From NCBI GenBank assembly GCA_963719505.1, contig CAVRCF010000005.1, positions 1,088,001-1,152,000 of the forward strand: 64,000 nucleotides of DNA, given 5' to 3'. The notes beneath the pieces are model-generated. The model was not told where the DNA came from. It ran no database searches and worked only from the letters and a program-made list of their open reading frames with translations. Shown here piece after piece: positions 1 through 64,000 of the stretch. Made by a program: the position numbers and the translations under genes. The DNA is from Halobacteriovoraceae bacterium. Its GTDB lineage: Bacteria > Bdellovibrionota > Bacteriovoracia > Bacteriovoracales > Bacteriovoracaceae. Each line of letters starts with the position of its first letter. Positions within the stretch are counted from its first letter, which is position 1.

Positions 1-906
1 GACTGGAGTAAAATCTGTATTAAAAAGATGCAGATACAGTTCAAAATATCCACAATTCAAGGTTATGAGGGAAATTTTAACAAATGGATCAACCCTTTTT
101 TGGGCGAATTTTATATTGATCAAATAACTGGTTTTATGGTTCATGATTTAATCTATCAACATATTACAGGTATCAGTATGGAAGCTCGTCGTGGAATTTT
201 GAAGAGGTTAAAAAGAATCTTCACAATGGCTATTGAGGAAGGAATACTATATAAAAACCCTGCATTTGGAATAACAGTAAAAGTTCCTGAAGCAAAACAA
301 CTGGTTTTTAATCGCACAGAGATTAACACTCTACTTTATGAGGCTAACATCAATTCACATCCCTTTTACAATCACTGGGCAATGGCCTTACTAACAGGAA
401 TGAGAAATGGAGAGCTTTATGCTCTAACTTGGACAGATGTAGACTTTGATAACAAAGTTATCTCTGTAACTAAGGCTGGTCAACTAAGGATGGTCTAGGC
501 CCTACCAAAAGTACGAGAAACCGCTATATTCCAATATCAAATGAACTTGATATGTTTCTTAAAGACTTGAAGTCAAAGAGTGTAAATCCAGACAATAAAG
601 TTTTAGAATCACATCAAGGAATGGTCTCAGGGAAATCAAGCAAAGGTACTGAGAGACTTTTGTCGTAAAATTGGTATTACCCCAATAAAATTCCATGATC
701 TAAGGGCAACATTTATTACTCAATTACTTATCAAGGGAGTTTCCTTGGCAAAGGTTATGAAAATTGTAGGTCATTCGACTATCAAGACCACAATGCGTTA
801 TTTGAGACTTGTCGCCCAAGATACCCAAGGAGCAACAGAAGTCTCTTGGAATAACCCTTCCTAAAGATAACAACGCGATAATGTTGTTAATCTCTTCCAA
901 CGCTGA
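1..906 (+). pseudogene. Tyrosine recombinase/phage-type integrase, 5'-truncated by window edge, with about 4 frameshifts (may be sequencing errors)
   Basis: ORF 28..498 has ALLTGMRNGEL. Other frames continue with GPTKSTRNRYIPIS, FHDLRATFIT (~691-720) and VGHSTIKTTMRY (~766-801), and probably end DNVVNLFQR-TGA at 906. Catalytic R-K-HxxR-H-Y all present. Confidence 0.88.
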
Positions 907-973
907 AGTTTTAAGCGATAGTGCTTACCAAAACTTACCAGTTAGACTAAAAATCAATCATTACATATATTTA

Positions 974-996
974 GGAGTGGGCAAATCGCCCGCTCC
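974..996. other. Hairpin just downstream of the integrase (terminator-like or att-associated)
   Basis: GGAGTGGGC-AAATC-GCCCGCTCC, 9-bp stem with one G:U and no U-tract. Confidence 0.4.
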
Positions 997-1459
997 AAAT
1001 CTTTGTATAAAACTCTCACTAAATTTTGTACTTTGAATCTCTGGCTTTTATAAGCCTTGCCCCTCTTTTTCCTGTAAAATAATTATAAATCCAACCCAAA
1101 TCCGCGAGAATCTTTTCCACTGCTCTGACAATATTTTTTTCATTCGGCTCATTTTGAGTTCGCTGGTCCATAGAGGTCGCATAGTTGCGCCTTTTTTTTT
1201 GCTCTAGCTCTTTTTTTTCAATTCGGCTCATTTTAAATCGCTATCTTTTTTTCCAACATCAAAATTTTCCGCGAGTAAACTCAAAACTCTCTTCAAAAAG
1301 CTCCCAGGTACTTTTTCATCTACTTATTTTGTCGCCAAAACAGCCATTCCCAAACCTTTATTCAAAAGTTGTCCCCTACTTCATTTCCATTCTCTATTTT
1401 CCTCCGATAAAAACACAACCTTTCTTCTCGAGCGTATGTTTTAACTACTCAAAGACGTA

Positions 1460-3108
1460 CTCAAGGCGCACGTCTGCCTTGGTGGCAGTAGTTCAAGCTG
1501 GTTTACAATATTCATTTTTCAAAGAACACGCGCTCAGGTTTGTAAACTAAACTTAAACAATAAATTTTTCATAATCCTGTTAAGCACCACCTCCTGTTTA
1601 AAGTAAATTCTTAACTTTAGTTTCCGAGCACTTCGGATCAACTGCCCCGCAATATTTATGACATGACTTCTAACACTCTTTGAAAAATATCCAAGCTGTT
1701 TTACACGAATCCTTTCTCCACTTTTTCTATCTCGAACTGTTCGCCACTTCTCTTCCATGCAAAAAGAAATTACTCTCGTTAAATTATGTGCAAACGTTCC
1801 TACTAATCCAAAAATTTTATTCGCTCTCAAACGACGACAAGGAAAGTTTAAAAAATCAAAGCCGTACTTTTGCTCTCGAATATAGCTCTCTGCTGTTGCT
1901 CTATCTTTATAAAACTCAAAAACTTCTTCATTGTTCATCTCTGAAAAACCAATGTTTGTTATGATAGAATAATGTCTATAGTCGTGTTCTTCAGGATTGT
2001 AATTCTTAAAGAGGTCTCGAGCCTCATTGATATCATCTACGCTCTTTCGGGCTCTAATAAAAACGACTCGCATCTCCCCTAAGCTTTTAATTGGGTAATG
2101 AGACATCGCTATTTCACACTCTTTTGACTTGAAAAACTCAAGTTCTGTCTTCTCCCAATTCAACATATTTCGATTCTTCTTTCTAACATATCGACTTATA
2201 TTATCCCTAAGAACTATTGCAAACTTTGCTCCTTTGGCTTGAAGAGCTTTATAAACTTCTTGCTTTCCATATGCGGAGTCTGCTCTAAACCATCTTTCTA
2301 AATGACTTGGACAATTCTTAAAAATTTCATGCACCCAGCGCTCAGCATCTTTACCCGAATGAGTATTTCCAGGACGAAGATCGAACAAATAACTAAATCC
2401 AAATTGATCATAAGCATTTTGAGAATCAAGGCACCACATATTTTTATAGTTCCACGCCATCCCTTCCATATTTTTTCCGTAATGTTCATGAGGCGTAGAA
2501 TCCATTGAAAGAATAAACTTTATATCATCTGGAAACATCAAAGCTCTAAGCTCAAAAGTTAGCTCAACTAAAAATTCCTGTAATTTTTCAGCATGTCTAT
2601 TTCCAAATGACTTTAAAAAATCACCTTGAGTCCTAGCTGCAACCTTCCCAGTAAGTTCTGCAAACAATGGATCTTTATTTGAATTATCAATATCAGAAAG
2701 ACAATCATTTCCAACAACAAACGAATAAAGTAGAGATTTAAACTTATCTAATTGAGTTGGACCTATGTTTTTCTTTTTGCGGGGCATCTTAGATTTGAGT
2801 CTTTTATCTAGTTTTAGTTGCTTCCAGAGCTCTTCAAATAAAAATAGACCAGAATGAGAAGAGAATGTTTGAGAAGTTGATTCAATTTTGATAGTTTTGT
2901 ACATGGCAGTTCTTTTGCTAAAAAGCTTTTTTGGTTTGTTTTTTTTTGTTTGGCGATAAAAAGATATCAAAACAAAAAAGCTTTTTCTTTATGCAGGGCC
3001 GTAAAAAAAACACTTTTTTTTCAATTTTTGGGTGAATTTATCAAAATGATGAAAAGCCTTATTACGACTACTTGGAACGCACGATATTAGGTATCATCGT
3101 GCGCGGTT
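1460..3108 (-). mobile_element. IS1380-family insertion sequence (~1.65 kb)
   Basis: Contains the transposase. ACGTA at 1455-1459 and 3109-3113 is a candidate 5-bp target duplication. The ends share only an imperfect inverted repeat (GCGCACG / CGTGCGC). Length is typical for the family; boundaries are tentative. Confidence 0.65.
1534..2904 (-). CDS. IS1380-family DDE transposase
   Basis: Motifs SSHSGLFLF, ILSMDST, DLRPGNTHSG, FRADSAY, FYKDRATAESYIREQKYGF and PCRRLRAN. Likely start MYKTIK at 2904. Confidence 0.9.
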   Translation of the reverse strand: MYKTIKIESTSQTFSSHSGLFLFEELWKQLKLDKRLKSKMPRKKKNIGPTQLDKFKSLLYSFVVGNDCLSDIDNSNKDPLFAELTGKVAARTQGDFLKSFGNRHAEKLQEFLVELTFELRALMFPDDIKFILSMDSTPHEHYGKNMEGMAWNYKNMWCLDSQNAYDQFGFSYLFDLRPGNTHSGKDAERWVHEIFKNCPSHLERWFRADSAYGKQEVYKALQAKGAKFAIVLRDNISRYVRKKNRNMLNWEKTELEFFKSKECEIAMSHYPIKSLGEMRVVFIRARKSVDDINEARDLFKNYNPEEHDYRHYSIITNIGFSEMNNEEVFEFYKDRATAESYIREQKYGFDFLNFPCRRLRANKIFGLVGTFAHNLTRVISFCMEEKWRTVRDRKSGERIRVKQLGYFSKSVRSHVINIAGQLIRSARKLKLRIYFKQEVVLNRIMKNLLFKFSLQT

Positions 3109-3268
3109 ACGTAGAACCTTTTTTATTTTTATCCTACATCTCAACTCTTATTCTTTCCACGATTCAACTCAAATGTGTAGTATTTTTCACAAACTGACCG
3201 TATTTGACTCTTAACCTTTGAAATACGAAATGATCATTATAGACTCCTGTCATACAAAAAGGGTGACT

Positions 3269-4654
3269 ATGAAATATCGAATTGAACAAGACACAATGGG
3301 TGACGTAAAAGTTGAAGACTCTAAGTACTGGGGAGCACAAACCCAGCGATCTTTAGAAAATTTCAAGATTGGAAATGATCACTTTACCCCCGAGATGATT
3401 AGAGCATTTGGTATTCTAAAAAAAGGCGCGGCCCAAGCCAACTATGAACTTGGAAAGCTTGAAGAAAAAAAGAAAGACCTTATCGTCAAAGCTTGCGATG
3501 AAGTCATTAGTGGAAAGTTAAATGACCACTTCCCTCTAGTCGTTTGGCAAACCGGCTCTGGAACGCAAACGAATATGAATTTCAATGAAGTGATTTCCAA
3601 CAGAGCAATTGAATTAGCCGGTGGAGAGATGGGAAGTAAGACTCCAGTTCACCCAAACGATGATGTGAATAAGTCACAGTCTTCAAATGATACTTTTCCC
3701 ACGGCCATGCATATCGCAGCTATTGAGCAGATAGAATCTTCTCTTATTCCAAACTTAGATAAGTTAATAAAAACCTTTAGTGAAAAAATTATTGAATTTG
3801 ATTCTATTGTAAAAATTGGAAGAACTCACTTAATGGATGCAACCCCCCTTACTTTGTCTCAAGAGTTCTCTGGCTATCTTACTCAACTTAAGCACGGTAA
3901 AAAGTGGATAGAACAATCGCTGGAGTTTTTAAGAGAGCTGGCACTTGGAGGGACTGCTGTTGGCACCGGTCTCAACACCCATCCCGACTATGCAAAACTT
4001 GTTGCAAAAAAGATTAGTCAGATCTCTGGTCATAAGTTTGTCACAGCAGAGAATAAATTTGAAGCATTGGCCGCTCACGATGCTGTCGTTGGAGCCTCAG
4101 GTGCGATTAAAAGATTGGCCTGTTCCGTCTTTAAAATTGTAAACGATATTCGATTCCTGGCCAGTGGTCCAAGGTGTGGTTTTGGAGAACTTGAACTTCC
4201 GGCTAATGAGCCCGGCTCTTCAATTATGCCTGGAAAAGTTAATCCCACCCAGTGTGAAGCTCTCTCAATGGTTTGTGTTCAAGTCATGGGTAACGATGCT
4301 GCCATAAGTTTTGCAGGGTCACAGGGAAACTTTGAGCTCAACGTCTACAAGCCGGTGATGATTCACAACCTTCTGCACTCCATAAAAATTTTAGGCGACG
4401 CTCTTGTGTCTTTTAATGAAAACTGTGCGGTTGGGATCAAAGCAAATAAGAAAAATATAGATAAACATCTCAATAATTCTCTTATGCTCGTGACCGCTTT
4501 AAACCAACATATTGGGTATGATAAAGCGGCCAAAGTCGCAAAGAATGCCTTTGATAAAGATTTGACACTCAAAGCCTCCATCGTGGAACTTGGCTATATG
4601 GATGAGGAGACATTTGATAGCCTTGTCGTCCCTAAGGAGATGACTCACCCCTAA
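3269..4654 (+). CDS. fumC: Class II fumarate hydratase
   Basis: [28 protein letters not shown] and the [15 protein letters not shown] signature. Confidence 0.98.
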
Positions 4655-4771
4655 AAGAAATTTTCTCGCTGGTGATTTTTGTGTAAAATTCTACACATAC
4701 AGTCTGAAAAAAAATGATAATTTTTATGCTAGAGTGAAGTTGTGAGATATTTTTAACTCAAGGAGATTAAG

Positions 4772-5092
4772 ATGAAAATTGACATTACCTACAGACATGT
4801 TGAATCAACCCCAGCGATTGAAAGTAAAATTCACGAAAAGGCGACACACCTTGAAAAGTATTTTGATGGTGACATCGACGTAAAGTGGGTGTGCGATGTT
4901 GATCGGCATCAACAAAAAAGTGAAGTGACTGTTCACTACGGAAAACAGCATTACTTTGCGAGCAGCGAAGATATGAACCTTTATAAAACTTTTGATCAGG
5001 TGGTGAGTAAAATTGAGAAGCAAATTCGAAAGAACTCTAAAAACCTCCACTCAAAACATACTGAAAGCTTAAATTTTGAACAAGAACTTTAA
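4772..5092 (+). CDS. hpf: Ribosome hibernation factor (short HPF/RaiA family)
   Basis: MKIDITYRHVESTPAIE...DMNLYKTFDQVVSKIEKQIRK; AAGGAG RBS. Confidence 0.88.
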   Translation: MKIDITYRHVESTPAIESKIHEKATHLEKYFDGDIDVKWVCDVDRHQQKSEVTVHYGKQHYFASSEDMNLYKTFDQVVSKIEKQIRKNSKNLHSKHTESLNFEQEL

Positions 5093-5112
5093 TTAAAGAA
5101 AGTGATTCATTC

Positions 5113-5142
5113 TCCGCCTAGAGATCAAAACCTTTAGGCGGA
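5113..5142. terminator. Hairpin between convergent genes
   Basis: TCCGCCTAGAG...CTTTAGGCGGA. Confidence 0.6.
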
Positions 5143-5144
5143 AT

Positions 5145-5723
5145 TTAGTTTTGGTGATCTCTTAAATCTTCTTCTGGAACCATCACGACTTTATTTCTTC
5201 CAAGCGATAAACTAGCACTGAAGCAGCCCTCATCCTCAGCACAAACATTATGGAGAAATCCGTCATCACAAAAAACCTCTACCCTATCTGAAGCTTCTCT
5301 TATGGTTGTTCCACAAAAGTGATAGTGATCATTTTCACAAGGCTCAAAGTTTCGCTCTTTGAGTGAACCTTCAATTACCTCATCCACAACAAATTCAGGA
5401 TGAGTGTGAACACCTGTAAATTTATCTCCAGTAAAATAGAGCGTTTCAAATTTTAACGTCCCATGAATAGTCTCTCTTTCGAGATAATTTACTTTTGCAT
5501 GACTTTGACCTGGAATCGCTTTTGGCTTGACTCCGAGTTCTAAGACCTGTTTTTTAAGGACTTTAAAAATGATTTTTAAATTTTCTAGAATCTTATCTTG
5601 GCATTTTTCGTTTTCAATATTTTCAATATATTTTTCAACGGTACTATAATCAAGATTGTTGCAGTACCGTACTTTGCATATTCCTGACTTAGATTTGTCT
5701 ACCTCTGTCTCAACTTTTATCAT
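5145..5723 (-). CDS. Cupin-fold protein, cysteine dioxygenase-like
   Basis: TGVHTHP...VIEGSLKERNF...GFLHNV, a 3-His pattern. Confidence 0.55.
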   Translation of the reverse strand: MIKVETEVDKSKSGICKVRYCNNLDYSTVEKYIENIENEKCQDKILENLKIIFKVLKKQVLELGVKPKAIPGQSHAKVNYLERETIHGTLKFETLYFTGDKFTGVHTHPEFVVDEVIEGSLKERNFEPCENDHYHFCGTTIREASDRVEVFCDDGFLHNVCAEDEGCFSASLSLGRNKVVMVPEEDLRDHQN

Positions 5724-5758
5724 GCTTAATTCTAACCAGAGTTTTACGCTTTTTCAAG

Positions 5759-6130
5759 TTACAGTAATCTCGCACCTTTAGGGACATCTTTATCAAGGTC
5801 AAAAAGAACAATCTCACCTTGAGCGTCTGCAAAGCCTAAAATGAGGACTTCAGACATAAATTTTCCAATTTGCCGGGGCTTAAAATTGACAACGGCCACA
5901 ACTCTTTTTCCAACCAGTGAGTCTGAACTGTAATGATGGGTGATCTGTGCTGAGGATTTTTTTATGCCAATGGGATCTCCAAAATCAACCTTTACTTTAA
6001 ACGCGGGATTTCTTGCTTGGGGAAAATCATGGGCTTCAACAATCTCTCCTATTCGCATATCGACCTTTAAAAAGTCTTCAAATGGAATTTCTTCACTTAT
6101 AGGAGAGCTTGCTGAAAAATTGATGTGCAT
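5759..6130 (-). CDS. csaA: tRNA-binding/export chaperone CsaA
   Basis: FLKVDMRIGEI, SSAQITHHY, VVNFKPRQIGKFMSEVLILG. Confidence 0.93.
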   Translation of the reverse strand: MHINFSASSPISEEIPFEDFLKVDMRIGEIVEAHDFPQARNPAFKVKVDFGDPIGIKKSSAQITHHYSSDSLVGKRVVAVVNFKPRQIGKFMSEVLILGFADAQGEIVLFDLDKDVPKGARLL

Positions 6131-6513
6131 TATTTAAGTTTTTTATCTACCGAGTAGTTACCCGCACCCGTAAAAAGGAGAACGATATACATGCAAAGAT
6201 AGAGAATTGCTTTTTCTTTAACGGCCCATGGATCACTGCTATGAACGATAAAGGCCGCAACAAACATTGTGATGATAAGTGGTATACTGGCAAGACGGGT
6301 TTTTAATCCAATGATAAGAAGGAAAGAGCAAATCGCTTCAGCAAATACGGCCATAGCGAGGGAGAAAGTGACTCCTAAACCAATCGGATCCGCAAATTGA
6401 ATTTCTCCACCTGCAAGAAGCATTTGAAACTTTGGTATCCCGTGAGTAAGCATAAGACAGCCTACAGCGACTCTTAAAAATAATAATCCTAAATCATTTG
6501 TTTTTGTATTCAT
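6130..6513 (-). CDS. DoxX family membrane protein
   Basis: LLFLRVAVG..HGIPK, FAEAICS..LIIGLKTR, GAGNYSVD. Confidence 0.9.
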   Translation of the reverse strand: MNTKTNDLGLLFLRVAVGCLMLTHGIPKFQMLLAGGEIQFADPIGLGVTFSLAMAVFAEAICSFLLIIGLKTRLASIPLIITMFVAAFIVHSSDPWAVKEKAILYLCMYIVLLFTGAGNYSVDKKLK

Positions 6514-6522
6514 TTTACATCC

Positions 6523-7092
6523 TTAGTATTTAACTGAACATCCATATGGTTTTGTTTTAAAGTAATCAATACTCTGCCCATCTGCGAGCTTTGCCAAAGT
6601 ATCGTCGACGTAGTTTGTCGCTTTTTTTATATCGTTCTCATTGGCCGAAGCAATGCTGTCAATAGCACCTTCATAAACCAACTTGCCTTTGGGGTTAATG
6701 ATATACATATGAGGAGTTGTTTTAGCTTCAAATTTTTGCCCCGTTCTTCCTGCAGTATCAATAAGAAGAGCTCTTGAGTTCATGCCTTCAAGATCGTAAA
6801 TTTTCGACGCTGCTTTTTCATCTTTTAAGTAACCTTGTTTATCGACATTACTTGAGTTGATAGTGAGCCATACAACTTTGCTTTTATATTTCTTTTGAAG
6901 CTTCTGCATATTTTTTGAATCGTAATGCTTTCTAACAAAAGGGCATCCATGATTAAACCATTCCAAAACGACAATCTTTCCCTTAAATTCTTCTAAAGAG
7001 TAGGTTTTTCCATCATGCCCTCGAAGCTTAAAGTTTAGATCTTTTGCAAAAGTCGCTGACGCAATAAGTGATAAAAGTATTAAAAGTTTCAT
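6523..7092 (-). CDS. Secreted thioredoxin-fold (AhpC/TSA-like) redoxin
   Basis: Signal peptide; VVLEWFNHGCPFVRKHY, AKTTPHMYII, YEGAIDS, PYGCSVKY. Confidence 0.9.
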   Translation of the reverse strand: MKLLILLSLIASATFAKDLNFKLRGHDGKTYSLEEFKGKIVVLEWFNHGCPFVRKHYDSKNMQKLQKKYKSKVVWLTINSSNVDKQGYLKDEKAASKIYDLEGMNSRALLIDTAGRTGQKFEAKTTPHMYIINPKGKLVYEGAIDSIASANENDIKKATNYVDDTLAKLADGQSIDYFKTKPYGCSVKY

Positions 7093-7196
7093 AATCCCTC
7101 GTTTTTTTGAATAAGAATATAAAATCATTTGTTTCTTTAATACACAACAAAAGAAATTGTATTTTCGATTAGGAAGCTTTTGGGTATGATAAGATC

Positions 7197-8747
7197 ATGA
7201 AAAATCTAGATCGAAGAGAATTTTTAACGTTTTTGGGCGCCACAGCTGTTACTTTGACAAACTATGGACTCTTGGCAAATCTTGCAAGTTGTCAAACGAG
7301 ATCCACCACAGGCATCTCCCCAAAGATGAAAGATGAACTGGGCTTGGCCAAAGGTTTACATTATCAGACTCTTATTTCTTGGGGAGATAAAATAAATTCC
7401 TCGGAAACTTTCGGCTTTAACAACGACTATATCGCCATTGAGTCCCTCTCAAGCGACAAACTTCTCATGTGGGTGAATCACGAGTACGTGAATCCTCTTT
7501 TTGTCAGTGGGTACGAGAGAACAAAAGAGAATATCGACAAAGAAAGACGCGCAGTTGGTGGATCGATTATCGAAGTGAACAAAACGGCAAGCGGTTGGAA
7601 ATTTAATCCCGACTCTAAATACAATAAAGGAGTCCGAGGAGATACAAAAATCCCTTTTGCTGGTGGTGTCTCTATTGAAGGCCAGACCTTCGCAGTCGGA
7701 ACCCTGGCCAATTGTGCAGGTGGAAAAACTCCTTGGGGCACGATGCTCACGTGTGAAGAAAATTACGACATGTCTTACGGAGAGAGAGATCAAAATTCTC
7801 GAAAAATAACGGCATCAATGGGCAGCTGGGAGACTTTTTACCCTCACCCGCCAGAGCACTACGGCTGGGTGGTAGAGATCGATCCCAGAACGTCAAAAGC
7901 TCAAAAGCATACTTCAATTGGAAGATTCGCTCATGAATGTGCAACCTGTTTAAATGAAGGAGACAAAGCCATTGTCTATTCTGCAGATGATAAAAATGAC
8001 GAGCATATTTATAAATTTATTTCTTCTTCTAAAGATAATCTCAATACAGGTAAACTCTATGTTGCCAATACCGAGCAAGGAAAGTGGATCTCACTAGACA
8101 TAAATGACTCTCCTCTTTTAAAAAAACACTTTAAAAGCCAACTTGAAATTCAAACCTATACTAGAAAAGCGGCTAAACTCGTTGGAGCGACGCCCCTAGC
8201 GAGACCTGAAGATATTGAAATCCATCCTCAAACAAAAGATGTCTATATTACTCTTACCAATAACAAGCCGGCTGGGAACTTTCATGGCAGCATTTTAAAG
8301 ATTTCTGAAACACAGGGCAATCACGCAAGTCTTACTTTCAAAGCTGAAACCTTTATGCTTGGTGGTGAAGATTCAGGAATAACTTGTCCAGACAATTTAG
8401 CTTTTGATAAAAACGGAAACCTTTGGATGTGTAATGACATATCTGGAAGCTCAATAGGAAAAGCTGCTTATAAGCCTTTTGGTAATAATGGACTTTTTGT
8501 GATTCCAACGTCTGGTCCTCAAGCGGGACAAGCAATTCAGGTCGCTTCAGCTCCAATGGACGCCGAATTCACAGGACTATGCTTTTCTCCAGATGAGACG
8601 AGTTTATTTTTGTCGGTGCAACATCCAGGAGAACTCACTAAGGATATTAAGTTTCCAACAAGCACATGGCCTACAGGAAAAGTCCCAAAACCTTCAGTAG
8701 TTGAAATTACCGGAGACCTTCTTTTAGGATTTACTCAAAAAGCCTAA
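7197..8747 (+). CDS. phoX: PhoX-family alkaline phosphatase with Tat (possibly lipoprotein) signal
   Basis: RREFL twin-arginine and LASC; VNHEY, NCAGGKTPWGTMLTCEEN, GRFAHE, RPED, PDNL, SVQHPGE. Confidence 0.93.
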   Translation: MKNLDRREFLTFLGATAVTLTNYGLLANLASCQTRSTTGISPKMKDELGLAKGLHYQTLISWGDKINSSETFGFNNDYIAIESLSSDKLLMWVNHEYVNPLFVSGYERTKENIDKERRAVGGSIIEVNKTASGWKFNPDSKYNKGVRGDTKIPFAGGVSIEGQTFAVGTLANCAGGKTPWGTMLTCEENYDMSYGERDQNSRKITASMGSWETFYPHPPEHYGWVVEIDPRTSKAQKHTSIGRFAHECATCLNEGDKAIVYSADDKNDEHIYKFISSSKDNLNTGKLYVANTEQGKWISLDINDSPLLKKHFKSQLEIQTYTRKAAKLVGATPLARPEDIEIHPQTKDVYITLTNNKPAGNFHGSILKISETQGNHASLTFKAETFMLGGEDSGITCPDNLAFDKNGNLWMCNDISGSSIGKAAYKPFGNNGLFVIPTSGPQAGQAIQVASAPMDAEFTGLCFSPDETSLFLSVQHPGELTKDIKFPTSTWPTGKVPKPSVVEITGDLLLGFTQKA

Positions 8748-10183
8748 GCCTCTTCTATCTTATCCATCGTTTTTCCACTCGCTGCAATGGCAATGGACAT
8801 AATTGGACTTAAAAGATTAAAGAAAGCAAAAGGTAGATATGTCATCGTTGCCACCCCTAGGATGGTGCTAAAGTAGGCTCCACATGTATTCCAAGGAACG
8901 AGGACACTTGTCACAGTTGATCCATCCTCCACGGCACGAGAGAGATTTTTTGGGGCCAATCCCATTTTCTCATAGGCTGACTTAAACATTCTTCCAGTGA
9001 CAACAATGGCGATGTACTGATCACTTGTGGTGAGATTTAAAAATATTCCTGATCCAACAGTCGCGGCTACCAAAGATGTAGTTCCTTTAACCAGCTTTAA
9101 AATTGAATTCGCTATAGTTGTGAGCATCCCAGTCACTTCCATCACTCCACCAAAGATCATGGCCATAAGAATCATCCAAACGGTATTCATCATTCCACTC
9201 ATGCCGCCTCTGCTAAAGAGCTTATCAATCATGGCATTGCCAGATTCTATTTCAAATCCAGAAAAAGATGTTTTTAAGAGGACTTTATAAATTCCTTCAA
9301 TCCCCATCGTTCCACCGGCCAACTTAGTGATAAGACTCGTTTGGAAAATAAGAGCAAAAACTCCACCTAAAATCGTTCCAATAAAAAGAGCTGGTACAGC
9401 GGGGACCTTTTTCATCACCAGGCCAATAACGATAAGAGGTAAAAGAAAGAGCCATAGGGAAATATTAAAGTTGGCATCAATAAGTTTTAAAACTTCATCA
9501 ATCTGGTTGGCATTCAAAGTATCACTTGAATATGAAAGCCCTAAAATAAGAAAGATAATAAAAGAGATAAGAATTGAAGGTATGGTGGTATAAGTCATGT
9601 GTTTAATATGGCTAAAGAGGTCACTTCCTGCCATCGCTGGTGCGAGATTTGTCGTGTCTGATAGAGGCGATAACTTATCACCGAAGTAGGATCCTGAAAC
9701 AATAGCTCCGGCCACCATGCCCTCTGGAATACCAAGAGTCTTTCCGATTCCAATAAGAGCAATACCAACTGTTCCAGCAGTAGACCATGAGCTTCCGGTT
9801 GCTATCGAGACCACACTACAAATAATGAGTGAAACGGGAAGAAAAGCTTCTGGACTTATAAGTTTAATTCCGTAGTAAATCATGGTTGGGACAACGCCGT
9901 TGAGAATCCAGACACCAATTAAAGAGCCTACAATCATAAGAATAAGAATTGCTTGGGTGGAAACTGAAACAGAAGCTAACGCCTTTTTTTCTATATCCTT
10001 ATATGGCCTTTTTAAATGAAAGACTCCAATAAAAGCGCAAACCATGGAAGTTAATAGAAGGGCTATTTGATTAGGCCCATATGATGAATCGTCCGCGAAA
10101 ATAACAACATTCAACGTCAAAAGAACAACGAGAACCGCCACCGGGATTAAGGAAACTAATAGAGATGGCTCTTTGTGATGCAT
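8744..10183 (-). CDS. nhaC: Na+/H+ antiporter, NhaC family
   Basis: TGSSWSTAGTVG, GSYFGDKLSPLSDTTNLA, LVPWNTCGAY. Confidence 0.93.
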   Translation of the reverse strand: MHHKEPSLLVSLIPVAVLVVLLTLNVVIFADDSSYGPNQIALLLTSMVCAFIGVFHLKRPYKDIEKKALASVSVSTQAILILMIVGSLIGVWILNGVVPTMIYYGIKLISPEAFLPVSLIICSVVSIATGSSWSTAGTVGIALIGIGKTLGIPEGMVAGAIVSGSYFGDKLSPLSDTTNLAPAMAGSDLFSHIKHMTYTTIPSILISFIIFLILGLSYSSDTLNANQIDEVLKLIDANFNISLWLFLLPLIVIGLVMKKVPAVPALFIGTILGGVFALIFQTSLITKLAGGTMGIEGIYKVLLKTSFSGFEIESGNAMIDKLFSRGGMSGMMNTVWMILMAMIFGGVMEVTGMLTTIANSILKLVKGTTSLVAATVGSGIFLNLTTSDQYIAIVVTGRMFKSAYEKMGLAPKNLSRAVEDGSTVTSVLVPWNTCGAYFSTILGVATMTYLPFAFFNLLSPIMSIAIAASGKTMDKIEEA

Positions 10184-10357
10184 GTTAAAACCCTTTTAAA
10201 TTTTTGTTTTAAGGAATATACAATAATTCATATTGATTTGAAAAATATTGTTTAACTTTTGGACACCCCGACCTAAAGGTATTCACTTTTTCATACCTCA
10301 TCTAAACAAAAAACGACTAAATCACTGTAATCACTAACACTTACCTTTCCTAACACT

Positions 10358-10373
10358 TGGCATAATACTTGTA
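10358..10373 (+). promoter_or_regulatory. Candidate sigma54 (-24/-12) promoter
   Basis: TGGCAT-AATAC-TTGTA (GG-N10-GT, one mismatch to consensus), about 57 nt before ORF 10430. Confidence 0.55.
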
Positions 10374-10429
10374 TGTATATAAGTATATAAATTTACGATT
10401 TTTGTAGAGAGAGAATCGAGGAGAGAGAA

Positions 10430-11809
10430 ATGAAAAACGAAACGAATCAATTCAAAGAGATGTTAATGTGGACTCCAATTGCACTCATGCTGCTTTTAAG
10501 TTCACAAGCCTTCTCACAAGACAAAGAGCCGTCGGTTACACGAGGTCCATCAGTAGTGAATACTGAGTACGAGGGAGACCCTGAAATCCAATTATCATCT
10601 CAAGATGATAAAGAAGAAGACTTCACTCAAACCATTAGTCCTGCAGAGAGAGAGATTCTTGAAGCTGAAGCTAGAAGAGAAGGAAGAGAAGTTAACTGGG
10701 CACAAATCGCTCAAGACAACGCCATCACTATTAGTGGAGAGAACGAAAGAGATGGTGATGTTGTCACTACTGAAACAGAAACTAATATTGACGAAGAAGT
10801 TCTAACAACAGAAATTGAAACTGAGACAGTTGAATCTCTAAAAAAGAAGCTTGCTGAAAAAACGCAGGAGCTAGAAAGTTTAAGAGCATCAATTGATGAT
10901 GGATCAGTTAATACATCAGAAGAAATTGAAAGACTTAATCAAATTATTCTTTCGGCTGAAAGAGAAATTTCAACTCTTTCATCTCAAATTTCTGACCTTA
11001 CAATTGAGACAGAACTTGCCGTCGCAGACAAAGAAGCTTTGGAAGCAAAAGTCTTAGTTGTAGAAATTGAAATTGAGGAACTTAAAGCCCTCTTAGCTGA
11101 AAGAGAAGTTAAAATTGCAGCACTAGAAGCTGAGAAACTTGCTCTTGAAGAAGAAAAAGAAGCTTTAACAGCTCAAACAATTAAACTTAAAGAAGAAAAA
11201 GCTCAACTTGAAACAGTAACTTGTGAACAAGAAGATAGACTTGCAAAACTTGAAGAACTAATCTCAGCTAGCACTAGTGCTCCTGATATTATGGCTGCCA
11301 TGATGATGCAACAACAACAAATGATGATGAGCATGATGATGATGATGAACTCAGGATTTCCAATGACTCAAGCTCCAAGCTTAAGCAACGGAAACGACAA
11401 CCTCAACATGATGATGATGATGCAATCAATGCAACAAGAAAGTAGAATGACTAACTTTCAAAATGGAATCTACGGATTGTTTGGAGCGATGAATAGCACA
11501 ACTCCTACTTACCAAATCGCAGGTGACTATTTTAACGGCGGGGCATACTCAATCATGAATCAAGGTCAAGGTTTTGGTCAGCAACAACAACAAAACCCAA
11601 TGATGATGAATCAACCGATGGTAGCTCAACCTTTTAGCTACAATATGAACAGATCGATTTCTTCAGGAACTAACGGTGTGTTTACAGACTCTGGAAGCAA
11701 TAGTGGCACAGATACTTCAGGCTCTAACGGAGTCCAAGATGGAACAACAACAAATCCAGATCTTTCTGAAGGCGAACTTAAAGACGCACAAGATGCTGGA
11801 ATGGTATAA
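10430..11809 (+). CDS. Secreted acidic coiled-coil protein with Met/Gln-rich low-complexity C-terminal half
   Basis: Signal peptide (SSQAFS), long heptad region, MAAMMMQQQQMMMSMMMMM; GAGGAG RBS. Confidence 0.85.
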   Translation: MKNETNQFKEMLMWTPIALMLLLSSQAFSQDKEPSVTRGPSVVNTEYEGDPEIQLSSQDDKEEDFTQTISPAEREILEAEARREGREVNWAQIAQDNAITISGENERDGDVVTTETETNIDEEVLTTEIETETVESLKKKLAEKTQELESLRASIDDGSVNTSEEIERLNQIILSAEREISTLSSQISDLTIETELAVADKEALEAKVLVVEIEIEELKALLAEREVKIAALEAEKLALEEEKEALTAQTIKLKEEKAQLETVTCEQEDRLAKLEELISASTSAPDIMAAMMMQQQQMMMSMMMMMNSGFPMTQAPSLSNGNDNLNMMMMMQSMQQESRMTNFQNGIYGLFGAMNSTTPTYQIAGDYFNGGAYSIMNQGQGFGQQQQQNPMMMNQPMVAQPFSYNMNRSISSGTNGVFTDSGSNSGTDTSGSNGVQDGTTTNPDLSEGELKDAQDAGMV

Positions 11810-11836
11810 AAAGTAAAACAATCAAGTACAACCTTC

Positions 11837-11868
11837 AAGCCCCTGTAATTCAGGGGCTTTTTGTTTTT
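11837..11868 (+). terminator. Rho-independent terminator
   Basis: AAGCCCCTG-TAATT-CAGGGGCTT followed by T-tract. Confidence 0.9.
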
Positions 11869-11892
11869 ATCTCGCTATAGGCAAAATTTTCC

Positions 11893-11919
11893 TAAGCAAA
11901 TATCTTTAAGAGTCGAAAA
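11893..11919 (+). promoter_or_regulatory. Candidate sigma28 (FliA) promoter
   Basis: TAAG-N15-GTCGAAAA upstream of the Zn-ribbon gene and recJ. Confidence 0.55.
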
Positions 11920-11933
11920 GTTAAGTAATATTA

Positions 11934-12206
11934 ATGCTCATAAGGACCGAGACTCCAATGAATAACTTAAGACCTGCCCTTAACAAAACAACGAAGAAAA
12001 TCATTAGAAAATGCCATTGTTGCTCTCAGGTTACCGAATCAGAAAAAGAAGTTGAAAAGTGTCTTAGTTGCGGAAAGTCATTTTTACCTTTAAATTATTT
12101 TGATAAAATTCATGGAAATGCTGATTATAAATTCGATGAGTTATGGGCCCAAGGCCATGAACTCGAAGAAGAAGACCTTATCAAAGGACTCTGTGTCATT
12201 TGGTAA
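11934..12206 (+). CDS. Small Zn-ribbon hypothetical protein
   Basis: CHCC...CLSC cysteine pairs; start may be 11958. Confidence 0.7.
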   Translation: MLIRTETPMNNLRPALNKTTKKIIRKCHCCSQVTESEKEVEKCLSCGKSFLPLNYFDKIHGNADYKFDELWAQGHELEEEDLIKGLCVIW

Positions 12207-12244
12207 ATCTAGTCTAAACACCTCTCCTATGGTACCAATAGGAG

Positions 12245-13960
12245 ATGAACCAACTATCCGAAAACAACGACCTTAAAACAAAACTCCACCCAGCTATCAT
12301 CAGACTCTTTGAAAAAAGAGATATTTTTGAAACAGCAGAAGAATACTTCTCTTGGAACTTACTGGACCTCCCTGACATTACTGACATGCTCGATATGGAC
12401 AAGACAGTGGCGCGCATATCCGAAGCCATTGATAAAAAACAAGTCATTGGTATTTATGGTGACTACGATGTAGATGGATGCACTTCTTGTGCACTTTTTT
12501 ATCATTTTTTTAAAATGATCGATGTGGAAGTAGAACTCTTTCAACCAAGTCGTTTTGTTGAAGGATATGGAGTCCATCCTGCAAGTGTGGATACGGCCAT
12601 CGAAAAGGGTGTCTCCCTTCTTATTACGGTTGACTGTGGAATTACAAATCTTGAGACATGTGACTACGCAAAAGAGAGAGGTCTTGATCTGATCATTACT
12701 GATCACCATAAAGACGCGCGTGAACATCTTCCAGATGCCTTCGCCGTCGTAAATCCCAATAGAAGAGATGAGGACAAAGAGGTTTTAAAACCTTTAGCCG
12801 GAGTTGGTGTCTCTTTTGCTGTCTGCCTTGCCCTCAAAAATGAATGGGCCAAACAAGGAAAAGAAATTCCAAGTATCTATCCCCTTTTACAATTTGTGGC
12901 CATTGGAACTATTTGCGACATGGCAAAGTTGACGCCCATGAATATGAAGCTTACTCGCCATGGCCTAAAGCAAATTCCCAAGACGACCTACTCTGGAATT
13001 GCTAGCTTCTTTACCGATGAGGATAGAAACTGCGAAGTCATCCCAAGTGAGAAAATTTCTTTTTATGTGGGACCTCTCATTAACAGTAAAGGCAGATTAG
13101 ATCATCCAGAAAAAGCTTTAAACCTTTTAGTAAGCTCAGACTACAAAGAGGCCTTCGCCAACTATTCTCACCTTGAAATTTCTAATCGAGAAAGAAAAAT
13201 TATTCAAAAAGAGGTTTTTGACGAGGCCCGTACCAATATAACAAAAGAAGTTAAAACAGGTGAGATTTATTCATGTATCACTTATGCCTCTCACTGGCAT
13301 GAGGGTGTTATCGGGATTGTTGCCTCAAAACTCGTTGAAACTTTTGAAGTTCCGGCCGTGGTTTTTACTGACTCTGAAGATCCCAATATTATCAAAGCAA
13401 GTTGTCGAAGTGCAGGAAGCTTAAATCTCTACGACCTTCTCAAAGAATGTTCAGATCTTTTTATAAAGTTTGGTGGCCACAAAGCGGCAGCAGGTCTGTC
13501 GATGCCAAAAGAGAACTTCTCAGCTTTCAAAGAGAGAATGAACAACCTTCTTGTCCCTATCCCTCAAATGGAGAGAACAGTTCAAGACCACTATGATATT
13601 ATTTTAAAATTTCAAGAAATCGATAGAAAGCTTATAAAAGAATTGGCCCTTATGGAGCCTTTTGGAATGGGTAATCAAAGACCTACTTTTAGAATGGTTA
13701 ACGCTCGCATAGAAAGCTATAAAATACTAAAAGACCTTCACGTTAAATGGACTTTTGTCTCTGACGATTTACCTGGACAAAAGATTGGAGGCATAAGCTT
13801 CAACTTTATCGGCAAGTGGAATACAGCAATGCCGGAAGATCTCTTTGAAAAGCAAGAAAAAGAAGGACTCACTGTTCAGTTTAGTCTTGGAATTAACCGC
13901 TTTAGAGGAAACGAAATCATCCAACTTATGGTTGATAAGATCATGCTTGGAGCGATGTGA
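12245..13960 (+). CDS. recJ: ssDNA-specific exonuclease RecJ
   Basis: YGDYDVDG, TVDCG, TDHH, GTICD, WHEGVIGIVAS, FGGHKAAAG, EPFGMGN. Confidence 0.97.
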   Translation: MNQLSENNDLKTKLHPAIIRLFEKRDIFETAEEYFSWNLLDLPDITDMLDMDKTVARISEAIDKKQVIGIYGDYDVDGCTSCALFYHFFKMIDVEVELFQPSRFVEGYGVHPASVDTAIEKGVSLLITVDCGITNLETCDYAKERGLDLIITDHHKDAREHLPDAFAVVNPNRRDEDKEVLKPLAGVGVSFAVCLALKNEWAKQGKEIPSIYPLLQFVAIGTICDMAKLTPMNMKLTRHGLKQIPKTTYSGIASFFTDEDRNCEVIPSEKISFYVGPLINSKGRLDHPEKALNLLVSSDYKEAFANYSHLEISNRERKIIQKEVFDEARTNITKEVKTGEIYSCITYASHWHEGVIGIVASKLVETFEVPAVVFTDSEDPNIIKASCRSAGSLNLYDLLKECSDLFIKFGGHKAAAGLSMPKENFSAFKERMNNLLVPIPQMERTVQDHYDIILKFQEIDRKLIKELALMEPFGMGNQRPTFRMVNARIESYKILKDLHVKWTFVSDDLPGQKIGGISFNFIGKWNTAMPEDLFEKQEKEGLTVQFSLGINRFRGNEIIQLMVDKIMLGAM

Positions 13961-14754
13961 TTCAAAAAGATAGGTTTCATTACCTTATTAAATTTCAATA
14001 TTTAGGTTTTCGTTTTCATGGTTGGCAAAAACAACCCGATAGCTACAGAACGGTCCAGGGGATGCTCGAGAGAACTCTAAATTTTATCTTTGATAAAAAG
14101 GAAGACTTTAAAACTCTTGGTGCCAGTAGAACAGATGCCATGGTCTCTGCCTTAGAGTCATATTGTAAACTGACAACCATTAATAAATTTGATGCCGAAT
14201 TTATTTTTACTGCACTTAATAAAAATCTTCCCCAAGATATAAAAGCGATAAGTGTTGAAGAAACCACCCCAGAATTTCGCATTATCGATGAATCGAAAAT
14301 AAAGACTTATCAATACTTCTTTAGCAATGTTGAAAAAGCCCATCCTTTTAGTGCTCCTTATATCACAAACTTTTCAGGAAACTTAGATATGTCATTGATG
14401 CATCAAGCGGCAAAAATCTTTGAAGGACATCACAACTTTAGTCGCTACTGCTTTAGACCAAATCCGACGAAAACTTTTGAAAGAGAAATACAAAGTTCAC
14501 TTATAAAAGAAAACACTGAGCTCACGGCAAGTTTTTTTCCCAAAACTTCTTTTGTGTATGAAGTACGTGCAAGTGGATTTTTGAGAAACCAAATAAGGAT
14601 CATGATGGGAGCCATCATTATGGTCGGTAAAGGAGAGATGAGTTTAGAACAGCTGGAACAATCTTTGGTTGGAGAAGAGTTTAAGCTCGCCTCTTTTGTT
14701 GCTCCAGCAAGTGGATTGATGCTCAAAGAACTTAATCTTCAAGCATCAAGTTAA
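13957..14754 (+). CDS. truA: tRNA pseudouridine(38-40) synthase
   Basis: YLGFRFHGWQKQP, GASRTDAMVSA, GFLRNQIRIMMG, APASGL. Confidence 0.92.
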   Translation: MIQKDRFHYLIKFQYLGFRFHGWQKQPDSYRTVQGMLERTLNFIFDKKEDFKTLGASRTDAMVSALESYCKLTTINKFDAEFIFTALNKNLPQDIKAISVEETTPEFRIIDESKIKTYQYFFSNVEKAHPFSAPYITNFSGNLDMSLMHQAAKIFEGHHNFSRYCFRPNPTKTFEREIQSSLIKENTELTASFFPKTSFVYEVRASGFLRNQIRIMMGAIIMVGKGEMSLEQLEQSLVGEEFKLASFVAPASGLMLKELNLQASS

Positions 14755-14756
14755 TT

Positions 14757-15281
14757 TTATCTTTTAACCGTTACTTTTTCCATTACAACATCGTGAACCG
14801 GTCTATCCCCAGGTCCAACTTTAACGGCAGCAATTTTTTCAATTGTCTCCATTCCATCAGTAACTTTTCCAAACACCGTATGACGTCCATTTAAGTGGGG
14901 AGTTGGAGCAAGTGTGACGAAGAACTGAGACCCATTTGTCCCTGGACCAGCATTTGCCATTGAAAGAATTCCAGCTTCATCGTGTTTTAATTCTGGATGA
15001 CACTCATCTTTAAACCTATAACCAGGTCCGCCCATCCCACTACCTTCTGGACAACCGCCTTGGATAACGAAGTTTGAAATAATTCTATGAAAGATTAGGC
15101 CATCATAAAATGGTCCCTCTTTAACTGTTTCCTGTCTTCCTTCAATAAGGTTAACAAAGTTCCAAACAGTTTCAGGACATTCTTTCGCATAGAGAACAAC
15201 ATCAAAGTTTCCCATATTTGTTTCAAACGTTGCATTAATTCTGTCTAAGTCTTCCTTGTGATCATTTTTTGTAAAGCTCAT
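14757..15281 (-). CDS. Cyclophilin-type peptidyl-prolyl cis-trans isomerase
   Basis: [43 protein letters not shown]. Confidence 0.96.
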
Positions 15282-15304
15282 TTTTTTTCACCTTTTATTT
15301 TTTG

Positions 15305-16045
15305 TTAATAATTAAACTGATTTTTTATTCCTATAATTGAGTCGGTTTTTTGATTGGAAAAAAGATAAACGCTCTTTCCTTTAAAAAGTTTACTCATATC
15401 AATCGCGTAGTGATAATCCAGAACAAAGTCTGTATTATAAGGAGAAAACATCGATTGTGATATTCCCTTTACTCCAGACTCCGAGAACTTATTACTCGTG
15501 ATAAAATCATCTAGCTCTTCAGAAGACAGACACATTGATATAAAAACGGGATGACCTTTTAACATTTTTGAGCTTCTCATCAAACTTTTAAGTTTTTTCA
15601 ATGCCTCTTTGTTCTGTGTCGCTTCATCGATCCAAACTAAATGAATACGGCTAAACTTTGGAACGATAAACTCTCTTCCTCCACCAAGGATTTGCTGGTG
15701 AACATTAAAAGTTAAAAAAGATTCATCTTTTAAGAATACTGTTTTACGGCCAGTTGATTTTTTATATTCTGCAAATCTTCGATTAAGCATAAGTTGATAC
15801 TGAATAAGTTGTTCGTAGTCAAAAGAGTAACTGGCATGCATGTCTTTGAAGTTTATATACCGGATGGGTTCATTTCTTTTACATTTGGCTTCGCTTGAAA
15901 AATTGGCCCAGTCTGGAACATCAGGGAGGTAGTATTTCTCAATACCAGAACCAATATAAACCTGGTCAAGGTCTTGTTTAAACATACCTTCTTCTGTCGT
16001 TGCACAGGACAGCATAAAAAATGATAAGACAAAAAGATATTTCAT
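15305..16045 (-). CDS. Hypothetical lipoprotein
   Basis: Lipobox MLSC; 246-aa ORF. Confidence 0.75.
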   Translation of the reverse strand: MKYLFVLSFFMLSCATTEEGMFKQDLDQVYIGSGIEKYYLPDVPDWANFSSEAKCKRNEPIRYINFKDMHASYSFDYEQLIQYQLMLNRRFAEYKKSTGRKTVFLKDESFLTFNVHQQILGGGREFIVPKFSRIHLVWIDEATQNKEALKKLKSLMRSSKMLKGHPVFISMCLSSEELDDFITSNKFSESGVKGISQSMFSPYNTDFVLDYHYAIDMSKLFKGKSVYLFSNQKTDSIIGIKNQFNY

Positions 16046-16096
16046 GCCGCAAAGATTATCAACTCTGGATCAATTTGGCTTTTGAAAAATTGGCCC

Positions 16097-16552
16097 TTAG
16101 AGAAAGTAAACCTTGGACTCGCCTTTATCAATACATGAGAATTCGGCAAATTTATAAATGAAATCAATAAATGGTTCGAAAGCTTGGAAGCTTGGAAGGG
16201 ATTTATCAAATTCTCCCCCAAAACGCATAAAAGCTGTCCCTCGTTCATCAATATACTCAGATCCGTGCTTAACATTAACAACGAGTGGCAAAAAGTCATC
16301 TTTTGTAAAATAAACTCTAATCGTTGTGTCCTGACCAGTGGGAAATTGGCCCTTGGCGCTTTTTGTAAAGGGAACTTGAAACAGACATCCATCTTTAGAG
16401 ATATCAACTAAATTAACAGAGTATTTTGTTCCGTTATTGTCGATCTCAGCGTAAGCCCCTAAAAATTCAGAGAATAGAACACGCTCAAATGATCTTTTTC
16501 TCTTATCAATTGAATCTTGTCTTTTTTTCTGAAAATCTATTACCTTGCTCAT
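16097..16552 (-). CDS. PilZ-domain protein
   Basis: KRKRSFER and DISKDG (RxxxR / DxSxxG); AGGAG RBS. Confidence 0.8.
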   Translation of the reverse strand: MSKVIDFQKKRQDSIDKRKRSFERVLFSEFLGAYAEIDNNGTKYSVNLVDISKDGCLFQVPFTKSAKGQFPTGQDTTIRVYFTKDDFLPLVVNVKHGSEYIDERGTAFMRFGGEFDKSLPSFQAFEPFIDFIYKFAEFSCIDKGESKVYFL

Positions 16553-16583
16553 CTAAGCTCCTTGATGCGTATGTTCAAATAAC

Positions 16584-16611
16584 CTATCGACCAAAACAAT
16601 AAGGATCTTTA
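16584..16611 (-). promoter_or_regulatory. Candidate sigma28 promoter
   Basis: Minus strand TAAAG-N15-GTCGATAG upstream of the PilZ gene. Confidence 0.65.
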
Positions 16612-16692
16612 AATCAAACTGCTGACAGGCAAAATAAGCTCCCATAAATCTAAGTTATTGGATAAATTGGACCAAGATGATAAGCTGCTCTT

Positions 16693-17607
16693 ATGAAAAA
16701 TTATTCAATACTCGACCAATATCTTTTTGAATTAGAAAAGCATCTGCAGGACATTACCCCAACGGATCGCTCAAGTATCATCTTAGATATTAATCAACAT
16801 ATTCAAGAATCTTTAAAAAATTTTCCAGAGCAAGATATCAAACAAATACTTGATGACTTGGGAGCTCCAGCAAAAGTTGCGAATCATTACCGCTTAGACA
16901 GAGGTTTAAAACTCTTTAAACCGAGTAGACATCCCTTTATCAAGTGGCTCTCTATTACCTTTATCTCTACTTTTGGAATTTTTCTTTTATTCATCACTAT
17001 AATGGTTTGGAAGTTTACTCCCATTTTTGAAGTTAATGAAAAACAAGGGAAAGTTGTTTTCTTGGGCGGGCTTATTGATATTAATATGACCAGTGGAAAG
17101 GTAAAGGTCCTAGATGAATATCACTTTACAGAAAACACCTATACCAATCAATTTGAAGGAGCCATTGATTTTCCAAAAGAAGAGACTGATGAGCTTGTTG
17201 TTAATTTTAAGTCAGGACTTTTTACTTTTACAAACTCTTTAGATGATAAACTTTCTTGGAATTGTAAATTGGAAACCCCTCCTACCGAGTCTTTTATCAA
17301 CCAATCTGGAGAGACAGTTGAGATCGATCTAGAAAATTTTGAAGGGGCCAATTGCGACTTTAAACTTCCATCAAACATTAAGTTAACAGTCGATGGAAAA
17401 GAAGCCAATATCACCGTGACTGACGCTGAATACGACACCTATATCGAACTCAATAACGGTCTCGTAAAGTTTTCTCCAAATCCTGAAGTAGACTATAATT
17501 ACGATTTAAAAGTGAAAAAGGGATCTACAGATGAGTTTTTCTCTGTTCAAAATCCAAACTCTTTTGAAGTGAGAATCTTTATTGAAAATGGAAGTATTAG
17601 GAAATAA
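16693..17607 (+). CDS. DUF1700/HAAS-domain membrane protein with beta-rich C-terminal domain
   Basis: YLFELEKHL...IILDINQHIQE...ILDDLGAPAKVA, one TM helix, then a beta-rich domain. Confidence 0.65.
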   Translation: MKNYSILDQYLFELEKHLQDITPTDRSSIILDINQHIQESLKNFPEQDIKQILDDLGAPAKVANHYRLDRGLKLFKPSRHPFIKWLSITFISTFGIFLLFITIMVWKFTPIFEVNEKQGKVVFLGGLIDINMTSGKVKVLDEYHFTENTYTNQFEGAIDFPKEETDELVVNFKSGLFTFTNSLDDKLSWNCKLETPPTESFINQSGETVEIDLENFEGANCDFKLPSNIKLTVDGKEANITVTDAEYDTYIELNNGLVKFSPNPEVDYNYDLKVKKGSTDEFFSVQNPNSFEVRIFIENGSIRK

Positions 17608-17944
17608 TTTCTAAGACACTCTCAGGAGGTCTTCCCACTCTGGCTTCTCCTTTATGTAATAAAATTGGTCTCTCCAGTAGTTTGGGATATTTTAAAATCA
17701 CCCTTATAACTTCCTCTATTGTTTCTGGTTTCGATTGAAGGTTTTTATATTCCTCTTCCTTCACTCTGAGGTAACTAGAGGCTTTATTTGGTAAGGCATC
17801 AAAAACCTCTTCTAAAAATTCAATTCCTAAGTCTTTTTCAAGGTATAACAAAAGTTGAGGTTCAATCCCCTTTGACTTTAAAAGTTCTAAGGTTTGTCTA
17901 CTTTTGGAACAGTTTGGATTGTGAATAAGTTTATAATCTGACAT
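17597..17944 (-). CDS. arsC: ArsC/Spx-family (glutaredoxin-type arsenate reductase-like) protein
   Basis: HNPNCSKSR, PKLLERPI, VGRPPE. Confidence 0.88.
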   Translation of the reverse strand: MSDYKLIHNPNCSKSRQTLELLKSKGIEPQLLLYLEKDLGIEFLEEVFDALPNKASSYLRVKEEEYKNLQSKPETIEEVIRVILKYPKLLERPILLHKGEARVGRPPESVLEIIS

Positions 17945-17970
17945 GATACTCCTATAAATAAGGATATTTT

Positions 17971-18606
17971 ATGGACTTAAAAGACGTTAGACAAGATTAT
18001 ATGCAAAAGCCTCTCGATATTGAAGGCTATAGAGAAAACCCTGGCAAGCTTTTAGAGAAGTGGTTTGAAGATGCTCTTTCTGAAAATCTTCCTCTACCAA
18101 ACGCAGTCACTCTTTCCACAATAGGTCTAGATGGATTTCCAAATGCTCGGGTCGTCCTCGTGAAAGAAGTCTCTGGTAATAGTCTGGTGATCTACACAGA
18201 TTACGAAAGCACCAAAGGGCTAGAAATAGAGAAAAATAGTAATGTCGCTGTCACAGTTCTTTGGAAAGGGGTTGAAAGACAAATTAGAATTAGAGCAAAG
18301 TGTGAAAAAATATCCTATGAAGAATCCGATAAATATTTTCGCTCTCGTCCAAAAGCATCACAAATAAGTGCTACAGCTTCTCATCAAAGTCAGCCAACTG
18401 AGATGAAGACTTTGGAATCAAAAGTTGAAAGTCTTACAGAACAATATAAAAATGAAGACTCACTACCCTGTCCTCCAAACTGGGGTGGATACAAACTTAT
18501 CTACGACCAAATTGAATTCTGGCAAGGTCGCCCTAATAGATTGCATGATAGATTTCAATTTACCAGAGAAGGAGAATCCTGGAATCTAGAGAGGATTTCT
18601 CCTTAA
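17971..18606 (+). CDS. pdxH: Pyridoxamine 5'-phosphate oxidase
   Basis: ARVVLVK, ERQIRI, YFRSRP, PPNWGGY, EFWQGRPNRLHDR. Confidence 0.96.
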   Translation: MDLKDVRQDYMQKPLDIEGYRENPGKLLEKWFEDALSENLPLPNAVTLSTIGLDGFPNARVVLVKEVSGNSLVIYTDYESTKGLEIEKNSNVAVTVLWKGVERQIRIRAKCEKISYEESDKYFRSRPKASQISATASHQSQPTEMKTLESKVESLTEQYKNEDSLPCPPNWGGYKLIYDQIEFWQGRPNRLHDRFQFTREGESWNLERISP

Positions 18607-18633
18607 ATTAACTACTTAGGGCTCCAAAATGTC

Positions 18634-18661
18634 TCTAGAAAAAGACACCTTAAACCGATAA
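18634..18661 (+). promoter_or_regulatory. Candidate sigma28 promoter
   Basis: TCTAG-N15-ACCGATAA; the ATG begins 7 nt after the -10 box. Confidence 0.5.
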
Positions 18662-18667
18662 GAATCT

Positions 18668-19861
18668 ATGGGTAAGTGGATCTCCTCTCTATTATTAATC
18701 TTTTATGTGAATCTCTCTGAAGCTTCTCATTGTGATATATCGGGTAGAGTCCCTCTCGTTTTTGATCAATCAAGTGTTGATCTATCTACTCAAGTGAGTC
18801 GTCTCACGGCTTCTTCAATTTGTGAAAACTTCGACAAAGATGACTCTTATATTGACGTAAAAACAAAGCTTGAAACACTTGTCGCCAATCAAACGAATGA
18901 AATATATTCCATCAAAGATCGCCACGATATGGGAAATGCACTCAACACTTGTGAGCCAAACAAAAACTCAAAGGCACTCGTTCTCTCTTTTGCCGGAACA
19001 GGGGCATACAATCCAAGAACGCATTCTCTTTTGGCACAGGTTATTCAATGTCAAAAATTTCAAAACCTCTCAGTGCATTCTAAAAAAGCTGTCTATGGAA
19101 TATTCTTTAACGAGTTAAAAAATAAAAATTCTGCTTATACCAAATGGTCGGGCATCGACAAAGGTATTATGAGCAGTTTTATCTCCGATCCTAAGCTCAA
19201 TGCAAAAGCAAAAGATTTTGACTTTGCCACCTTTGCCTCAGAAGAAAGTGAGATGATAGCTGATCCCCAAAATATAAGTTTAAACTCTTTATCAAGCCTA
19301 GCTGATGAAGTCTTGGCTTCAACTGCCGGACTACCAAAAGGTATTGCTAACGCAAAGAAATGCCTTGTAAAATATGCGATGAAGTCAAAAGAGCTTGGTA
19401 TTCATCCAAAACTCATCATCTTGAGTCACTCCAGTGGTGGAAGATCGGCCGTTAAATTTTTAGAACTTATGAAACAAAATGAGATAAAAGCTGATTTGGT
19501 TATAACTCTAGATCCCGTCGTTGAAGCTCAACATGCCATTGGTGAAGTCGCTTCTCAATATGCTGGACGGGCAAGAGACTATCTCAATCCTTTTACATCA
19601 AACGATAAACCTGTAAGAGTATGGTCAAGAACTCAGCCTCGAAAACTTTATAAAACAAATGCAAAAAAATGGATAAGTTTTTATCAAACGGATGATTCAA
19701 AAGGTCTTGGTACATCACCAGCTTTTGGAATCTACGGCTCTCCTATTAGTGGTGGAGAAAACATAAAAATTGAAGATACAGGGGCATCTGGTCACGGAAA
19801 GATCTGTTATGAAGAAGAAGTTTTAGAAAAAATGAAAAAGAGTATTCTTGATTTGTTTTGA
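18668..19861 (+). CDS. Secreted alpha/beta-hydrolase-fold protein
   Basis: Signal peptide; IILSHSSGG nucleophile elbow, VITLDPV, C-terminal GHGKI. Confidence 0.7.
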   Translation: MGKWISSLLLIFYVNLSEASHCDISGRVPLVFDQSSVDLSTQVSRLTASSICENFDKDDSYIDVKTKLETLVANQTNEIYSIKDRHDMGNALNTCEPNKNSKALVLSFAGTGAYNPRTHSLLAQVIQCQKFQNLSVHSKKAVYGIFFNELKNKNSAYTKWSGIDKGIMSSFISDPKLNAKAKDFDFATFASEESEMIADPQNISLNSLSSLADEVLASTAGLPKGIANAKKCLVKYAMKSKELGIHPKLIILSHSSGGRSAVKFLELMKQNEIKADLVITLDPVVEAQHAIGEVASQYAGRARDYLNPFTSNDKPVRVWSRTQPRKLYKTNAKKWISFYQTDDSKGLGTSPAFGIYGSPISGGENIKIEDTGASGHGKICYEEEVLEKMKKSILDLF

Positions 19862-19863
19862 AA

Positions 19864-19901
19864 AAGAAATGGTGGGCGTTGACGGGATCGAATAGCCGAC
19901 A
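19864..19901 (-). repeat. att-like direct repeat: copy of the tRNA-Val 3' end
   Basis: 19864-19892 is identical to 26450-26478 (29 bp), followed by 2 mismatches and 7 more matches (GCCGACA). Confidence 0.92.
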
Positions 19902-19951
19902 CATATATATAAGTAACCTATAGCTTAAAGTTCGAGACTTTACTTATACTT

Positions 19952-21589
19952 TTAGTGCTCTTTATACCGGACAGGTGTATTTGAAATATGAAAACTAATC
20001 TTCTCTGCTAGTTCCGTTATATCAATTGGCTTAGACACATGATCTGAAAAACCACTTTTTAAAAATCTTTCTTTTTCTTCAGAGAAGGCAAATGCAGTCA
20101 AAGCAATGATTGGTTTATTAAAATTTGATTTTCTCAAAATCTCAACGGCTTCAAACCCATCCATAACTGGCATCTGAATGTCCATCAAGACTATGTCAAA
20201 GTTTCCACTCTCAACTTTTTCAATTCCTTCTTTTCCATCGTTGGCCGTAGTAATGTTCGCTCCAAGCTGAGTGAGGGTAATCTCGACAAGGCGTCTATTT
20301 TCAACTCCGTCGTCAACATAAAGAACATCAACACCCATAAGTTTTCCTTGAGTACTGTGAAGATTTTTTTCTTCAACCTTTTCAGTTTTTGAGGTGATAA
20401 TTTTATCCATTGAAAATGGATGGGGGTTAATTCGAGCAGAAAAGGTACTTCCTTTGCCAGGGTTTGATGCTAAAAGTTTAAGGTCTCCTCCAAGAGCTTC
20501 TGCAAGTTGACGCGAAATTTTAAGTCCCAAACCAGTACCGCCAAATCTTCTAGTAATTGAGCTGTCGGCTTGAGTAAATGCATTAAACAATTTAGATTCT
20601 ACTTCTGCATCTATTCCAATTCCCGAATCAATTACGTCTACTCTTAGGAGGGGCTCTTTAGTTGTCCCCACTTGATCAAAACTCACAACAACTTTAACAG
20701 TTCCTTTTTTTGTAAATTTAATAGCATTAGTTAAAAGGTTTGTGAGTATTTGCTTAAAGCGAATGGGATCGCTCGTAATCCTTGTTGGTGTTCCTTCTTT
20801 CATCGAGAGATTCAGTTTGAGTCCTTTATCGGATGCCTTTAACTGAAAAAGATTCTCAATATCTTTTAGTAAATCTTTTAATATAAAATTAACCTTCTCT
20901 ACATCGATTCGACCAGCTTCAATTTTAGATAAATCCAGTACATCATTAATGATTCCTAATAAAACTTTCCCACTTCGATCGATGATTTCAATATATTCTT
21001 CTCTTTCCTTATAGTTTGGATTTTTTGTTTTAAGAAGTTTAGAAAATCCAAGTATCGATCCAAGTGGTGTTCTAATTTCATGACTAATATTGGCCAAAAA
21101 ATCAGTCTTTGCACGACTAGCGGCTTCAGCTGTATCTTTAAGTTTCTTCATCGTCTCGGATTGCTCTTGGATCTTTTGAATATACTCATCTTGTATTTGT
21201 TTTTGCTGATCGAGTTCAACAAAGATCTTAACCTTACTTGCTAGAACATGGGGATCATAAGGCTTGTTAAGAAAGTCAACAGCTCCTGCCTCATAACCTT
21301 TAAACATTTGTTTTTGGTCAACAGCTCCAGCTGTTACAAATATAATTGGTATTTTACTCGTATCAGCATGGCTTCTCATCAGTTCTGCAACTTCAAATCC
21401 ATCCATCCCAGGCATCTGTACATCTAGCATCACCAGAGCAAACTTATGGTCTAGCAGTAGACTTAATGCCATATTACCGCTGTCAGCACTAATGATATCA
21501 ACATCGATATCAAGCTCTTGAATACTACTACTCATTGCTTTTATATTACTAGCTTGATCATCAACAATTAATATTTTGGTATTATTCAC
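19952..21589 (-). CDS. Hybrid histidine kinase (REC-HisKA-HATPase-REC)
   Basis: ILIVDD..LDVQMP, FLANISHEIRTPL, NLLTNAIKFT, DSGIG, GGTGLGL, C-terminal LMDIQMP. Confidence 0.95.
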   Translation of the reverse strand: MNNTKILIVDDQASNIKAMSSSIQELDIDVDIISADSGNMALSLLLDHKFALVMLDVQMPGMDGFEVAELMRSHADTSKIPIIFVTAGAVDQKQMFKGYEAGAVDFLNKPYDPHVLASKVKIFVELDQQKQIQDEYIQKIQEQSETMKKLKDTAEAASRAKTDFLANISHEIRTPLGSILGFSKLLKTKNPNYKEREEYIEIIDRSGKVLLGIINDVLDLSKIEAGRIDVEKVNFILKDLLKDIENLFQLKASDKGLKLNLSMKEGTPTRITSDPIRFKQILTNLLTNAIKFTKKGTVKVVVSFDQVGTTKEPLLRVDVIDSGIGIDAEVESKLFNAFTQADSSITRRFGGTGLGLKISRQLAEALGGDLKLLASNPGKGSTFSARINPHPFSMDKIITSKTEKVEEKNLHSTQGKLMGVDVLYVDDGVENRRLVEITLTQLGANITTANDGKEGIEKVESGNFDIVLMDIQMPVMDGFEAVEILRKSNFNKPIIALTAFAFSEEKERFLKSGFSDHVSKPIDITELAEKISFHISNTPVRYKEH

Positions 21590-22194
21590 AAACTAGCCTT
21601 AGTCCTTTCATGTGACTTTTTAGATATTGCTTCGACAATCTTTGATCCGATCTCTTCTACAGAAAGGATATAATCCACTTTGGCTTGCTGAATTCCTGAA
21701 TTTGGCATTGCTCTAGATTCAGCAGTATCCGGGTCTTGAACAATCGTTACCCCCCCTCTATCCGCAATACTTTTAAGCCCGAGAGCTCCATCACTATTTG
21801 CTCCCGTGAGAAGCACCCCCACCAAGTTCTTACGATAAACTTTCGCGGCAGATTCAAATAAAACATCGATTGATGGTCTCGACCAGTTTTCGAGTTCATC
21901 TAAACTGAGAGCTAATGTAAAGTCTGCTTCGACCAATAGGTGATATCCCGGTGGAGCTATATAGACACACCCTTTCTCAATAATCATTTTATCAGTTCCT
22001 TCTCTTACAGGAATTTTACACTCTGCTGCTAAAATTTTAGGAAGTATTGACTTCGAGTCTCGTGGGAAATGCTGAACAATAAAAATGGGACAAGGAAATG
22101 TGCTGGAAAGTGCACTGAGTACAACTTTCAATGCACTAATTCCTCCTGCAGAAGCCCCAATAACAATGGCATTTTCTTTAGATATACTGAACAT
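21586..22194 (-). CDS. cheB: Stand-alone CheB methylesterase (no REC domain)
   Basis: IGASAGG (Ser), VQHF (His), RPSIDVLFESAA, LTGANSDGA (Asp). Confidence 0.93.
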   Translation of the reverse strand: MFSISKENAIVIGASAGGISALKVVLSALSSTFPCPIFIVQHFPRDSKSILPKILAAECKIPVREGTDKMIIEKGCVYIAPPGYHLLVEADFTLALSLDELENWSRPSIDVLFESAAKVYRKNLVGVLLTGANSDGALGLKSIADRGGVTIVQDPDTAESRAMPNSGIQQAKVDYILSVEEIGSKIVEAISKKSHERTKASL

Positions 22195-23045
22195 TATATA
22201 GGCCCAATCTTTTGATAAATCTCATGAGACTTATCTAAATGCTTAAAAAGAAGATCAAACTTTGTAAACTTTAATGACTCTTTTGATCCAATGCAAAGGT
22301 ATCCCCTGTGGCAAAGACTACGATAAAATAAATCCAATGCTCTATTTTGCAATTCCTTATTAAAATAAATAAACACATTTCTGCACAAGATTAAATTAAC
22401 CTCTGAGAAAACGTCATCAACAGCTAAACTGTGTTCAGAAAAGATTATTCTTTCTTTAAGAAAATTCTCCATAATTGCAGAGTCATGGTCAGATAAATAA
22501 TAATCCGAGAAGACTCCTCTATTTCCAGCTTTCAAATAATTTTTAGTGGATTTTTTGATCTCAAAAGAAGAGTAGACACCTCTTCTGGCATTTTGTATCG
22601 CCAGCGGATTAATATCTGTAGCGTAAAGAGTAGATTTTTCTAATAATCCTGCCTCATGAAGAAGGATGGCCATAGAATAAACTTCCTCCCCCGTGCTACA
22701 GCCCGCGTGCCAAATACGAATAGAAGGATATGTTGCAAGCCTAGGTATTACCTCTTGAGTTAGGTATTTAAAATATTCTGAATCGCGAAACATCTCAGTA
22801 ACTGTAACAGTAAGATCACTTAAGATTTCAGAGAAGAAAATCTTATCATTTTCTACTTTTTCTCTAAGTGCATTTATACTGACAGTTTCATATCGTTCCA
22901 CAGCTCTTAGAATTCGTCGTCTCAAAGATGCCGGCGCATAATTAGTAAAGTCATAGTCATAAACCCTAGAGACACCTTCTATAAAAAGTTCTATATCACG
23001 ATCAACTTTTTCGTCTTCAATATCTTGATTTGAAGTTGAATCCAT
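22194..23045 (-). CDS. cheR: CheR-type protein-glutamate methyltransferase
   Basis: VTEMFRD, IRIWHAGCSTGEEVYS, ATDIN, ILCRNVFIYF. Confidence 0.95.
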   Translation of the reverse strand: MDSTSNQDIEDEKVDRDIELFIEGVSRVYDYDFTNYAPASLRRRILRAVERYETVSINALREKVENDKIFFSEILSDLTVTVTEMFRDSEYFKYLTQEVIPRLATYPSIRIWHAGCSTGEEVYSMAILLHEAGLLEKSTLYATDINPLAIQNARRGVYSSFEIKKSTKNYLKAGNRGVFSDYYLSDHDSAIMENFLKERIIFSEHSLAVDDVFSEVNLILCRNVFIYFNKELQNRALDLFYRSLCHRGYLCIGSKESLKFTKFDLLFKHLDKSHEIYQKIGPI

Positions 23046-26000
23046 CTAAAAACCTTTCGGAGAAAGCCAGACTCTTATAAGTGATAATAGTCGTTTTGGA
23101 TCAACAGGCTTTGATAGGTAGTCATTAGCTCCAGCGTTTATACATTCTTCACGATCACCTTTCATAGCTTTTGCTGTTAAGGCGATAATAGGAAGGTCGC
23201 TAAACTTATCTTGCTCTCGAATTTTTCTCATCGCCTCATAACCATCCATTACTGGCATCATAATATCCATTAGAACAATATCGATATTGAGATTAACTTC
23301 GAGAGAGCTTAAGGCTTCAGCTCCATTTCTCGCCACTGTTACTGTTGCAGCTTTATTTTCTAAGACTTTACGAAGTGAAAATATATTTCTCATATCATCA
23401 TCGACTAATAATATATTAGCTCCTTCTAAAACTTGATGGCGCTCTCTCATAACCCTTAATACCCTTTGCTTTGGTAGTGGTAGCTGGTTCTCAACTTTAT
23501 GAAGAAATAAAAGTGTTTCATCTAACAGGCGCTCTTTTGAGTGGATGCTCTTAACAACGATCGAGCTTGAATATTCTCTTAACTTCCTCTCTTCTTCAGA
23601 GTTTAAGTCTTTAGCAGTATGGATAATAATTGGAGGATGGGAAACTGAATCATCGAGAGACATTTCTTGCAGTAGCTCAAGGCCTGTCATATCAGGAAGC
23701 TTATAATCGAGAATGACACAATCATAAGTTGACTCCTTAAGTGCATTCATGGCTGCTTTACCAGTTTTGACCCCGATTGTTTCCACATCATCTAAATCAG
23801 AGATTAGGCTAAATAAATTATTTAATTGAATTTGATCATCTTCCACAAGGAGAATTCTCTTTATAGATCTCGAATCCACATCTAGAATACGATTAAATGC
23901 TTGTTCTAGATCATCCTTTAAAGCTGGCTTCAATAAATACCCAACCGCTCCCATATGTAGAGCATTCTTTTTCTGATCAACTCCAGATGCTATATGAACG
24001 GGAATATGTCTTGTTTTTGGGTTTCTCTTAATGTGCTCCAAAACTTCCATCCCACCTAGACCTGGAAGCTTGAGATCAAGAAAAACGCCACTTGGCATAT
24101 AACGAGCAATATCCTCTAGACCAGCTTCTCCATTTTCACTTAAAATACATTTGAAATTATTTTCTCTGGCCACTTTTGCAACAGCTTGAGCAAAATTTTC
24201 TTCATCTTCAATTATTTGCAGGACCTTATCTCCTGGAACAATTTGATCTCTATCGTCTTGAAAAGCTAGCGAGCGCTCTTTGCCAAGAGGTTTGGGAGAA
24301 ATATCGAGGTTAGAATTCTTTGATAGTGGTTTTCTCTCTATAGGCTTTGAAGTTGGAAATGAAGCTTCTGAAGATTCTCTTAATGCCTCACTATGTTCCA
24401 ATCTTAATGGAAGTAAGAGTGTAAATTTACTTCCTATATTTTTCTCACTCTCTAATCTAATTTCACCATCTAAAAGAACGGCAAGCTCTCTAGAAATTGC
24501 AAGCCCCAGACCTGTTCCCCCGAATTGTCGAGCAGTTGTTCCGTCGGCTTGTCTAAAAGCTTCAAAAATTTCTTCCTGCTTATCTTTAGGTATCCCAACA
24601 CCAGTATCTTCAACAGAGATCGCTATTGGTGTCTCTCTTAACGGTGATTTGAAAATTTTGAAACGAATACTTCCACTTTCCGTGAATTTTAATGCATTAG
24701 ATAGAAAGTTCTTAATAATTTGCTCAACTCGTTGCTTATCTGTAATGATTGTTTCATCAAGTTCTGAAAGATCACATTCAACTTCAAAACTAAGATCTTT
24801 ATGTTCAACTTGGACCTGGAAGCTTGATTTTAAATGGTTTTGAAATGACCTTAAGTTTACAGGCTCAGGAATAAGTTCAACTTTACCAGATTCAATTTTA
24901 GATAAATCAAGAATATCATTTATCAATGACAGTAAATCTTGACCAGAAGATGTAATCGTTTTTAACGAATCGATCTCATCATCTGTGAAAACTTCCCTCT
25001 TATTAGCAGAAAGAAGCTCTGAGAGAATCAAAATACTATTGAGTGGCGTTCTAAGCTCATGAGACATATTTGACAAAAACTCAGACTTATATTGACTACC
25101 AAGCTGTATTTCTTCTTTGGATTTTCTAAGATTATTATTAGATTCTTTGAGAGCTTCAGTTTGCTCTTCAAGCTGCTGTTGCTTTTGCTCTAATTCTGAA
25201 TTAGATTCTTCTAGGTCTGCTTGCTGAGACTCAAGCTTAGAGTAGGCTTCTTCGATCTCTTTTGATTTTTCTGCCAACTCTTCATTTAAAGTCTTAAGCT
25301 CTTCTTGTTGAGCTTGTAAATTATCATTATACTTCTGAGTGTTGTTTAGGTGCTGTTGAATAATGACTCTATTCAAAGCGAGGTCGACGGCAATCCCAAT
25401 GTTCTCGGGGACTATATCTAGAATTCTACGAGTAAGTCCATCAAACGGTTTCAATGTTCCTAGCTCCATAACTCCATTGAGCTTTCCTTCAAAAAATATT
25501 GGGATCGCGACCAAATATTTTGGAGTCATTTCTCCCAAGCTTGATCTAATCTTTAGGTAATAATCACTTGGCACATCATTAAGCTCCACTGCTTTTAATT
25601 GTGAGGCAGCCTCTCCGATGATCCCTTCATTAAAACTAAAAACGTTAGCGTTACTGCTTTCGTCTGTATAAGCATACTTTGCGACTCTTTTTAGTGACTT
25701 TTTGTCATTGCTCAAAATATAAAAGGAGCCAATACTCGCACTTGTAAAACTAGAGACTCTCTCTAATAATATCCTACAAAGATCTTCAACACTTTGAATT
25801 CCTATCATGCTATCGTTTATTTCCGCTATAGCTGACTGAATAGTAGCTTCCTCTGCAAGTTTCTCTGAGGCTTGCTCAATAGCGAGTCTACTTACTTCCA
25901 ATTCTTTCCGGGACTGAATAACTCTTAAAACAATTATTGCAACTGTCCAGAAAGTTACAATTCCAATCCCCCTACTCGTAAGGTTTGCTTGATGAACAGA

Positions 26001-26234
26001 AGTAAGGTTATCTTTTAGAATGAGATCGATACAGGCACCAAAAGTAGAGAGCCCAGCAAACGCTAGAGGAGCCCAAGTCTTTTTAGTTGATACACTCAAT
26101 ACAATCAATACTATATTCAATACCCATACCGTTGTACCAAAAGTTGTAGTGGCATCAATTAAGGCAATCACAACAAAAGCGAAAATAAGTGCAACAGTAA
26201 TAAATAGGTTCTTTTGATCGACTTGATTTTTCAT
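23046..26234 (-). CDS. Membrane hybrid sensor kinase (TM-GAF-coiled coil-HisKA-HATPase-3xREC)
   Basis: N-terminal TMs; GAF (FNEGIIGEAA, GVMELG); FLSNMSHELRTPLN, NFLSNALKFT, GGTGLGL; three receiver domains. Confidence 0.95.
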   Translation of the reverse strand: MKNQVDQKNLFITVALIFAFVVIALIDATTTFGTTVWVLNIVLIVLSVSTKKTWAPLAFAGLSTFGACIDLILKDNLTSVHQANLTSRGIGIVTFWTVAIIVLRVIQSRKELEVSRLAIEQASEKLAEEATIQSAIAEINDSMIGIQSVEDLCRILLERVSSFTSASIGSFYILSNDKKSLKRVAKYAYTDESSNANVFSFNEGIIGEAASQLKAVELNDVPSDYYLKIRSSLGEMTPKYLVAIPIFFEGKLNGVMELGTLKPFDGLTRRILDIVPENIGIAVDLALNRVIIQQHLNNTQKYNDNLQAQQEELKTLNEELAEKSKEIEEAYSKLESQQADLEESNSELEQKQQQLEEQTEALKESNNNLRKSKEEIQLGSQYKSEFLSNMSHELRTPLNSILILSELLSANKREVFTDDEIDSLKTITSSGQDLLSLINDILDLSKIESGKVELIPEPVNLRSFQNHLKSSFQVQVEHKDLSFEVECDLSELDETIITDKQRVEQIIKNFLSNALKFTESGSIRFKIFKSPLRETPIAISVEDTGVGIPKDKQEEIFEAFRQADGTTARQFGGTGLGLAISRELAVLLDGEIRLESEKNIGSKFTLLLPLRLEHSEALRESSEASFPTSKPIERKPLSKNSNLDISPKPLGKERSLAFQDDRDQIVPGDKVLQIIEDEENFAQAVAKVARENNFKCILSENGEAGLEDIARYMPSGVFLDLKLPGLGGMEVLEHIKRNPKTRHIPVHIASGVDQKKNALHMGAVGYLLKPALKDDLEQAFNRILDVDSRSIKRILLVEDDQIQLNNLFSLISDLDDVETIGVKTGKAAMNALKESTYDCVILDYKLPDMTGLELLQEMSLDDSVSHPPIIIHTAKDLNSEEERKLREYSSSIVVKSIHSKERLLDETLLFLHKVENQLPLPKQRVLRVMRERHQVLEGANILLVDDDMRNIFSLRKVLENKAATVTVARNGAEALSSLEVNLNIDIVLMDIMMPVMDGYEAMRKIREQDKFSDLPIIALTAKAMKGDREECINAGANDYLSKPVDPKRLLSLIRVWLSPKGF

Positions 26235-26455
26235 TTATATATACTTGTTTGGAGTTTGCAATCCTCTTGAGTAGCTTACTTTTAACATCTTTAACATAAT
26301 AATCCCCCAAGAAATTCATCAGAGATGATACTACTTTCTCTCATCACCTACTGTCAAATAATGACGCTTGGCAAATCCAAAGTAAGTAAGCCAGTGTAGA
26401 TTAAACCAACCAAACATTGGGCAAACATGATTAATTTTTGATTATTATTAAGAAA

Positions 26456-26531
26456 TGGTGGGCGTTGACGGGATCGAACCGCCGACATCCACCTTGTAAG
26501 GGTGGCGCTCTCCCAGCTGAGCTAAACGCCC
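26456..26531 (-). tRNA. tRNA-Val (anticodon TAC)
   Basis: Minus strand GGGCGTTTAGCTCAGCTGGGAGAGCGCCACCCT-TAC-AAGGTGGATGTCGGCGGTTCGATCCCGTCAACGCCCACCA; 76 nt with encoded CCA. Confidence 0.98.
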
Positions 26532-26607
26532 ATTTCTTATTGAGGGTCTAATTTATTTTAACTCGCTAAAACTGTCAATAGAAAATCACACTATTTTTAC
26601 TATATTA

Positions 26608-27708
26608 TTAGAGGTTAGAAAGAGCTATTGAGACTGCTTTTTCAGCATCCACGAGTCCTGCCCCGTAGTAATACTGATCTCCTAGAACCATCGCTGACTG
26701 CTTTAAGATCTCTTCCACCTCTTGAGCGCTAAAGAAGGGATTAACGCTATAGATAAGACCAGCAACCGCACTGACTATTGGTGCTGAAAAGGAGGTCCCT
26801 GAAGGACTACTATATTCATCTCCACCAAATGTAATATTGGCCCTTGTTGTAAAAACGTTTCTTGCGGGAGCCATAATATCGAGATTATGTCCCCAGTTAC
26901 TGCCACACCTAAAGCCACAATTCCACTTCGTATTGTTTGGCTCTGTTCCACCGACAATAAAAACATTTTTATAATCCGGATACTTCTTAACTTTTCTTCT
27001 TTGACCTTGGTTTCCAGCAGAATAAACAAGAAGGGCTCCTCTATCTGATGCGTATTTACCAGCTGACTGAATAATCTTTTGATTTACCCCGGTAAAACTA
27101 ACATTGATTACTTTTGCCCCGTTGTCAGCTGCGTACTTGATACAGTCTGCAATTCTACTTGTAGAGGCACTTCCACTTTTACTCGTTATTTTTAGTGGCA
27201 TCACTTTTAAGTGACTGGCGATTCCTTGAGTGTTAACGTTATTATTTGCCAGACCAACGATAAGTCCAGAGACCATTGTTCCGTGGTGAGTGTTTGGACT
27301 AGTATCATTTGAACTATCGACAAAGCTATATCCCGGTACGGATTGACCAGCGAGATCTGGATGTCCTTCTTCAAATCCTGAGTCACAAACTGCTACAACA
27401 ACGTCATGAGGATGAGTTAATAAATCAAGAGCACCTTGAGTCTTAATATTTGTGTGGTGCCATCCACCGTCAAGGCTTTTTGAATTGTCTAAAATAGGCT
27501 CAATCTCTTTTTGCATCTCATCGATTTCAACAAACTCATACTCTCCAGACTTATTCATCTCATCCACAATACTGGCCATTGACCTTGAGTTTTTATTTGA
27601 GATATTTAATTTTTCATAGATTGCATTAGAATCTTTTTTCTTAAAAAGAATTTGATTTCCACTTGCAAAGACACTGAGAGATAGAGTGAGACCTATTAAA
27701 GCTTTCAT
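26608..27708 (-). CDS. Secreted S8 (subtilisin-like) serine protease
   Basis: VAVCDSG (Asp), HHGTMVSG (His), SAGN, SGTSFSAP (Ser); signal peptide. Confidence 0.94.
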   Translation of the reverse strand: MKALIGLTLSLSVFASGNQILFKKKDSNAIYEKLNISNKNSRSMASIVDEMNKSGEYEFVEIDEMQKEIEPILDNSKSLDGGWHHTNIKTQGALDLLTHPHDVVVAVCDSGFEEGHPDLAGQSVPGYSFVDSSNDTSPNTHHGTMVSGLIVGLANNNVNTQGIASHLKVMPLKITSKSGSASTSRIADCIKYAADNGAKVINVSFTGVNQKIIQSAGKYASDRGALLVYSAGNQGQRRKVKKYPDYKNVFIVGGTEPNNTKWNCGFRCGSNWGHNLDIMAPARNVFTTRANITFGGDEYSSPSGTSFSAPIVSAVAGLIYSVNPFFSAQEVEEILKQSAMVLGDQYYYGAGLVDAEKAVSIALSNL

Positions 27709-27741
27709 TGATTTCCTTTCGATAAAATTGCTTATAAAGCT

Positions 27742-27769
27742 TTATCGACAAAAATCGTCATGACCTTTG
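27742..27769 (-). promoter_or_regulatory. Candidate sigma28 promoter
   Basis: Minus strand CAAAG-N15-GTCGATAA upstream of the protease. Confidence 0.6.
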
Positions 27770-27965
27770 CTAGTAACCGATGAAGGGACTTTTCTTCCTC
27801 ACAATTAGCCCGTTTATTTCACCTCATATCGCCATAAAATTGAGATAGGTAGGCTTTATTTGGGGGTGTCTATTAGTTGAGCATCTGAGTTGTAAAGAAT
27901 TCAAAGCATGTCATTTTTGACAGCATTGGCCCTATAATAGAAGAAAATTAACTCAGGAGCCTACA

Positions 27966-28739
27966 GTGATATATTCAGTTATAGGATTTTTTATCTTCAT
28001 GAGTCTGTCTGTTTTTGCCAACGAAAAACCTTCAACTTGTGATCTTGATAAGATGAAGTGGGTAGGCATCCCCTTTGACTCTCAGGGAACTTTTAATTCC
28101 AACTGCAAACCTCAAATTTTATATAGTTGGATAGAAAGTCCAAGGACTATTAATGAGAATGATTATAAATGGCCTTTTAGAAGGAAGAGTGCCATTTTTT
28201 TCCACAGAACTCCTCTTGCTACATCCCTGTACGGAAATTTTTCCTATCGAGTAAAACTAAAAGATGACGTGAGATATAAGCTCGTTCCTTGGAATGAAGC
28301 CCATTATAAATGTCTATACCCTGAAGCCGAAAAGAAAGTTACCGTCTATGTTAATCAAGATAAAAATGGCTTTTCTGAATATGTCCTGTGCTCTGAGGGG
28401 CCAGTAGAATCTTGGAGTTTTGGAATGAACGAACATCTCCTTGAGATGAAAAGAGAGTTCGCCTTAATTAAAGAGCTTGGAGCTCTCAATGTGGATGGTT
28501 TTTTGAATCCAAATACTCGTAAATATGGCTGCAATGATTGCTTTCAAAGGTATACAGTTCACGATGCCAGAAATGATGGATCGGAGTCTACAATTTTAAA
28601 GAGCCTAGATTTTATGGAGAGGTTTACAGACTCAAACTTTGGAAAAGTTTTTAGTATAAAAGATATGAAAGCTTACAAAGAAGGACTTAAAGTTAAAGAG
28701 CATTTCAAAACAAACTTAAAGCTTCCATTTCATCAATAA
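27966..28739 (+). CDS. Secreted hypothetical protein with several cysteines
   Basis: Signal peptide SVFA; AGGAG RBS; GTG start. Confidence 0.7.
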   Translation: MIYSVIGFFIFMSLSVFANEKPSTCDLDKMKWVGIPFDSQGTFNSNCKPQILYSWIESPRTINENDYKWPFRRKSAIFFHRTPLATSLYGNFSYRVKLKDDVRYKLVPWNEAHYKCLYPEAEKKVTVYVNQDKNGFSEYVLCSEGPVESWSFGMNEHLLEMKREFALIKELGALNVDGFLNPNTRKYGCNDCFQRYTVHDARNDGSESTILKSLDFMERFTDSNFGKVFSIKDMKAYKEGLKVKEHFKTNLKLPFHQ

Positions 28740-28766
28740 AAAAGGGGACCCATAAATGGATCCCCT
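28738..28766 (-). terminator. Rho-independent terminator after lon
   Basis: AGGGGA-C-CCA-TAAA-TGG-A-TCCCCT with T-tract on the minus strand. Confidence 0.75.
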
Positions 28767-28812
28767 CGTCGGTCATTGTCATCAAATATTTTTTTACTCA
28801 AGCGTCACAAAT

Positions 28813-31242
28813 CTAGTTTGCAACCTGTGCCTGAGGCTTGTCCCCTTCGCCATCAAGTACCTTGAATGCTCTCTCCTTCATAAATTCTTCTGGAGATTGA
28901 AGATCTAATGCGATCTTTAATACTTCTTCAGCTTCTTTTACAGGATAGATATTCATTCCGGCTTTAATTTCGTCTGGTACTTTTGCTAAATCTTTCGCAT
29001 TCTTGAAAGGAATTACAACAGTTTGGATTCCAGCTTGTTTAGCAGCTAAAAGCTTCTCTTTTAAACCACCAATCGGCATAACTCTTCCTCTTAACGAAAT
29101 CTCACCAGTCATGGCAACATCTTGTCTTACAGGAATGCTTGCAATCGCGGAAGTTAAAGCAGTCGCCATGGTGATACCTGCACTTGGCCCATCTTTTGGT
29201 GTCGCACCATCTGGAACATGAACATGGATATCATTTTTATTATACCAGTCGTGATCAACACCTAAGCGATCTCCAATTGATCTAACATAACTCATTGCCG
29301 CTTTGGCTGATTCTTGCATAACGTCTCCAAGTTTACCTGTAACTTGAATTTTTCCTGTTCCTGGAATTGTTACGACTTCAATATGAAGTAACTCTCCACC
29401 AACGCTTGTATAAGCAAGACCATTAACAAGGCCTATCTCTGGTTGTTGTTCAATCATTGTTGATTCAAACTTAAGTGGCCCAAGATATTTCTCTAACGAT
29501 TTTTGTGTAATCGTATATTTCTTACCTTTTTCCACATCGTTCATAACAACATCAGTTGCAATCTTTCTAGCAATTGTATTCATGTATCTTTCAAGTCCAC
29601 GAACACCAGCTTCTCTAGTATATCCTCTAATGATTTTCATAAAGAATTTATCAGAAATACTCACTGGGTATTCAGAAAGACCATGATTTTTCACATGCTT
29701 TTTGAATAAGGTATTTTTTAGCGATTTGAAGTTTCTCAGCAGGTGTGTATCCAGCAATATTGATCATTTCCATTCTATCTCTAAGTGGTCCTGGAATTTT
29801 TCCAATATCATTTGCTGTCATAACAAACATAACTTTTGATAGATCGTATTCTGCTTCAATATAGTGATCGGTAAAGTTAACATTTTGTGCTGGATCTAGA
29901 ACTTCAAGCATTGCTGAAGCTTGGATCCCCTCTCATGTCTGAGCTCATTTTATCGATCTCATCTAAAAGGATAACTGGATTTCCTGTTCCCGCTTTTTTC
30001 ATCGCTTGCATGATCTTACCTGGCATCGCACCAACATAAGTTCTTCTGTGCCCACGAATCTCAGCTTCATCTCTTACACCACCCAGAGAGATTCTTTCGA
30101 ATTTTCTTCCCATTGATGTTGCAAGTGATTTACAGATTGAAGTTTTACCAACTCCTGGAGGACCTGCTAAACAAAGAATCGTTCCATTTGCACTTGAATC
30201 TTCAACTAAAGTTCTCACGGCCATGTATTCTAGAATTCTTTCTTTAACATCTTCAAGACCATAGTGATCTTCATCTAAAACTCTCTTTAGCATGTTTTAC
30301 ACTATTATCGTCTTTTGTGTACTCTTCCCATGGAAGTGAAGTCATCCAATCAATATAGTTTCTTACAACAGCAGACTCTGCTGACATAGGAGACATTGAC
30401 TTAAGTTTCTTGATTTCTTTTTCAACTTTCTCACGAGCCTCTTGTGGCATTTTCTTCGCGGCAAGTTTATCTTCCATCTCTCCAATCTCACCCTTTCCAT
30501 CTTCCTTGTTACCAAGTTCTTTTTGGATCGCGTTCATTTGTTCATTGAGATAGTATTCTTTCTGAGATTTTTCCATCTGTTGTTTAACGCGAGTTCTGAT
30601 TTTCTTCTCAACGTTAATAACTTCGATCTCCCCTTGCATTTTTTCTAAAAGAAGTTGAAGTCTTTGTTCAACATTGACAGCGTTAAGGATCTCTTGTTTT
30701 TCAGGAATCTTCATTGTTAAGTGAGCAACAATGATATCAGCAAGTCTTGAAGAATCAGTGATAGAAGAGATGCTCATAAGAAGTTCCGGTGGAATTCTCT
30801 TATTTAATTTTACGTATTGTTCGAAAACATTCTTAACGCTTCTAACAGTCGCCTCTGTTTCAACTTCTCCAGTTGCAACATCTTCACATTGATCAACGTC
30901 TGCGAAATAACCTTCTGCACGACATTCAAAGTCTGTGATACGAGCTCGATGTTTTCCTTCGATAAGAACTTTTACAGTGTTATCCGGTAAGCGAAGCATT
31001 TGGATGATATTTACAACGGTTCCAATATCGTAAACGTCACTTCTTTCTGGATTTAAAACACTAGCGTCTTTTTGAGTTACGAGAAATAATTCATTGCCAG
31101 CTTTTGCTGCTTTCTCAAGCGCTGCAATTGACTTTTCTCTTCCAACAAATAGCGGGACAACCATATGAGGAAAAATAATAACATCCCTTAGAGGAAGTAA
31201 AGGATAGTTCTTTGAATTTGATGATGACTTCTTGTCCGACAT
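28813..31242 (-). CDS. lon: ATP-dependent protease La (Lon), split by 3 apparent frameshifts
   Basis: [50 protein letters not shown] across four overlapping ORFs. Confidence 0.95.
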
Positions 31243-31683
31243 AGCACCTCCTGCGCTTTAGCTTCTAGTTGGACCCCCCTAGAGCTATACAATATTATTG
31301 TCCCAGATATTTGAATCGATTGCAAAAAAAATCCCGAGGCAAATATAACCTAGGAGAATTTTGTTTAAATCTATACAATTTTTACAATTTTCGGTGACAA
31401 TATGATCCCTAAATAAAAAAAAATTCAACTTTTTCTCACAAGATGAACATTTCGCTCAGGTTCTATGCTAATAACCCTGCTCATTGATCACCTATTAATA
31501 TCTTCAATTTAATTCTCCCTATTATTAGAAACGCGCTAAAAAAATAGATCTCGATCCTCCCCAAGCATCTATTTCATTGAAGATAGGTGGATACCAGACT
31601 GTTATTCCTACATCATGCATCATAATTCACCGATATTTCATCAAGTTGTGATAAACCTCCTGCATACCCCAAAGGAGAAAACC

Positions 31684-32394
31684 ATGAAATTACTTTCAAT
31701 CATTACATTATTTGGAGCAGTCGCTTCATTTAACGCAAGTGCAGACTGCTTAGTTGAATTAACAGGTGTAAATGTTAACCCTTTTATTGAGCGCGACTGT
31801 CGTGAAGCAATGAAAGAATGTTCAAAGTTCAAAAGAACTAGAAACTATTCTCATCTTCAATGTGAAATTGTAGACGACAACTATAGACCATATAATAATG
31901 GCGGAAATAATAATGGTGGTGGATACAACCCTCCACATAATACTGGTGGTAACTCTGGATATCCAAACGACACAGTTGGAGACATCATTGAGCACTTTAT
32001 CAGTGGTTTTTCAACAAACTGTTCTGTCGTTCCTTACGTTGACGGTAGATACCACCAAGTTTACGTAAACGGTAGATTCAAAGGAAACTATGAAATAAGC
32101 AGCTACGGTCAGCAGGCGGAGCTTAGACGTGTTCTCACAAGTTATGTAAGAAATGGTCAATGTAACTACAGCCAGTACGGTCAAAGTGGTCCAAGCTCAT
32201 CAAGCCTACTAAGTAGATATACTTCTAATTTTTACTACAACTGCCAAGTTGTTACAGAAAGAATCTATGGTTACTACCAACTTTATATCAACAACCAATT
32301 TAAAGGAAACTTTGATCCTTCATCTCCGGCAGAGATGGCAAGGTTGAATTACTCTTTAAGAAGCTATGACCAAAACGGAACATGTAGAAGATAA
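31684..32394 (+). CDS. Secreted protein with two ~54-aa Cys-bounded repeats
   Basis: AAGGAG RBS; signal peptide FNASA; repeats NCSVV..YHQVYVNGRFKGNY..NGQC and NCQVV..YYQLYINNQFKGNF..NGTC. Confidence 0.85.
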   Translation: MKLLSIITLFGAVASFNASADCLVELTGVNVNPFIERDCREAMKECSKFKRTRNYSHLQCEIVDDNYRPYNNGGNNNGGGYNPPHNTGGNSGYPNDTVGDIIEHFISGFSTNCSVVPYVDGRYHQVYVNGRFKGNYEISSYGQQAELRRVLTSYVRNGQCNYSQYGQSGPSSSSLLSRYTSNFYYNCQVVTERIYGYYQLYINNQFKGNFDPSSPAEMARLNYSLRSYDQNGTCRR

Positions 32395-32397
32395 ATT

Positions 32398-32430
32398 AAA
32401 AAAGGGAGCTCTAAGCTCCCTTCTTTATTT
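32398..32430. terminator. Bidirectional Rho-independent terminator
   Basis: A-tract, AAGGGAGCT-CTA-AGCTCCCTT, T-rich tail, between convergent genes. Confidence 0.85.
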
Positions 32431-32447
32431 GTAACTATTTTTTTAAT

Positions 32448-33785
32448 CTATGAAGCATCCTCTTCGACCTTCGCCGCACCTATGGCGCTTTTCTTAGGTT
32501 CCGGAGCAAGTTTTCTCTCACCTTCAACTAATCTTGGACTCTCTGTCCCATCAATTGAAGCTTTAGTGACGATGCATTTTGCTATCTTCTCATTGCTTGG
32601 AATTTCATACATTACATCAAGCATCGTCTGCTCAAGAATAGACCTAAGCCCACGAGCTCCAGTTTTCTTATTAATAGCAGTCTTAGCCACCTCTAAAAGA
32701 GCATCTTCTTCAAACTCTAGCTCAATACCATCAAACTCAAAAAGCTTTTGATATTGCTTTGTAATAGCGTTCTTTAGGTTTAGTTAAGAATTTGAACTAG
32801 ATGCTTCTTCATCAAGTTCTTGCAAGCATGGCATTCACGGGAAGACGTCCAATAAATTCAGGAATTAAACCAAATTTTGAAAGATCTCCGGACTCAATTC
32901 CACCCAGGTTTTCAATATTTGTTTTCTTCTACGTTCTTATCAGCTTGCTTTTTTCCCTGCAAGTCCAAGTGCTGGTTTTTTATTTTGTCTTTGCTCGATG
33001 ATTTTATCTAATCCAACAAATGCTCCAGCAACAATAAAAAGAATATTCTTAGTGTTTACTTGTAAAAATTCTTGTTGAGGATGCTTACGTCCACCTTTAG
33101 GAGGAACACTTGCTACAGTTCCTTCAATAAGTTTTAGCAGTGCTTGCTGAACACCTTCACCAGAAACGTCTCTCGTGATAGATGGGTTTTCAGACTTTCT
33201 TAGCAATCTTATCAATCTCATCAATATAGACGATCCCTCTTTGAGCTCGTTCAATATCGTAATCACAGTTTTGTAAAAGATTTAAGAATAATATTTTCAA
33301 CATCTTCACCAACATATCCTGCTTCTGTTAAGCTTGTTGCATCTGCAATCGCAAAGGGAACATTAAGATATTTTGCAAGAGACTGTGCAATCAAAGTTTT
33401 ACCAGAACCCGTTGGTCCCGCTAAAAGAATATTCGATTTCGCTAGTTCTACACTTATCTCCATCTTTTACCAGATGGTCTGTGAGCGATTCTTTTATAAG
33501 TGATTATGAACAGCAACAGAGATAATTTTCTTTGCTCTATCTTGTCCAATAACATAATTATCAAGATGCTCTTTAATCTCATGAGGCTTTGGAACATTGT
33601 CCAGAGCAGTTTTAGAAACCTGCTTAACAGAATCTTCGTAGATAATGTCGTTACAAAGTTCAATACATTCATCACAAATATAGACACCAGGACCTGCAAT
33701 TAAGCTTTTTTACTTCTTTTTGAGATTTTCCACAAAAGTTACAATGTAAGTGCTCCGTAACTTTCGCCTTGCTTTTTTACGTCAT
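32448..33785 (-). CDS. clpX: ClpX ATPase, multiple apparent frameshifts
   Basis: [73 protein letters not shown] in shifting frames. Confidence 0.93.
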
Positions 33786-34432
33786 TATTTTCCTCGTTTT
33801 ATTTTAGCGATTCTCTTATTTATCGACTCTGTTTTACCTTTAGGCTCAATGATTTTATCAATTAGACCTAACTCTTTTGCAGCTTTTCTGGACCTAGATA
33901 ATTATCTCTATCCATCGCTTCTTCATATTCTTCATAAGACATATCTCCAGAAGTATGATCAACATAAATTTGAGTAAGTTGTTGTTTTAAATCTTGAATT
34001 TCTTGTGCTTGAATTTGAATATCACTTGCCTGTCCTCTAGCTCCACCAAGAGGTTGGTGAATCATGATTCTAGAATGTGGAAGTAGCATATCTATTTCCT
34101 TTATGACCTGCGGATAAAAGAAGTGATCCCATTGAAGCTGCAAGTCCCACACAGTAAGTGTAAACCGGACAAGAAATGTGTTGCATAATATCGTAGATAC
34201 CAAGACCAGCGTAAACGCTTCCACCTGGACTATTAATATAGAAGTGAATCGGTGCTTCTGACATCTGATTGCTCTAAAAAAAGCATTTGAGCGATAAGAA
34301 GATTTGCAACTGTGTCGTTAACTTCTGTTCCTAAGAAAAATAATTCTATCTAAAAGAAGACGTAGAATAGATATCATATTGTCTCTCCCCTCTTGCCGTT
34401 TGTTCAATAACAACTGGATTTGGGATGTACAT
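33785..34432 (-). CDS. clpP: ClpP protease proteolytic subunit, multiple apparent frameshifts
   Basis: [57 protein letters not shown]; both ends approximate. Confidence 0.93.
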
Positions 34433-34502
34433 TTTAGGTGCTTCATTTTAACTTTCCTTTTGTATGATAGATTCATACTTTTATTGGAATCCATGTAGTT
34501 AC

Positions 34503-34530
34503 TTTTCGGTCTATTCCCCAGTTAACTTAA
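34503..34530 (-). promoter_or_regulatory. Candidate sigma28 promoter for clpP-clpX
   Basis: Minus strand TTAAG-N15-ACCGAAAA. Confidence 0.55.
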
Positions 34531-34781
34531 TAAAAACTCTAACTTAATTTAACGCTATTTCAAGGGTTTAAAGAGAATCTGTTTACATACCTGACTAAAG
34601 CGCTCAGAGCCATTGTGGAGCCTTTAAACAGCATTTTTAGGGTCAAATATCGCCCAGCACTATTTGCCGGAGGCTTTTTGACTGTGAAACATTTTCAAAT
34701 GAAATTGATAGAATGCTCCTCAAAACCTATAAGTATCAAAAATAACGAGCCGTAAGAAACCTAAAAACAATTGTGAGAGTT

Positions 34782-34797
34782 TGGCATCTGGTTTGCT
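34782..34797 (+). promoter_or_regulatory. Candidate sigma54 promoter
   Basis: TGGCAT-CTGGT-TTGCT, GG-N10-GC. Confidence 0.7.
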
Positions 34798-34861
34798 CAA
34801 TAGTTGATGAGAGTTAAGGAATAACCCTCGCTAATATTATGGAAGATGACCTAGGAGAGAG

Positions 34862-35158
34862 ATGAACAATTCAAACGTAGTTGATTTACAACAGCAGAGA
34901 AAAAAAGCAGCGTTAAAAAAGACTGAGCATAATTTTAAAGCTTACCTATCGAGCTTAAAGCAAGAGCAGCTTCAAACAGAAGCAAACTTCCTTTTAAACC
35001 AATTCTCAGATGAGTACAGTGAAGACTATCTTTTAAAGAGTGCTCTTCTTATGGATGAACTCGCTAAAAGAGTGAGTGCAACGAATATGTCTCATACCAT
35101 TAATAAGTATGCTCAAAATTTAAGAGAAAAGTTAGAGAAAGCTGACGAACTTAATTAA
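34862..35158 (+). CDS. Small helical hypothetical protein
   Basis: AGGAGA RBS; 98 aa; NVVDLQQQRK N-terminus. Confidence 0.75.
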   Translation: MNNSNVVDLQQQRKKAALKKTEHNFKAYLSSLKQEQLQTEANFLLNQFSDEYSEDYLLKSALLMDELAKRVSATNMSHTINKYAQNLREKLEKADELN

Positions 35159-35355
35159 TGAAAGAATTAAGTCCTCAACTCAAGCATGATTTTATCAATA
35201 ATAGTATTCGAATAGAAGTGCTATCAAAAATTATTTGCGAGGGCTTAAATAAAAATGAGGACCTGAATCCTACTCACCTCAATGATATGGAAGACTTTCT
35301 TTTAAAAGAGATCAACCTTCTCAAAGAAATTAAAAACTTTACTCACAGCCATTGA
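35158..35355 (+). CDS. Small hypothetical protein
   Basis: TAATG translational coupling with the upstream gene; LKHDFIN is weakly H-box-like. Confidence 0.55.
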   Translation: MKELSPQLKHDFINNSIRIEVLSKIICEGLNKNEDLNPTHLNDMEDFLLKEINLLKEIKNFTHSH

Positions 35356-35918
35356 AGACTTTGATAATCATGCTGAACTTTCTTAAAGAGGATTGAAATC
35401 TTCTCCTCTTTTTCATAGCCCAAGATCGGAGCTAGTAAACGCACTTTCTCAATATTTTGCTCATCAGTATTTAATGAATCGATGAGAACTTGCAAATAGA
35501 TAAGGTTACTAGAAAACACTTTTACATACTCTTTAATGGCCATCTCAGCCGAATGAGGAACATCAGTGAACTTCAGTCCTATACGAGAAGTAAAAGCTTG
35601 TTCAGCTTTTGATTCTATACCAATTTTTCTCACCATCGTTGACTTTAATCGAACAATTGTATTTTCAGTCATATCTGGAGAATAGTTTTGAAGCCTCTCT
35701 AAGGTGAAGTTTTTGAAAAGAGGCATTTGTCGAAGACTTAACATTAAAGGAACATTTTCATTATTTTCTGGAAAATGGGGAACCTGATCTAATAGTAATC
35801 CCCCTTCAGAAAGATTTAAAGAGCGTGCTTTGAAAACAAAGTCATTATCAACATATAAAACGGGCTCTGAATAAGGAGCCCGTAAATATAAACGCTGATA
35901 GTCTCTTTTGGTCTTCAT
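35343..35918 (-). CDS. PilZ-domain protein
   Basis: QRLYLRAP and NLSEGG motifs; RIGLKF. Confidence 0.8.
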   Translation of the reverse strand: MKTKRDYQRLYLRAPYSEPVLYVDNDFVFKARSLNLSEGGLLLDQVPHFPENNENVPLMLSLRQMPLFKNFTLERLQNYSPDMTENTIVRLKSTMVRKIGIESKAEQAFTSRIGLKFTDVPHSAEMAIKEYVKVFSSNLIYLQVLIDSLNTDEQNIEKVRLLAPILGYEKEEKISILFKKVQHDYQSLQWL

Positions 35919-37237
35919 TACAGAAGCTCACTCGCAATCTCAGAAAGACGTGATCTCTCACCTTGCTTAAGCTTCGTGTGGGCCACAATATCTTCGCCTT
36001 TTAGTCTATCAATACAATAAACAAGTCCATTATTAATTGCATCCAAATAAGGGTTATCGATTTGCTCACTATCTCCGGTTAGAACAATTTTTGTTCCCTC
36101 TCCTGCTCTTGTAATAATCGTTTTAATCTCATGAGGAGTGAGGTTTTGGGCCTCATCAACAATCATATACTGACCAGGAAGAGATCTTCCTCGAATATAA
36201 GTTAGTGGCTCAACGTGGAGAAGTCCTTGATTAATAAGTTCATCCCAAGTTGTCGCTTCATTATTTGCTCTTTGGCTTCCAAAAAGAAAATCGATATTAT
36301 CGAAAATTGGTTGCATCCATGGACCTAACTTCTCATTAACATCCCCTGGTAAAAAACCAAGATCACGTCCCATTGGAACAATAGGTCTTGAGACAAGAAC
36401 TCTTGAAAACTTTTGTTGTGTTATCGTCGCTTCAAGACCCGCAGCGATTGCTAAAAGAGTCTTTCCCGTTCCCGCTTTACCAACAAGACTGACAAGAGCA
36501 ATTTCGTTATTTAAAAGGGCGTCAAAAGCAAATTGCTGCTCAACATTTTTAGGATGAACACCCCAAACACCTTCTCTAGACTTGATAAGTGGAACAATAC
36601 CACCTTTCTTTTGATGAAAGCGGCCAAGCTGTCTTTTTTGAGGATTGCCTGTCTCATGCATAATAATATATTCATTCGGATAGAAGCCTTTAACCTCTTC
36701 TTCTTTTAATTGTAAAAATCTATTTGATTCAAACTCTGAAAGCCTAGAAGCCTCCATTTCCACAATACGATGACCCTGGTAAAGCTCATCAATCGAAATC
36801 TCACTTGTCTCATAATCTTCAGCAGCAACACCTACAGCGTCGGCTTTCAGTCTTAGATTGATATCTTTAGTAATGAGAACAACATCCTCTCCACTTTCTT
36901 TTAAAGACAAGGCATTGGCGAGAATTAGGTTATCATTTATAGAGAGATCAATCCCAGTGTGAGTTGTTGCAGGTTCTCTTAAAATTGAAATCTGTAGTGA
37001 ACCTTTTTCATTTATAGGAACGCCTTTGACTAAAGAGCCACCTGCTCTCATACCGTCTACAAGTCTTGCAAAATGTCTGGCATTTCTTCCGTTTTCATTT
37101 TGATCCTTTTTAAAGCGATCTAATTCTTCAACAACAACCAGTGGGATAAACACTTTGTTGTTTCCAAATTTGTTGATTGAAAGGGGGTCAAAAAGAAGTA
37201 CGTTGGTGTCGATAACAAAAGTTTTACTAGCGCTCAA
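35918..37237 (-). CDS. PIN-PhoH fusion (PhoH2/YlaK-type)
   Basis: PIN motifs FVIDTNVLL, ND..IL, TKDINLRLKA; PhoH motifs GKAGTGKT, GFLPGD, YIRGRS, DEAQNLT. Confidence 0.93.
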   Translation of the reverse strand: MSASKTFVIDTNVLLFDPLSINKFGNNKVFIPLVVVEELDRFKKDQNENGRNARHFARLVDGMRAGGSLVKGVPINEKGSLQISILREPATTHTGIDLSINDNLILANALSLKESGEDVVLITKDINLRLKADAVGVAAEDYETSEISIDELYQGHRIVEMEASRLSEFESNRFLQLKEEEVKGFYPNEYIIMHETGNPQKRQLGRFHQKKGGIVPLIKSREGVWGVHPKNVEQQFAFDALLNNEIALVSLVGKAGTGKTLLAIAAGLEATITQQKFSRVLVSRPIVPMGRDLGFLPGDVNEKLGPWMQPIFDNIDFLFGSQRANNEATTWDELINQGLLHVEPLTYIRGRSLPGQYMIVDEAQNLTPHEIKTIITRAGEGTKIVLTGDSEQIDNPYLDAINNGLVYCIDRLKGEDIVAHTKLKQGERSRLSEIASELL

Positions 37238-37302
37238 TAGTCTCTCCTAATAAAGATGTGAGTGTTACTTTATTGTAGAAGAAAAAAAACTAAACTTCAA
37301 AA

Positions 37303-38415
37303 CTAAACGTCGAAATTAAAATCGAAAAGGCTGACATAGACTACGACTCTTTCCGAGGCTTGCTGATCTGCTTTTTCACCGATATCCACTCCATAGATAC
37401 CAGCATAGGTTTTAATGGCCCCAAGATCAAGCTTAATACCATAGCTATACTGTCCACTATTGAGCCCGGCCAGTACAGATAAAGCTGGGGTAAAGATAAG
37501 CTCAGTTCCAAGTCTCACCCTTTTTGAAAAATCCAGATCAAAGCTTTCAAGATTTCTAAGGTCAGCAGAGAACAACATCCCAAATCCCGTATGCTTGATA
37601 AGATAAGAGGCTCCAAAGTTTGCTTTCAATGGTTGAGACTGAACACTCGACTGCTTTGTTGAACTAGTCGTATTAAACTTCGTATAGGCATCTAAAAGAG
37701 AAAAGCCCATAGTAAAAAGGTTATTTCCTTTTCGCTTCACATAATCCAGCCCAAAGTCTACTCCCCACGCTGACCCTTTAGATTTTCCAAAGGCATCGGC
37801 TAATATATCAGAGTATTCAGAAATATCACCGGCGTTTTCTATCTGATCGATAAGATCAATGGAGCTAGAGCTCAATAAATTATACGTCCCATAAATTGAT
37901 TCTCTTTGAACGTATTTTACACTCATTCCAAATGCCAAATCTCCATTCAAGGGAAAACCATAACCCGCTATAAATCCACGGTCGTAGTGGTGATCGATAT
38001 CAAGCATAGGAGTATATCGATTAACCACATTCATATTTGTCTGATTATTAACAATCGCCGAGAACCCAAATCGACCAAGCTTGAAGCCTGGACTTGCATT
38101 CAATCCAATATGAATAGGTGTATCAACAAAGTTATCAAAAAACTCACTTGTCGTGCTTCCCGAATCTTCAAATTTATTTTCAGCAGTTAAAATATTTGTC
38201 ACTGTGACCTGAGGATTGATGGCCCAAAAAGACAGACCCTTGTGACGGGCTAAAATGGCTGGATTATAGTAGAGAGTGAATTCATCGTCCGCAATTGATG
38301 TGTAGGCATCTCCCATCAAAAGAGCTTTTGGTGAACGGGAAAAATATCGATCATTAAGAGCAAAAAGATTTGAACTAAAAATAAGAAGGATAAAGATCAA
38401 AGATGAATGCATCAA
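37303..38415 (-). CDS. Outer-membrane beta-barrel (TraF/PorV-like N-terminus)
   Basis: ALLMGDAYTSIADD...YYNPA motif; alternating beta strands; aromatic C-terminus. Confidence 0.7.
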   Translation of the reverse strand: MMHSSLIFILLIFSSNLFALNDRYFSRSPKALLMGDAYTSIADDEFTLYYNPAILARHKGLSFWAINPQVTVTNILTAENKFEDSGSTTSEFFDNFVDTPIHIGLNASPGFKLGRFGFSAIVNNQTNMNVVNRYTPMLDIDHHYDRGFIAGYGFPLNGDLAFGMSVKYVQRESIYGTYNLLSSSSIDLIDQIENAGDISEYSDILADAFGKSKGSAWGVDFGLDYVKRKGNNLFTMGFSLLDAYTKFNTTSSTKQSSVQSQPLKANFGASYLIKHTGFGMLFSADLRNLESFDLDFSKRVRLGTELIFTPALSVLAGLNSGQYSYGIKLDLGAIKTYAGIYGVDIGEKADQQASERVVVYVSLFDFNFDV

Positions 38416-39389
38416 TTATGGTTTCCTTCGATAAAAACTGAATAGAAGGCTTCCAATTGATTTTTATTCGTTGTGTTTGTCGTCGCAGTCGTTACACAAC
38501 TTGGGACATCCAAAAATGAGTCGTAAGCTGTCACGGCTGCACCGTCCCCCTTTGAAGAGAGATAAGCAGTCCCCGCCGATTTGATATCCTCAAGGGCGTC
38601 GAGAGCATCCTCAATATTTCCTAGATCACTGGTGTCTTGAGGAAGATCTAAATTAAATAAAAGATCATAGAAATTATTATAAAGAACAACACCCTCGCAC
38701 AGCTTTCTTTCATATTCAGAGTCTGATACGAGTATTGAGACATCACTATTTGAAGTCGTTGCACCGGTGCAAGAATCAGTATTTATTTCATCAAGGTAAT
38801 CATTATTAACATTGGCATAATTATACTGAGCAAGACAAACGGCTGAACTTCCCGAACCCGCTCCTTTAGATCCTGATGAATCCACATTTCCGTATGCGCC
38901 AAAGTATTTAGACAATAAAATTGTGGTAAGGAAAAAGGCCTGATAGTTAAGCTCTCCACCACCAGTTTCTCCAAACTTTTGCTTTCGTCCTAGTGACCCC
39001 TTAGTACTACTTGAGTTTTGGATAACTTCCAAAGCTTTCATAATATTAAGATACTTATCATCATCAGGCTGAGTCACCTCTTGACCAGCATCAAAAGAGG
39101 CGAGAATGGCAAAAAGATTTTGTGCTTGAGAGTCTAGAGCTCCCAGCTCATCAAGGACAGTTTCTAGCTCTCTATAGTTTGCTCGACACTGATAAACTGA
39201 AGCGTATAACGAGACATAAACTTTATCATCTGAATCTGGTGATATGCTGTCGAGGGCTTTCTTTGCTGCAGAACAATCTCCACTTGAGAGAAAGTGGAGG
39301 GCTTCTTTTTTTGCAGAAATGACTTCTTCTTCTTTGTTTGCACAAGATGTGGAGAAGATGAATAGAAGGCTTAATATAAAATATTTCAC
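38412..39389 (-). CDS. Hypothetical lipoprotein
   Basis: Lipobox-like STSC; helical, TPR-like N-terminus; coupled to the barrel gene. Confidence 0.72.
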   Translation of the reverse strand: MKYFILSLLFIFSTSCANKEEEVISAKKEALHFLSSGDCSAAKKALDSISPDSDDKVYVSLYASVYQCRANYRELETVLDELGALDSQAQNLFAILASFDAGQEVTQPDDDKYLNIMKALEVIQNSSSTKGSLGRKQKFGETGGGELNYQAFFLTTILLSKYFGAYGNVDSSGSKGAGSGSSAVCLAQYNYANVNNDYLDEINTDSCTGATTSNSDVSILVSDSEYERKLCEGVVLYNNFYDLLFNLDLPQDTSDLGNIEDALDALEDIKSAGTAYLSSKGDGAAVTAYDSFLDVPSCVTTATTNTTNKNQLEAFYSVFIEGNHN

Positions 39390-39435
39390 TCTTCTATTCT
39401 AAGTCGTTTTATAACCTCAAATTAGAGGGCAAAAT

Positions 39436-40656
39436 CTACTGATTTTTATTAGCAAGAAAAGTCGTCAACTTCTCCATTGCCTCGGTAAAAGGAGCAATTT
39501 CTAATGTCATGCTCATCCTTGCTGAATTTGGAAATCCGAAAGCTGCTCCTGGAACCAAAGCCACACCAGTCTGATCAAGTATATTTTTCACAAGCTCCAC
39601 GGAATAGTCTTTATCCTTTGAGTACTTCTCCGAAATTGGCATCCGACTAAAATCGATAAAGTAGTAAAAAGCAGAAGTCGTCTGATACCAACAATGAGAA
39701 AGATTAACTAGCCTAAAGCTTTCGCGCACGATCTCCGCGCACTGTCTCAATTGAACCTTTACCTGATCTAGAAAATTTTCTAGGTTTTCAAAATCAAATT
39801 CTATCAATGACTTTTGAATGAGACTATTAGCGCCAGAAGTCGTTTGACTCTGAATCTTCGCCATGGCATCAATAAGTGGCTTTTGAGCCGCGCAATACCC
39901 GATTCTTAAGCCTGTACTGGCCAACGACTTTGAAATACCATCGATAATGACCGTCTGAGCAAGTAAAGAGCGATCGTACTGGTAAAAATAAGTTGGCTTC
40001 GGATCAAAATATGAAATTTCACTATAGATCTCATCGGAGACAACAATCAAATCGGGATGTTCTTTTAAAAAAATAGCAAAGTCTTTCATCCACGCATCGT
40101 CGTAATGAATTCCCGCTGGATTATTAGGAGAATTAACAAGAATAGCTTTTGTTTTATTTGTGACAGCTTTTCTAATTTCATCGATATGAGGCATAAAGCG
40201 GTCAAAGGCATTAGAGCCCACGACCTTTGGTTCCCCTCCCCAAAACTTAATCATCTCCGGGTACGAAACCCAGTACGGTGTGAGGAGTATAACCTCGTCC
40301 CCGGGGTTGAGAATGGATCCAAAGAGATTGTACAAACAATGCTTTGATCCATTGCTGACGATAACACCAAAGTCCACTCCTAAGTCATCAAAAGATATTC
40401 CTCTTTTCTTTTCAATATGAGTCTTGATTTTTGAAGTGAGTTCTGGAAATCCTCTGACGGGACTGTACTGGTAACTTTTAAGAAAATTGAGTTGAGTTGA
40501 AACAACATGAATAAACTCACTGCTTGGTTTAAAAGGCAACTGACCTGCTGTCAGGTTATAAATATGCTGTCCACCCTTTGCCAGTTTATTAATCTGATCA
40601 TTGACTGATAAAGTGATGCTCTCTTTGGCACTTTCAACTCTTACGCTTAACTTCAT
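39436..40656 (-). CDS. PLP-dependent class I/II aminotransferase (aspartate aminotransferase-like)
   Basis: PYWVSY, NSPNNPAG, SDEIY, DGISKSLASTGLRIGY. Confidence 0.92.
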   Translation of the reverse strand: MKLSVRVESAKESITLSVNDQINKLAKGGQHIYNLTAGQLPFKPSSEFIHVVSTQLNFLKSYQYSPVRGFPELTSKIKTHIEKKRGISFDDLGVDFGVIVSNGSKHCLYNLFGSILNPGDEVILLTPYWVSYPEMIKFWGGEPKVVGSNAFDRFMPHIDEIRKAVTNKTKAILVNSPNNPAGIHYDDAWMKDFAIFLKEHPDLIVVSDEIYSEISYFDPKPTYFYQYDRSLLAQTVIIDGISKSLASTGLRIGYCAAQKPLIDAMAKIQSQTTSGANSLIQKSLIEFDFENLENFLDQVKVQLRQCAEIVRESFRLVNLSHCWYQTTSAFYYFIDFSRMPISEKYSKDKDYSVELVKNILDQTGVALVPGAAFGFPNSARMSMTLEIAPFTEAMEKLTTFLANKNQ

Positions 40657-40681
40657 GCTTACCTTTTTTAAAAACTAATTC

Positions 40682-41275
40682 TTAGTTTATATTGTAGTCG
40701 TAAAGAAACAAAAAGCTAGTCCCCTGTCTAAAGGATCTTGAGGGTTCCCCAAATAATGAATAAAAATCCAACTCTGGCATCGTCTTTTGACGACATGCTT
40801 CTATGATCGCTAGCCCTTTGAAGTCTGAGTCTAATATTTTCTTAAAAAATAACTTATATAAATCAATTTTCTCATAAGGTGGATCAAAGTAGATAAAGAC
40901 TCTTGTCTTTTCCAAAGCGTCGAGCTCAGCGTAAAAAGATTTAAACTTTTGAAACCAAATTCCAAAGTCTTCTTTGCTAATATCGATGGGATGACGAGGA
41001 AACTTTGATAAAAAATTTTCAGTATTTTTCTTCAAGACTCTAAAAACTTTTTCGCTTTTTTCTATACACAAAACAGGGTTTGCTCCCCTTGAGGAGGCTT
41101 CAATCCCTATGGAGCCTGAACCCGCGCAAAGATCGATAAAGTAAATACCATCAAGTTTTTGGTAAGAGTCAAAAAATCTTCTTCTTAAGAGGACTGAGGT
41201 CGGTCTAGTGAGATTTTCAGGGGGAACATCGAGACTAAAGCCTCGGGCAACTCCCCCTAATATTTTTAAAGACAT
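40682..41275 (-). CDS. rsmD: RsmD-family 16S rRNA m2G966 methyltransferase
   Basis: ILGGVARG, TRPT, DLCAGSGSIGIEASSRGA, FDPPY. Confidence 0.88.
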   Translation of the reverse strand: MSLKILGGVARGFSLDVPPENLTRPTSVLLRRRFFDSYQKLDGIYFIDLCAGSGSIGIEASSRGANPVLCIEKSEKVFRVLKKNTENFLSKFPRHPIDISKEDFGIWFQKFKSFYAELDALEKTRVFIYFDPPYEKIDLYKLFFKKILDSDFKGLAIIEACRQKTMPELDFYSLFGEPSRSFRQGTSFLFLYDYNIN

Positions 41276-41278
41276 TTA

Positions 41279-41773
41279 TTAAGCAACTTTTTTAACTGTA
41301 CTCGCTTGCCCTACAGGAAGAGTAAACTTTGCTCCACCCTCTAGCTCAATCTCAAATCCATTGTCGCTTATTTGAAGGCTCACTTCTGAACCATTAATCG
41401 AAAAAGAAAGCTCCATCTGCATATCGCCTTCAATTTTAAAATTCATAGCCGTGTTATTGGCAGAAGTTTTTGGTGAAGGTGTAAAAGGTGTTTTCTCTAA
41501 ATTAACTATATTGTGATGAGAATCATCATCAAATTTTTCAATTTTTTGTTGAGGTACTACTGATTCAACTGGCATCTTTGCCACTTGGTCCAGCAGGCTA
41601 TGTTCAGCAGAAGACTCTCTTTCCTCTTCATCTAAACTTGCAACTGATTCAGCTACTTCCTCTAGGCTAGGTTCGTGATCTTCGTCATTACCGTTATCTG
41701 AAAATTCTTTCTCAAGACTTTCTATCTCATTCATGATGTCTTCAAGTTCATCATCGTTGAATCCCTTATCCAT
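41279..41773 (-). CDS. Acidic hypothetical protein
   Basis: AGGAGA RBS; 164 aa. Confidence 0.75.
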   Translation of the reverse strand: MDKGFNDDELEDIMNEIESLEKEFSDNGNDEDHEPSLEEVAESVASLDEEERESSAEHSLLDQVAKMPVESVVPQQKIEKFDDDSHHNIVNLEKTPFTPSPKTSANNTAMNFKIEGDMQMELSFSINGSEVSLQISDNGFEIELEGGAKFTLPVGQASTVKKVA

Positions 41774-41850
41774 TTGACTCTCCTAGTTACTGGTCAATAA
41801 TTACTGTTGTGAGTTAGAGAGCTAACTCTCTAAAATTCTATACGCAGTAC

Positions 41851-41878
41851 CTATCGAATAGAATTAACGCAAACTTAA
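41851..41878 (-). promoter_or_regulatory. Candidate sigma28 promoter
   Basis: Minus strand TTAAG-N15-TTCGATAG. Confidence 0.5.
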
Positions 41879-42004
41879 GTAAATTTTGCGTATGTAAGTT
41901 TTTAGTTTTTTAATGACAATTCTTGCCTATCTCGGTACTAATACCTTCCACAACACAGAGATAACCAACTAATTTTATTTAAATTTTTTGGAGAGAGAGG
42001 ATAA

Positions 42005-44833
42005 TTGAATAAGAAGGGCTTCAATGCCAATAACTGGTTCCAGGCGGACCCAGATGGCGGCAAATCGAATTCATTCACAAACAAAGACTTAAGTAAGTAC
42101 ATAAGTCCTATAACTGAACCCTCTGCATTTCAGAATAAAGACCTCTACCAAACAGATTCCAATTCAAGCTTAAACAAGTTTTTTACTCCCGGTTGGAAGG
42201 GTGAATCTCTTATTTCAAAAGATGTTAAGAAGTTTCTGTCGGCACTTATCGCAATCCATAAAGATGTCAAAGACGAGATCTACAAACAGCGCCTGAGTAA
42301 TAAAGTTAGAATGGGTATTTTTGATGAGTTTATCTCCTATGCTGATTGCAAAGCCATTCACTTCACAGGAATAGACGACCCTCAAACACTTTGGAGCGAG
42401 ATCCAAAATCAAGACTCAAAATACAAAGCTGAGATCGACAGATTCGTAGAGGTTTACACCTTTAGAATTGCTGTCATATTTATTCTTAAAATAAGGTTCA
42501 TTAGCGTCCTTTTGAAAAAGACAAACCAAGAATTTGATATCAATAAGCTTGTGTACCCCAATTCATTTTTAACCGGTGTTTTTAAACAAGGTGGTTCTAA
42601 AGAATTGAAATCCAAAGCTTTAGAACAAAATATTTTTAGTTGGTATCGTCCAAATGATCATCTAACAGATAAACTGATATCTCTTTACGATATCTGTAAT
42701 ACTTTGAGCATTACTGAGATTATTAAAAATATTTCAATCGAATCTGAAAAGATAATGGATAAGAAAACTCACTACTCTCATGCTTTGTCTCATAAGAATT
42801 TTGGGCTTTTTGTAAACTCTCTTCTTATCAACTTTCCTCTTTGGCTAAATAACTTTAATAATCGATTTAACTCACCGTTCATTTTGCCAAAAGATGGAAT
42901 GGAAGTTATCAGCTGTAAGTTTGATGGTGATTTTTTAGAGTCACTATCTCTGTCTCACTGGCTCGCTCAAGAAAACAATAAAAATATTCAATGGGATCAA
43001 ATCCTTTGTCCCGATTTTAAAAGCACCGGTTTTGAAAATGGCCCTTACATGAGCCTTGTCAATGAGCTGCAGTTCCTCACCTTTTTGGCCCAAATTGCTA
43101 ACAACCAAGGAAGAGAGACAACACAGTTTATCTCAAACGTCGCCTCGGGGCACTTGAGCAATAGGAAAAACTCTAACTCCCTTCAAAGAAATATGCTTTT
43201 TAACGAATTGTCACTTAATCAATCAACTTACGATCGAGTGATTATTAATGTTAGTGATTTTCCGAAAAGGAATATTCAGCATTACCTCATCAATAAAATT
43301 GAATCCCAAGCAGATTGTTTAAAAGAAAACGGTCTCATTTACCTTTTCAGCTCCAAGAGACTTTTTGTTGATAGCCAAAAAGACAAAATTGACTCTCTTT
43401 TAACCAAGTATAAACTAGAAGGTTCTTTTGACTTAGAAGAGCTTAAAGGAAAGGGAGAGGTTGGCTCTCATATTTATATTTTTTCAAAAGCTAAGCATTT
43501 TGAAAGAATGAATAATCATAATTCAAAGCAGTCTTGTTTTAATTTTAGAATGAATGGAAATTTAAACTCTTTTCAGTATTTCAATGTTTTAACGATGCTT
43601 CTTCAAGATTTCTTTTTTGCAAACCTAAATGATATCCCTTCAATGTATCACAAAGAGATGAATGGCTTTGAAATCGAGTTTTTTCAAGATGCCATTGTTG
43701 ATGGTCGACTTATTCATTCATCATCAAAAGATTCGTCAAAAATAACACACCCACTTTTCTTCAACAATTTAATGAAGTCATGTGAAGCCTTCGACTACTT
43801 TTTTGATATTCAAGCATCTAACTTAGAGAACAATAACCATTACAAAGAAGAACCTATTTTTGCGATGACAAATGTCTCTAGAGATAAAGCTCCCTTTGTT
43901 GCTATCGTCGATAACAGGGCAAAAGATAGTTCTGTGAAAGTTGAGATCATTCACTCCAGTGGACTAGAAGCAAAAGCCTATGAATACGGACACAGTATGT
44001 GTCACTATTTTGATATCACTCCAAAGTGGCCACATATGGATTTAAATGCCATTAGAGATTTTATCGAAAGTGCTATTGGAGCACAAATTGTTGATCTTAC
44101 TTTTAACAATGAAGCTCGTAAGGCAAAAGCAAACTTGTCGAAACTTCTTATTCCAAAGGTTTTCAGCACATCTGATAAAATACCAGAGCATATAGAACAA
44201 GGGGTTAAACTTCTCTGTTCAAGTGCTGAAGAAATACTAAACCTTCATCCATCAAATATTGAAAAGCAATTTACATTTATTGAAAGAATGATTGGAGATC
44301 TGGCCAAAACTTATCCAATGGATACTATCTCTAAGCTTTCACATTTTAAAAGAAGTATCTCCCAGTGTATTGATGTACTCGGAATAAAAAAGAAAAGAAG
44401 TGTCGTCAACTTTAATAATCCAATTATAAGAACACCTCTTCTTCTATCTAAAACATCACCTCTTTATCCTTCAAATAAAGATGTTTATTTTGAATTCAAT
44501 TCAGATGTAAGGGCGACGATTTCAAAAGTAGTTCAAAAGTCAGTAGAAGAAGATGGATTCACTAGAGAGATTCTCGAGCTACACAGTGAAGAAGAACTCA
44601 TCCTCACGATTGATTCGGGAGTAGAGATGATTCAGTTTTTAAGTTTTATCTTTGAATCTTGTAAAGGTGCTCAGGTATCTAATATTCTCCAATCCATTGA
44701 GATCCCAAGTTTAACCGACCTCCAAAGTATAATTAAGTCTTTTGAGTCAATGAAGCGCACGCTTGTTAGCATTGTTGACAAGACCACACCACTACTTGAA
44801 AGAACTCTTACCCAAACGATCACAAGAAAATAA
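42005..44833 (+). CDS. Large protein resembling a degenerate Type IIG / N6-adenine DNA methyltransferase scaffold
   Basis: 942-aa intact ORF with ordered echoes of MTase motifs but no NPPY or DPxxGxG (see findings). The CDS is secure; the family call is tentative. Confidence 0.5.
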   Translation: MNKKGFNANNWFQADPDGGKSNSFTNKDLSKYISPITEPSAFQNKDLYQTDSNSSLNKFFTPGWKGESLISKDVKKFLSALIAIHKDVKDEIYKQRLSNKVRMGIFDEFISYADCKAIHFTGIDDPQTLWSEIQNQDSKYKAEIDRFVEVYTFRIAVIFILKIRFISVLLKKTNQEFDINKLVYPNSFLTGVFKQGGSKELKSKALEQNIFSWYRPNDHLTDKLISLYDICNTLSITEIIKNISIESEKIMDKKTHYSHALSHKNFGLFVNSLLINFPLWLNNFNNRFNSPFILPKDGMEVISCKFDGDFLESLSLSHWLAQENNKNIQWDQILCPDFKSTGFENGPYMSLVNELQFLTFLAQIANNQGRETTQFISNVASGHLSNRKNSNSLQRNMLFNELSLNQSTYDRVIINVSDFPKRNIQHYLINKIESQADCLKENGLIYLFSSKRLFVDSQKDKIDSLLTKYKLEGSFDLEELKGKGEVGSHIYIFSKAKHFERMNNHNSKQSCFNFRMNGNLNSFQYFNVLTMLLQDFFFANLNDIPSMYHKEMNGFEIEFFQDAIVDGRLIHSSSKDSSKITHPLFFNNLMKSCEAFDYFFDIQASNLENNNHYKEEPIFAMTNVSRDKAPFVAIVDNRAKDSSVKVEIIHSSGLEAKAYEYGHSMCHYFDITPKWPHMDLNAIRDFIESAIGAQIVDLTFNNEARKAKANLSKLLIPKVFSTSDKIPEHIEQGVKLLCSSAEEILNLHPSNIEKQFTFIERMIGDLAKTYPMDTISKLSHFKRSISQCIDVLGIKKKRSVVNFNNPIIRTPLLLSKTSPLYPSNKDVYFEFNSDVRATISKVVQKSVEEDGFTREILELHSEEELILTIDSGVEMIQFLSFIFESCKGAQVSNILQSIEIPSLTDLQSIIKSFESMKRTLVSIVDKTTPLLERTLTQTITRK

Positions 44834-44884
44834 AATTCCCCTATTTTTCACATTTCTATTAGAATAAAACTGAGGTTCTACAAC

Positions 44885-46489
44885 GTGAAAAATGAAATTC
44901 TCGAACTGAGAAGAAGAATTTTTAAATACTTAAAACATAAAGCTTTAAGCTTTGAAGGCGAAGTCTCGCACGAGATGGTAATGTATCGCTTTGATCAAAC
45001 TCGTTACGCAAAAAGACCATTTGAAGAGACTACGATTGATGAGCTCAAGGCAAAAGTTTCTGCTGCAGATACTATCTATCTTGGTGACTTTCACACCTTT
45101 GACCAAAATATTCGAAATGTTCTTAGAATCATCAAAGTTATTTTAAAGTCTGAAGGTAAATGTGTTCTGGCCCTTGAAATGGTAAGTGCAGACTTTCAGT
45201 TTTATATTGATACTTATATGCAAGGTCATATCACAGACTTGGAGTTTTTAGAGTCTATCGACTACAACGAGTCTTGGCGCTTTCCATGGAGTCATTACAA
45301 GCTGATCTTTGAATTAGCCAAAGAAAACAATATTAAGATTATTGGTCTCAATACACAAGGTAGTCTGAAGCAAAGAGATCAATTTGCAGCAAAGCTAATT
45401 GATATGTCTCTCAAGAAAGATAAGGACACGAAAGTTCTCGTCCTCTATGGAGAACTGCATCTCACTCCCAATAAAATTCCAATGATGGTTTCTGGAAAAA
45501 ATAAAGACATAAAATCAGTTATTATTCACCAGAACCTAGACGAGGTTTATTGGAAGCAAGTCGAGTTGAATCAAGAAAGTAAAGTGGTAAAGTTTGATGA
45601 ATCAGAGTATTGCATCAACTCCGCTCCCCCGTGGATAAAGTACGAAAGTATGATCTATTGGTATGAGAATGTTTCCTCTGATCCTGACTTTGATATCCAT
45701 GAATATATTATTGAAAATGGTAAAAAAATTTTTGGCGATGACACCCATGAAAACTTTTTTCTTATTTGCCAAGAAATGATTAGTGCCATCCATATAGACT
45801 TTGACTCTGATGATCTAGAAGACTTTAATCTTCATGACCATACCAGCTTGGAGTATGTTGAAGACAAAGTTATCTCTCTGAAGTCGAAGGTGCTTGTCCA
45901 GTTTTACAACTATCTGTTTGAAACAGGCCAATCTTTTAAGCTACCTGATCAAACCACATTCTATTGCTCTAGCTATTCAATGAACAGGATCTCTTATCTT
46001 GCTGGAATTCACATCTTTCACTATTTTTTTCAAAAGAAAAATTCTCCCGTTAAAAATATTCTCAAAGACGGCTCGAACTCCGATCAATTTCTTCTTTTTT
46101 GCCTTGAAGGTCTTTTTGGTTTCTTCTTTTCAAAAGTTATTAATCCTCACAGGAAATGTGAGATGTATCTTGATCTAAGACAAAAGGTCTCGGTTGGCGA
46201 AGAAGTTTCAAGCAAGAATCTTTCTCATATTGCCGCCGATATTCTCGACGGAGAGAGTTTAAAGACAGCTCTCGAGAGCCTAAACTTAAGCCGTATCCAC
46301 GAAGTTTCACTTCACGTTGGGCATATCCTTGGTGAGTACCTATATGAAAACATCTTTAATCAAAAGAAAAGTGTCGATTTAGAAAACGACTTTCTGAATA
46401 CGAATCTTTGTGAGTTTCAATTCTCCAAGATGAAATCTATTCTTCTTAAAGATATTCCATATCAAGAGCACCAAAAAAGGTATTTCTAG
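44885..46489 (+). CDS. ChaN/EreA-like domain protein with C-terminal extension
   Basis: IYLGDFHT, LALEMV, WRFPWSHYKLIFELAKENNIKIIGLN, VLYGELHL. Confidence 0.7.
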   Translation: MKNEILELRRRIFKYLKHKALSFEGEVSHEMVMYRFDQTRYAKRPFEETTIDELKAKVSAADTIYLGDFHTFDQNIRNVLRIIKVILKSEGKCVLALEMVSADFQFYIDTYMQGHITDLEFLESIDYNESWRFPWSHYKLIFELAKENNIKIIGLNTQGSLKQRDQFAAKLIDMSLKKDKDTKVLVLYGELHLTPNKIPMMVSGKNKDIKSVIIHQNLDEVYWKQVELNQESKVVKFDESEYCINSAPPWIKYESMIYWYENVSSDPDFDIHEYIIENGKKIFGDDTHENFFLICQEMISAIHIDFDSDDLEDFNLHDHTSLEYVEDKVISLKSKVLVQFYNYLFETGQSFKLPDQTTFYCSSYSMNRISYLAGIHIFHYFFQKKNSPVKNILKDGSNSDQFLLFCLEGLFGFFFSKVINPHRKCEMYLDLRQKVSVGEEVSSKNLSHIAADILDGESLKTALESLNLSRIHEVSLHVGHILGEYLYENIFNQKKSVDLENDFLNTNLCEFQFSKMKSILLKDIPYQEHQKRYF

Positions 46490-46926
46490 TGAAAATTCTC
46501 ATTCAAAGAGTTTTAAAATGTGACGTTACTATTGATAAACAATTGTATTCCTCAATAGACAAAGGATTACTCCTCTATATCTGCTTTGAGAGTGAAGACA
46601 AAATCGAGGTAATCGATAAAGCCATCAATAAAATTCTGGCCCTTCGGATTTTTGAAGATGACGAGGGAAAAATGAATCAAAATATTATTCAAAAAGACTT
46701 TTCTCTTATGTCTGTAAGCCAATTCACTCTCAGCTGGAATGGCCAAAAGGGAAATAGACCAAGTTTTGAAAATTCTATGAAACCTGATGATGCCTCAAAA
46801 TTTTATGAGCTTTTCAATAATAAGTTACAAGAGAAATTTGGTAATATGGAATCGGGTGTCTTTGGAGCCGACATGAAAGTAAGCTCCATTAACGATGGAC
46901 CGGTGACATTTTTTCTTTCGTTTTAA
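46489..46926 (+). CDS. dtd: D-aminoacyl-tRNA deacylase
   Basis: IQRV, LRIFEDDEGKMN, SQFTL, GNRPSF, FGADMKV, NDGPVT. Confidence 0.96.
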   Translation: MKILIQRVLKCDVTIDKQLYSSIDKGLLLYICFESEDKIEVIDKAINKILALRIFEDDEGKMNQNIIQKDFSLMSVSQFTLSWNGQKGNRPSFENSMKPDDASKFYELFNNKLQEKFGNMESGVFGADMKVSSINDGPVTFFLSF

Positions 46927-48272
46927 AGTCCTGCATTTAAAGATCTGAGGATATCCTTTTTTGATCCCTTGACTACTTTTGACACAACCTTTTGATTCTT
47001 CACGACTTCAAAAAGAACTTCAATTTCAGATTCAATTTTATCCGAATCCAAATTCATTTTATTTGTGAGCTTTATACTTGCCGAAAGATCTTTTAACATC
47101 TCACTAACCAGTTGAAGATTTAAGTCGACCTCACTTTCGCTGGAGTCCCCTGAATTGATAAAATTTAACTCCTCAGCTGAGAAGTAATAATTCTTCATTT
47201 TTATTTTCAAATAAGCCGTCTCACCCAAGGCTTTTGTTTTTAGCCCGATAGCTTCAACACTTTCTCTGCTAGCAGCATAATTGAGAAGGTTGCATAAAGC
47301 TTGCTCAACAATCTCTGATTCGCCCCTTACAAAGAAGTCATCTTCTAGAGCTGTTTCTAACATAATCCCTCTTGAGAAGGCTTTCTGAGAAAGCCCATCA
47401 ATCGCAAGCGTCATTGCATTTTGATAATCTGTTGACGCTCTATAATCTTCAACGGGCTCACTATGGATAGGTGTCGTTGAATCCACATCAACACCGTCGT
47501 TGGACTCAAACTCCCTATAGGCTTTTTCAAGAAGATCGGAATGATAGCGATTAAACAAGGCATAGGTTTTTGGCATCTCTATTCTCGATAGGATGTTATC
47601 TAATGCTCTTTCAATATTGGCCGAAAGAAACTCGCTATTTGATGCCATAATTCTATCGGACTCTTCTTCGATTTTTCTAAAAAGACTCTTATTTTTAAAA
47701 CGGTTATAAAAACTCAGTCCCACCATGAGGAAAGCCACGATAACTCCGGCCATTGAAGCTCCAAACATCATCGTCGATGTCGATTTTTTTGATTCTACTC
47801 TACTCGCAATCTTTCCTTGTACTGATTCTTTTAAAGATTCTAATGATGAATATTTATTAATGATATTGGAACTACTCAAGTCTAAATCAGATCCCGAAGA
47901 TAATTTAAGAAGCTTGGTCGCTTTTTCATGAAACCAGTGGATGTCACTGTTTATCGCTGCTAAAGATCTTTTGCCATCAACAAAACTCGAGCCATAAACT
48001 GATCCAAACTGTTTCGATGCATAGTTAAAACAATCTGATGTTGTTGCCATAAAATCTTTTTGTAAATAACTAGAAGATAAGTCTTTTATCATCAATGCCG
48101 TAAAGGTTTGAGAAACTCTTTGAAAACAAGTTCCAATTCCGCTTGATAAGGACATCTGTTTCACAGCACTTTGACTTGCTAAATTTCCAGAGACGACAAG
48201 AGAGACCGTAGCTATGACGACCGCGCCCAGCATAATTTGAGCACCTTTTAGGTGAGACTTCAGATTCTTCAT
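46923..48272 (-). CDS. Membrane protein with periplasmic domain and degenerate HATPase-like tail
   Basis: Two TM helices; VRGESEIVEQALCNLLNYA is N-box-like; no H-box or G-boxes. Confidence 0.55.
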   Translation of the reverse strand: MKNLKSHLKGAQIMLGAVVIATVSLVVSGNLASQSAVKQMSLSSGIGTCFQRVSQTFTALMIKDLSSSYLQKDFMATTSDCFNYASKQFGSVYGSSFVDGKRSLAAINSDIHWFHEKATKLLKLSSGSDLDLSSSNIINKYSSLESLKESVQGKIASRVESKKSTSTMMFGASMAGVIVAFLMVGLSFYNRFKNKSLFRKIEEESDRIMASNSEFLSANIERALDNILSRIEMPKTYALFNRYHSDLLEKAYREFESNDGVDVDSTTPIHSEPVEDYRASTDYQNAMTLAIDGLSQKAFSRGIMLETALEDDFFVRGESEIVEQALCNLLNYAASRESVEAIGLKTKALGETAYLKIKMKNYYFSAEELNFINSGDSSESEVDLNLQLVSEMLKDLSASIKLTNKMNLDSDKIESEIEVLFEVVKNQKVVSKVVKGSKKDILRSLNAGL

Positions 48273-48489
48273 AAACCCTTCTTTTTTAAAATCCATTTTA
48301 AGAATGCCCCTCGTTTAAGAAACGTTTAGACATGGTGTAATTGTCGCAATATCCGGCTTTATTCGTCAAGCTAGGCAATTAATACTTTCGTGATTTTAAC
48401 AACTTAGCGGTAAAAAAGAAGATATTACAATGTGCGTCATTAGGACTATTCATTCATATATTAAAGACTTATAATAAAGGTGGAGAATA

Positions 48490-49308
48490 ATGAAAAAAAA
48501 TAGAAAGTACTTTCCCCTATTTATCCTTACCTCTTTGGCCATCCACTTGATGATCTTGGGCTTTTTTGAGTTAGAAATTAAAGACTCAAAAACATCCTCC
48601 GTTTTGAAAATTAGATCTATTCGACAAGTTGGAGAAGATGAAGGCGCTGATAAAAATCTCGTTTATCTACCACCGAAGATAAAAAGTAAAAAAGAGAAAC
48701 CTCAAAAAAGGAAACTTCAGACAAAGCAGTTGGCTCCTGACTTTGATCCCCTCTTAGCTAAAAGTAGAAAAGAGAGAGGACAAAAATCATCCAAAACAAG
48801 TGCTGTGAAAAGAGATAAAGCTATCAAATCAGTCTCTTTAGATAATTCAACTGTGAGCGCTTTTTTAAGGGGCACTCCTAATGCAAACAGTGCAAAAGAA
48901 TACCTTGAAGCCTTTGACAAAACTGAGTCTCTGGTCGCTCTTGAGGTTCCAAAGGGTATTAAGGAAAGTGAACTTAACAAACACGAGTTGGTTTTCTATA
49001 TGTTTCAAAAAAGGACAGCACAAACTTATATTAATTCGTTCTATAACAAGCTCAATGAGTTTAAACTAAAGAACCCACACCTTCGTTTTCCACTAACAGA
49101 GAAAAAAGAAAAAATGACTGGTCGAGTGGTCTATGACAAAGATGGAAACATCGTTCGAATCAATATGCTTGAATGGACAAATAAGGAGAAACTTCAAGAC
49201 TTCTTTTTAGATGTACTCCAAGAGATGTATTCTCTTCCGAACCCACCAAAGATGATCATCAAAGACGGACAGTTTACAGTTTTCTTTTCACTTACAGTAA
49301 ACAGTTAA
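48490..49308 (+). CDS. TonB C-terminal domain protein
   Basis: SLAIH TM anchor, Lys-rich linker, VYDKDGNIV...LPNPPK. Confidence 0.72.
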   Translation: MKKNRKYFPLFILTSLAIHLMILGFFELEIKDSKTSSVLKIRSIRQVGEDEGADKNLVYLPPKIKSKKEKPQKRKLQTKQLAPDFDPLLAKSRKERGQKSSKTSAVKRDKAIKSVSLDNSTVSAFLRGTPNANSAKEYLEAFDKTESLVALEVPKGIKESELNKHELVFYMFQKRTAQTYINSFYNKLNEFKLKNPHLRFPLTEKKEKMTGRVVYDKDGNIVRINMLEWTNKEKLQDFFLDVLQEMYSLPNPPKMIIKDGQFTVFFSLTVNS

Positions 49309-49313
49309 GTTTT

Positions 49314-49625
49314 TTAGAATTCAATAACAGTCTTTGTTAAAAACGCATATGTCTTTTGAGCCAGCGTCTTAGGTTTTTCAACCAAAAGAGATTCATTTAT
49401 ATCTTTAATTTCTTCCTCTAAAAGATAGCGCGCTTTCTTTGAGAGTTTCTCATCAGGAACCAGATCTAAGAAAAATTCATGGATTGACTTTTTTTCATTA
49501 AAGACTTTTAAAGCGGCTTCATCAGAAGCCAGAGCAGATTCAAACTCTTTGCGCTCTTTTACATCCATTCTCTGATCAAGATACGAGTTGATCATGGCAC
49601 TTGAAATAAGCTTAGTGTGTTGCAC
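49314..49625 (-). CDS. Anti-sigma-factor-like small protein
   Basis: GGAGG RBS then GTG at 49625; INSYLDQRMD..ERKEFESAL; overlaps the ECF-like gene. Confidence 0.55.
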   Translation of the reverse strand: MQHTKLISSAMINSYLDQRMDVKERKEFESALASDEAALKVFNEKKSIHEFFLDLVPDEKLSKKARYLLEEEIKDINESLLVEKPKTLAQKTYAFLTKTVIEF

Positions 49626-50097
49626 TGTGACCTCCGCTAACTTCCAATCCCACCATAATTTCTTTTGAATTATAAAGTGCTTGAATAATTTGATATTTTT
49701 CAAGTCCAACGACTTCTGTTATTTCTTTGGGTGTAAACTTTAGTCTTTCTTTTAAAACTGTTACAGCTCGTTGAGAAAGGCTTAAGGAATAAAAGCTTTG
49801 AAACTCGTCTTCTACGGCCAAAAGGTAAGGTTTTATCTCGTAACTTCGTTTGCCCGCAAGTTTATAGATCTCACACAAAACACCGTGAAGTAAAAATCTC
49901 TTTATAATCGACTGAGTCTTTCTCACTTTCGTGAATTCAGTCTCTTTAATAAAATCTATTTCTCTGGCCACAAAAACAGAATAGGAATCAGCAATTAACT
50001 GTCTCGCTTTTTGGGAGTCAGGACAGATTCCATAGGCAAACTTAAAGAGCTTTGGCATTAGTGGAGTAAACAATATTTCTAATTGATCTATCTTCAT
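49612..50097 (-). CDS. ECF sigma-factor-like protein (divergent)
   Basis: Region 2-like LFKFAYGICPDSQKARQLI; region 4-like LSLSQRAVTVLK...PKEITEVVG. Confidence 0.6.
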   Translation of the reverse strand: MKIDQLEILFTPLMPKLFKFAYGICPDSQKARQLIADSYSVFVAREIDFIKETEFTKVRKTQSIIKRFLLHGVLCEIYKLAGKRSYEIKPYLLAVEDEFQSFYSLSLSQRAVTVLKERLKFTPKEITEVVGLEKYQIIQALYNSKEIMVGLEVSGGHSATH

Positions 50098-50193
50098 TCC
50101 TTAATAGTAGAAAATTGTCACTCCTTTAGCAATGCAAAACGGCACGTAAAAACAGGCAGTTACATATAGGTGACAGATTTTATCTAAATTCTT

Positions 50194-50220
50194 TAAAGAA
50201 AATTAAGCCTATGCCGATAG
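50194..50220 (+). promoter_or_regulatory. Sigma28 promoter, near consensus
   Basis: TAAA-N15-GCCGATAG. Confidence 0.75.
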
Positions 50221-50250
50221 GAAACTGTGAAAACTAAAACAAGGTTTATT

Positions 50251-51081
50251 ATGAAGAACTTATTCCTTTTATTTGTTACGACAGCGATGCTGAGTTCATG
50301 TCTACCCGAACCGACCCAATCCTCTTCAGGATCTGGATCATCTACAGGTGAGAACGGAACAGTATCTGGCACAAATGGTAGCAGCGGAACAAATGGCTCA
50401 ACAGGAACAACTGGCACAACTGGAACCACAGGAACGACCGGTACAAATGGATCAACGGGCACTACGGGAACGACAGGAACATCTGGTGGTGGTTTTCCAA
50501 TTAATAGCTTCAATATTTTCTTGGCCGGAACACAAGGTGGAAATGGACAAGGCGGTGGAAACTGGTATGCACGAAATGATAATACCGCTCCACTAATGGA
50601 TACATTTATTAACCTTCAAGAGGCTGCGATTGCTTTTAGAACAGATGGGACCTTAAGAGTAAGACTTAAAGTTAACTCTCAGCCTGTGGCGCCTACCAAT
50701 GAGACATATTGTTATGGCCGTGAAACAGGAACGGCGCTCATTCCATATTATACAAAATTAAAGTTTGATTTAGCACTAAGAGATATTTACTGCTTAAACG
50801 GTGGGACAACTTGTCCTGCAAGTCAGTACAGACTTGGTAATCCATACAGAAGACAACTTGGCGTGGGCCCAGTGTCTGTTGGTAGCTACTCAGAAATCAT
50901 CGATGTTGGAAGTGTCGCCAATCAAAATGTGGTTGCTACAACTGTTGAAATTTCTGCTGTGAAAAGTGATCAGTTCTGTGCATCTAATGGAAGCTTTTGT
51001 CCTTCAGAGAGACCTGTGAGAACAAAAGATTGTTACAATATGGAATTGGAAGTTCAAACAAGTTACACAGAATCTTTCTAG
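50251..51081 (+). CDS. Lipoprotein with (GTT/GTN/GST)n linker and Cys-containing C-terminal domain
   Basis: Lipobox LSSC; G-x-x repeats; six further Cys. Confidence 0.82.
   Translation: MKNLFLLFVTTAMLSSCLPEPTQSSSGSGSSTGENGTVSGTNGSSGTNGSTGTTGTTGTTGTTGTNGSTGTTGTTGTSGGGFPINSFNIFLAGTQGGNGQGGGNWYARNDNTAPLMDTFINLQEAAIAFRTDGTLRVRLKVNSQPVAPTNETYCYGRETGTALIPYYTKLKFDLALRDIYCLNGGTTCPASQYRLGNPYRRQLGVGPVSVGSYSEIIDVGSVANQNVVATTVEISAVKSDQFCASNGSFCPSERPVRTKDCYNMELEVQTSYTESF
50329..50490 (+). repeat. Imperfect 9-bp tandem repeat encoding Gly-Thr-Thr-like units
   Basis: ggaacaact ggcacaact ggaaccaca ggaacgacc; synonymous positions vary. Confidence 0.8.
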
Positions 51082-51527
51082 TCTTTAGGAAGGTCTTTAA
51101 CTGAACTCCACACAGAAGTTCGACCAAAAAGAGATATACCGACATAGCCGCGAAGATTTAACTTTCCGTCTTCAAGTTTCATTTTGGCGGAATAAGTCTT
51201 TCCACTTTTGGGATCATAGATTGTTCCCCCACTCCAAGAACCATCATCATATTCAAAGCCATCAAGAAGTTTAATCCCTAGTAGTTTTCTTTCTTTGAGT
51301 TTATCATCAGGGTTGTCTTTATCTGTGAGCTGATCAACTGTTTTACCTTCGGGTGGCTTTATCCAAACGAGATGGCCAAAGTAGTTATCACTTTCTTTCT
51401 CAATTTTTATAATTCCATCTTTTTCTTCAGATAACCAAAAACCCAAGATCTCACCGGCCCCAGAAGCTTGACTGAAGCTACTGGAAAGAATGAGCGTAAA
51501 TATCAGCCATGTTTTTGTTAAGTGCAT
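51078..51527 (-). CDS. DUF2147 family secreted protein
   Basis: DKDNPD..LKERKLLG, WSGGTIYDPKSGKTY, LRGYVGISLFGRT. Confidence 0.9.
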   Translation of the reverse strand: MHLTKTWLIFTLILSSSFSQASGAGEILGFWLSEEKDGIIKIEKESDNYFGHLVWIKPPEGKTVDQLTDKDNPDDKLKERKLLGIKLLDGFEYDDGSWSGGTIYDPKSGKTYSAKMKLEDGKLNLRGYVGISLFGRTSVWSSVKDLPKD

Positions 51528-52434
51528 ATGAGACCTCCACAAGTAATCCTGGGCACGTGACATTAACTTCAGTCACTGCTCCAGCCAATATATCATAAGC
51601 GATGAAATTGACTCCATCCTTTAACAAGTCCTGGGCAATCTCATCACACTCTTGCTTTAACTTTGAGTTCAGCTCTATCGATTCAAAGTGAGCACCTTGA
51701 GCGATATTTGCTAAGTAGGCACCATCCACAGGCTTTTTCAGGATACTCCCTATCTCGTGTCCATTAAGATAGAGGCTTCTTATTTCCCCTGCATAGACTT
51801 CTCTTTGAAAGGCTTGAGTGATGATAGCTCCCTCGAATTTCTCAACCTTTGATTTATAAATATCAATAAGGTTTTCAGCATCAATACCAACTTTTTCGAC
51901 TCCAATACCTGAATACAGATCTAGAGGTTTCAAGATAAGCTCTTCAATACCTTCTGATTTTAATTCGGCCACAAAGTTTTTAAAGCCACTTATAGAGCTT
52001 CCAATAAAGCTTTTTAAACTATTTTTTCTCTTGAAAGCCAGAAGCTTTTCATTGTGCTTCATAATGCCAATGGGGTTATTAACAACCGTACAGCCACTAT
52101 TGTGGGATAAAAAGTCGAGCATCCATAAATAGCGCTGGTATCTTGAGTCATAAGGAGGATCGATACGCATGTGGACAATATCAGTTCTATTTAGTGTGAT
52201 GACTTGCTTTTGCCCAAGCTCAACTTTTTCTAAATAGAAACCATCGTCTTTAAATTGTCCCGTGTAATTAAAGACCGTCATCTTAGTCTCGCCTTTTGTA
52301 TTAACACAGAAGTCTTCTTCAAAAAGAAGATAGGCTTCGTCTCCTTGTTTCATAAAACTTAGACCAATCATTAAAGAGGAATCTTTTTTAAAATTTAATT
52401 TTTCGATAGGATCAATAAATAAAATATGTCTCAC
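51478..52434 (-). CDS. gshB: Glutathione synthetase (ATP-grasp)
   Basis: IDPIEKLNFKKDSS, MRIDPPYD, VVNNP, NEKL, LKPLD, ANIAQG, TEVNVTCP. Confidence 0.85.
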   Translation of the reverse strand: MRHILFIDPIEKLNFKKDSSLMIGLSFMKQGDEAYLLFEEDFCVNTKGETKMTVFNYTGQFKDDGFYLEKVELGQKQVITLNRTDIVHMRIDPPYDSRYQRYLWMLDFLSHNSGCTVVNNPIGIMKHNEKLLAFKRKNSLKSFIGSSISGFKNFVAELKSEGIEELILKPLDLYSGIGVEKVGIDAENLIDIYKSKVEKFEGAIITQAFQREVYAGEIRSLYLNGHEIGSILKKPVDGAYLANIAQGAHFESIELNSKLKQECDEIAQDLLKDGVNFIAYDILAGAVTEVNVTCPGLLVEVSYALNKNMADIYAHSFQ

Positions 52435-53486
52435 TGTTTGTACCTTTTCATTAAGTAAGATTTAAACGACTTATCAATATCAGATTCGTTGTATTGTGCA
52501 TATTCTTTTTGAAGTAAGTTGAGAAATTCTTTGCCTGAAAGACTGAGATTTGACTTCATCTGTTTTAGAAAATTTTGTTGTTTTTGGTAAGTACTAAAGG
52601 CTGCAAATCGGGCGTTGTTCCAAGGAGCCATCAAAGGCCAACACTTCTTTATGCCCTGAGCATCGCAAATACTTTTTAGAGTTGGTTTAAACTTTTTGTC
52701 CATAAAGTCTTCCAAAACTTTGGCATAGTTATTGTCACGCTTATAGTGGAGATTGAGTTGCTTTGAAAGGTTAGATATGGCTTCTCTAATTTTTTCATCC
52801 TTTACTTGTTTTAAGATAAGTAAGTCAACATCCTCTTTCTTTCTCTTAAAATACGAAATCACCAAGTCTTCACTTATCACCTCAGCAAGACTTTCATTTA
52901 GAGAAATCTCTCCTTTAATAAAAAAGATTGTGTGGGTCAATTCATGAAAAATGAGTTGGGCCAATTGTTCGTCATTATAGTAAAAAAATGAGCTTAAAAT
53001 ATTGTCGTAAAACGGAGTTCGATCTAATGTACTGTAGGCGTAGACAGGTCGTATATAGGTTGAAAGATTGCGTTTTTCAAGTTCTCCAATATAGTCCCGG
53101 GCCTCATTTTTGTCGAAGAAACCTCGGTAGGGAAACTCTCCTATGAAAGGGAAAGAATGCTTGAGAGGTTTTATTTTATCTTTAGGTGATGCGATAACAA
53201 GGTATGTAACCGCTGTTCCTTCTAGAAAAGTCGTTTCTTCGTAAATAGGTTTCTCTTCCTTTTCAAAATATTCGTAGAAAAACTTTTTATACTTTTTAAT
53301 GAGTTTGATTTTTCTTTTGTGTTCTTGATCAATATTTTTATCTTTTAAGACTTCCTCATTGGACTTCCCATCCCACTCTAAAGCCACATGTCCAAGACCT
53401 TGTTTGGTCATATAAGAGAGCTCTGCACAGCTGATACAAAGACAAAAAATAAAAAGAGTCGGAATGTTCTTTACTAAAAGATCCAA
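52431..53486 (-). CDS. Putative zinc aminopeptidase lipoprotein
   Basis: FPFIGEFPYRGFF, AYSTL, LIFHELTH..NESLA. Confidence 0.85.
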   Translation of the reverse strand: MDLLVKNIPTLFIFCLCISCAELSYMTKQGLGHVALEWDGKSNEEVLKDKNIDQEHKRKIKLIKKYKKFFYEYFEKEEKPIYEETTFLEGTAVTYLVIASPKDKIKPLKHSFPFIGEFPYRGFFDKNEARDYIGELEKRNLSTYIRPVYAYSTLDRTPFYDNILSSFFYYNDEQLAQLIFHELTHTIFFIKGEISLNESLAEVISEDLVISYFKRKKEDVDLLILKQVKDEKIREAISNLSKQLNLHYKRDNNYAKVLEDFMDKKFKPTLKSICDAQGIKKCWPLMAPWNNARFAAFSTYQKQQNFLKQMKSNLSLSGKEFLNLLQKEYAQYNESDIDKSFKSYLMKRYKQ

Positions 53487-54106
53487 GAAAGACCACCGGA
53501 ATAAGTGATGTTTTGATCAGCCTTTTCAATCTCAACACCGGGAACAATAGTTCTGGCCGAAAGCGAGAGTCTCATTAATTTCGTTATTCTGATCGCGAGA
53601 GATGCTGTCGCGTAGCTTGAGTTGACGGTCTCTTCATCTCTTTCGATGGTTGCCTCAAAGTCCCCTCCACTATCGCTTAAAAGGTAAGTGGTTTCACCAG
53701 AGGTGATATATCGAGCATATCCAATTGATAGAGAAGGAATAAAAGTTGATTTTCTAGAAGCAAAAGCCTGCCTTATCCCAACTCCTTGAGTAACTGTTTT
53801 AATTTTGGAATCTGTATTTTTAATAGTAATGGCACCACTATTTGCTGTTGTTGATCGTGAATCTTCAATTCTTTCTTCAGACTCAGCGTAATTGAGCTCG
53901 ATGGCCGTCGTCTCCCATATGTACCAAGCCCAGTTCACATTAAAGCCTCGTGTTGTAGACTGAGCCTCTCCTAAATCTGGGTCAATCTCACCTTCTGAAT
54001 CTGTCGCCTCTACTCTTCGAGTTGAATAAGAGAATCCTAGTTGAAGATCGACATAAGCATGCGCGCAATTAACGAGACACAATATTCCTAGGATGATTTT
54101 CAGCAT
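53474..54106 (-). CDS. Small outer-membrane beta-barrel protein
   Basis: Signal peptide AHA; amphipathic strands; C-terminal YSGGLSWIF. Confidence 0.72.
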   Translation of the reverse strand: MLKIILGILCLVNCAHAYVDLQLGFSYSTRRVEATDSEGEIDPDLGEAQSTTRGFNVNWAWYIWETTAIELNYAESEERIEDSRSTTANSGAITIKNTDSKIKTVTQGVGIRQAFASRKSTFIPSLSIGYARYITSGETTYLLSDSGGDFEATIERDEETVNSSYATASLAIRITKLMRLSLSARTIVPGVEIEKADQNITYSGGLSWIF

Positions 54107-54473
54107 ACGACTTCCTTGTCAAAATAAATAAACTAACACTAAGACCAACTACTGCTAAAACAGCCTTGAGAGTCAAAACGATATTGGCCCAAATAAGCGT
54201 CGATCCAATGGACAACCAAATAAGACTTATGGCCAAAATTTTTGCTCTGGGTCTTATGACCTTGTGGTTTTCCCATTCTATTATAGCAGATCCAAAGTAA
54301 GGTAAGGAAGTGAGCCAAGAATGCAGCCTTTTAGAGCTTTTACTGAAGCAAAATGCTGCGAGAATCATAAAGGGCGTTGTCGGAAGAATGGGCAAGAATG
54401 CCCCTATTACACCCAACGCAAAGGAAAGGAGTCCAATAGCTGACAAAAGGTATCTAGTAGTTGATTTGATCAT
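54069..54473 (-). CDS. YbaN/DUF454 inner-membrane protein
   Basis: GAFLPILPTTPFMILAAFCFSKSS.RLHSWL. Confidence 0.9.
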   Translation of the reverse strand: MIKSTTRYLLSAIGLLSFALGVIGAFLPILPTTPFMILAAFCFSKSSKRLHSWLTSLPYFGSAIIEWENHKVIRPRAKILAISLIWLSIGSTLIWANIVLTLKAVLAVVGLSVSLFILTRKSYAENHPRNIVSR

Positions 54474-54634
54474 GAACTTTAAGTTCCCTGCTAATAAATA
54501 AAATTGAGTAGAAACCCAAGTTTCTCTTATTTTTCACATTTTTCTTATTTGAGCAACTCAAAGCGAACCGCTTTCTCTTAGATTTATCTTGATCTAGCAA
54601 GTCGGGGTAAGAAAAACACTATGTCAGGCTTGGA

Positions 54635-56044
54635 CTAAGGGTTTTTCCCATAGTCCGCAACAATTTCACCCTGACAAGAAAGAGCTGTAGCACTAGTGAC
54701 TTTTAAATCCACCCAGTGCCATTTATAATCTTGCCCCTGTGATTCAGGCTTAAAGTGAATAATTCGAAAACAATTGGAACGCCCTTTCCATTTGAGCTCC
54801 CCTTTCATTGTTCCAGAACCTTCAACGAGAACTCGATAGGTCTTTCCAACCATTTGAGCTCTCACTTGTGCTTGGAGCTCCAACTGTTTGGACTGTATCT
54901 CTCTTAACCTTCTTCCTCTAATGTCTTTTGTTAGGACATCATCCATTTTGGCAGACTTTGTTCCAGGTCTTGAAGAATAATTATAAGAGTAGATAAAATC
55001 GTATTTCGCTTTCTCTAAAAGCTCAAGCGTCGCTCGATGCTCATCTTCGGTCTCGTTGGGAAAGCCTGCGATGATATCGGTTGAGATAACAATATCGGGA
55101 TTTGCTTGTCTAATCTTATCAAGCCTCTCTAGGTAATGCTCGATCGAGTATTCACGAAGCATTCTTTGCAAAACAGTATTAGAGCCGGACTGAACGGGAA
55201 GATGAAGGTGATTGGCCAGCTTCTTACTTTTGCCGTGAACAGCGATAAGTTCATCAGAGATATCATAGGGATGAGAAGTTGTGTATCGGATGATTTTTAG
55301 CTCTTCAATTTTCTCAAGCTCCATAATAAGTTCGGCCAAGGACTCTCCATTTTTCTTTCCAAAGGAATTCACATTTTGGCCTAAAAGTGTCACTTCTTGA
55401 ATTCCCTGATGCACGCACAACCTTGCCACATCGTTGACGATCTCAGAGATGGTCCTAGACTTCTCCCTTCCTCTTGTGAAGGGAACGATACAGTAGGAGC
55501 AAAATTTATCGCAACCTTTGATGATATTAACGAACGCCTGAGGAGTGCCGTGATCTATTTTTGTCTCTATTGAATAGTCAGCTGATTTATCCCAGCTTGT
55601 AACGGAGAACTTTTTGTCCCCAGCATAAGCTCTGTAAACCATCTCTCCGATATTATCAATAACGTCTGTACCAAAAGCGAAGTCCAGTTGTTTGTATTTT
55701 TTCAGAAGTTCTTTAGATTCTGTTTGAGCAATACAACCTGCTGCTGCAATTTTTACTTCTCTTTGCTCTTTATCATGTTTAGCCCCACCAAGATGAGAAT
55801 AAAATTTTTGATTGGCCAAATCCCTAATAGCACAAGTATTAAAGACCATAAAATCTGCATCCTCTTGCTTTTCAGTGAGAGAAAAGTTTAAGGGTTTAAG
55901 ATGGGCCACCATCCTTTCAGTGTCATGGTAATTCATCTGGCAGCCGTAGGTTTTCACCCACATTTTACGAGGAGGAAATTCGATATCTCCGACAAGCTTG
56001 CTTCCGTTATCAAGATCTTTGATATCATTTAAATCGACATTCAT
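54635..56044 (-). CDS. miaB: tRNA-i6A37 methylthiotransferase
   Basis: TYGCQMNYHD, NTCAIR, GCDKFCSYCIVP (radical SAM), LLGQNVN, YSSRPGT, TRAM domain. Confidence 0.95.
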   Translation of the reverse strand: MNVDLNDIKDLDNGSKLVGDIEFPPRKMWVKTYGCQMNYHDTERMVAHLKPLNFSLTEKQEDADFMVFNTCAIRDLANQKFYSHLGGAKHDKEQREVKIAAAGCIAQTESKELLKKYKQLDFAFGTDVIDNIGEMVYRAYAGDKKFSVTSWDKSADYSIETKIDHGTPQAFVNIIKGCDKFCSYCIVPFTRGREKSRTISEIVNDVARLCVHQGIQEVTLLGQNVNSFGKKNGESLAELIMELEKIEELKIIRYTTSHPYDISDELIAVHGKSKKLANHLHLPVQSGSNTVLQRMLREYSIEHYLERLDKIRQANPDIVISTDIIAGFPNETEDEHRATLELLEKAKYDFIYSYNYSSRPGTKSAKMDDVLTKDIRGRRLREIQSKQLELQAQVRAQMVGKTYRVLVEGSGTMKGELKWKGRSNCFRIIHFKPESQGQDYKWHWVDLKVTSATALSCQGEIVADYGKNP

Positions 56045-56351
56045 AAGTTCACCCTATTTATTGGTTCTTACGGTTAGTAGGAAATGGTTAAAGAATGATT
56101 CTTAGCAAAATAATCTTACTTCTACAAGAGTCCATTTGTGGAGAAAGCTTCCTATCTTATTGAATTTGAACAATGATTAACCAAACAGCCCTGCGCTCCC
56201 CCAGGGTTAATACCTGACCAATCGTCCCTTTCCCCCATCTTAATGCGTCTTACAAAAGATTGAGAGGAAACCTTTTTTCACTTATTTGCTGCTTATTGAT
56301 TTACAAATTTCTCTTTTTATTTAAAATAGACTCAAACGGGAAGGAGAAGTT

Positions 56352-56789
56352 ATGTCACTAAAAGATGCTCTATTAAAAGCTGGTTTGAAATCATCAAAAG
56401 TTACCAATGAACGACAAGCTAAATATAAAACTGACAAAACTAAAGTTGAAAAACATCAAGAAAAAAGAGACTTCTGTGAAGTTTGTGAAGCTGTTCAACC
56501 CGATGTTGAAAGATTTAAACATAAGAATCCAAGGGTAGACGCTCAGTGGATCTGTGTTAACTGTGCCGATAAAAATGAAATACACGATAAATTTAGAGTG
56601 ACTCATCAAAGTGACTTTGCCAAACAAGGTCGCTATCAAAGATTCTATGGACCGACAGAAAAAATCGGTGGAAACGAATGGCGGGCAAAGCCTGAAAAAC
56701 CAAAGTATCAAAAAGAAACTAGTAAAGAAGAAAATAAATCAAGAAAGTATGTTGTCGATGAAGATGGTGAGAAAAACTTTAACTGCTAA
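56352..56789 (+). CDS. Basic hypothetical protein with CxxC...CxxC
   Basis: AAGGAG RBS; MSLKDALLKAG; CEVC and CVNC. Confidence 0.78.
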   Translation: MSLKDALLKAGLKSSKVTNERQAKYKTDKTKVEKHQEKRDFCEVCEAVQPDVERFKHKNPRVDAQWICVNCADKNEIHDKFRVTHQSDFAKQGRYQRFYGPTEKIGGNEWRAKPEKPKYQKETSKEENKSRKYVVDEDGEKNFNC

Positions 56790-57309
56790 AAATTATTTTA
56801 TATCTTCTTGAGACGACCCCAGTATCGGGTTGGGTAACTCTATCGATGAGGACACCGTTATTTTTTTCTATTGTCCTTATCGATCCTTGATTTGTATCAT
56901 CGCAAGTAAGAAGCACTTCTTTTAGACCGAGATCACTTCTAGCAATTTCCAAAGACTTTTTTAAAATCTCTGAAGCCACCCCCTTATTTCTATGCTCAGG
57001 TATGACCCCATAACCGATATGCCCACCGAAGGTTTCAAGCTGGGGGGTTAGAAAGTGACGAATCGATACTCTTCCCAGTATTTCTTTCGTTTCACTAAAA
57101 GCGAATAGAAAAGTACAAGGGACATGTCCTTGGTCTATCCCAACTCCTCTAGCAAGCGGAGGAAGAAAATCAATAAGTTTTTCACAGTCGCGTCCAAGAA
57201 GGGAATCAAAATAGTGCACAAATCCCCACTCCAAAGACCAAGGATGGAGGCAAGCTTTCTTTAGCTCCTCTAAATCAGATAAACTTGGATAGCGAAGCTG
57301 TATGTTCAT
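56779..57309 (-). CDS. GNAT family acetyltransferase
   Basis: GRVSIRH, GGHIGYGVIPEHRNKG, LTCDDTNQGSIRTIEKNNG. Confidence 0.92.
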   Translation of the reverse strand: MNIQLRYPSLSDLEELKKACLHPWSLEWGFVHYFDSLLGRDCEKLIDFLPPLARGVGIDQGHVPCTFLFAFSETKEILGRVSIRHFLTPQLETFGGHIGYGVIPEHRNKGVASEILKKSLEIARSDLGLKEVLLTCDDTNQGSIRTIEKNNGVLIDRVTQPDTGVVSRRYKIIFSS

Positions 57310-57914
57310 AGGTTATAGTGAACAACACTGTAATAGAAAATAAGATTAAAAATGAAGTGAAGTAAAATGGGTTCTAAAATGGAGCCCGACTTAAACTTGG
57401 CTTTAGAACAAATCCATCCCAAGATAAAAGTATAACCGATTTGAAAATAGATAAAGGAATGAAAGTCCTCCGGAAGAACACTCAAAGCTTTTCCATGAGA
57501 GAGACTAAAGAGTAATCCATTAAAAATAAAGAGAATGTTTTTATTTGGAATAATAAGCTTAAACGGCTCAAAAAGAGCAAAGCGGAAAACGAGTTCCTCA
57601 ACAATCGGAGCCAAAATTAAAATTTGGATAAAAAGATTGTCCACATACCGAAAAGGAGAAAGGAGATTTAACTGCAAGCTTGTAAAAATTGCGATGAAGG
57701 CCACGGCACTAATGGCCAAAACCCTTGGCAACATCCCTTTTGTAAGTCTCAAACTCATTTTGGGTTTATGAATCAAATAGACCCCAAAAGCAAAGAGAAG
57801 ATCAAAGACGTAAGTAACTGAGATTGACGATTCCCACTGAATCGAGTCCCAAGGTAAAAACCAAGAGAGAGAAAAATAGACTATGGGATAAAGAAAAACG
57901 AGATAGTACTTCAT
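57306..57914 (-). CDS. CPBP (CAAX/Abi-like) intramembrane metalloprotease
   Basis: APIVEELVFR, FSLSH, PILLHFIFN. Confidence 0.88.
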   Translation of the reverse strand: MKYYLVFLYPIVYFSLSWFLPWDSIQWESSISVTYVFDLLFAFGVYLIHKPKMSLRLTKGMLPRVLAISAVAFIAIFTSLQLNLLSPFRYVDNLFIQILILAPIVEELVFRFALFEPFKLIIPNKNILFIFNGLLFSLSHGKALSVLPEDFHSFIYFQIGYTFILGWICSKAKFKSGSILEPILLHFIFNLIFYYSVVHYNL

Positions 57915-58468
57915 CTAATCCCTTTTCTTTTCATCATGAAAAGTTGAACGATGAAAAAGAGAATCGTCACTAAATAAAAACCAGCGGTTTTAAAAAAGAG
58001 CCATTTTTCTGTCGAAAGAAAAAGACTTATGGGGATCATGAACAAACCATAAGAGATTAAAAAAATAGACATATTTTTTTCCAAATAGCGGACAAGACTA
58101 TCAGGTAGATTTTTTGAATTCATCTCCTGCATCATTTCAATCATAAGACTGTCTCCTCTGAGATGTCGATATAATAAATACCCTCCCATCAAGACTCCAG
58201 TAAAGGTGGGTTGAAGCTTAAACCAAATTCCCTCATTTGCGAAAAATGAAATACCACCAAGGATAATAATCAGATAAAAGTTAAGCTTGGAGATTGTGTG
58301 AATATGTCTTGTAAAAATCCACTCTGCACTCATCTCAACGACAGCAAGAATCCCACCACCGATAAGAGCCGTTTTTAAATCATAATTCGCTTCAAGATAC
58401 CAGTAAGCGATCGCTGGTAAAAAGGAGAACCATAGAAATTTATTACTTGTTGGTTTTGATGTCGTCAT
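57911..58468 (-). CDS. YciB/IspZ family membrane protein
   Basis: LGGISF, WFKLQPT, WLFFKT; multiple TMs. Confidence 0.8.
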   Translation of the reverse strand: MTTSKPTSNKFLWFSFLPAIAYWYLEANYDLKTALIGGGILAVVEMSAEWIFTRHIHTISKLNFYLIIILGGISFFANEGIWFKLQPTFTGVLMGGYLLYRHLRGDSLMIEMMQEMNSKNLPDSLVRYLEKNMSIFLISYGLFMIPISLFLSTEKWLFFKTAGFYLVTILFFIVQLFMMKRKGIR

Positions 58469-58474
58469 TGCCCA

Positions 58475-59452
58475 CTAGGCTAACTTTTTTAACTTGTCTT
58501 CGCAATATTTGAGGTAGTCTTTTTTAAATGATGTTGGGTCAAGAATTTCAACATCTGCTCCCAGCTCAAATAGCCAGTGGAATATCTCAATATTAGACTC
58601 AACGCTCGCCCCCCAGATAAGATCCCCCTCTGGGTTTGATATCATTGCTGGGTTGCCTAAAAAGTTTCGCGGTATCGTATTCTCAAAACTTGCTAAGGCG
58701 TGTATTTTTAAAACAAGCCTCGTCTCACTCTCAGAGATACTTCGAATACTGCTGATGAAATCATCTACTTCTAATTTACTATGAGTCGGTTGCCAAGCTT
58801 CATCTAAATCACAAAGGTTTTGTATATATTCGACTGGTATATTTTGAAGTGATTGATCACTGAGATCCTCACCAATAACGCAAAGATCCCCCTCAAGATA
58901 GATAAGTCTGTGAGGAAATAAACTGACCACACTCTTTTGTGTCTTAATATCTAAAAGGTCTTTGGACAATATTGACTCTTCTATAAAACTGATGATCTCA
59001 TTTGTGTGAATTCGCGACTCGGACGCTAACCCCATAGTCCGTTTCTCAAGCACGGCATCCATCTTCTGAACAGGTTGAAACAGATCTCGATCTGAAAACT
59101 GATCTTCATAACTGGCAAGAAGCGTTTTAAAGTTTTCATGAAATGGTTCGCCCTGTGCTTTTTCGAGATGGGGAAAATGTGCTTGAAATTCTAACCAGCC
59201 ATAGAGATCCAAAGAGATATCAAACTTAGGCTTTACAGCTGGTGGTGTTAAAAGCTTATTTCCATCACCATCTGAAGAGACCTCAAAGGTATAATTGAGA
59301 TCATTGAGAAGGGTCAAATAAGTCGTTAGAGTTCGAGGTGGAATCTCTAGCGCCTGTGCTACCTTTATGGCTTCTTGAGGGTGATCAAGCTCAATAAGCT
59401 TTTTTAAACAATTCCAAAATTCTTTACTGTGTACAATTGAGCTTTTACTCAT
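58475..59452 (-). CDS. HTH-WYL-WCX transcriptional regulator (PafC-like architecture)
   Basis: N-terminal HTH (VAQALEIPPRTL), WYL-like PHRLIYLEGDLCVIG, WCX-like WLFELGADVEILDP. Confidence 0.75.
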   Translation of the reverse strand: MSKSSIVHSKEFWNCLKKLIELDHPQEAIKVAQALEIPPRTLTTYLTLLNDLNYTFEVSSDGDGNKLLTPPAVKPKFDISLDLYGWLEFQAHFPHLEKAQGEPFHENFKTLLASYEDQFSDRDLFQPVQKMDAVLEKRTMGLASESRIHTNEIISFIEESILSKDLLDIKTQKSVVSLFPHRLIYLEGDLCVIGEDLSDQSLQNIPVEYIQNLCDLDEAWQPTHSKLEVDDFISSIRSISESETRLVLKIHALASFENTIPRNFLGNPAMISNPEGDLIWGASVESNIEIFHWLFELGADVEILDPTSFKKDYLKYCEDKLKKLA

Positions 59453-59491
59453 GAACCCTCTTTTCTTATCATTTGTAGTACCTGACTATAC

Positions 59492-59518
59492 TTATCGGGA
59501 ATGACCTTTAAAACTTTA
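59492..59518 (-). promoter_or_regulatory. Candidate sigma28 promoter
   Basis: Minus strand TAAA-N15-CCCGATAA. Confidence 0.7.
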
Positions 59519-59553
59519 GTGCTTTTTATCAAGAAAAAGGGCATAATAAAGGC

Positions 59554-60090
59554 ATGTTTGCGAGAAATACAATGAAATATCCAGTACTTGTCATGGGACT
59601 AATAATGTTCGGGATTTTTCTGTCTCAGGAAACGACCCAAAAGTGGTGGTCTAAACAGATGGCCCGCTATATTCCAAGTACATGTTCAGCAGTAAAAGAT
59701 AGAGTCATGAAAAAGGCCCCTTCATCTTGGTCAATTGAATGTGAGGGCACAAACTTTTTAAGGCTTACTGTACCTTTTGAAAAAGAATTAAAAGATCCTA
59801 AGAATCTTAGGATTGCTATGTATAGAGAGCTTGCTAACCTCTACGCTCAATTCGCCAACAATGCCAACGTGGCCATGAAATACGTTGAAGACAAAAAAGT
59901 TAAAGTCTATAACGAGATTGAAACTCTCGAGCATCTTAAAAATATTCAGATTATTATGAAGAGTAAAAATCTAGAGATTATCTCTCAATCAGATGGACAA
60001 GCTGTTGCGAGATTTATCGATTTAAAAAGAAAAAGTGAAATTGCAGAACATCTAAAGCTTACAGTCAAAGTGAGCGAGAAAAAGATCTAA
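59554..60090 (+). CDS. Membrane-anchored hypothetical protein
   Basis: N-terminal hydrophobic segment; 178 aa. Confidence 0.7.
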   Translation: MFARNTMKYPVLVMGLIMFGIFLSQETTQKWWSKQMARYIPSTCSAVKDRVMKKAPSSWSIECEGTNFLRLTVPFEKELKDPKNLRIAMYRELANLYAQFANNANVAMKYVEDKKVKVYNEIETLEHLKNIQIIMKSKNLEIISQSDGQAVARFIDLKRKSEIAEHLKLTVKVSEKKI

Positions 60091-60921
60091 GTAATTATCA
60101 TCGACACAGTCATAGAATATCTCATTAAATTCAAACTTGTATCTATAGCAGTGAAGCCAAAGCCGGGTTGAAGCCCCACCATCATACAAGGTATCTCCCA
60201 CGATGGGAAAGCCTGCAAGAGAGAGCTGGGCACGAATTTGATGACGTCTTCCCTCTTTTAATGAAACTCGAACAAGAGACTCATTGATCTTTCCATTGTA
60301 GTCGAGCTGCTCAATATCAATTTTACTTTTTTGACCATCCAGTGATTCTTTGATTTTTGAACCTTTTGGACCGCTTGCCTTTAAGTTGTGGCTTAGTGAG
60401 CATGATTCTAAGTTCCCATGCACGCGCGCGAGATACTCTTTTGTTTTAACAATTGAGTTAAATTGCTCTCGCAAAGAGTCATATACTCTATCGTTTTTTG
60501 CCAGATAAAGGAGGCCACTGGTCTCCCGATCTAATCTATAAAGAGCCCCTCGATCCATATTGTTTTTATTCACATTGCCAGCAACATGAGAGCGTGAATT
60601 GAGGAAACTAATGATATTATCTGATTCAGAGTACTTTAACGGATGAGTATGAATTCCTGGCGGCTTAGAGAGAATGATAAAGTTATTATCTTCAAAAAGA
60701 ACTTTGGGAACCTCGCCGTAAAATACGGGATTCGTTAACCCTAAATTGATAAGGTCTATAGGTAATGAAACTTCATCCCTACTTCTCATTTCTTTGGAAA
60801 GATAATTTTTAGGTAATTTAAATTTCTTAACTGCAGATCGTGAAAGTCCAAAGATCTCTATCAGGCAAACATCAAGGCTTGGATACTCTTTAAGAAGGCA
60901 AAATTCAATCGTCTGATTCAC
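60052..60921 (-). CDS. RluA-family pseudouridine synthase
   Basis: SKPPGI, YRLDRETSG, GRRHQIRAQL, PIVGDTLY, LHC; start approximate. Confidence 0.92.
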   Translation of the reverse strand: MNQTIEFCLLKEYPSLDVCLIEIFGLSRSAVKKFKLPKNYLSKEMRSRDEVSLPIDLINLGLTNPVFYGEVPKVLFEDNNFIILSKPPGIHTHPLKYSESDNIISFLNSRSHVAGNVNKNNMDRGALYRLDRETSGLLYLAKNDRVYDSLREQFNSIVKTKEYLARVHGNLESCSLSHNLKASGPKGSKIKESLDGQKSKIDIEQLDYNGKINESLVRVSLKEGRRHQIRAQLSLAGFPIVGDTLYDGGASTRLWLHCYRYKFEFNEIFYDCVDDNYLDLFLAHFDCKL

Positions 60922-60931
60922 TTTGATACCT

Positions 60932-61738
60932 TTATCTTGAGTTTGCTTTCTTACCTTCCGTTCGAAGATCAATTTTTCTCAATATAAATTCGACTTTTCT
61001 ATTTACTTGATTATCTTTTGCCCTTGAATCTCCATAAAAGACGGTTGTCACTTTTGAAGGCCGAACACCTTTTTGGATCAAGGCTTTAGTCACCTCAAAA
61101 GCTCGCTTAGAACTCAACTCCCATGCGCTAAGACCCTCTTTTGAAGTCTCACCTCTATCTGAATAGCCTTCAACAAAAAGAGTCCAATCATTGTCTTTCA
61201 TAAGCTTTATCGTTTTTTGTAAAACGGGAACGATCGAAGTGTCATCCATTTTTGTGGATCCGTCTCTAAAAACAATTTGATCTTTGATTCTAATCTTTAC
61301 CCCTTCACTCATTTGATAAATATCAACTGAGTCGGAAAGATCGTATTGGCCTAACGTCTCTTGCATTTGTGCAAGATCTTCATCAGACTCTCTATTAATT
61401 TCATACTTGTCTAAAATGCCTTCTGTAGTCAAAAGGTCTATTGGATAGGGCTCAACAGGTTGTTGAGACTCAATCATCGTTGGTGAATCGTCAGGAGACT
61501 TTCCTAGTTGAATCGTCTCTCCAATTTGCATCGCGTTTCCAGCAAAAGCTTTTCTAATAGATCCTGCAACTGAATTAAATTTAGAAACTTCCGTCTTACT
61601 CATTGCATAGAGTAAAACAAAAAACGTCAAAAGAAGCGTTACTAAATCTGAAAATGTCGCCATCCATTCTGGTGCACCTTGTTTACATTCTGGTATCGGT
61701 GGACACTCTGGACATTCATTTTTATCGTCGTCAGCCAT
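60932..61738 (-). CDS. motB: Flagellar stator MotB/PomB
   Basis: WMATFSDLVTLLLTFFVLLYAMS; OmpA-like WELSSKRA, NRKVEF. Confidence 0.93.
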   Translation of the reverse strand: MADDDKNECPECPPIPECKQGAPEWMATFSDLVTLLLTFFVLLYAMSKTEVSKFNSVAGSIRKAFAGNAMQIGETIQLGKSPDDSPTMIESQQPVEPYPIDLLTTEGILDKYEINRESDEDLAQMQETLGQYDLSDSVDIYQMSEGVKIRIKDQIVFRDGSTKMDDTSIVPVLQKTIKLMKDNDWTLFVEGYSDRGETSKEGLSAWELSSKRAFEVTKALIQKGVRPSKVTTVFYGDSRAKDNQVNRKVEFILRKIDLRTEGKKANSR

Positions 61739-61750
61739 GACTAATCCTTT

Positions 61751-62512
61751 TTATTCTTCTTCTTTTACTCTTTGACCAGGAGGTAGGAACGAGTCTAGTT
61801 TTTCTCTAATAACCCTTGGATTTTCTCCGGCTACAATTCCTAAAACACCAGCGATAATAATATTCATTTTTAAAAGTTCACTTTCTGAATAGAACTTTAA
61901 TTTATTAGCAATCGGGTTTGCAAAAACGTTGGCCAAAACTGCTCCATAAAATGTCGTTAAGATGGCAACGGCCATCGACTTCCCAAGTTCCTCAGGACCC
62001 CCGGAGAGGTTTTGAAGCATGATAACGAGACCAATAAGAGTTCCAATCATACCGAAAGCAGGTCCATCGGCTGCCACATTTTCTAAAATGGCGATTCCAG
62101 TTTTGTGTCTATCTCCCAAGGCATCGATTTCAAGTTGCAAGATAGAAGTTATAACTTCTGGCGGTCTATTATCGGCAGCAAGCTTAACAGCTTTTTGCAT
62201 AAACTCATCTTCAACAGGTTCATTTTCAAGAGCAAAGACTGATTCTTTTCGCGCTTTATCTGCCAGTTGCTGAATCTTCTCTATAATTTGCAAAGGCTCA
62301 GGAGCCGTATTGAAAATTGACTTCATATAAACGGGAATAAGAGTTTTTATCTGTGACATAGGCCACTTAATAAAAAGTGCAGCAGAAACTCCTCCTCCAA
62401 CAACAATGATGGACGGGGCATCTATAAATGCTCCAATAGTTCCCCCAGCTAAAATTGATCCCGTAATTGAAACAATTGCTAAGACTAAGCCGATAACCGT
62501 AGCGATATCCAT
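61751..62512 (-). CDS. motA: Flagellar stator MotA/PomA
   Basis: MDIATVIG, PAFGMIGTLIGLV, MAVAILTTFYG, GENPR. Confidence 0.95.
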   Translation of the reverse strand: MDIATVIGLVLAIVSITGSILAGGTIGAFIDAPSIIVVGGGVSAALFIKWPMSQIKTLIPVYMKSIFNTAPEPLQIIEKIQQLADKARKESVFALENEPVEDEFMQKAVKLAADNRPPEVITSILQLEIDALGDRHKTGIAILENVAADGPAFGMIGTLIGLVIMLQNLSGGPEELGKSMAVAILTTFYGAVLANVFANPIANKLKFYSESELLKMNIIIAGVLGIVAGENPRVIREKLDSFLPPGQRVKEEE

Positions 62513-62564
62513 AACACTATACCTTTTAAGAATAAATCTTTGAAAATGTGTTTATCTAATACAA

Positions 62565-62592
62565 TAATCGGTGACTTGAGGAGGAAACTTTA
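62565..62592 (-). promoter_or_regulatory. Candidate sigma28 promoter for motAB
   Basis: Minus strand TAAAG-N15-ACCGATTA. Confidence 0.7.
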
Positions 62593-62760
62593 AGGGTTTA
62601 ATAAATAAAATCAGTAGCTTAACCATGCAAAACAATCAGGTATCTCACACCCCGATCCAGACGTCATGTCAGATTGCTAAAAGAATTTTTACGTAAAAGG
62701 CGTCGGCAAAAATGTATCGAGAAAGTCACTTCAACAACCAGAGTTGAAAATTTAGGCCTA

Positions 62761-63978
62761 TTAACTTGCAACCCTTAGTTTCTTTGGCAAGGTCAAAGAT
62801 CTAACTTCATCTTCGAAAGATCTTTTCACAAAACTTTTTCCAGTCTTCTCTTCGATGATTCTAAAGAAGATATTGTCTTCATAGTTTGTAGAGCTAAGAA
62901 CAGATAATAAGTGAGTGAGTTTTAATGAAGCGGTTTTCATTTCACATTGAGACAGACTCTCTCTTTTGGCCAAGACATCAGAAAGCCAGTTTTTGACTTC
63001 AATTAAAGATCTAATTTTCACATCAAGACCTCTTGAGAAAAGTGATTCAATCATGGATTCCTGTTTTGTTATGAAGGCTTCCACAACTAAGTACTCTTCC
63101 TTTCCAATTTTTCTAGAGAATCTATTCTTAAGAGAGAAAAAACAAGATTTTATCGTTTCAACATAGAACAAAAAGTCTTCAAGACTAGTTAATTGTTTAT
63201 CTTTTCTCTTATGTGTTTTTTCAAGAATTTGCCTTAAATCTGGATTGATGAGACCGTCTTTGACTTCATCCCAAGCAACCTTGAGACAATCATAAGTTTG
63301 AAATGTATGCATGAGAGGATTAATATAGACTTCATTGATTTCATTGAGCATGGCCGAAAGGTAGGACTCAAAAGAAGACTTAAGCATCATAAGTTTCTCT
63401 ATATCTTTACCCACAAGTGCTTCGTGCCTTTTTTGCTCAAATGAGATGATACAATGTCTGGTTCTAGGATTAAGATCCCCCCAGGTTCCTTGAAAAGTAT
63501 TCTTTTCAAGTTCACAGTTTCTGATAAAGTAGTCGTAGTCTAATTTCCGCTCAAAAGACAACCAGTTCAGCGGCTCTTCAGCGACACCAGATAAAATATC
63601 AATCTGCTGGATTGGCGAAAAGAAATAATTTCTTTGCTCGTCTTTTATTAAACTCTCTAGATCACACGAGATTGAAACTCCACTATCGTGACTCGCTCTG
63701 TAAACATAGACATCACTCACCTCTATCCACTTAGCGACTTTATCATCACCAGCTAACTTCTTCTCTTCAATTGAATTAGAATCTAGATGGTTTTTTATGT
63801 TTGAAATTTTAAAGATATGAATAGAGGCACCATCACTCATGACTAAATGAGACTCAACTTTCGCTTCAAGTTGTTTTTCAATCTGCTCTATATTATCGAG
63901 GCAAGGAGACTCAGCGGCGCAGGTAAAAGGAAAGTTAAAGCTCCCACTACTCAGAAGCTCGCGCTTAACTTTAAACAT
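62761..63978 (-). CDS. Hypothetical protein (may start upstream of the called ATG)
   Basis: 405-aa ORF, no motif recognised. Confidence 0.7.
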   Translation of the reverse strand: MFKVKRELLSSGSFNFPFTCAAESPCLDNIEQIEKQLEAKVESHLVMSDGASIHIFKISNIKNHLDSNSIEEKKLAGDDKVAKWIEVSDVYVYRASHDSGVSISCDLESLIKDEQRNYFFSPIQQIDILSGVAEEPLNWLSFERKLDYDYFIRNCELEKNTFQGTWGDLNPRTRHCIISFEQKRHEALVGKDIEKLMMLKSSFESYLSAMLNEINEVYINPLMHTFQTYDCLKVAWDEVKDGLINPDLRQILEKTHKRKDKQLTSLEDFLFYVETIKSCFFSLKNRFSRKIGKEEYLVVEAFITKQESMIESLFSRGLDVKIRSLIEVKNWLSDVLAKRESLSQCEMKTASLKLTHLLSVLSSTNYEDNIFFRIIEEKTGKSFVKRSFEDEVRSLTLPKKLRVAS

Positions 63979-64000
63979 CAGTTCGTGGTCTGTGGATTTA

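Follow-up and report, generated by a model that had tools for sequence, protein, structure and literature searches.

Methyltransferases of restriction-modification systems are normally mobile, patchily distributed, and fast-evolving in their recognition domains, which are hypervariable. The described systems that combine DNA methylation with target recognition do so in several arrangements. In Type I systems, such as EcoKI and EcoR124I, the methyltransferase HsdM and the recognition protein HsdS are separate subunits, found patchily together with hsdR/hsdS partners, whereas BpuSI, MmeI, and DrdV carry a methyltransferase, a recognition domain, and a nuclease domain on a single chain. M.TaqI, M.BseCI, and CamA are active enzymes that have the methyltransferase-recognition order without a nuclease, and PglX (BrxX) is an active methyltransferase within the six-gene BREX defense system. 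To our knowledge, every characterized N6-adenine or N4-cytosine enzyme of this fold uses a PP(Y/F/W) motif. Methyltransferases that have lost their catalytic motif are familiar from eukaryotes, where METTL14 (EPPL in place of DPPW) and DNMT3L are obligate partners of an active paralog.

Here, we studied a 64,000-nt stretch of a Halobacteriovoraceae genome (assembly GCA_963719505.1, contig CAVRCF010000005.1, positions 1,088,001 to 1,152,000; hereafter, the window), in which an original prediction had described a 942-aa open reading frame as a catalytically dead Type IIG restriction-modification scaffold residing in the chromosomal backbone (Table 1). Our analysis indicates that the gene probably belongs to a family of domesticated, non-methylating proteins made of a methyltransferase and a recognition domain, a family for which we found no description in the libraries or literature searched.

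Results

The gene and its translation

The gene is present once in its own genome, and its homologs are ~925-985 aa long. The TTG start is supported both by the purine-rich, Shine-Dalgarno-like run ahead of it and by the retention of residues 3-12 among homologs. The sigma-70-like match in the intergenic region (score 10/12) is weak evidence, because the 18 such matches in that region equal the mean of shuffled sequence (17.8). All peptides quoted in the original prediction were recovered from the translation at the positions given: RFISVLLKK (residues 164-172), NIFSWY (209-214, nt about 42629), THYSHAL (255-261), EVISCKFDGDFLESL (300-314, nt 42902), YDRVIINVSDF (409-419, nt 43229), LKENGLIYLFSSKRLF (439-454), HIYIFSK (489-495), and FIESAIGAQ...NLSKLLIP (686-717, nt 44060-44155).

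Table 1. Genes of the locus and segments of the 942-aa protein, in coordinates of the window
Feature	Position	Strand	Description
Class I/II aminotransferase gene	39436..40656	-	PF00155, E 1.6e-43; synteny anchor across families, also adjoins distant orthologs
RsmD-like 16S rRNA methyltransferase gene	40682..41275	-	PF03602, E 6.7e-26; same position in related loci
164-aa acidic protein gene	41279..41773	-	No Pfam family; divergent neighbor, heads the small protein-rsmD-aminotransferase operon
Divergent intergenic region, 231 bp	41774..42004	.	Shine-Dalgarno-like run 41990-42001; sigma-70-like match 41774-41801
Methyltransferase-shaped protein gene	42005..44833	+	Intact 942-aa ORF, TTG start, TAA stop
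Residues 1-68, predicted disordered tail	42005..42208	+	pLDDT below 50; motifs KKxFxAxxW[FL] (3-12) and F-x-P-G-W-K-G-E-S (60-68)
Residues 69-290, all-helical domain	42209..42874	+	Equivalent of HsdM N-terminal domain / Type IIG connector (model helices; VIA)
Residues 291-580, Rossmann-like methyltransferase core and beta/alpha extension	42875..43744	+	Highest conservation in the protein
Residues 300-314, motif I position (beta1, loop, helix)	42902..42946	+	S-C-K-[FY]-x-G-D-[YF]-L-E-S; placement inferred from model beta1 300-308 and helix 311-324
Residues 409-423, motif IV position (end of beta4)	43229..43273	+	Y-D-R-V-V-L-N-[LIV]-x-x-[FYL]-P-K-N-N in place of (D/N/S)PP(Y/F/W)
Residues 581-725, first recognition-domain-like module	43745..44179	+	TaqI/CamA/HsdS-like (VIA); strongly conserved
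Residues 726-942, HsdS-resembling arrangement	44180..44830	+	Helices 726-800, beta-rich module 801-901, C-terminal helix 902-942 (model)
ChaN/Tiki-like gene	44885..46489	+	PF04187, E 1.8e-23; 51 bp downstream
dtd (D-aminoacyl-tRNA deacylase)	46489..46926	+	PF02580, E 9.1e-49; start overlaps stop of ChaN-like gene

A methyltransferase fold recognized from structure

Sequence profiles make no connection between this protein and real methyltransferases, and the case for homology is built on predicted structures. Pfam gave no family at E <= 1, methyltransferases included; the Methylase_S and HsdM_N models did not match the 942-aa protein, and the Eco57I (PF07669) and N6_Mtase (PF02384) models matched neither it, nor 20 diverged members, nor two distant orthologs. 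Searches of NCBIfam, PADLOC (0 families at E <= 10), and PDB sequences with the 942-aa protein likewise returned nothing, and profile-profile comparison (hhalign) of the family with eight real N6_Mtase proteins found no match. The protein language-model neighbors are N6_Mtase/Eco57I clusters (score 0.93).

An AlphaFold2 model (pLDDT 78.8, pTM 0.61) used as a Foldseek query retrieved 52 chains at E <= 0.001, with BpuSI first (E 1.7e-6), followed by HsdM, CamA, M.BseCI, and BrxX. In VIA alignments, the best match was lmo1582, a YtxK-like putative adenine methyltransferase (2f8l; Z 12.8, 285 aligned), whose 323 residues form a helical domain and core without a recognition module and to which no sequence similarity was detected. 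The helical domain and Rossmann core align with HsdM (residues ~70-579, Z 10.9-12.0; best with 3ufb, Z 12.0, 357 aligned, residues 70-579), the aligned ranges starting at residues 63-74 against chains 3ufb, 7vru, and 2okc. Proteins with a recognition domain extend the match toward the C-terminus, from ~residue 251 in the M.TaqI, M.BseCI, and CamA group: M.BseCI (Z 12.2, residues 251-942), CamA (Z 10.5, aligned out to residue 941/942), and M.TaqI (Z 8.4, residues 263-722), as well as PglX/BrxX, which gives the longest coverage (Z 9.1, 585 aligned, residues 69-942). DrdV (Z 11.1) and MmeI (Z 9.4) align over the helical and methyltransferase parts, and BpuSI aligns over 499 residues (Z 10.5). The C-terminal part alone aligns with HsdS (1yf2, residues 584-942, 261 aligned, rmsd 7.8) at a middling Z of 8.4; the secondary structure fits the HsdS layout, in which two long helices separate two recognition domains.

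The predicted fold is thus an HsdM-like helical domain, a Rossmann core of the gamma-class N6-adenine methyltransferases, and a C-terminal target-recognition module like those of TaqI, CamA, and HsdS, the combination that the original prediction had read from a series of motif-like segments. The order of those segments goes beyond chance, as they coincide with secondary-structure elements of a fold that itself matches solved gamma-class adenine methyltransferases. Its assignment to a whole Type IIG scaffold did not hold up: residues 1-68 are predicted to be disordered and residues 69-290 form only helices, with no beta sheet, so that no nuclease domain is present, and the best Z scores are to HsdM-type and orphan methyltransferases. 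A Type IIG enzyme with an N-terminal PD-(D/E)xK nuclease was therefore rejected; the VIA alignments also begin past the nuclease domains, at chain residue 161 in MmeI and, with the model of a distant ortholog, at residue 143 in DrdV.

None of the known systems is reproduced in full. What in Type I systems is divided between M and S subunits here occupies one polypeptide, and the sequence-profile match (PF02384, hhalign), GxG, and NPPF/NPPY of HsdM are all missing. The single-chain layout is common to BpuSI, MmeI, and DrdV, but both their nuclease domain and their catalytic methyltransferase motifs are absent. Compared with M.TaqI, M.BseCI, and CamA, which it resembles in domain order and in having no nuclease, the protein lacks the motifs and is longer, with an HsdM-like domain added at the N-terminus and a second module at the C-terminus.

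A second, distant clade

Highly diverged, collinear, and syntenic orthologs (~890-1000 aa) occur in many other Bdellovibrionota families. The two clades give reciprocal weak matches and a collinear hhalign match (E 5.7e-5, 785 columns), which includes the motif QN[IF][FY]SWY[RK]P of the helical domain, common to both; within it, W213 is present in all 124 diverse members. The neighbors are the same in the distant clade, where a divergent small protein is followed by rsmD, coaD, and the aminotransferase. A separate model of one distant ortholog has the same fold with stronger matches, again led by 2f8l (Z 20.2, rmsd 3.7, 303/323 aligned) and including HsdM (Z 19.1; HsdM range Z 17-19), DrdV (Z 18.2), and the M.TaqI/M.BseCI/CamA group (Z 15-18.6; M.TaqI, Z 15.7).

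Motif sites, and the possibility of an active enzyme

The model places core strands at residues 300-308, 332-338, 409-416, 439-449, 469-482, and 489-495, and we infer the residue-by-residue motif equivalences from this order of strands and helices. The segment YSH...S, in the helical domain, would occupy the motif X position. The original prediction had stated that the SAM-binding glycines and the catalytic motif are gone. The canonical GxG loop (F/D-x-G-x-G) after beta1 and NPPY are indeed absent from the whole family; the statement about the glycines was too broad, since the motif I loop, which reads [FY]-x-G-D, keeps a single glycine, G308, in 49/49 aligned and 124/124 diverse members, followed by D309 in 45/49 and 88/124. 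Position 337, after beta2, is D or E in 46/49 aligned and 91/124 diverse members, in what the model suggests is the motif II equivalent. At the motif IV site, placed by strand order, all 49 aligned members read N-[LIV]-x-x-[FYL]-P and none has PP(Y/F/W). The asparagine of NPPY is matched by N415 (49/49 aligned, 100/124 diverse) and N423 is found in 119/124. Conservation is lacking for the aromatic residue that should stack on a flipped base: position 419 has L in 53/124 and F in 30/124. No [DNS]PP[YFWH] occurs at the site in 261 clade members; the pattern appears elsewhere in the protein in 3/261 and in 2/87 of the distant clade.

These conserved positions leave room for cofactor binding and even for some catalysis. 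The family could comprise active SAM-dependent methyltransferases with a non-canonical site, housekeeping orphans that modify DNA at a fixed site, RNA, or another substrate. Many class I methyltransferases acting on other atoms have no NPPY, conservation within the protein peaks in the pocket region, and the invariant W-x-G-x-E after the second strand and P286/G291 after the first strand in the distant clade resemble motifs II and I. Against an active enzyme stand the absence of PP(Y/F/W) from the motif IV site of every member, the lack of a strand at the beta3/motif III position in the model, and the failure of Pfam methyltransferase models to match even at E <= 1. Further, the clades have no residue in common at the motif IV site, where the distant clade has E-E. 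We consider this reading rather unlikely. The marks of a pseudoenzyme, namely, a retained fold, replaced catalytic residues, and purifying selection, are in place, and the protein probably no longer methylates.

Recognition-like modules, disordered tail, and the ChaN-like neighbor

The first recognition-like module (residues 581-725) has a mean pairwise identity of 44%, close to the 45% of the helical N-terminal domain, and 28 of its 145 columns are at least 90% conserved. In restriction systems, by contrast, the recognition domain is hypervariable. Within the protein, conservation is lowest in the helices of residues 726-942 (28-31% pairwise identity). With net charges of -0.3 and -3.1, the recognition-like parts are close to neutral or negative. 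This does not favor a strongly basic DNA-binding surface and counts against our preferred reading as a DNA-binding factor.

In the disordered tail, W64 and G66 are invariant in the family alignment, and conservation reaches at least 90% at F6, W11, F60, P62, G63, and S68. Downstream, no terminator-like site was found between the gene and the ChaN-like gene, and the two are probably co-transcribed. A ChaN-like ortholog lies directly downstream in six of eight other family loci; in L062, from another family, a single gene intervenes.

The short linear motifs of the tail, the neutral to negative recognition-like modules, and the co-oriented, tightly spaced ChaN-like gene would fit a non-catalytic scaffold that has wholly lost its nucleic-acid function and serves as a platform for protein-protein interaction, to which, for example, the ChaN-like protein or partners of the N-terminal motifs might bind. 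We regard such a scaffold as unlikely. Many residues of the recognition-like domain reach at least 95% conservation across 124 members (H582, P583, G662, Y668, K674, G692, Q694, L715, and P717), which, notably for K674, Q694, H582, and Y668, fits a specific ligand, and most loci of the distant clade that were examined have no adjacent ChaN-like gene.

Upstream neighbors and a possible link to RNA

As had been proposed, the gene is divergent from an RsmD-like gene and is followed by ChaN-like and Dtd genes; Pfam confirms all three. The gene for the 164-aa acidic protein keeps its place in 11/16 loci (phmmer), including loci of other families; alignment shows a conserved N-terminal helix and a C-terminal beta module, and its Atlas neighbors are Bdellovibrionota hypothetical proteins (scores 0.85-0.88).

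The context of rsmD and dtd fits an RNA-related role equally well, and some rRNA methyltransferases double as assembly factors. A pseudo-methyltransferase directed at RNA or the ribosome, which would bind rRNA or tRNA or assist in assembly, would be consistent with the divergent arrangement with the rsmD operon, conserved across distant families, and with the shared direction of dtd. However, the strong structural matches are all to DNA methyltransferases with DNA-recognition domains, the rsmD-coaD pair is widely conserved in its own right and occurs without the gene in five genomes of five other families, and only some loci have dtd after the gene. We therefore hold this explanation to be very unlikely.

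A core gene under purifying selection

The gene was found in 100/100 sampled genomes of Bacteriovoracaceae, nearly all with one full-length copy, and in 22/24 genomes of a smaller sample, in which both genomes without it are 66% complete. Bona fide N6_Mtase (PF02384) genes, by comparison, occur in 6 of these 24 genomes, and no strong N6_Mtase paralog was found in the genome that contains the window. Clustered at 50% identity, the family forms ~233 groups, to which the distant clade, clustered at 90%, adds at least 85; the members are annotated only as "hypothetical protein" and have no Pfam, NCBIfam, or PADLOC model.

Against a 91%-identical relative, dN is 0.055 and pS is 0.73 (saturated), so that, as judged from sequence, purifying selection is strong and dN/dS is far below 1. 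Selection is highest on the former cofactor/substrate pocket, and also covers the recognition-like domain: residues 291-500 have the highest mean pairwise identity (55%), the lowest dN (0.034), and 54 of 210 columns with conservation of 90% or more.

No defense context surrounds the gene. No nuclease, helicase, or PADLOC family was found nearby, no BREX genes or PADLOC match at the locus, and no hsdM, hsdS, or hsdR genes in the 28-58 kb part of the window, which sets this core gene and its conserved recognition domain apart from Type I systems. Searches for plasmid and phage relatives of the protein found none. An anti-phage defense component was rejected on the 0 PADLOC families, the presence in 100/100 family genomes rather than a patchy distribution, and the housekeeping context. 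The placement of the gene in the non-mobile backbone is thus borne out by its ubiquity, conserved synteny, selection, and lack of mobile relatives, and the survey of homologs, synteny, and dN shows a single-copy core gene in fixed housekeeping surroundings, none of whose homologs retains NPPY. That it is an ordinary restriction-modification or defense gene in decay, as a restriction-type fold without catalytic motifs might suggest, is effectively refuted by the present data, because the gene is intact and full length in 100/100 sampled family genomes, has a dN/dS far below 1 and fixed synteny with housekeeping genes, and has neither defense neighbors, mobile relatives, nor an NPPY-bearing homolog.

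Discussion

The explanation that we prefer, and to which we give about an even chance, is that the protein derives from a gamma-class N6-adenine methyltransferase with a recognition module and no nuclease, and that it has been domesticated as a chromosomal binding factor. The ancestor would have been a gamma-class N6-adenine DNA methyltransferase fused to a target-recognition module, either HsdM+HsdS-like or CamA/M.BseCI/TaqI-like, that lost adenine N6 methylation. Judging from the fold, the protein may still clamp nucleic acid between the methyltransferase-like core and the recognition module, the likeliest target being duplex DNA with one fixed sequence or structure, while the remodeled pocket (G308, D/E337, N415, N423, S457, G484, and Y491) may hold a flipped base or an adenosine-type ligand with no methyl transfer. 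A protein with a retained clamp and a ligand-holding, non-catalytic pocket would bind the chromosome constitutively, for example, as a regulator, reader, or marker of specific sites, and its gene is presumably transcribed with the ChaN-like gene and dtd. The original prediction had suggested a DNA-binding regulator, a modified-DNA sensor, or a decoy as possible roles.

A bolder version, which we think quite unlikely in its entirety, is that the methyltransferase was captured early in Bdellovibrionota and converted into a non-methylating, sequence-specific chromosome-binding factor needed by every Bacteriovoracaceae cell. Such a factor could mark or shield the predator's own DNA by binding, not by methylation, while prey DNA is degraded, or, alternatively, could read a base or adenosine-type ligand in the remodeled pocket. 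The likeness to METTL14 and DNMT3L is one of concept, in that selection maintains a methyltransferase fold that has lost its catalytic motif and works through binding; those proteins belong to other lineages and partner an active paralog, whereas no strong N6_Mtase paralog accompanies this one. If the bolder version is true, the family would be a bacterial counterpart of the eukaryotic pseudo-methyltransferases that stands alone, without an active paralog.

The architecture that restriction-modification systems spread as mobile, patchy genes exists in these predatory bacteria as a core gene that is present in single copy, inherited vertically, and strongly constrained, and that has lost its catalytic signature. 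The family is unnamed and worth a model. Orthologs are present in Peredibacter sp. HCB2-198 and Bacteriovorax sp. DB6_IX, whose records are titled as non-MAG and may represent cultured strains; if they do, the question is directly testable. Should inactivity and specific binding be confirmed, the family would provide a clear bacterial case of a defense-type enzyme domesticated into a housekeeping, nucleic-acid-binding pseudoenzyme.

Gene, start and genomic setting

Translation of the target frame (see the table) places every peptide quoted in the original prediction at its expected residues: RFISVLLKK at 164-172, NIFSWY at 209-214, THYSHAL at 255-261, EVISCKFDGDFLESL at 300-314, YDRVIINVSDF at 409-419, LKENGLIYLFSSKRLF at 439-454, HIYIFSK at 489-495, and FIESAIGAQ...NLSKLLIP at 686-717. 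The TTG start is credible, given the Shine-Dalgarno-like purine-rich run 5' of it (41990-42001) and the conservation of residues 3-12 (KKxFxAxxW[FL]) at the N-termini of homologues. Pfam bears out the neighbors that had been named from sequence, a divergent rsmD operon and, on the 3' side, a ChaN-like gene and dtd. A gap of 51 bp with no terminator-like site separates the target ORF from the ChaN-like gene, whose stop is overlapped by the start of dtd, and this spacing suggests that the three genes are probably carried on one transcript. GC content is 0.33-0.35 over the target ORF and 0.35-0.40 in the flanking sequence, with no abrupt step between them.

The non-mobile setting proposed originally also agrees with what was found. 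The 28-58 kb interval of the window is housekeeping in character (Lon, ClpXP, PhoH-PIN, PilZ, glutathione synthetase, a MiaB-like radical SAM enzyme, and others), and tblastn of the target against 72,556 plasmid and 50,697 phage records gave no match.

Positions of genes (nucleotides of the window), of predicted domains and motifs (residues of the target protein), and of VIA-align structural matches to the target model
Feature	Position	Strand	Description
Target ORF	42005-44833	+	Single ORF, 942 aa, TTG start; translation checked
RsmD-like gene			Upstream, divergent; PF03602, E 6.7e-26
Aminotransferase gene			Upstream, divergent; PF00155
Small acidic protein	41279-41773	-	164 aa, no known family; divergent from target gene
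ChaN/Tiki-like gene	44885-46489	+	Downstream, co-directional; PF04187, E 1.8e-23
dtd		+	Downstream of ChaN/Tiki-like gene; PF02580, E 9.1e-49
lon fragment	30271-31242	-	LON_substr_bdg
lon fragment	29904-30293	-	AAA
lon fragment	29672-29911	-	
lon fragment	28813-29757	-	Lon_lid and Lon_C
Disordered tail	1-68		AlphaFold2 model
All-helical domain	69-290		AlphaFold2 model
Alpha/beta core strands	300-308, 332-338, 409-416, 439-449, 469-482, 489-495		AlphaFold2 model
Additional beta/alpha elements	to ~580		AlphaFold2 model
Mixed domain	581-725		AlphaFold2 model
Helices	726-800		AlphaFold2 model
Small beta-rich module	801-901		AlphaFold2 model
Long terminal helix	902-940		AlphaFold2 model
Motif I site	beta1 300-308, loop, helix 311-324		Canonical GxG; family S-C-K-[FY]-x-G-D-[YF]-L-E-S
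Motif II site	beta2 332-338		Canonical acidic residue at strand end; family L-C-P-D-F
Motif IV site	beta4 409-416		Canonical (D/N/S)PP(Y/F/W); family Y-D-R-V-V-L-N-[LIV]-x-x-[FYL]-P-K-N-N
Motif V/VI site	beta5 439-449		Family L-K-x-N-G...S-S-K-K-L-F
lmo1582 (2f8l)	70-538		Z 12.8, 285 aligned
M.BseCI	251-942		Z 12.2, 370 aligned
HsdM 3ufb	70-579		Z 12.0, 357 aligned
DrdV	41-573		Z 11.1, 369 aligned
BpuSI	62-942		Z 10.5, 499 aligned
MmeI	69-572		Z 9.4, 341 aligned
BrxX	69-942		Z 9.1, 585 aligned
M.TaqI	263-722		Z 8.4, 300 aligned
HsdS 1yf2	584-942		Z 8.4, 261 aligned

Other genes of the window

Several genes around the target showed features of their own. The PF04187 match of the ChaN/Tiki-like protein is limited to residues 56-161 of 534, leaving ~370 residues without a family; in six related loci from within the window's family, the target gene is followed by an orthologue of 523-554 aa, and in L062, a locus from another family, a 587-aa orthologue lies one gene further downstream. 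In the small acidic protein, a variable acidic linker joins a conserved N-terminal amphipathic helix (F-N-D-x-E-L-x-D-I-M-x-E-I-E-x-L-E-K-E) to a C-terminal beta module of ~50 aa that is also conserved; the protein's position is kept in 11 of 16 related loci, other families included, and its Atlas neighbors are Bdellovibrionota hypotheticals. A complex prediction between residues 69-942 of the target and the two conserved modules of this protein scored 0.00, which says nothing either way about their binding. At 40656-40682, rsmD abuts the aminotransferase gene, and a Pfam scan of nine related loci places a coaD-like gene (PF01467, 157-170 aa) between the two. A coaD-like ORF occurs elsewhere in the window's genome (contig C1, 156-aa frame, E 6e-20), so coaD seems to have been relocated.

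Downstream of the aminotransferase gene, two genes at 37303-39389 (-) without a Pfam family encode a 325-aa product with a lipoprotein-like start and a 370-aa product with a signal-peptide-like start; both are syntenic across the window's family, and the 370-aa gene keeps its synteny in other families too. The 457-aa ORF at 46923-48296 (-), with no significant Pfam family, may be a diverged sensor kinase, as its orthologue in related locus L053 carries a HATPase_c (histidine-kinase ATPase) domain (E 7.3e-9). The lon gene (28813-31242, -) is broken into four consecutive ORFs, which points to frameshifts, whether as assembly errors or in a pseudogene. In the region at 32448-34264 (-), which also looks frameshifted, ClpX-type AAA_2 (32940-33266, 108 aa) and ClpP (33868-34224, 118 aa) are matched by short ORF fragments only. 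Breaks of this kind may be reflected in the 83.5% completeness of the window's genome by marker genes.

Predicted fold

The AlphaFold2 model of the target, computed from a 49-sequence alignment, is confident (mean pLDDT 78.8, pTM 0.61). In a Foldseek search of the PDB the top hit was BpuSI, a Type IIG enzyme (E 1.7e-6); HsdM subunits, CamA, M.BseCI, and BrxX/PglX came next, and 52 chains had E <= 0.001. These matches, together with those from VIA-align, indicate that the methyltransferase and recognition fold guessed from sequence is present in the model, including a TaqI/CamA/HsdS-like recognition region; the resemblance of the C-terminal third to HsdS is tentative, reflecting a middling Z. 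Protein-language-model neighbors fall in clusters with N6_Mtase, Eco57I, and Methylase_S (score 0.93, 167-181 shared features), which we take as a lead, not proof. The model departs from the Type IIG scaffold originally proposed: because there is no beta sheet anywhere N-terminal to the core, the nuclease domain that Type IIG enzymes possess is absent, and the protein falls short of a whole Type IIG enzyme. Its predicted architecture is an HsdM-like N domain, a methyltransferase core, and a recognition module.

Sequence searches gave no comparable signal. Neither Pfam at E <= 1 nor PADLOC assigned the target to a family, and the sole NCBIfam match (LIC_11502_fam, E 0.057, 14 bits against a cut-off of 75) is sub-threshold and due to chance, such that these three libraries hold no model for the target family. 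Searches of PDB sequences, with the protein (phmmer) and with a profile of 49 homologues, returned antibody noise alone, and Pfam found no significant family in 20 diverged target-family members or in two distant orthologues. By hhalign, the target-family profile did not match (probability 0.4%) eight bona fide N6_Mtase proteins of related genomes, all of which carry NPP[YFW], and the distant clade described below likewise gave no match. Given this null result, the motif register originally proposed is not confirmable by sequence statistics, and homology of the family to methyltransferases is instead suggested by predicted structures and the embedding search.

Motif loss within a conserved core

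Motif positions are putative assignments from the strand order of the target model. Read in this way, the loss of the catalytic PPY claimed originally extends to the entire family: [DNS]PP[YFWH] is missing from the motif IV site in all 261 target-clade and 87 distant-clade proteins examined, and elsewhere it is found in three of the former (positions 831, 18, and 48) and two of the latter (positions 359 and 56). The accompanying claim that the SAM-binding glycines are gone holds in part, since the GxG loop is missing, but G308 is kept in 124/124 diverse 50%-identity representatives of the family. In the same sample, D or E occupies position 337 in 91/124, N415 is kept in 100/124 and N423 in 119/124, and position 419 holds L in 53 members and F in 30. 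Among the 49 aligned members, G308, C335, N415, N423, and G482-K483-G484 are invariant (49/49 each), with D309 in 45/49 and D337 in 44/49. Judged from these residues, the retained pocket may still bind a cofactor-type ligand.

Far from being degenerate, the motif region is better conserved than any other part of the protein. Mean pairwise identity is 55% in the Rossmann core (26% of columns at least 90% conserved), 44% in the first recognition-like domain (19%), 45% in the helical N domain (17%), and 28-31% in the long helices. In restriction systems the recognition domain is not conserved, the opposite of what is seen in this family. Compared with a 91%-identical relative, the target has a dN of 0.055 with synonymous sites saturated (pS 0.73, nominal dS ~2.6), and dN is lowest, at 0.034, in the Rossmann core.

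A core gene of the family, with a distant clade

Of the candidates scored, 275 clusters (90% identity) belong to the target family, and 50%-identity clustering gives it 233 representatives; nearly all are 880-1050 aa long, none has a Pfam domain, and all are named only "hypothetical protein". A single-protein search recovered it in 22 of the 24 genomes sampled from the window's own family, the two misses being 66% complete genomes, and in 0/16 genomes of other families; a profile search recovered it in 100/100 genomes of the window's family. Nearly all of these 100 have one full-length open frame, and the exceptions are split at contig ends. PF02384 genes, by comparison, occur in only 6/24 genomes of the family, and the window's genome has no strong one (best match 22.7 bits, in a frame interrupted by a stop), with PF07669 matches below the cut-off. 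By their record titles, related loci came from Bacteriovoracaceae, Halobacteriovoraceae, and Bacteriovoracia MAGs, from the complete genome of Peredibacter sp. HCB2-198, and from Bacteriovorax sp. DB6_IX. A full-length 48%-identical orthologue (L085) lies in a MAG titled Flavobacteriaceae, unlike all other titles; this bin is probably mislabelled or chimeric. One same-genus genome has, beside its full-length copy, a second, 128-aa open frame that aligns to residues 815-941 with 61% identity (L002 region; G002:C85:86888-87268), which could be a contig-edge fragment or a partial duplicate.

Outside the window's family, the target profile gave two marginal matches, in ORFs of ~890 aa (P0263 and P0264). 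Homologues of one another (E 4e-96), both lie divergent from the same aminotransferase. A profile built from these two matched 56/57, 17/17, 8/9, 7/7, and 7/8 genomes of the coded Bdellovibrionota families f14, f15, f7, f21, and f23, as well as many single-genome families, and weakly matched the target orthologue of three genomes belonging to the window's family. No match to it was found in f6 (0/34), f9 (0/53), f13 (0/27), f4 (0/20), or f11 (0/14), non-detection in other families referring throughout to searches with the target and distant-clade profiles; at the rsmD-coaD-aminotransferase locus of one genome from each of these five, there is no divergent ~900-aa gene. The distant clade contains at least 85 clusters at 90% identity; these are all hypothetical proteins, and the MAGs they come from bear the labels Bdellovibrio sp., Oligoflexia, Bdellovibrionales, Bdellovibrionia, or Bacteriovoracia.

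The two clade profiles form one collinear hhalign alignment of 785 columns (4-934 versus 31-921, E 5.7e-5, probability 66%) that includes a common QN[IF]YSWY[KR]P motif, and both clades show the arrangement [aminotransferase]-[coaD]-[rsmD]-[small acidic protein] <-> [target gene]. Modelled independently with AF2 (pLDDT 80.4), P0264 is closer to methyltransferases than the target model is, with a Z of 20.2 to 2f8l (rmsd 3.7, 303/323 aligned), 19.1 to HsdM 2okc, 18.6 to CamA, 18.2 to DrdV, 17.5 to M.BseCI, and 15.7 to M.TaqI. In the distant clade, P286/G291 are retained behind the first strand, and the second is followed by an invariant W-x-G-x-E; this clade also lacks NPPY, and its beta4 terminates in E-E. 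Selenocysteine, considered for the many distant orthologues annotated with "1 TGA inside the match", was rejected, as the TGA is the natural terminal stop in all six of these loci that were translated.

What the protein may do

The reading we favor, at roughly an even chance of being correct, is that the target descends from a gamma-class adenine methyltransferase with a recognition module that was domesticated and lost methylation. It would act through binding, most likely to one fixed site in DNA, and the remodelled pocket would be used for that purpose. The fold, the missing motifs, the core-gene status, the selection, and the synteny are shown by the analysis, while inactivity, the binding of nucleic acid, and a role in the cell are inferred. 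Against this reading stand the net neutral to negative charge of the recognition-like modules, the base-stacking position without a conserved aromatic residue, and the glycine, acidic residue, and asparagine retained, residues that a cofactor might still use. That the protein is an active enzyme whose site is non-canonical is unlikely, if the strongest of the alternatives; the motif IV site has no residues common to the two clades, which argues against conserved methyl-transfer chemistry. That the protein is purely a protein scaffold we consider rather improbable. The rsmD and dtd neighbors suggest an RNA- or ribosome-directed factor, a role that we regard as a long shot. A decaying restriction gene is rejected as very unlikely, on the grounds of conservation across all 100 genomes and of selection.

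A comparative-genomics study of Bdellovibrionota reports 564 gene clusters specific to Bacteriovoracaceae, and its passages matching our search do not name the target family (PMC11656739). Among the titles listed by full-text literature searches, none concerned a methyltransferase-shaped core protein of this kind. A predicted methyltransferase-plus-recognition-domain architecture would here have become a core protein of the whole lineage, one that lacks the catalytic signature.
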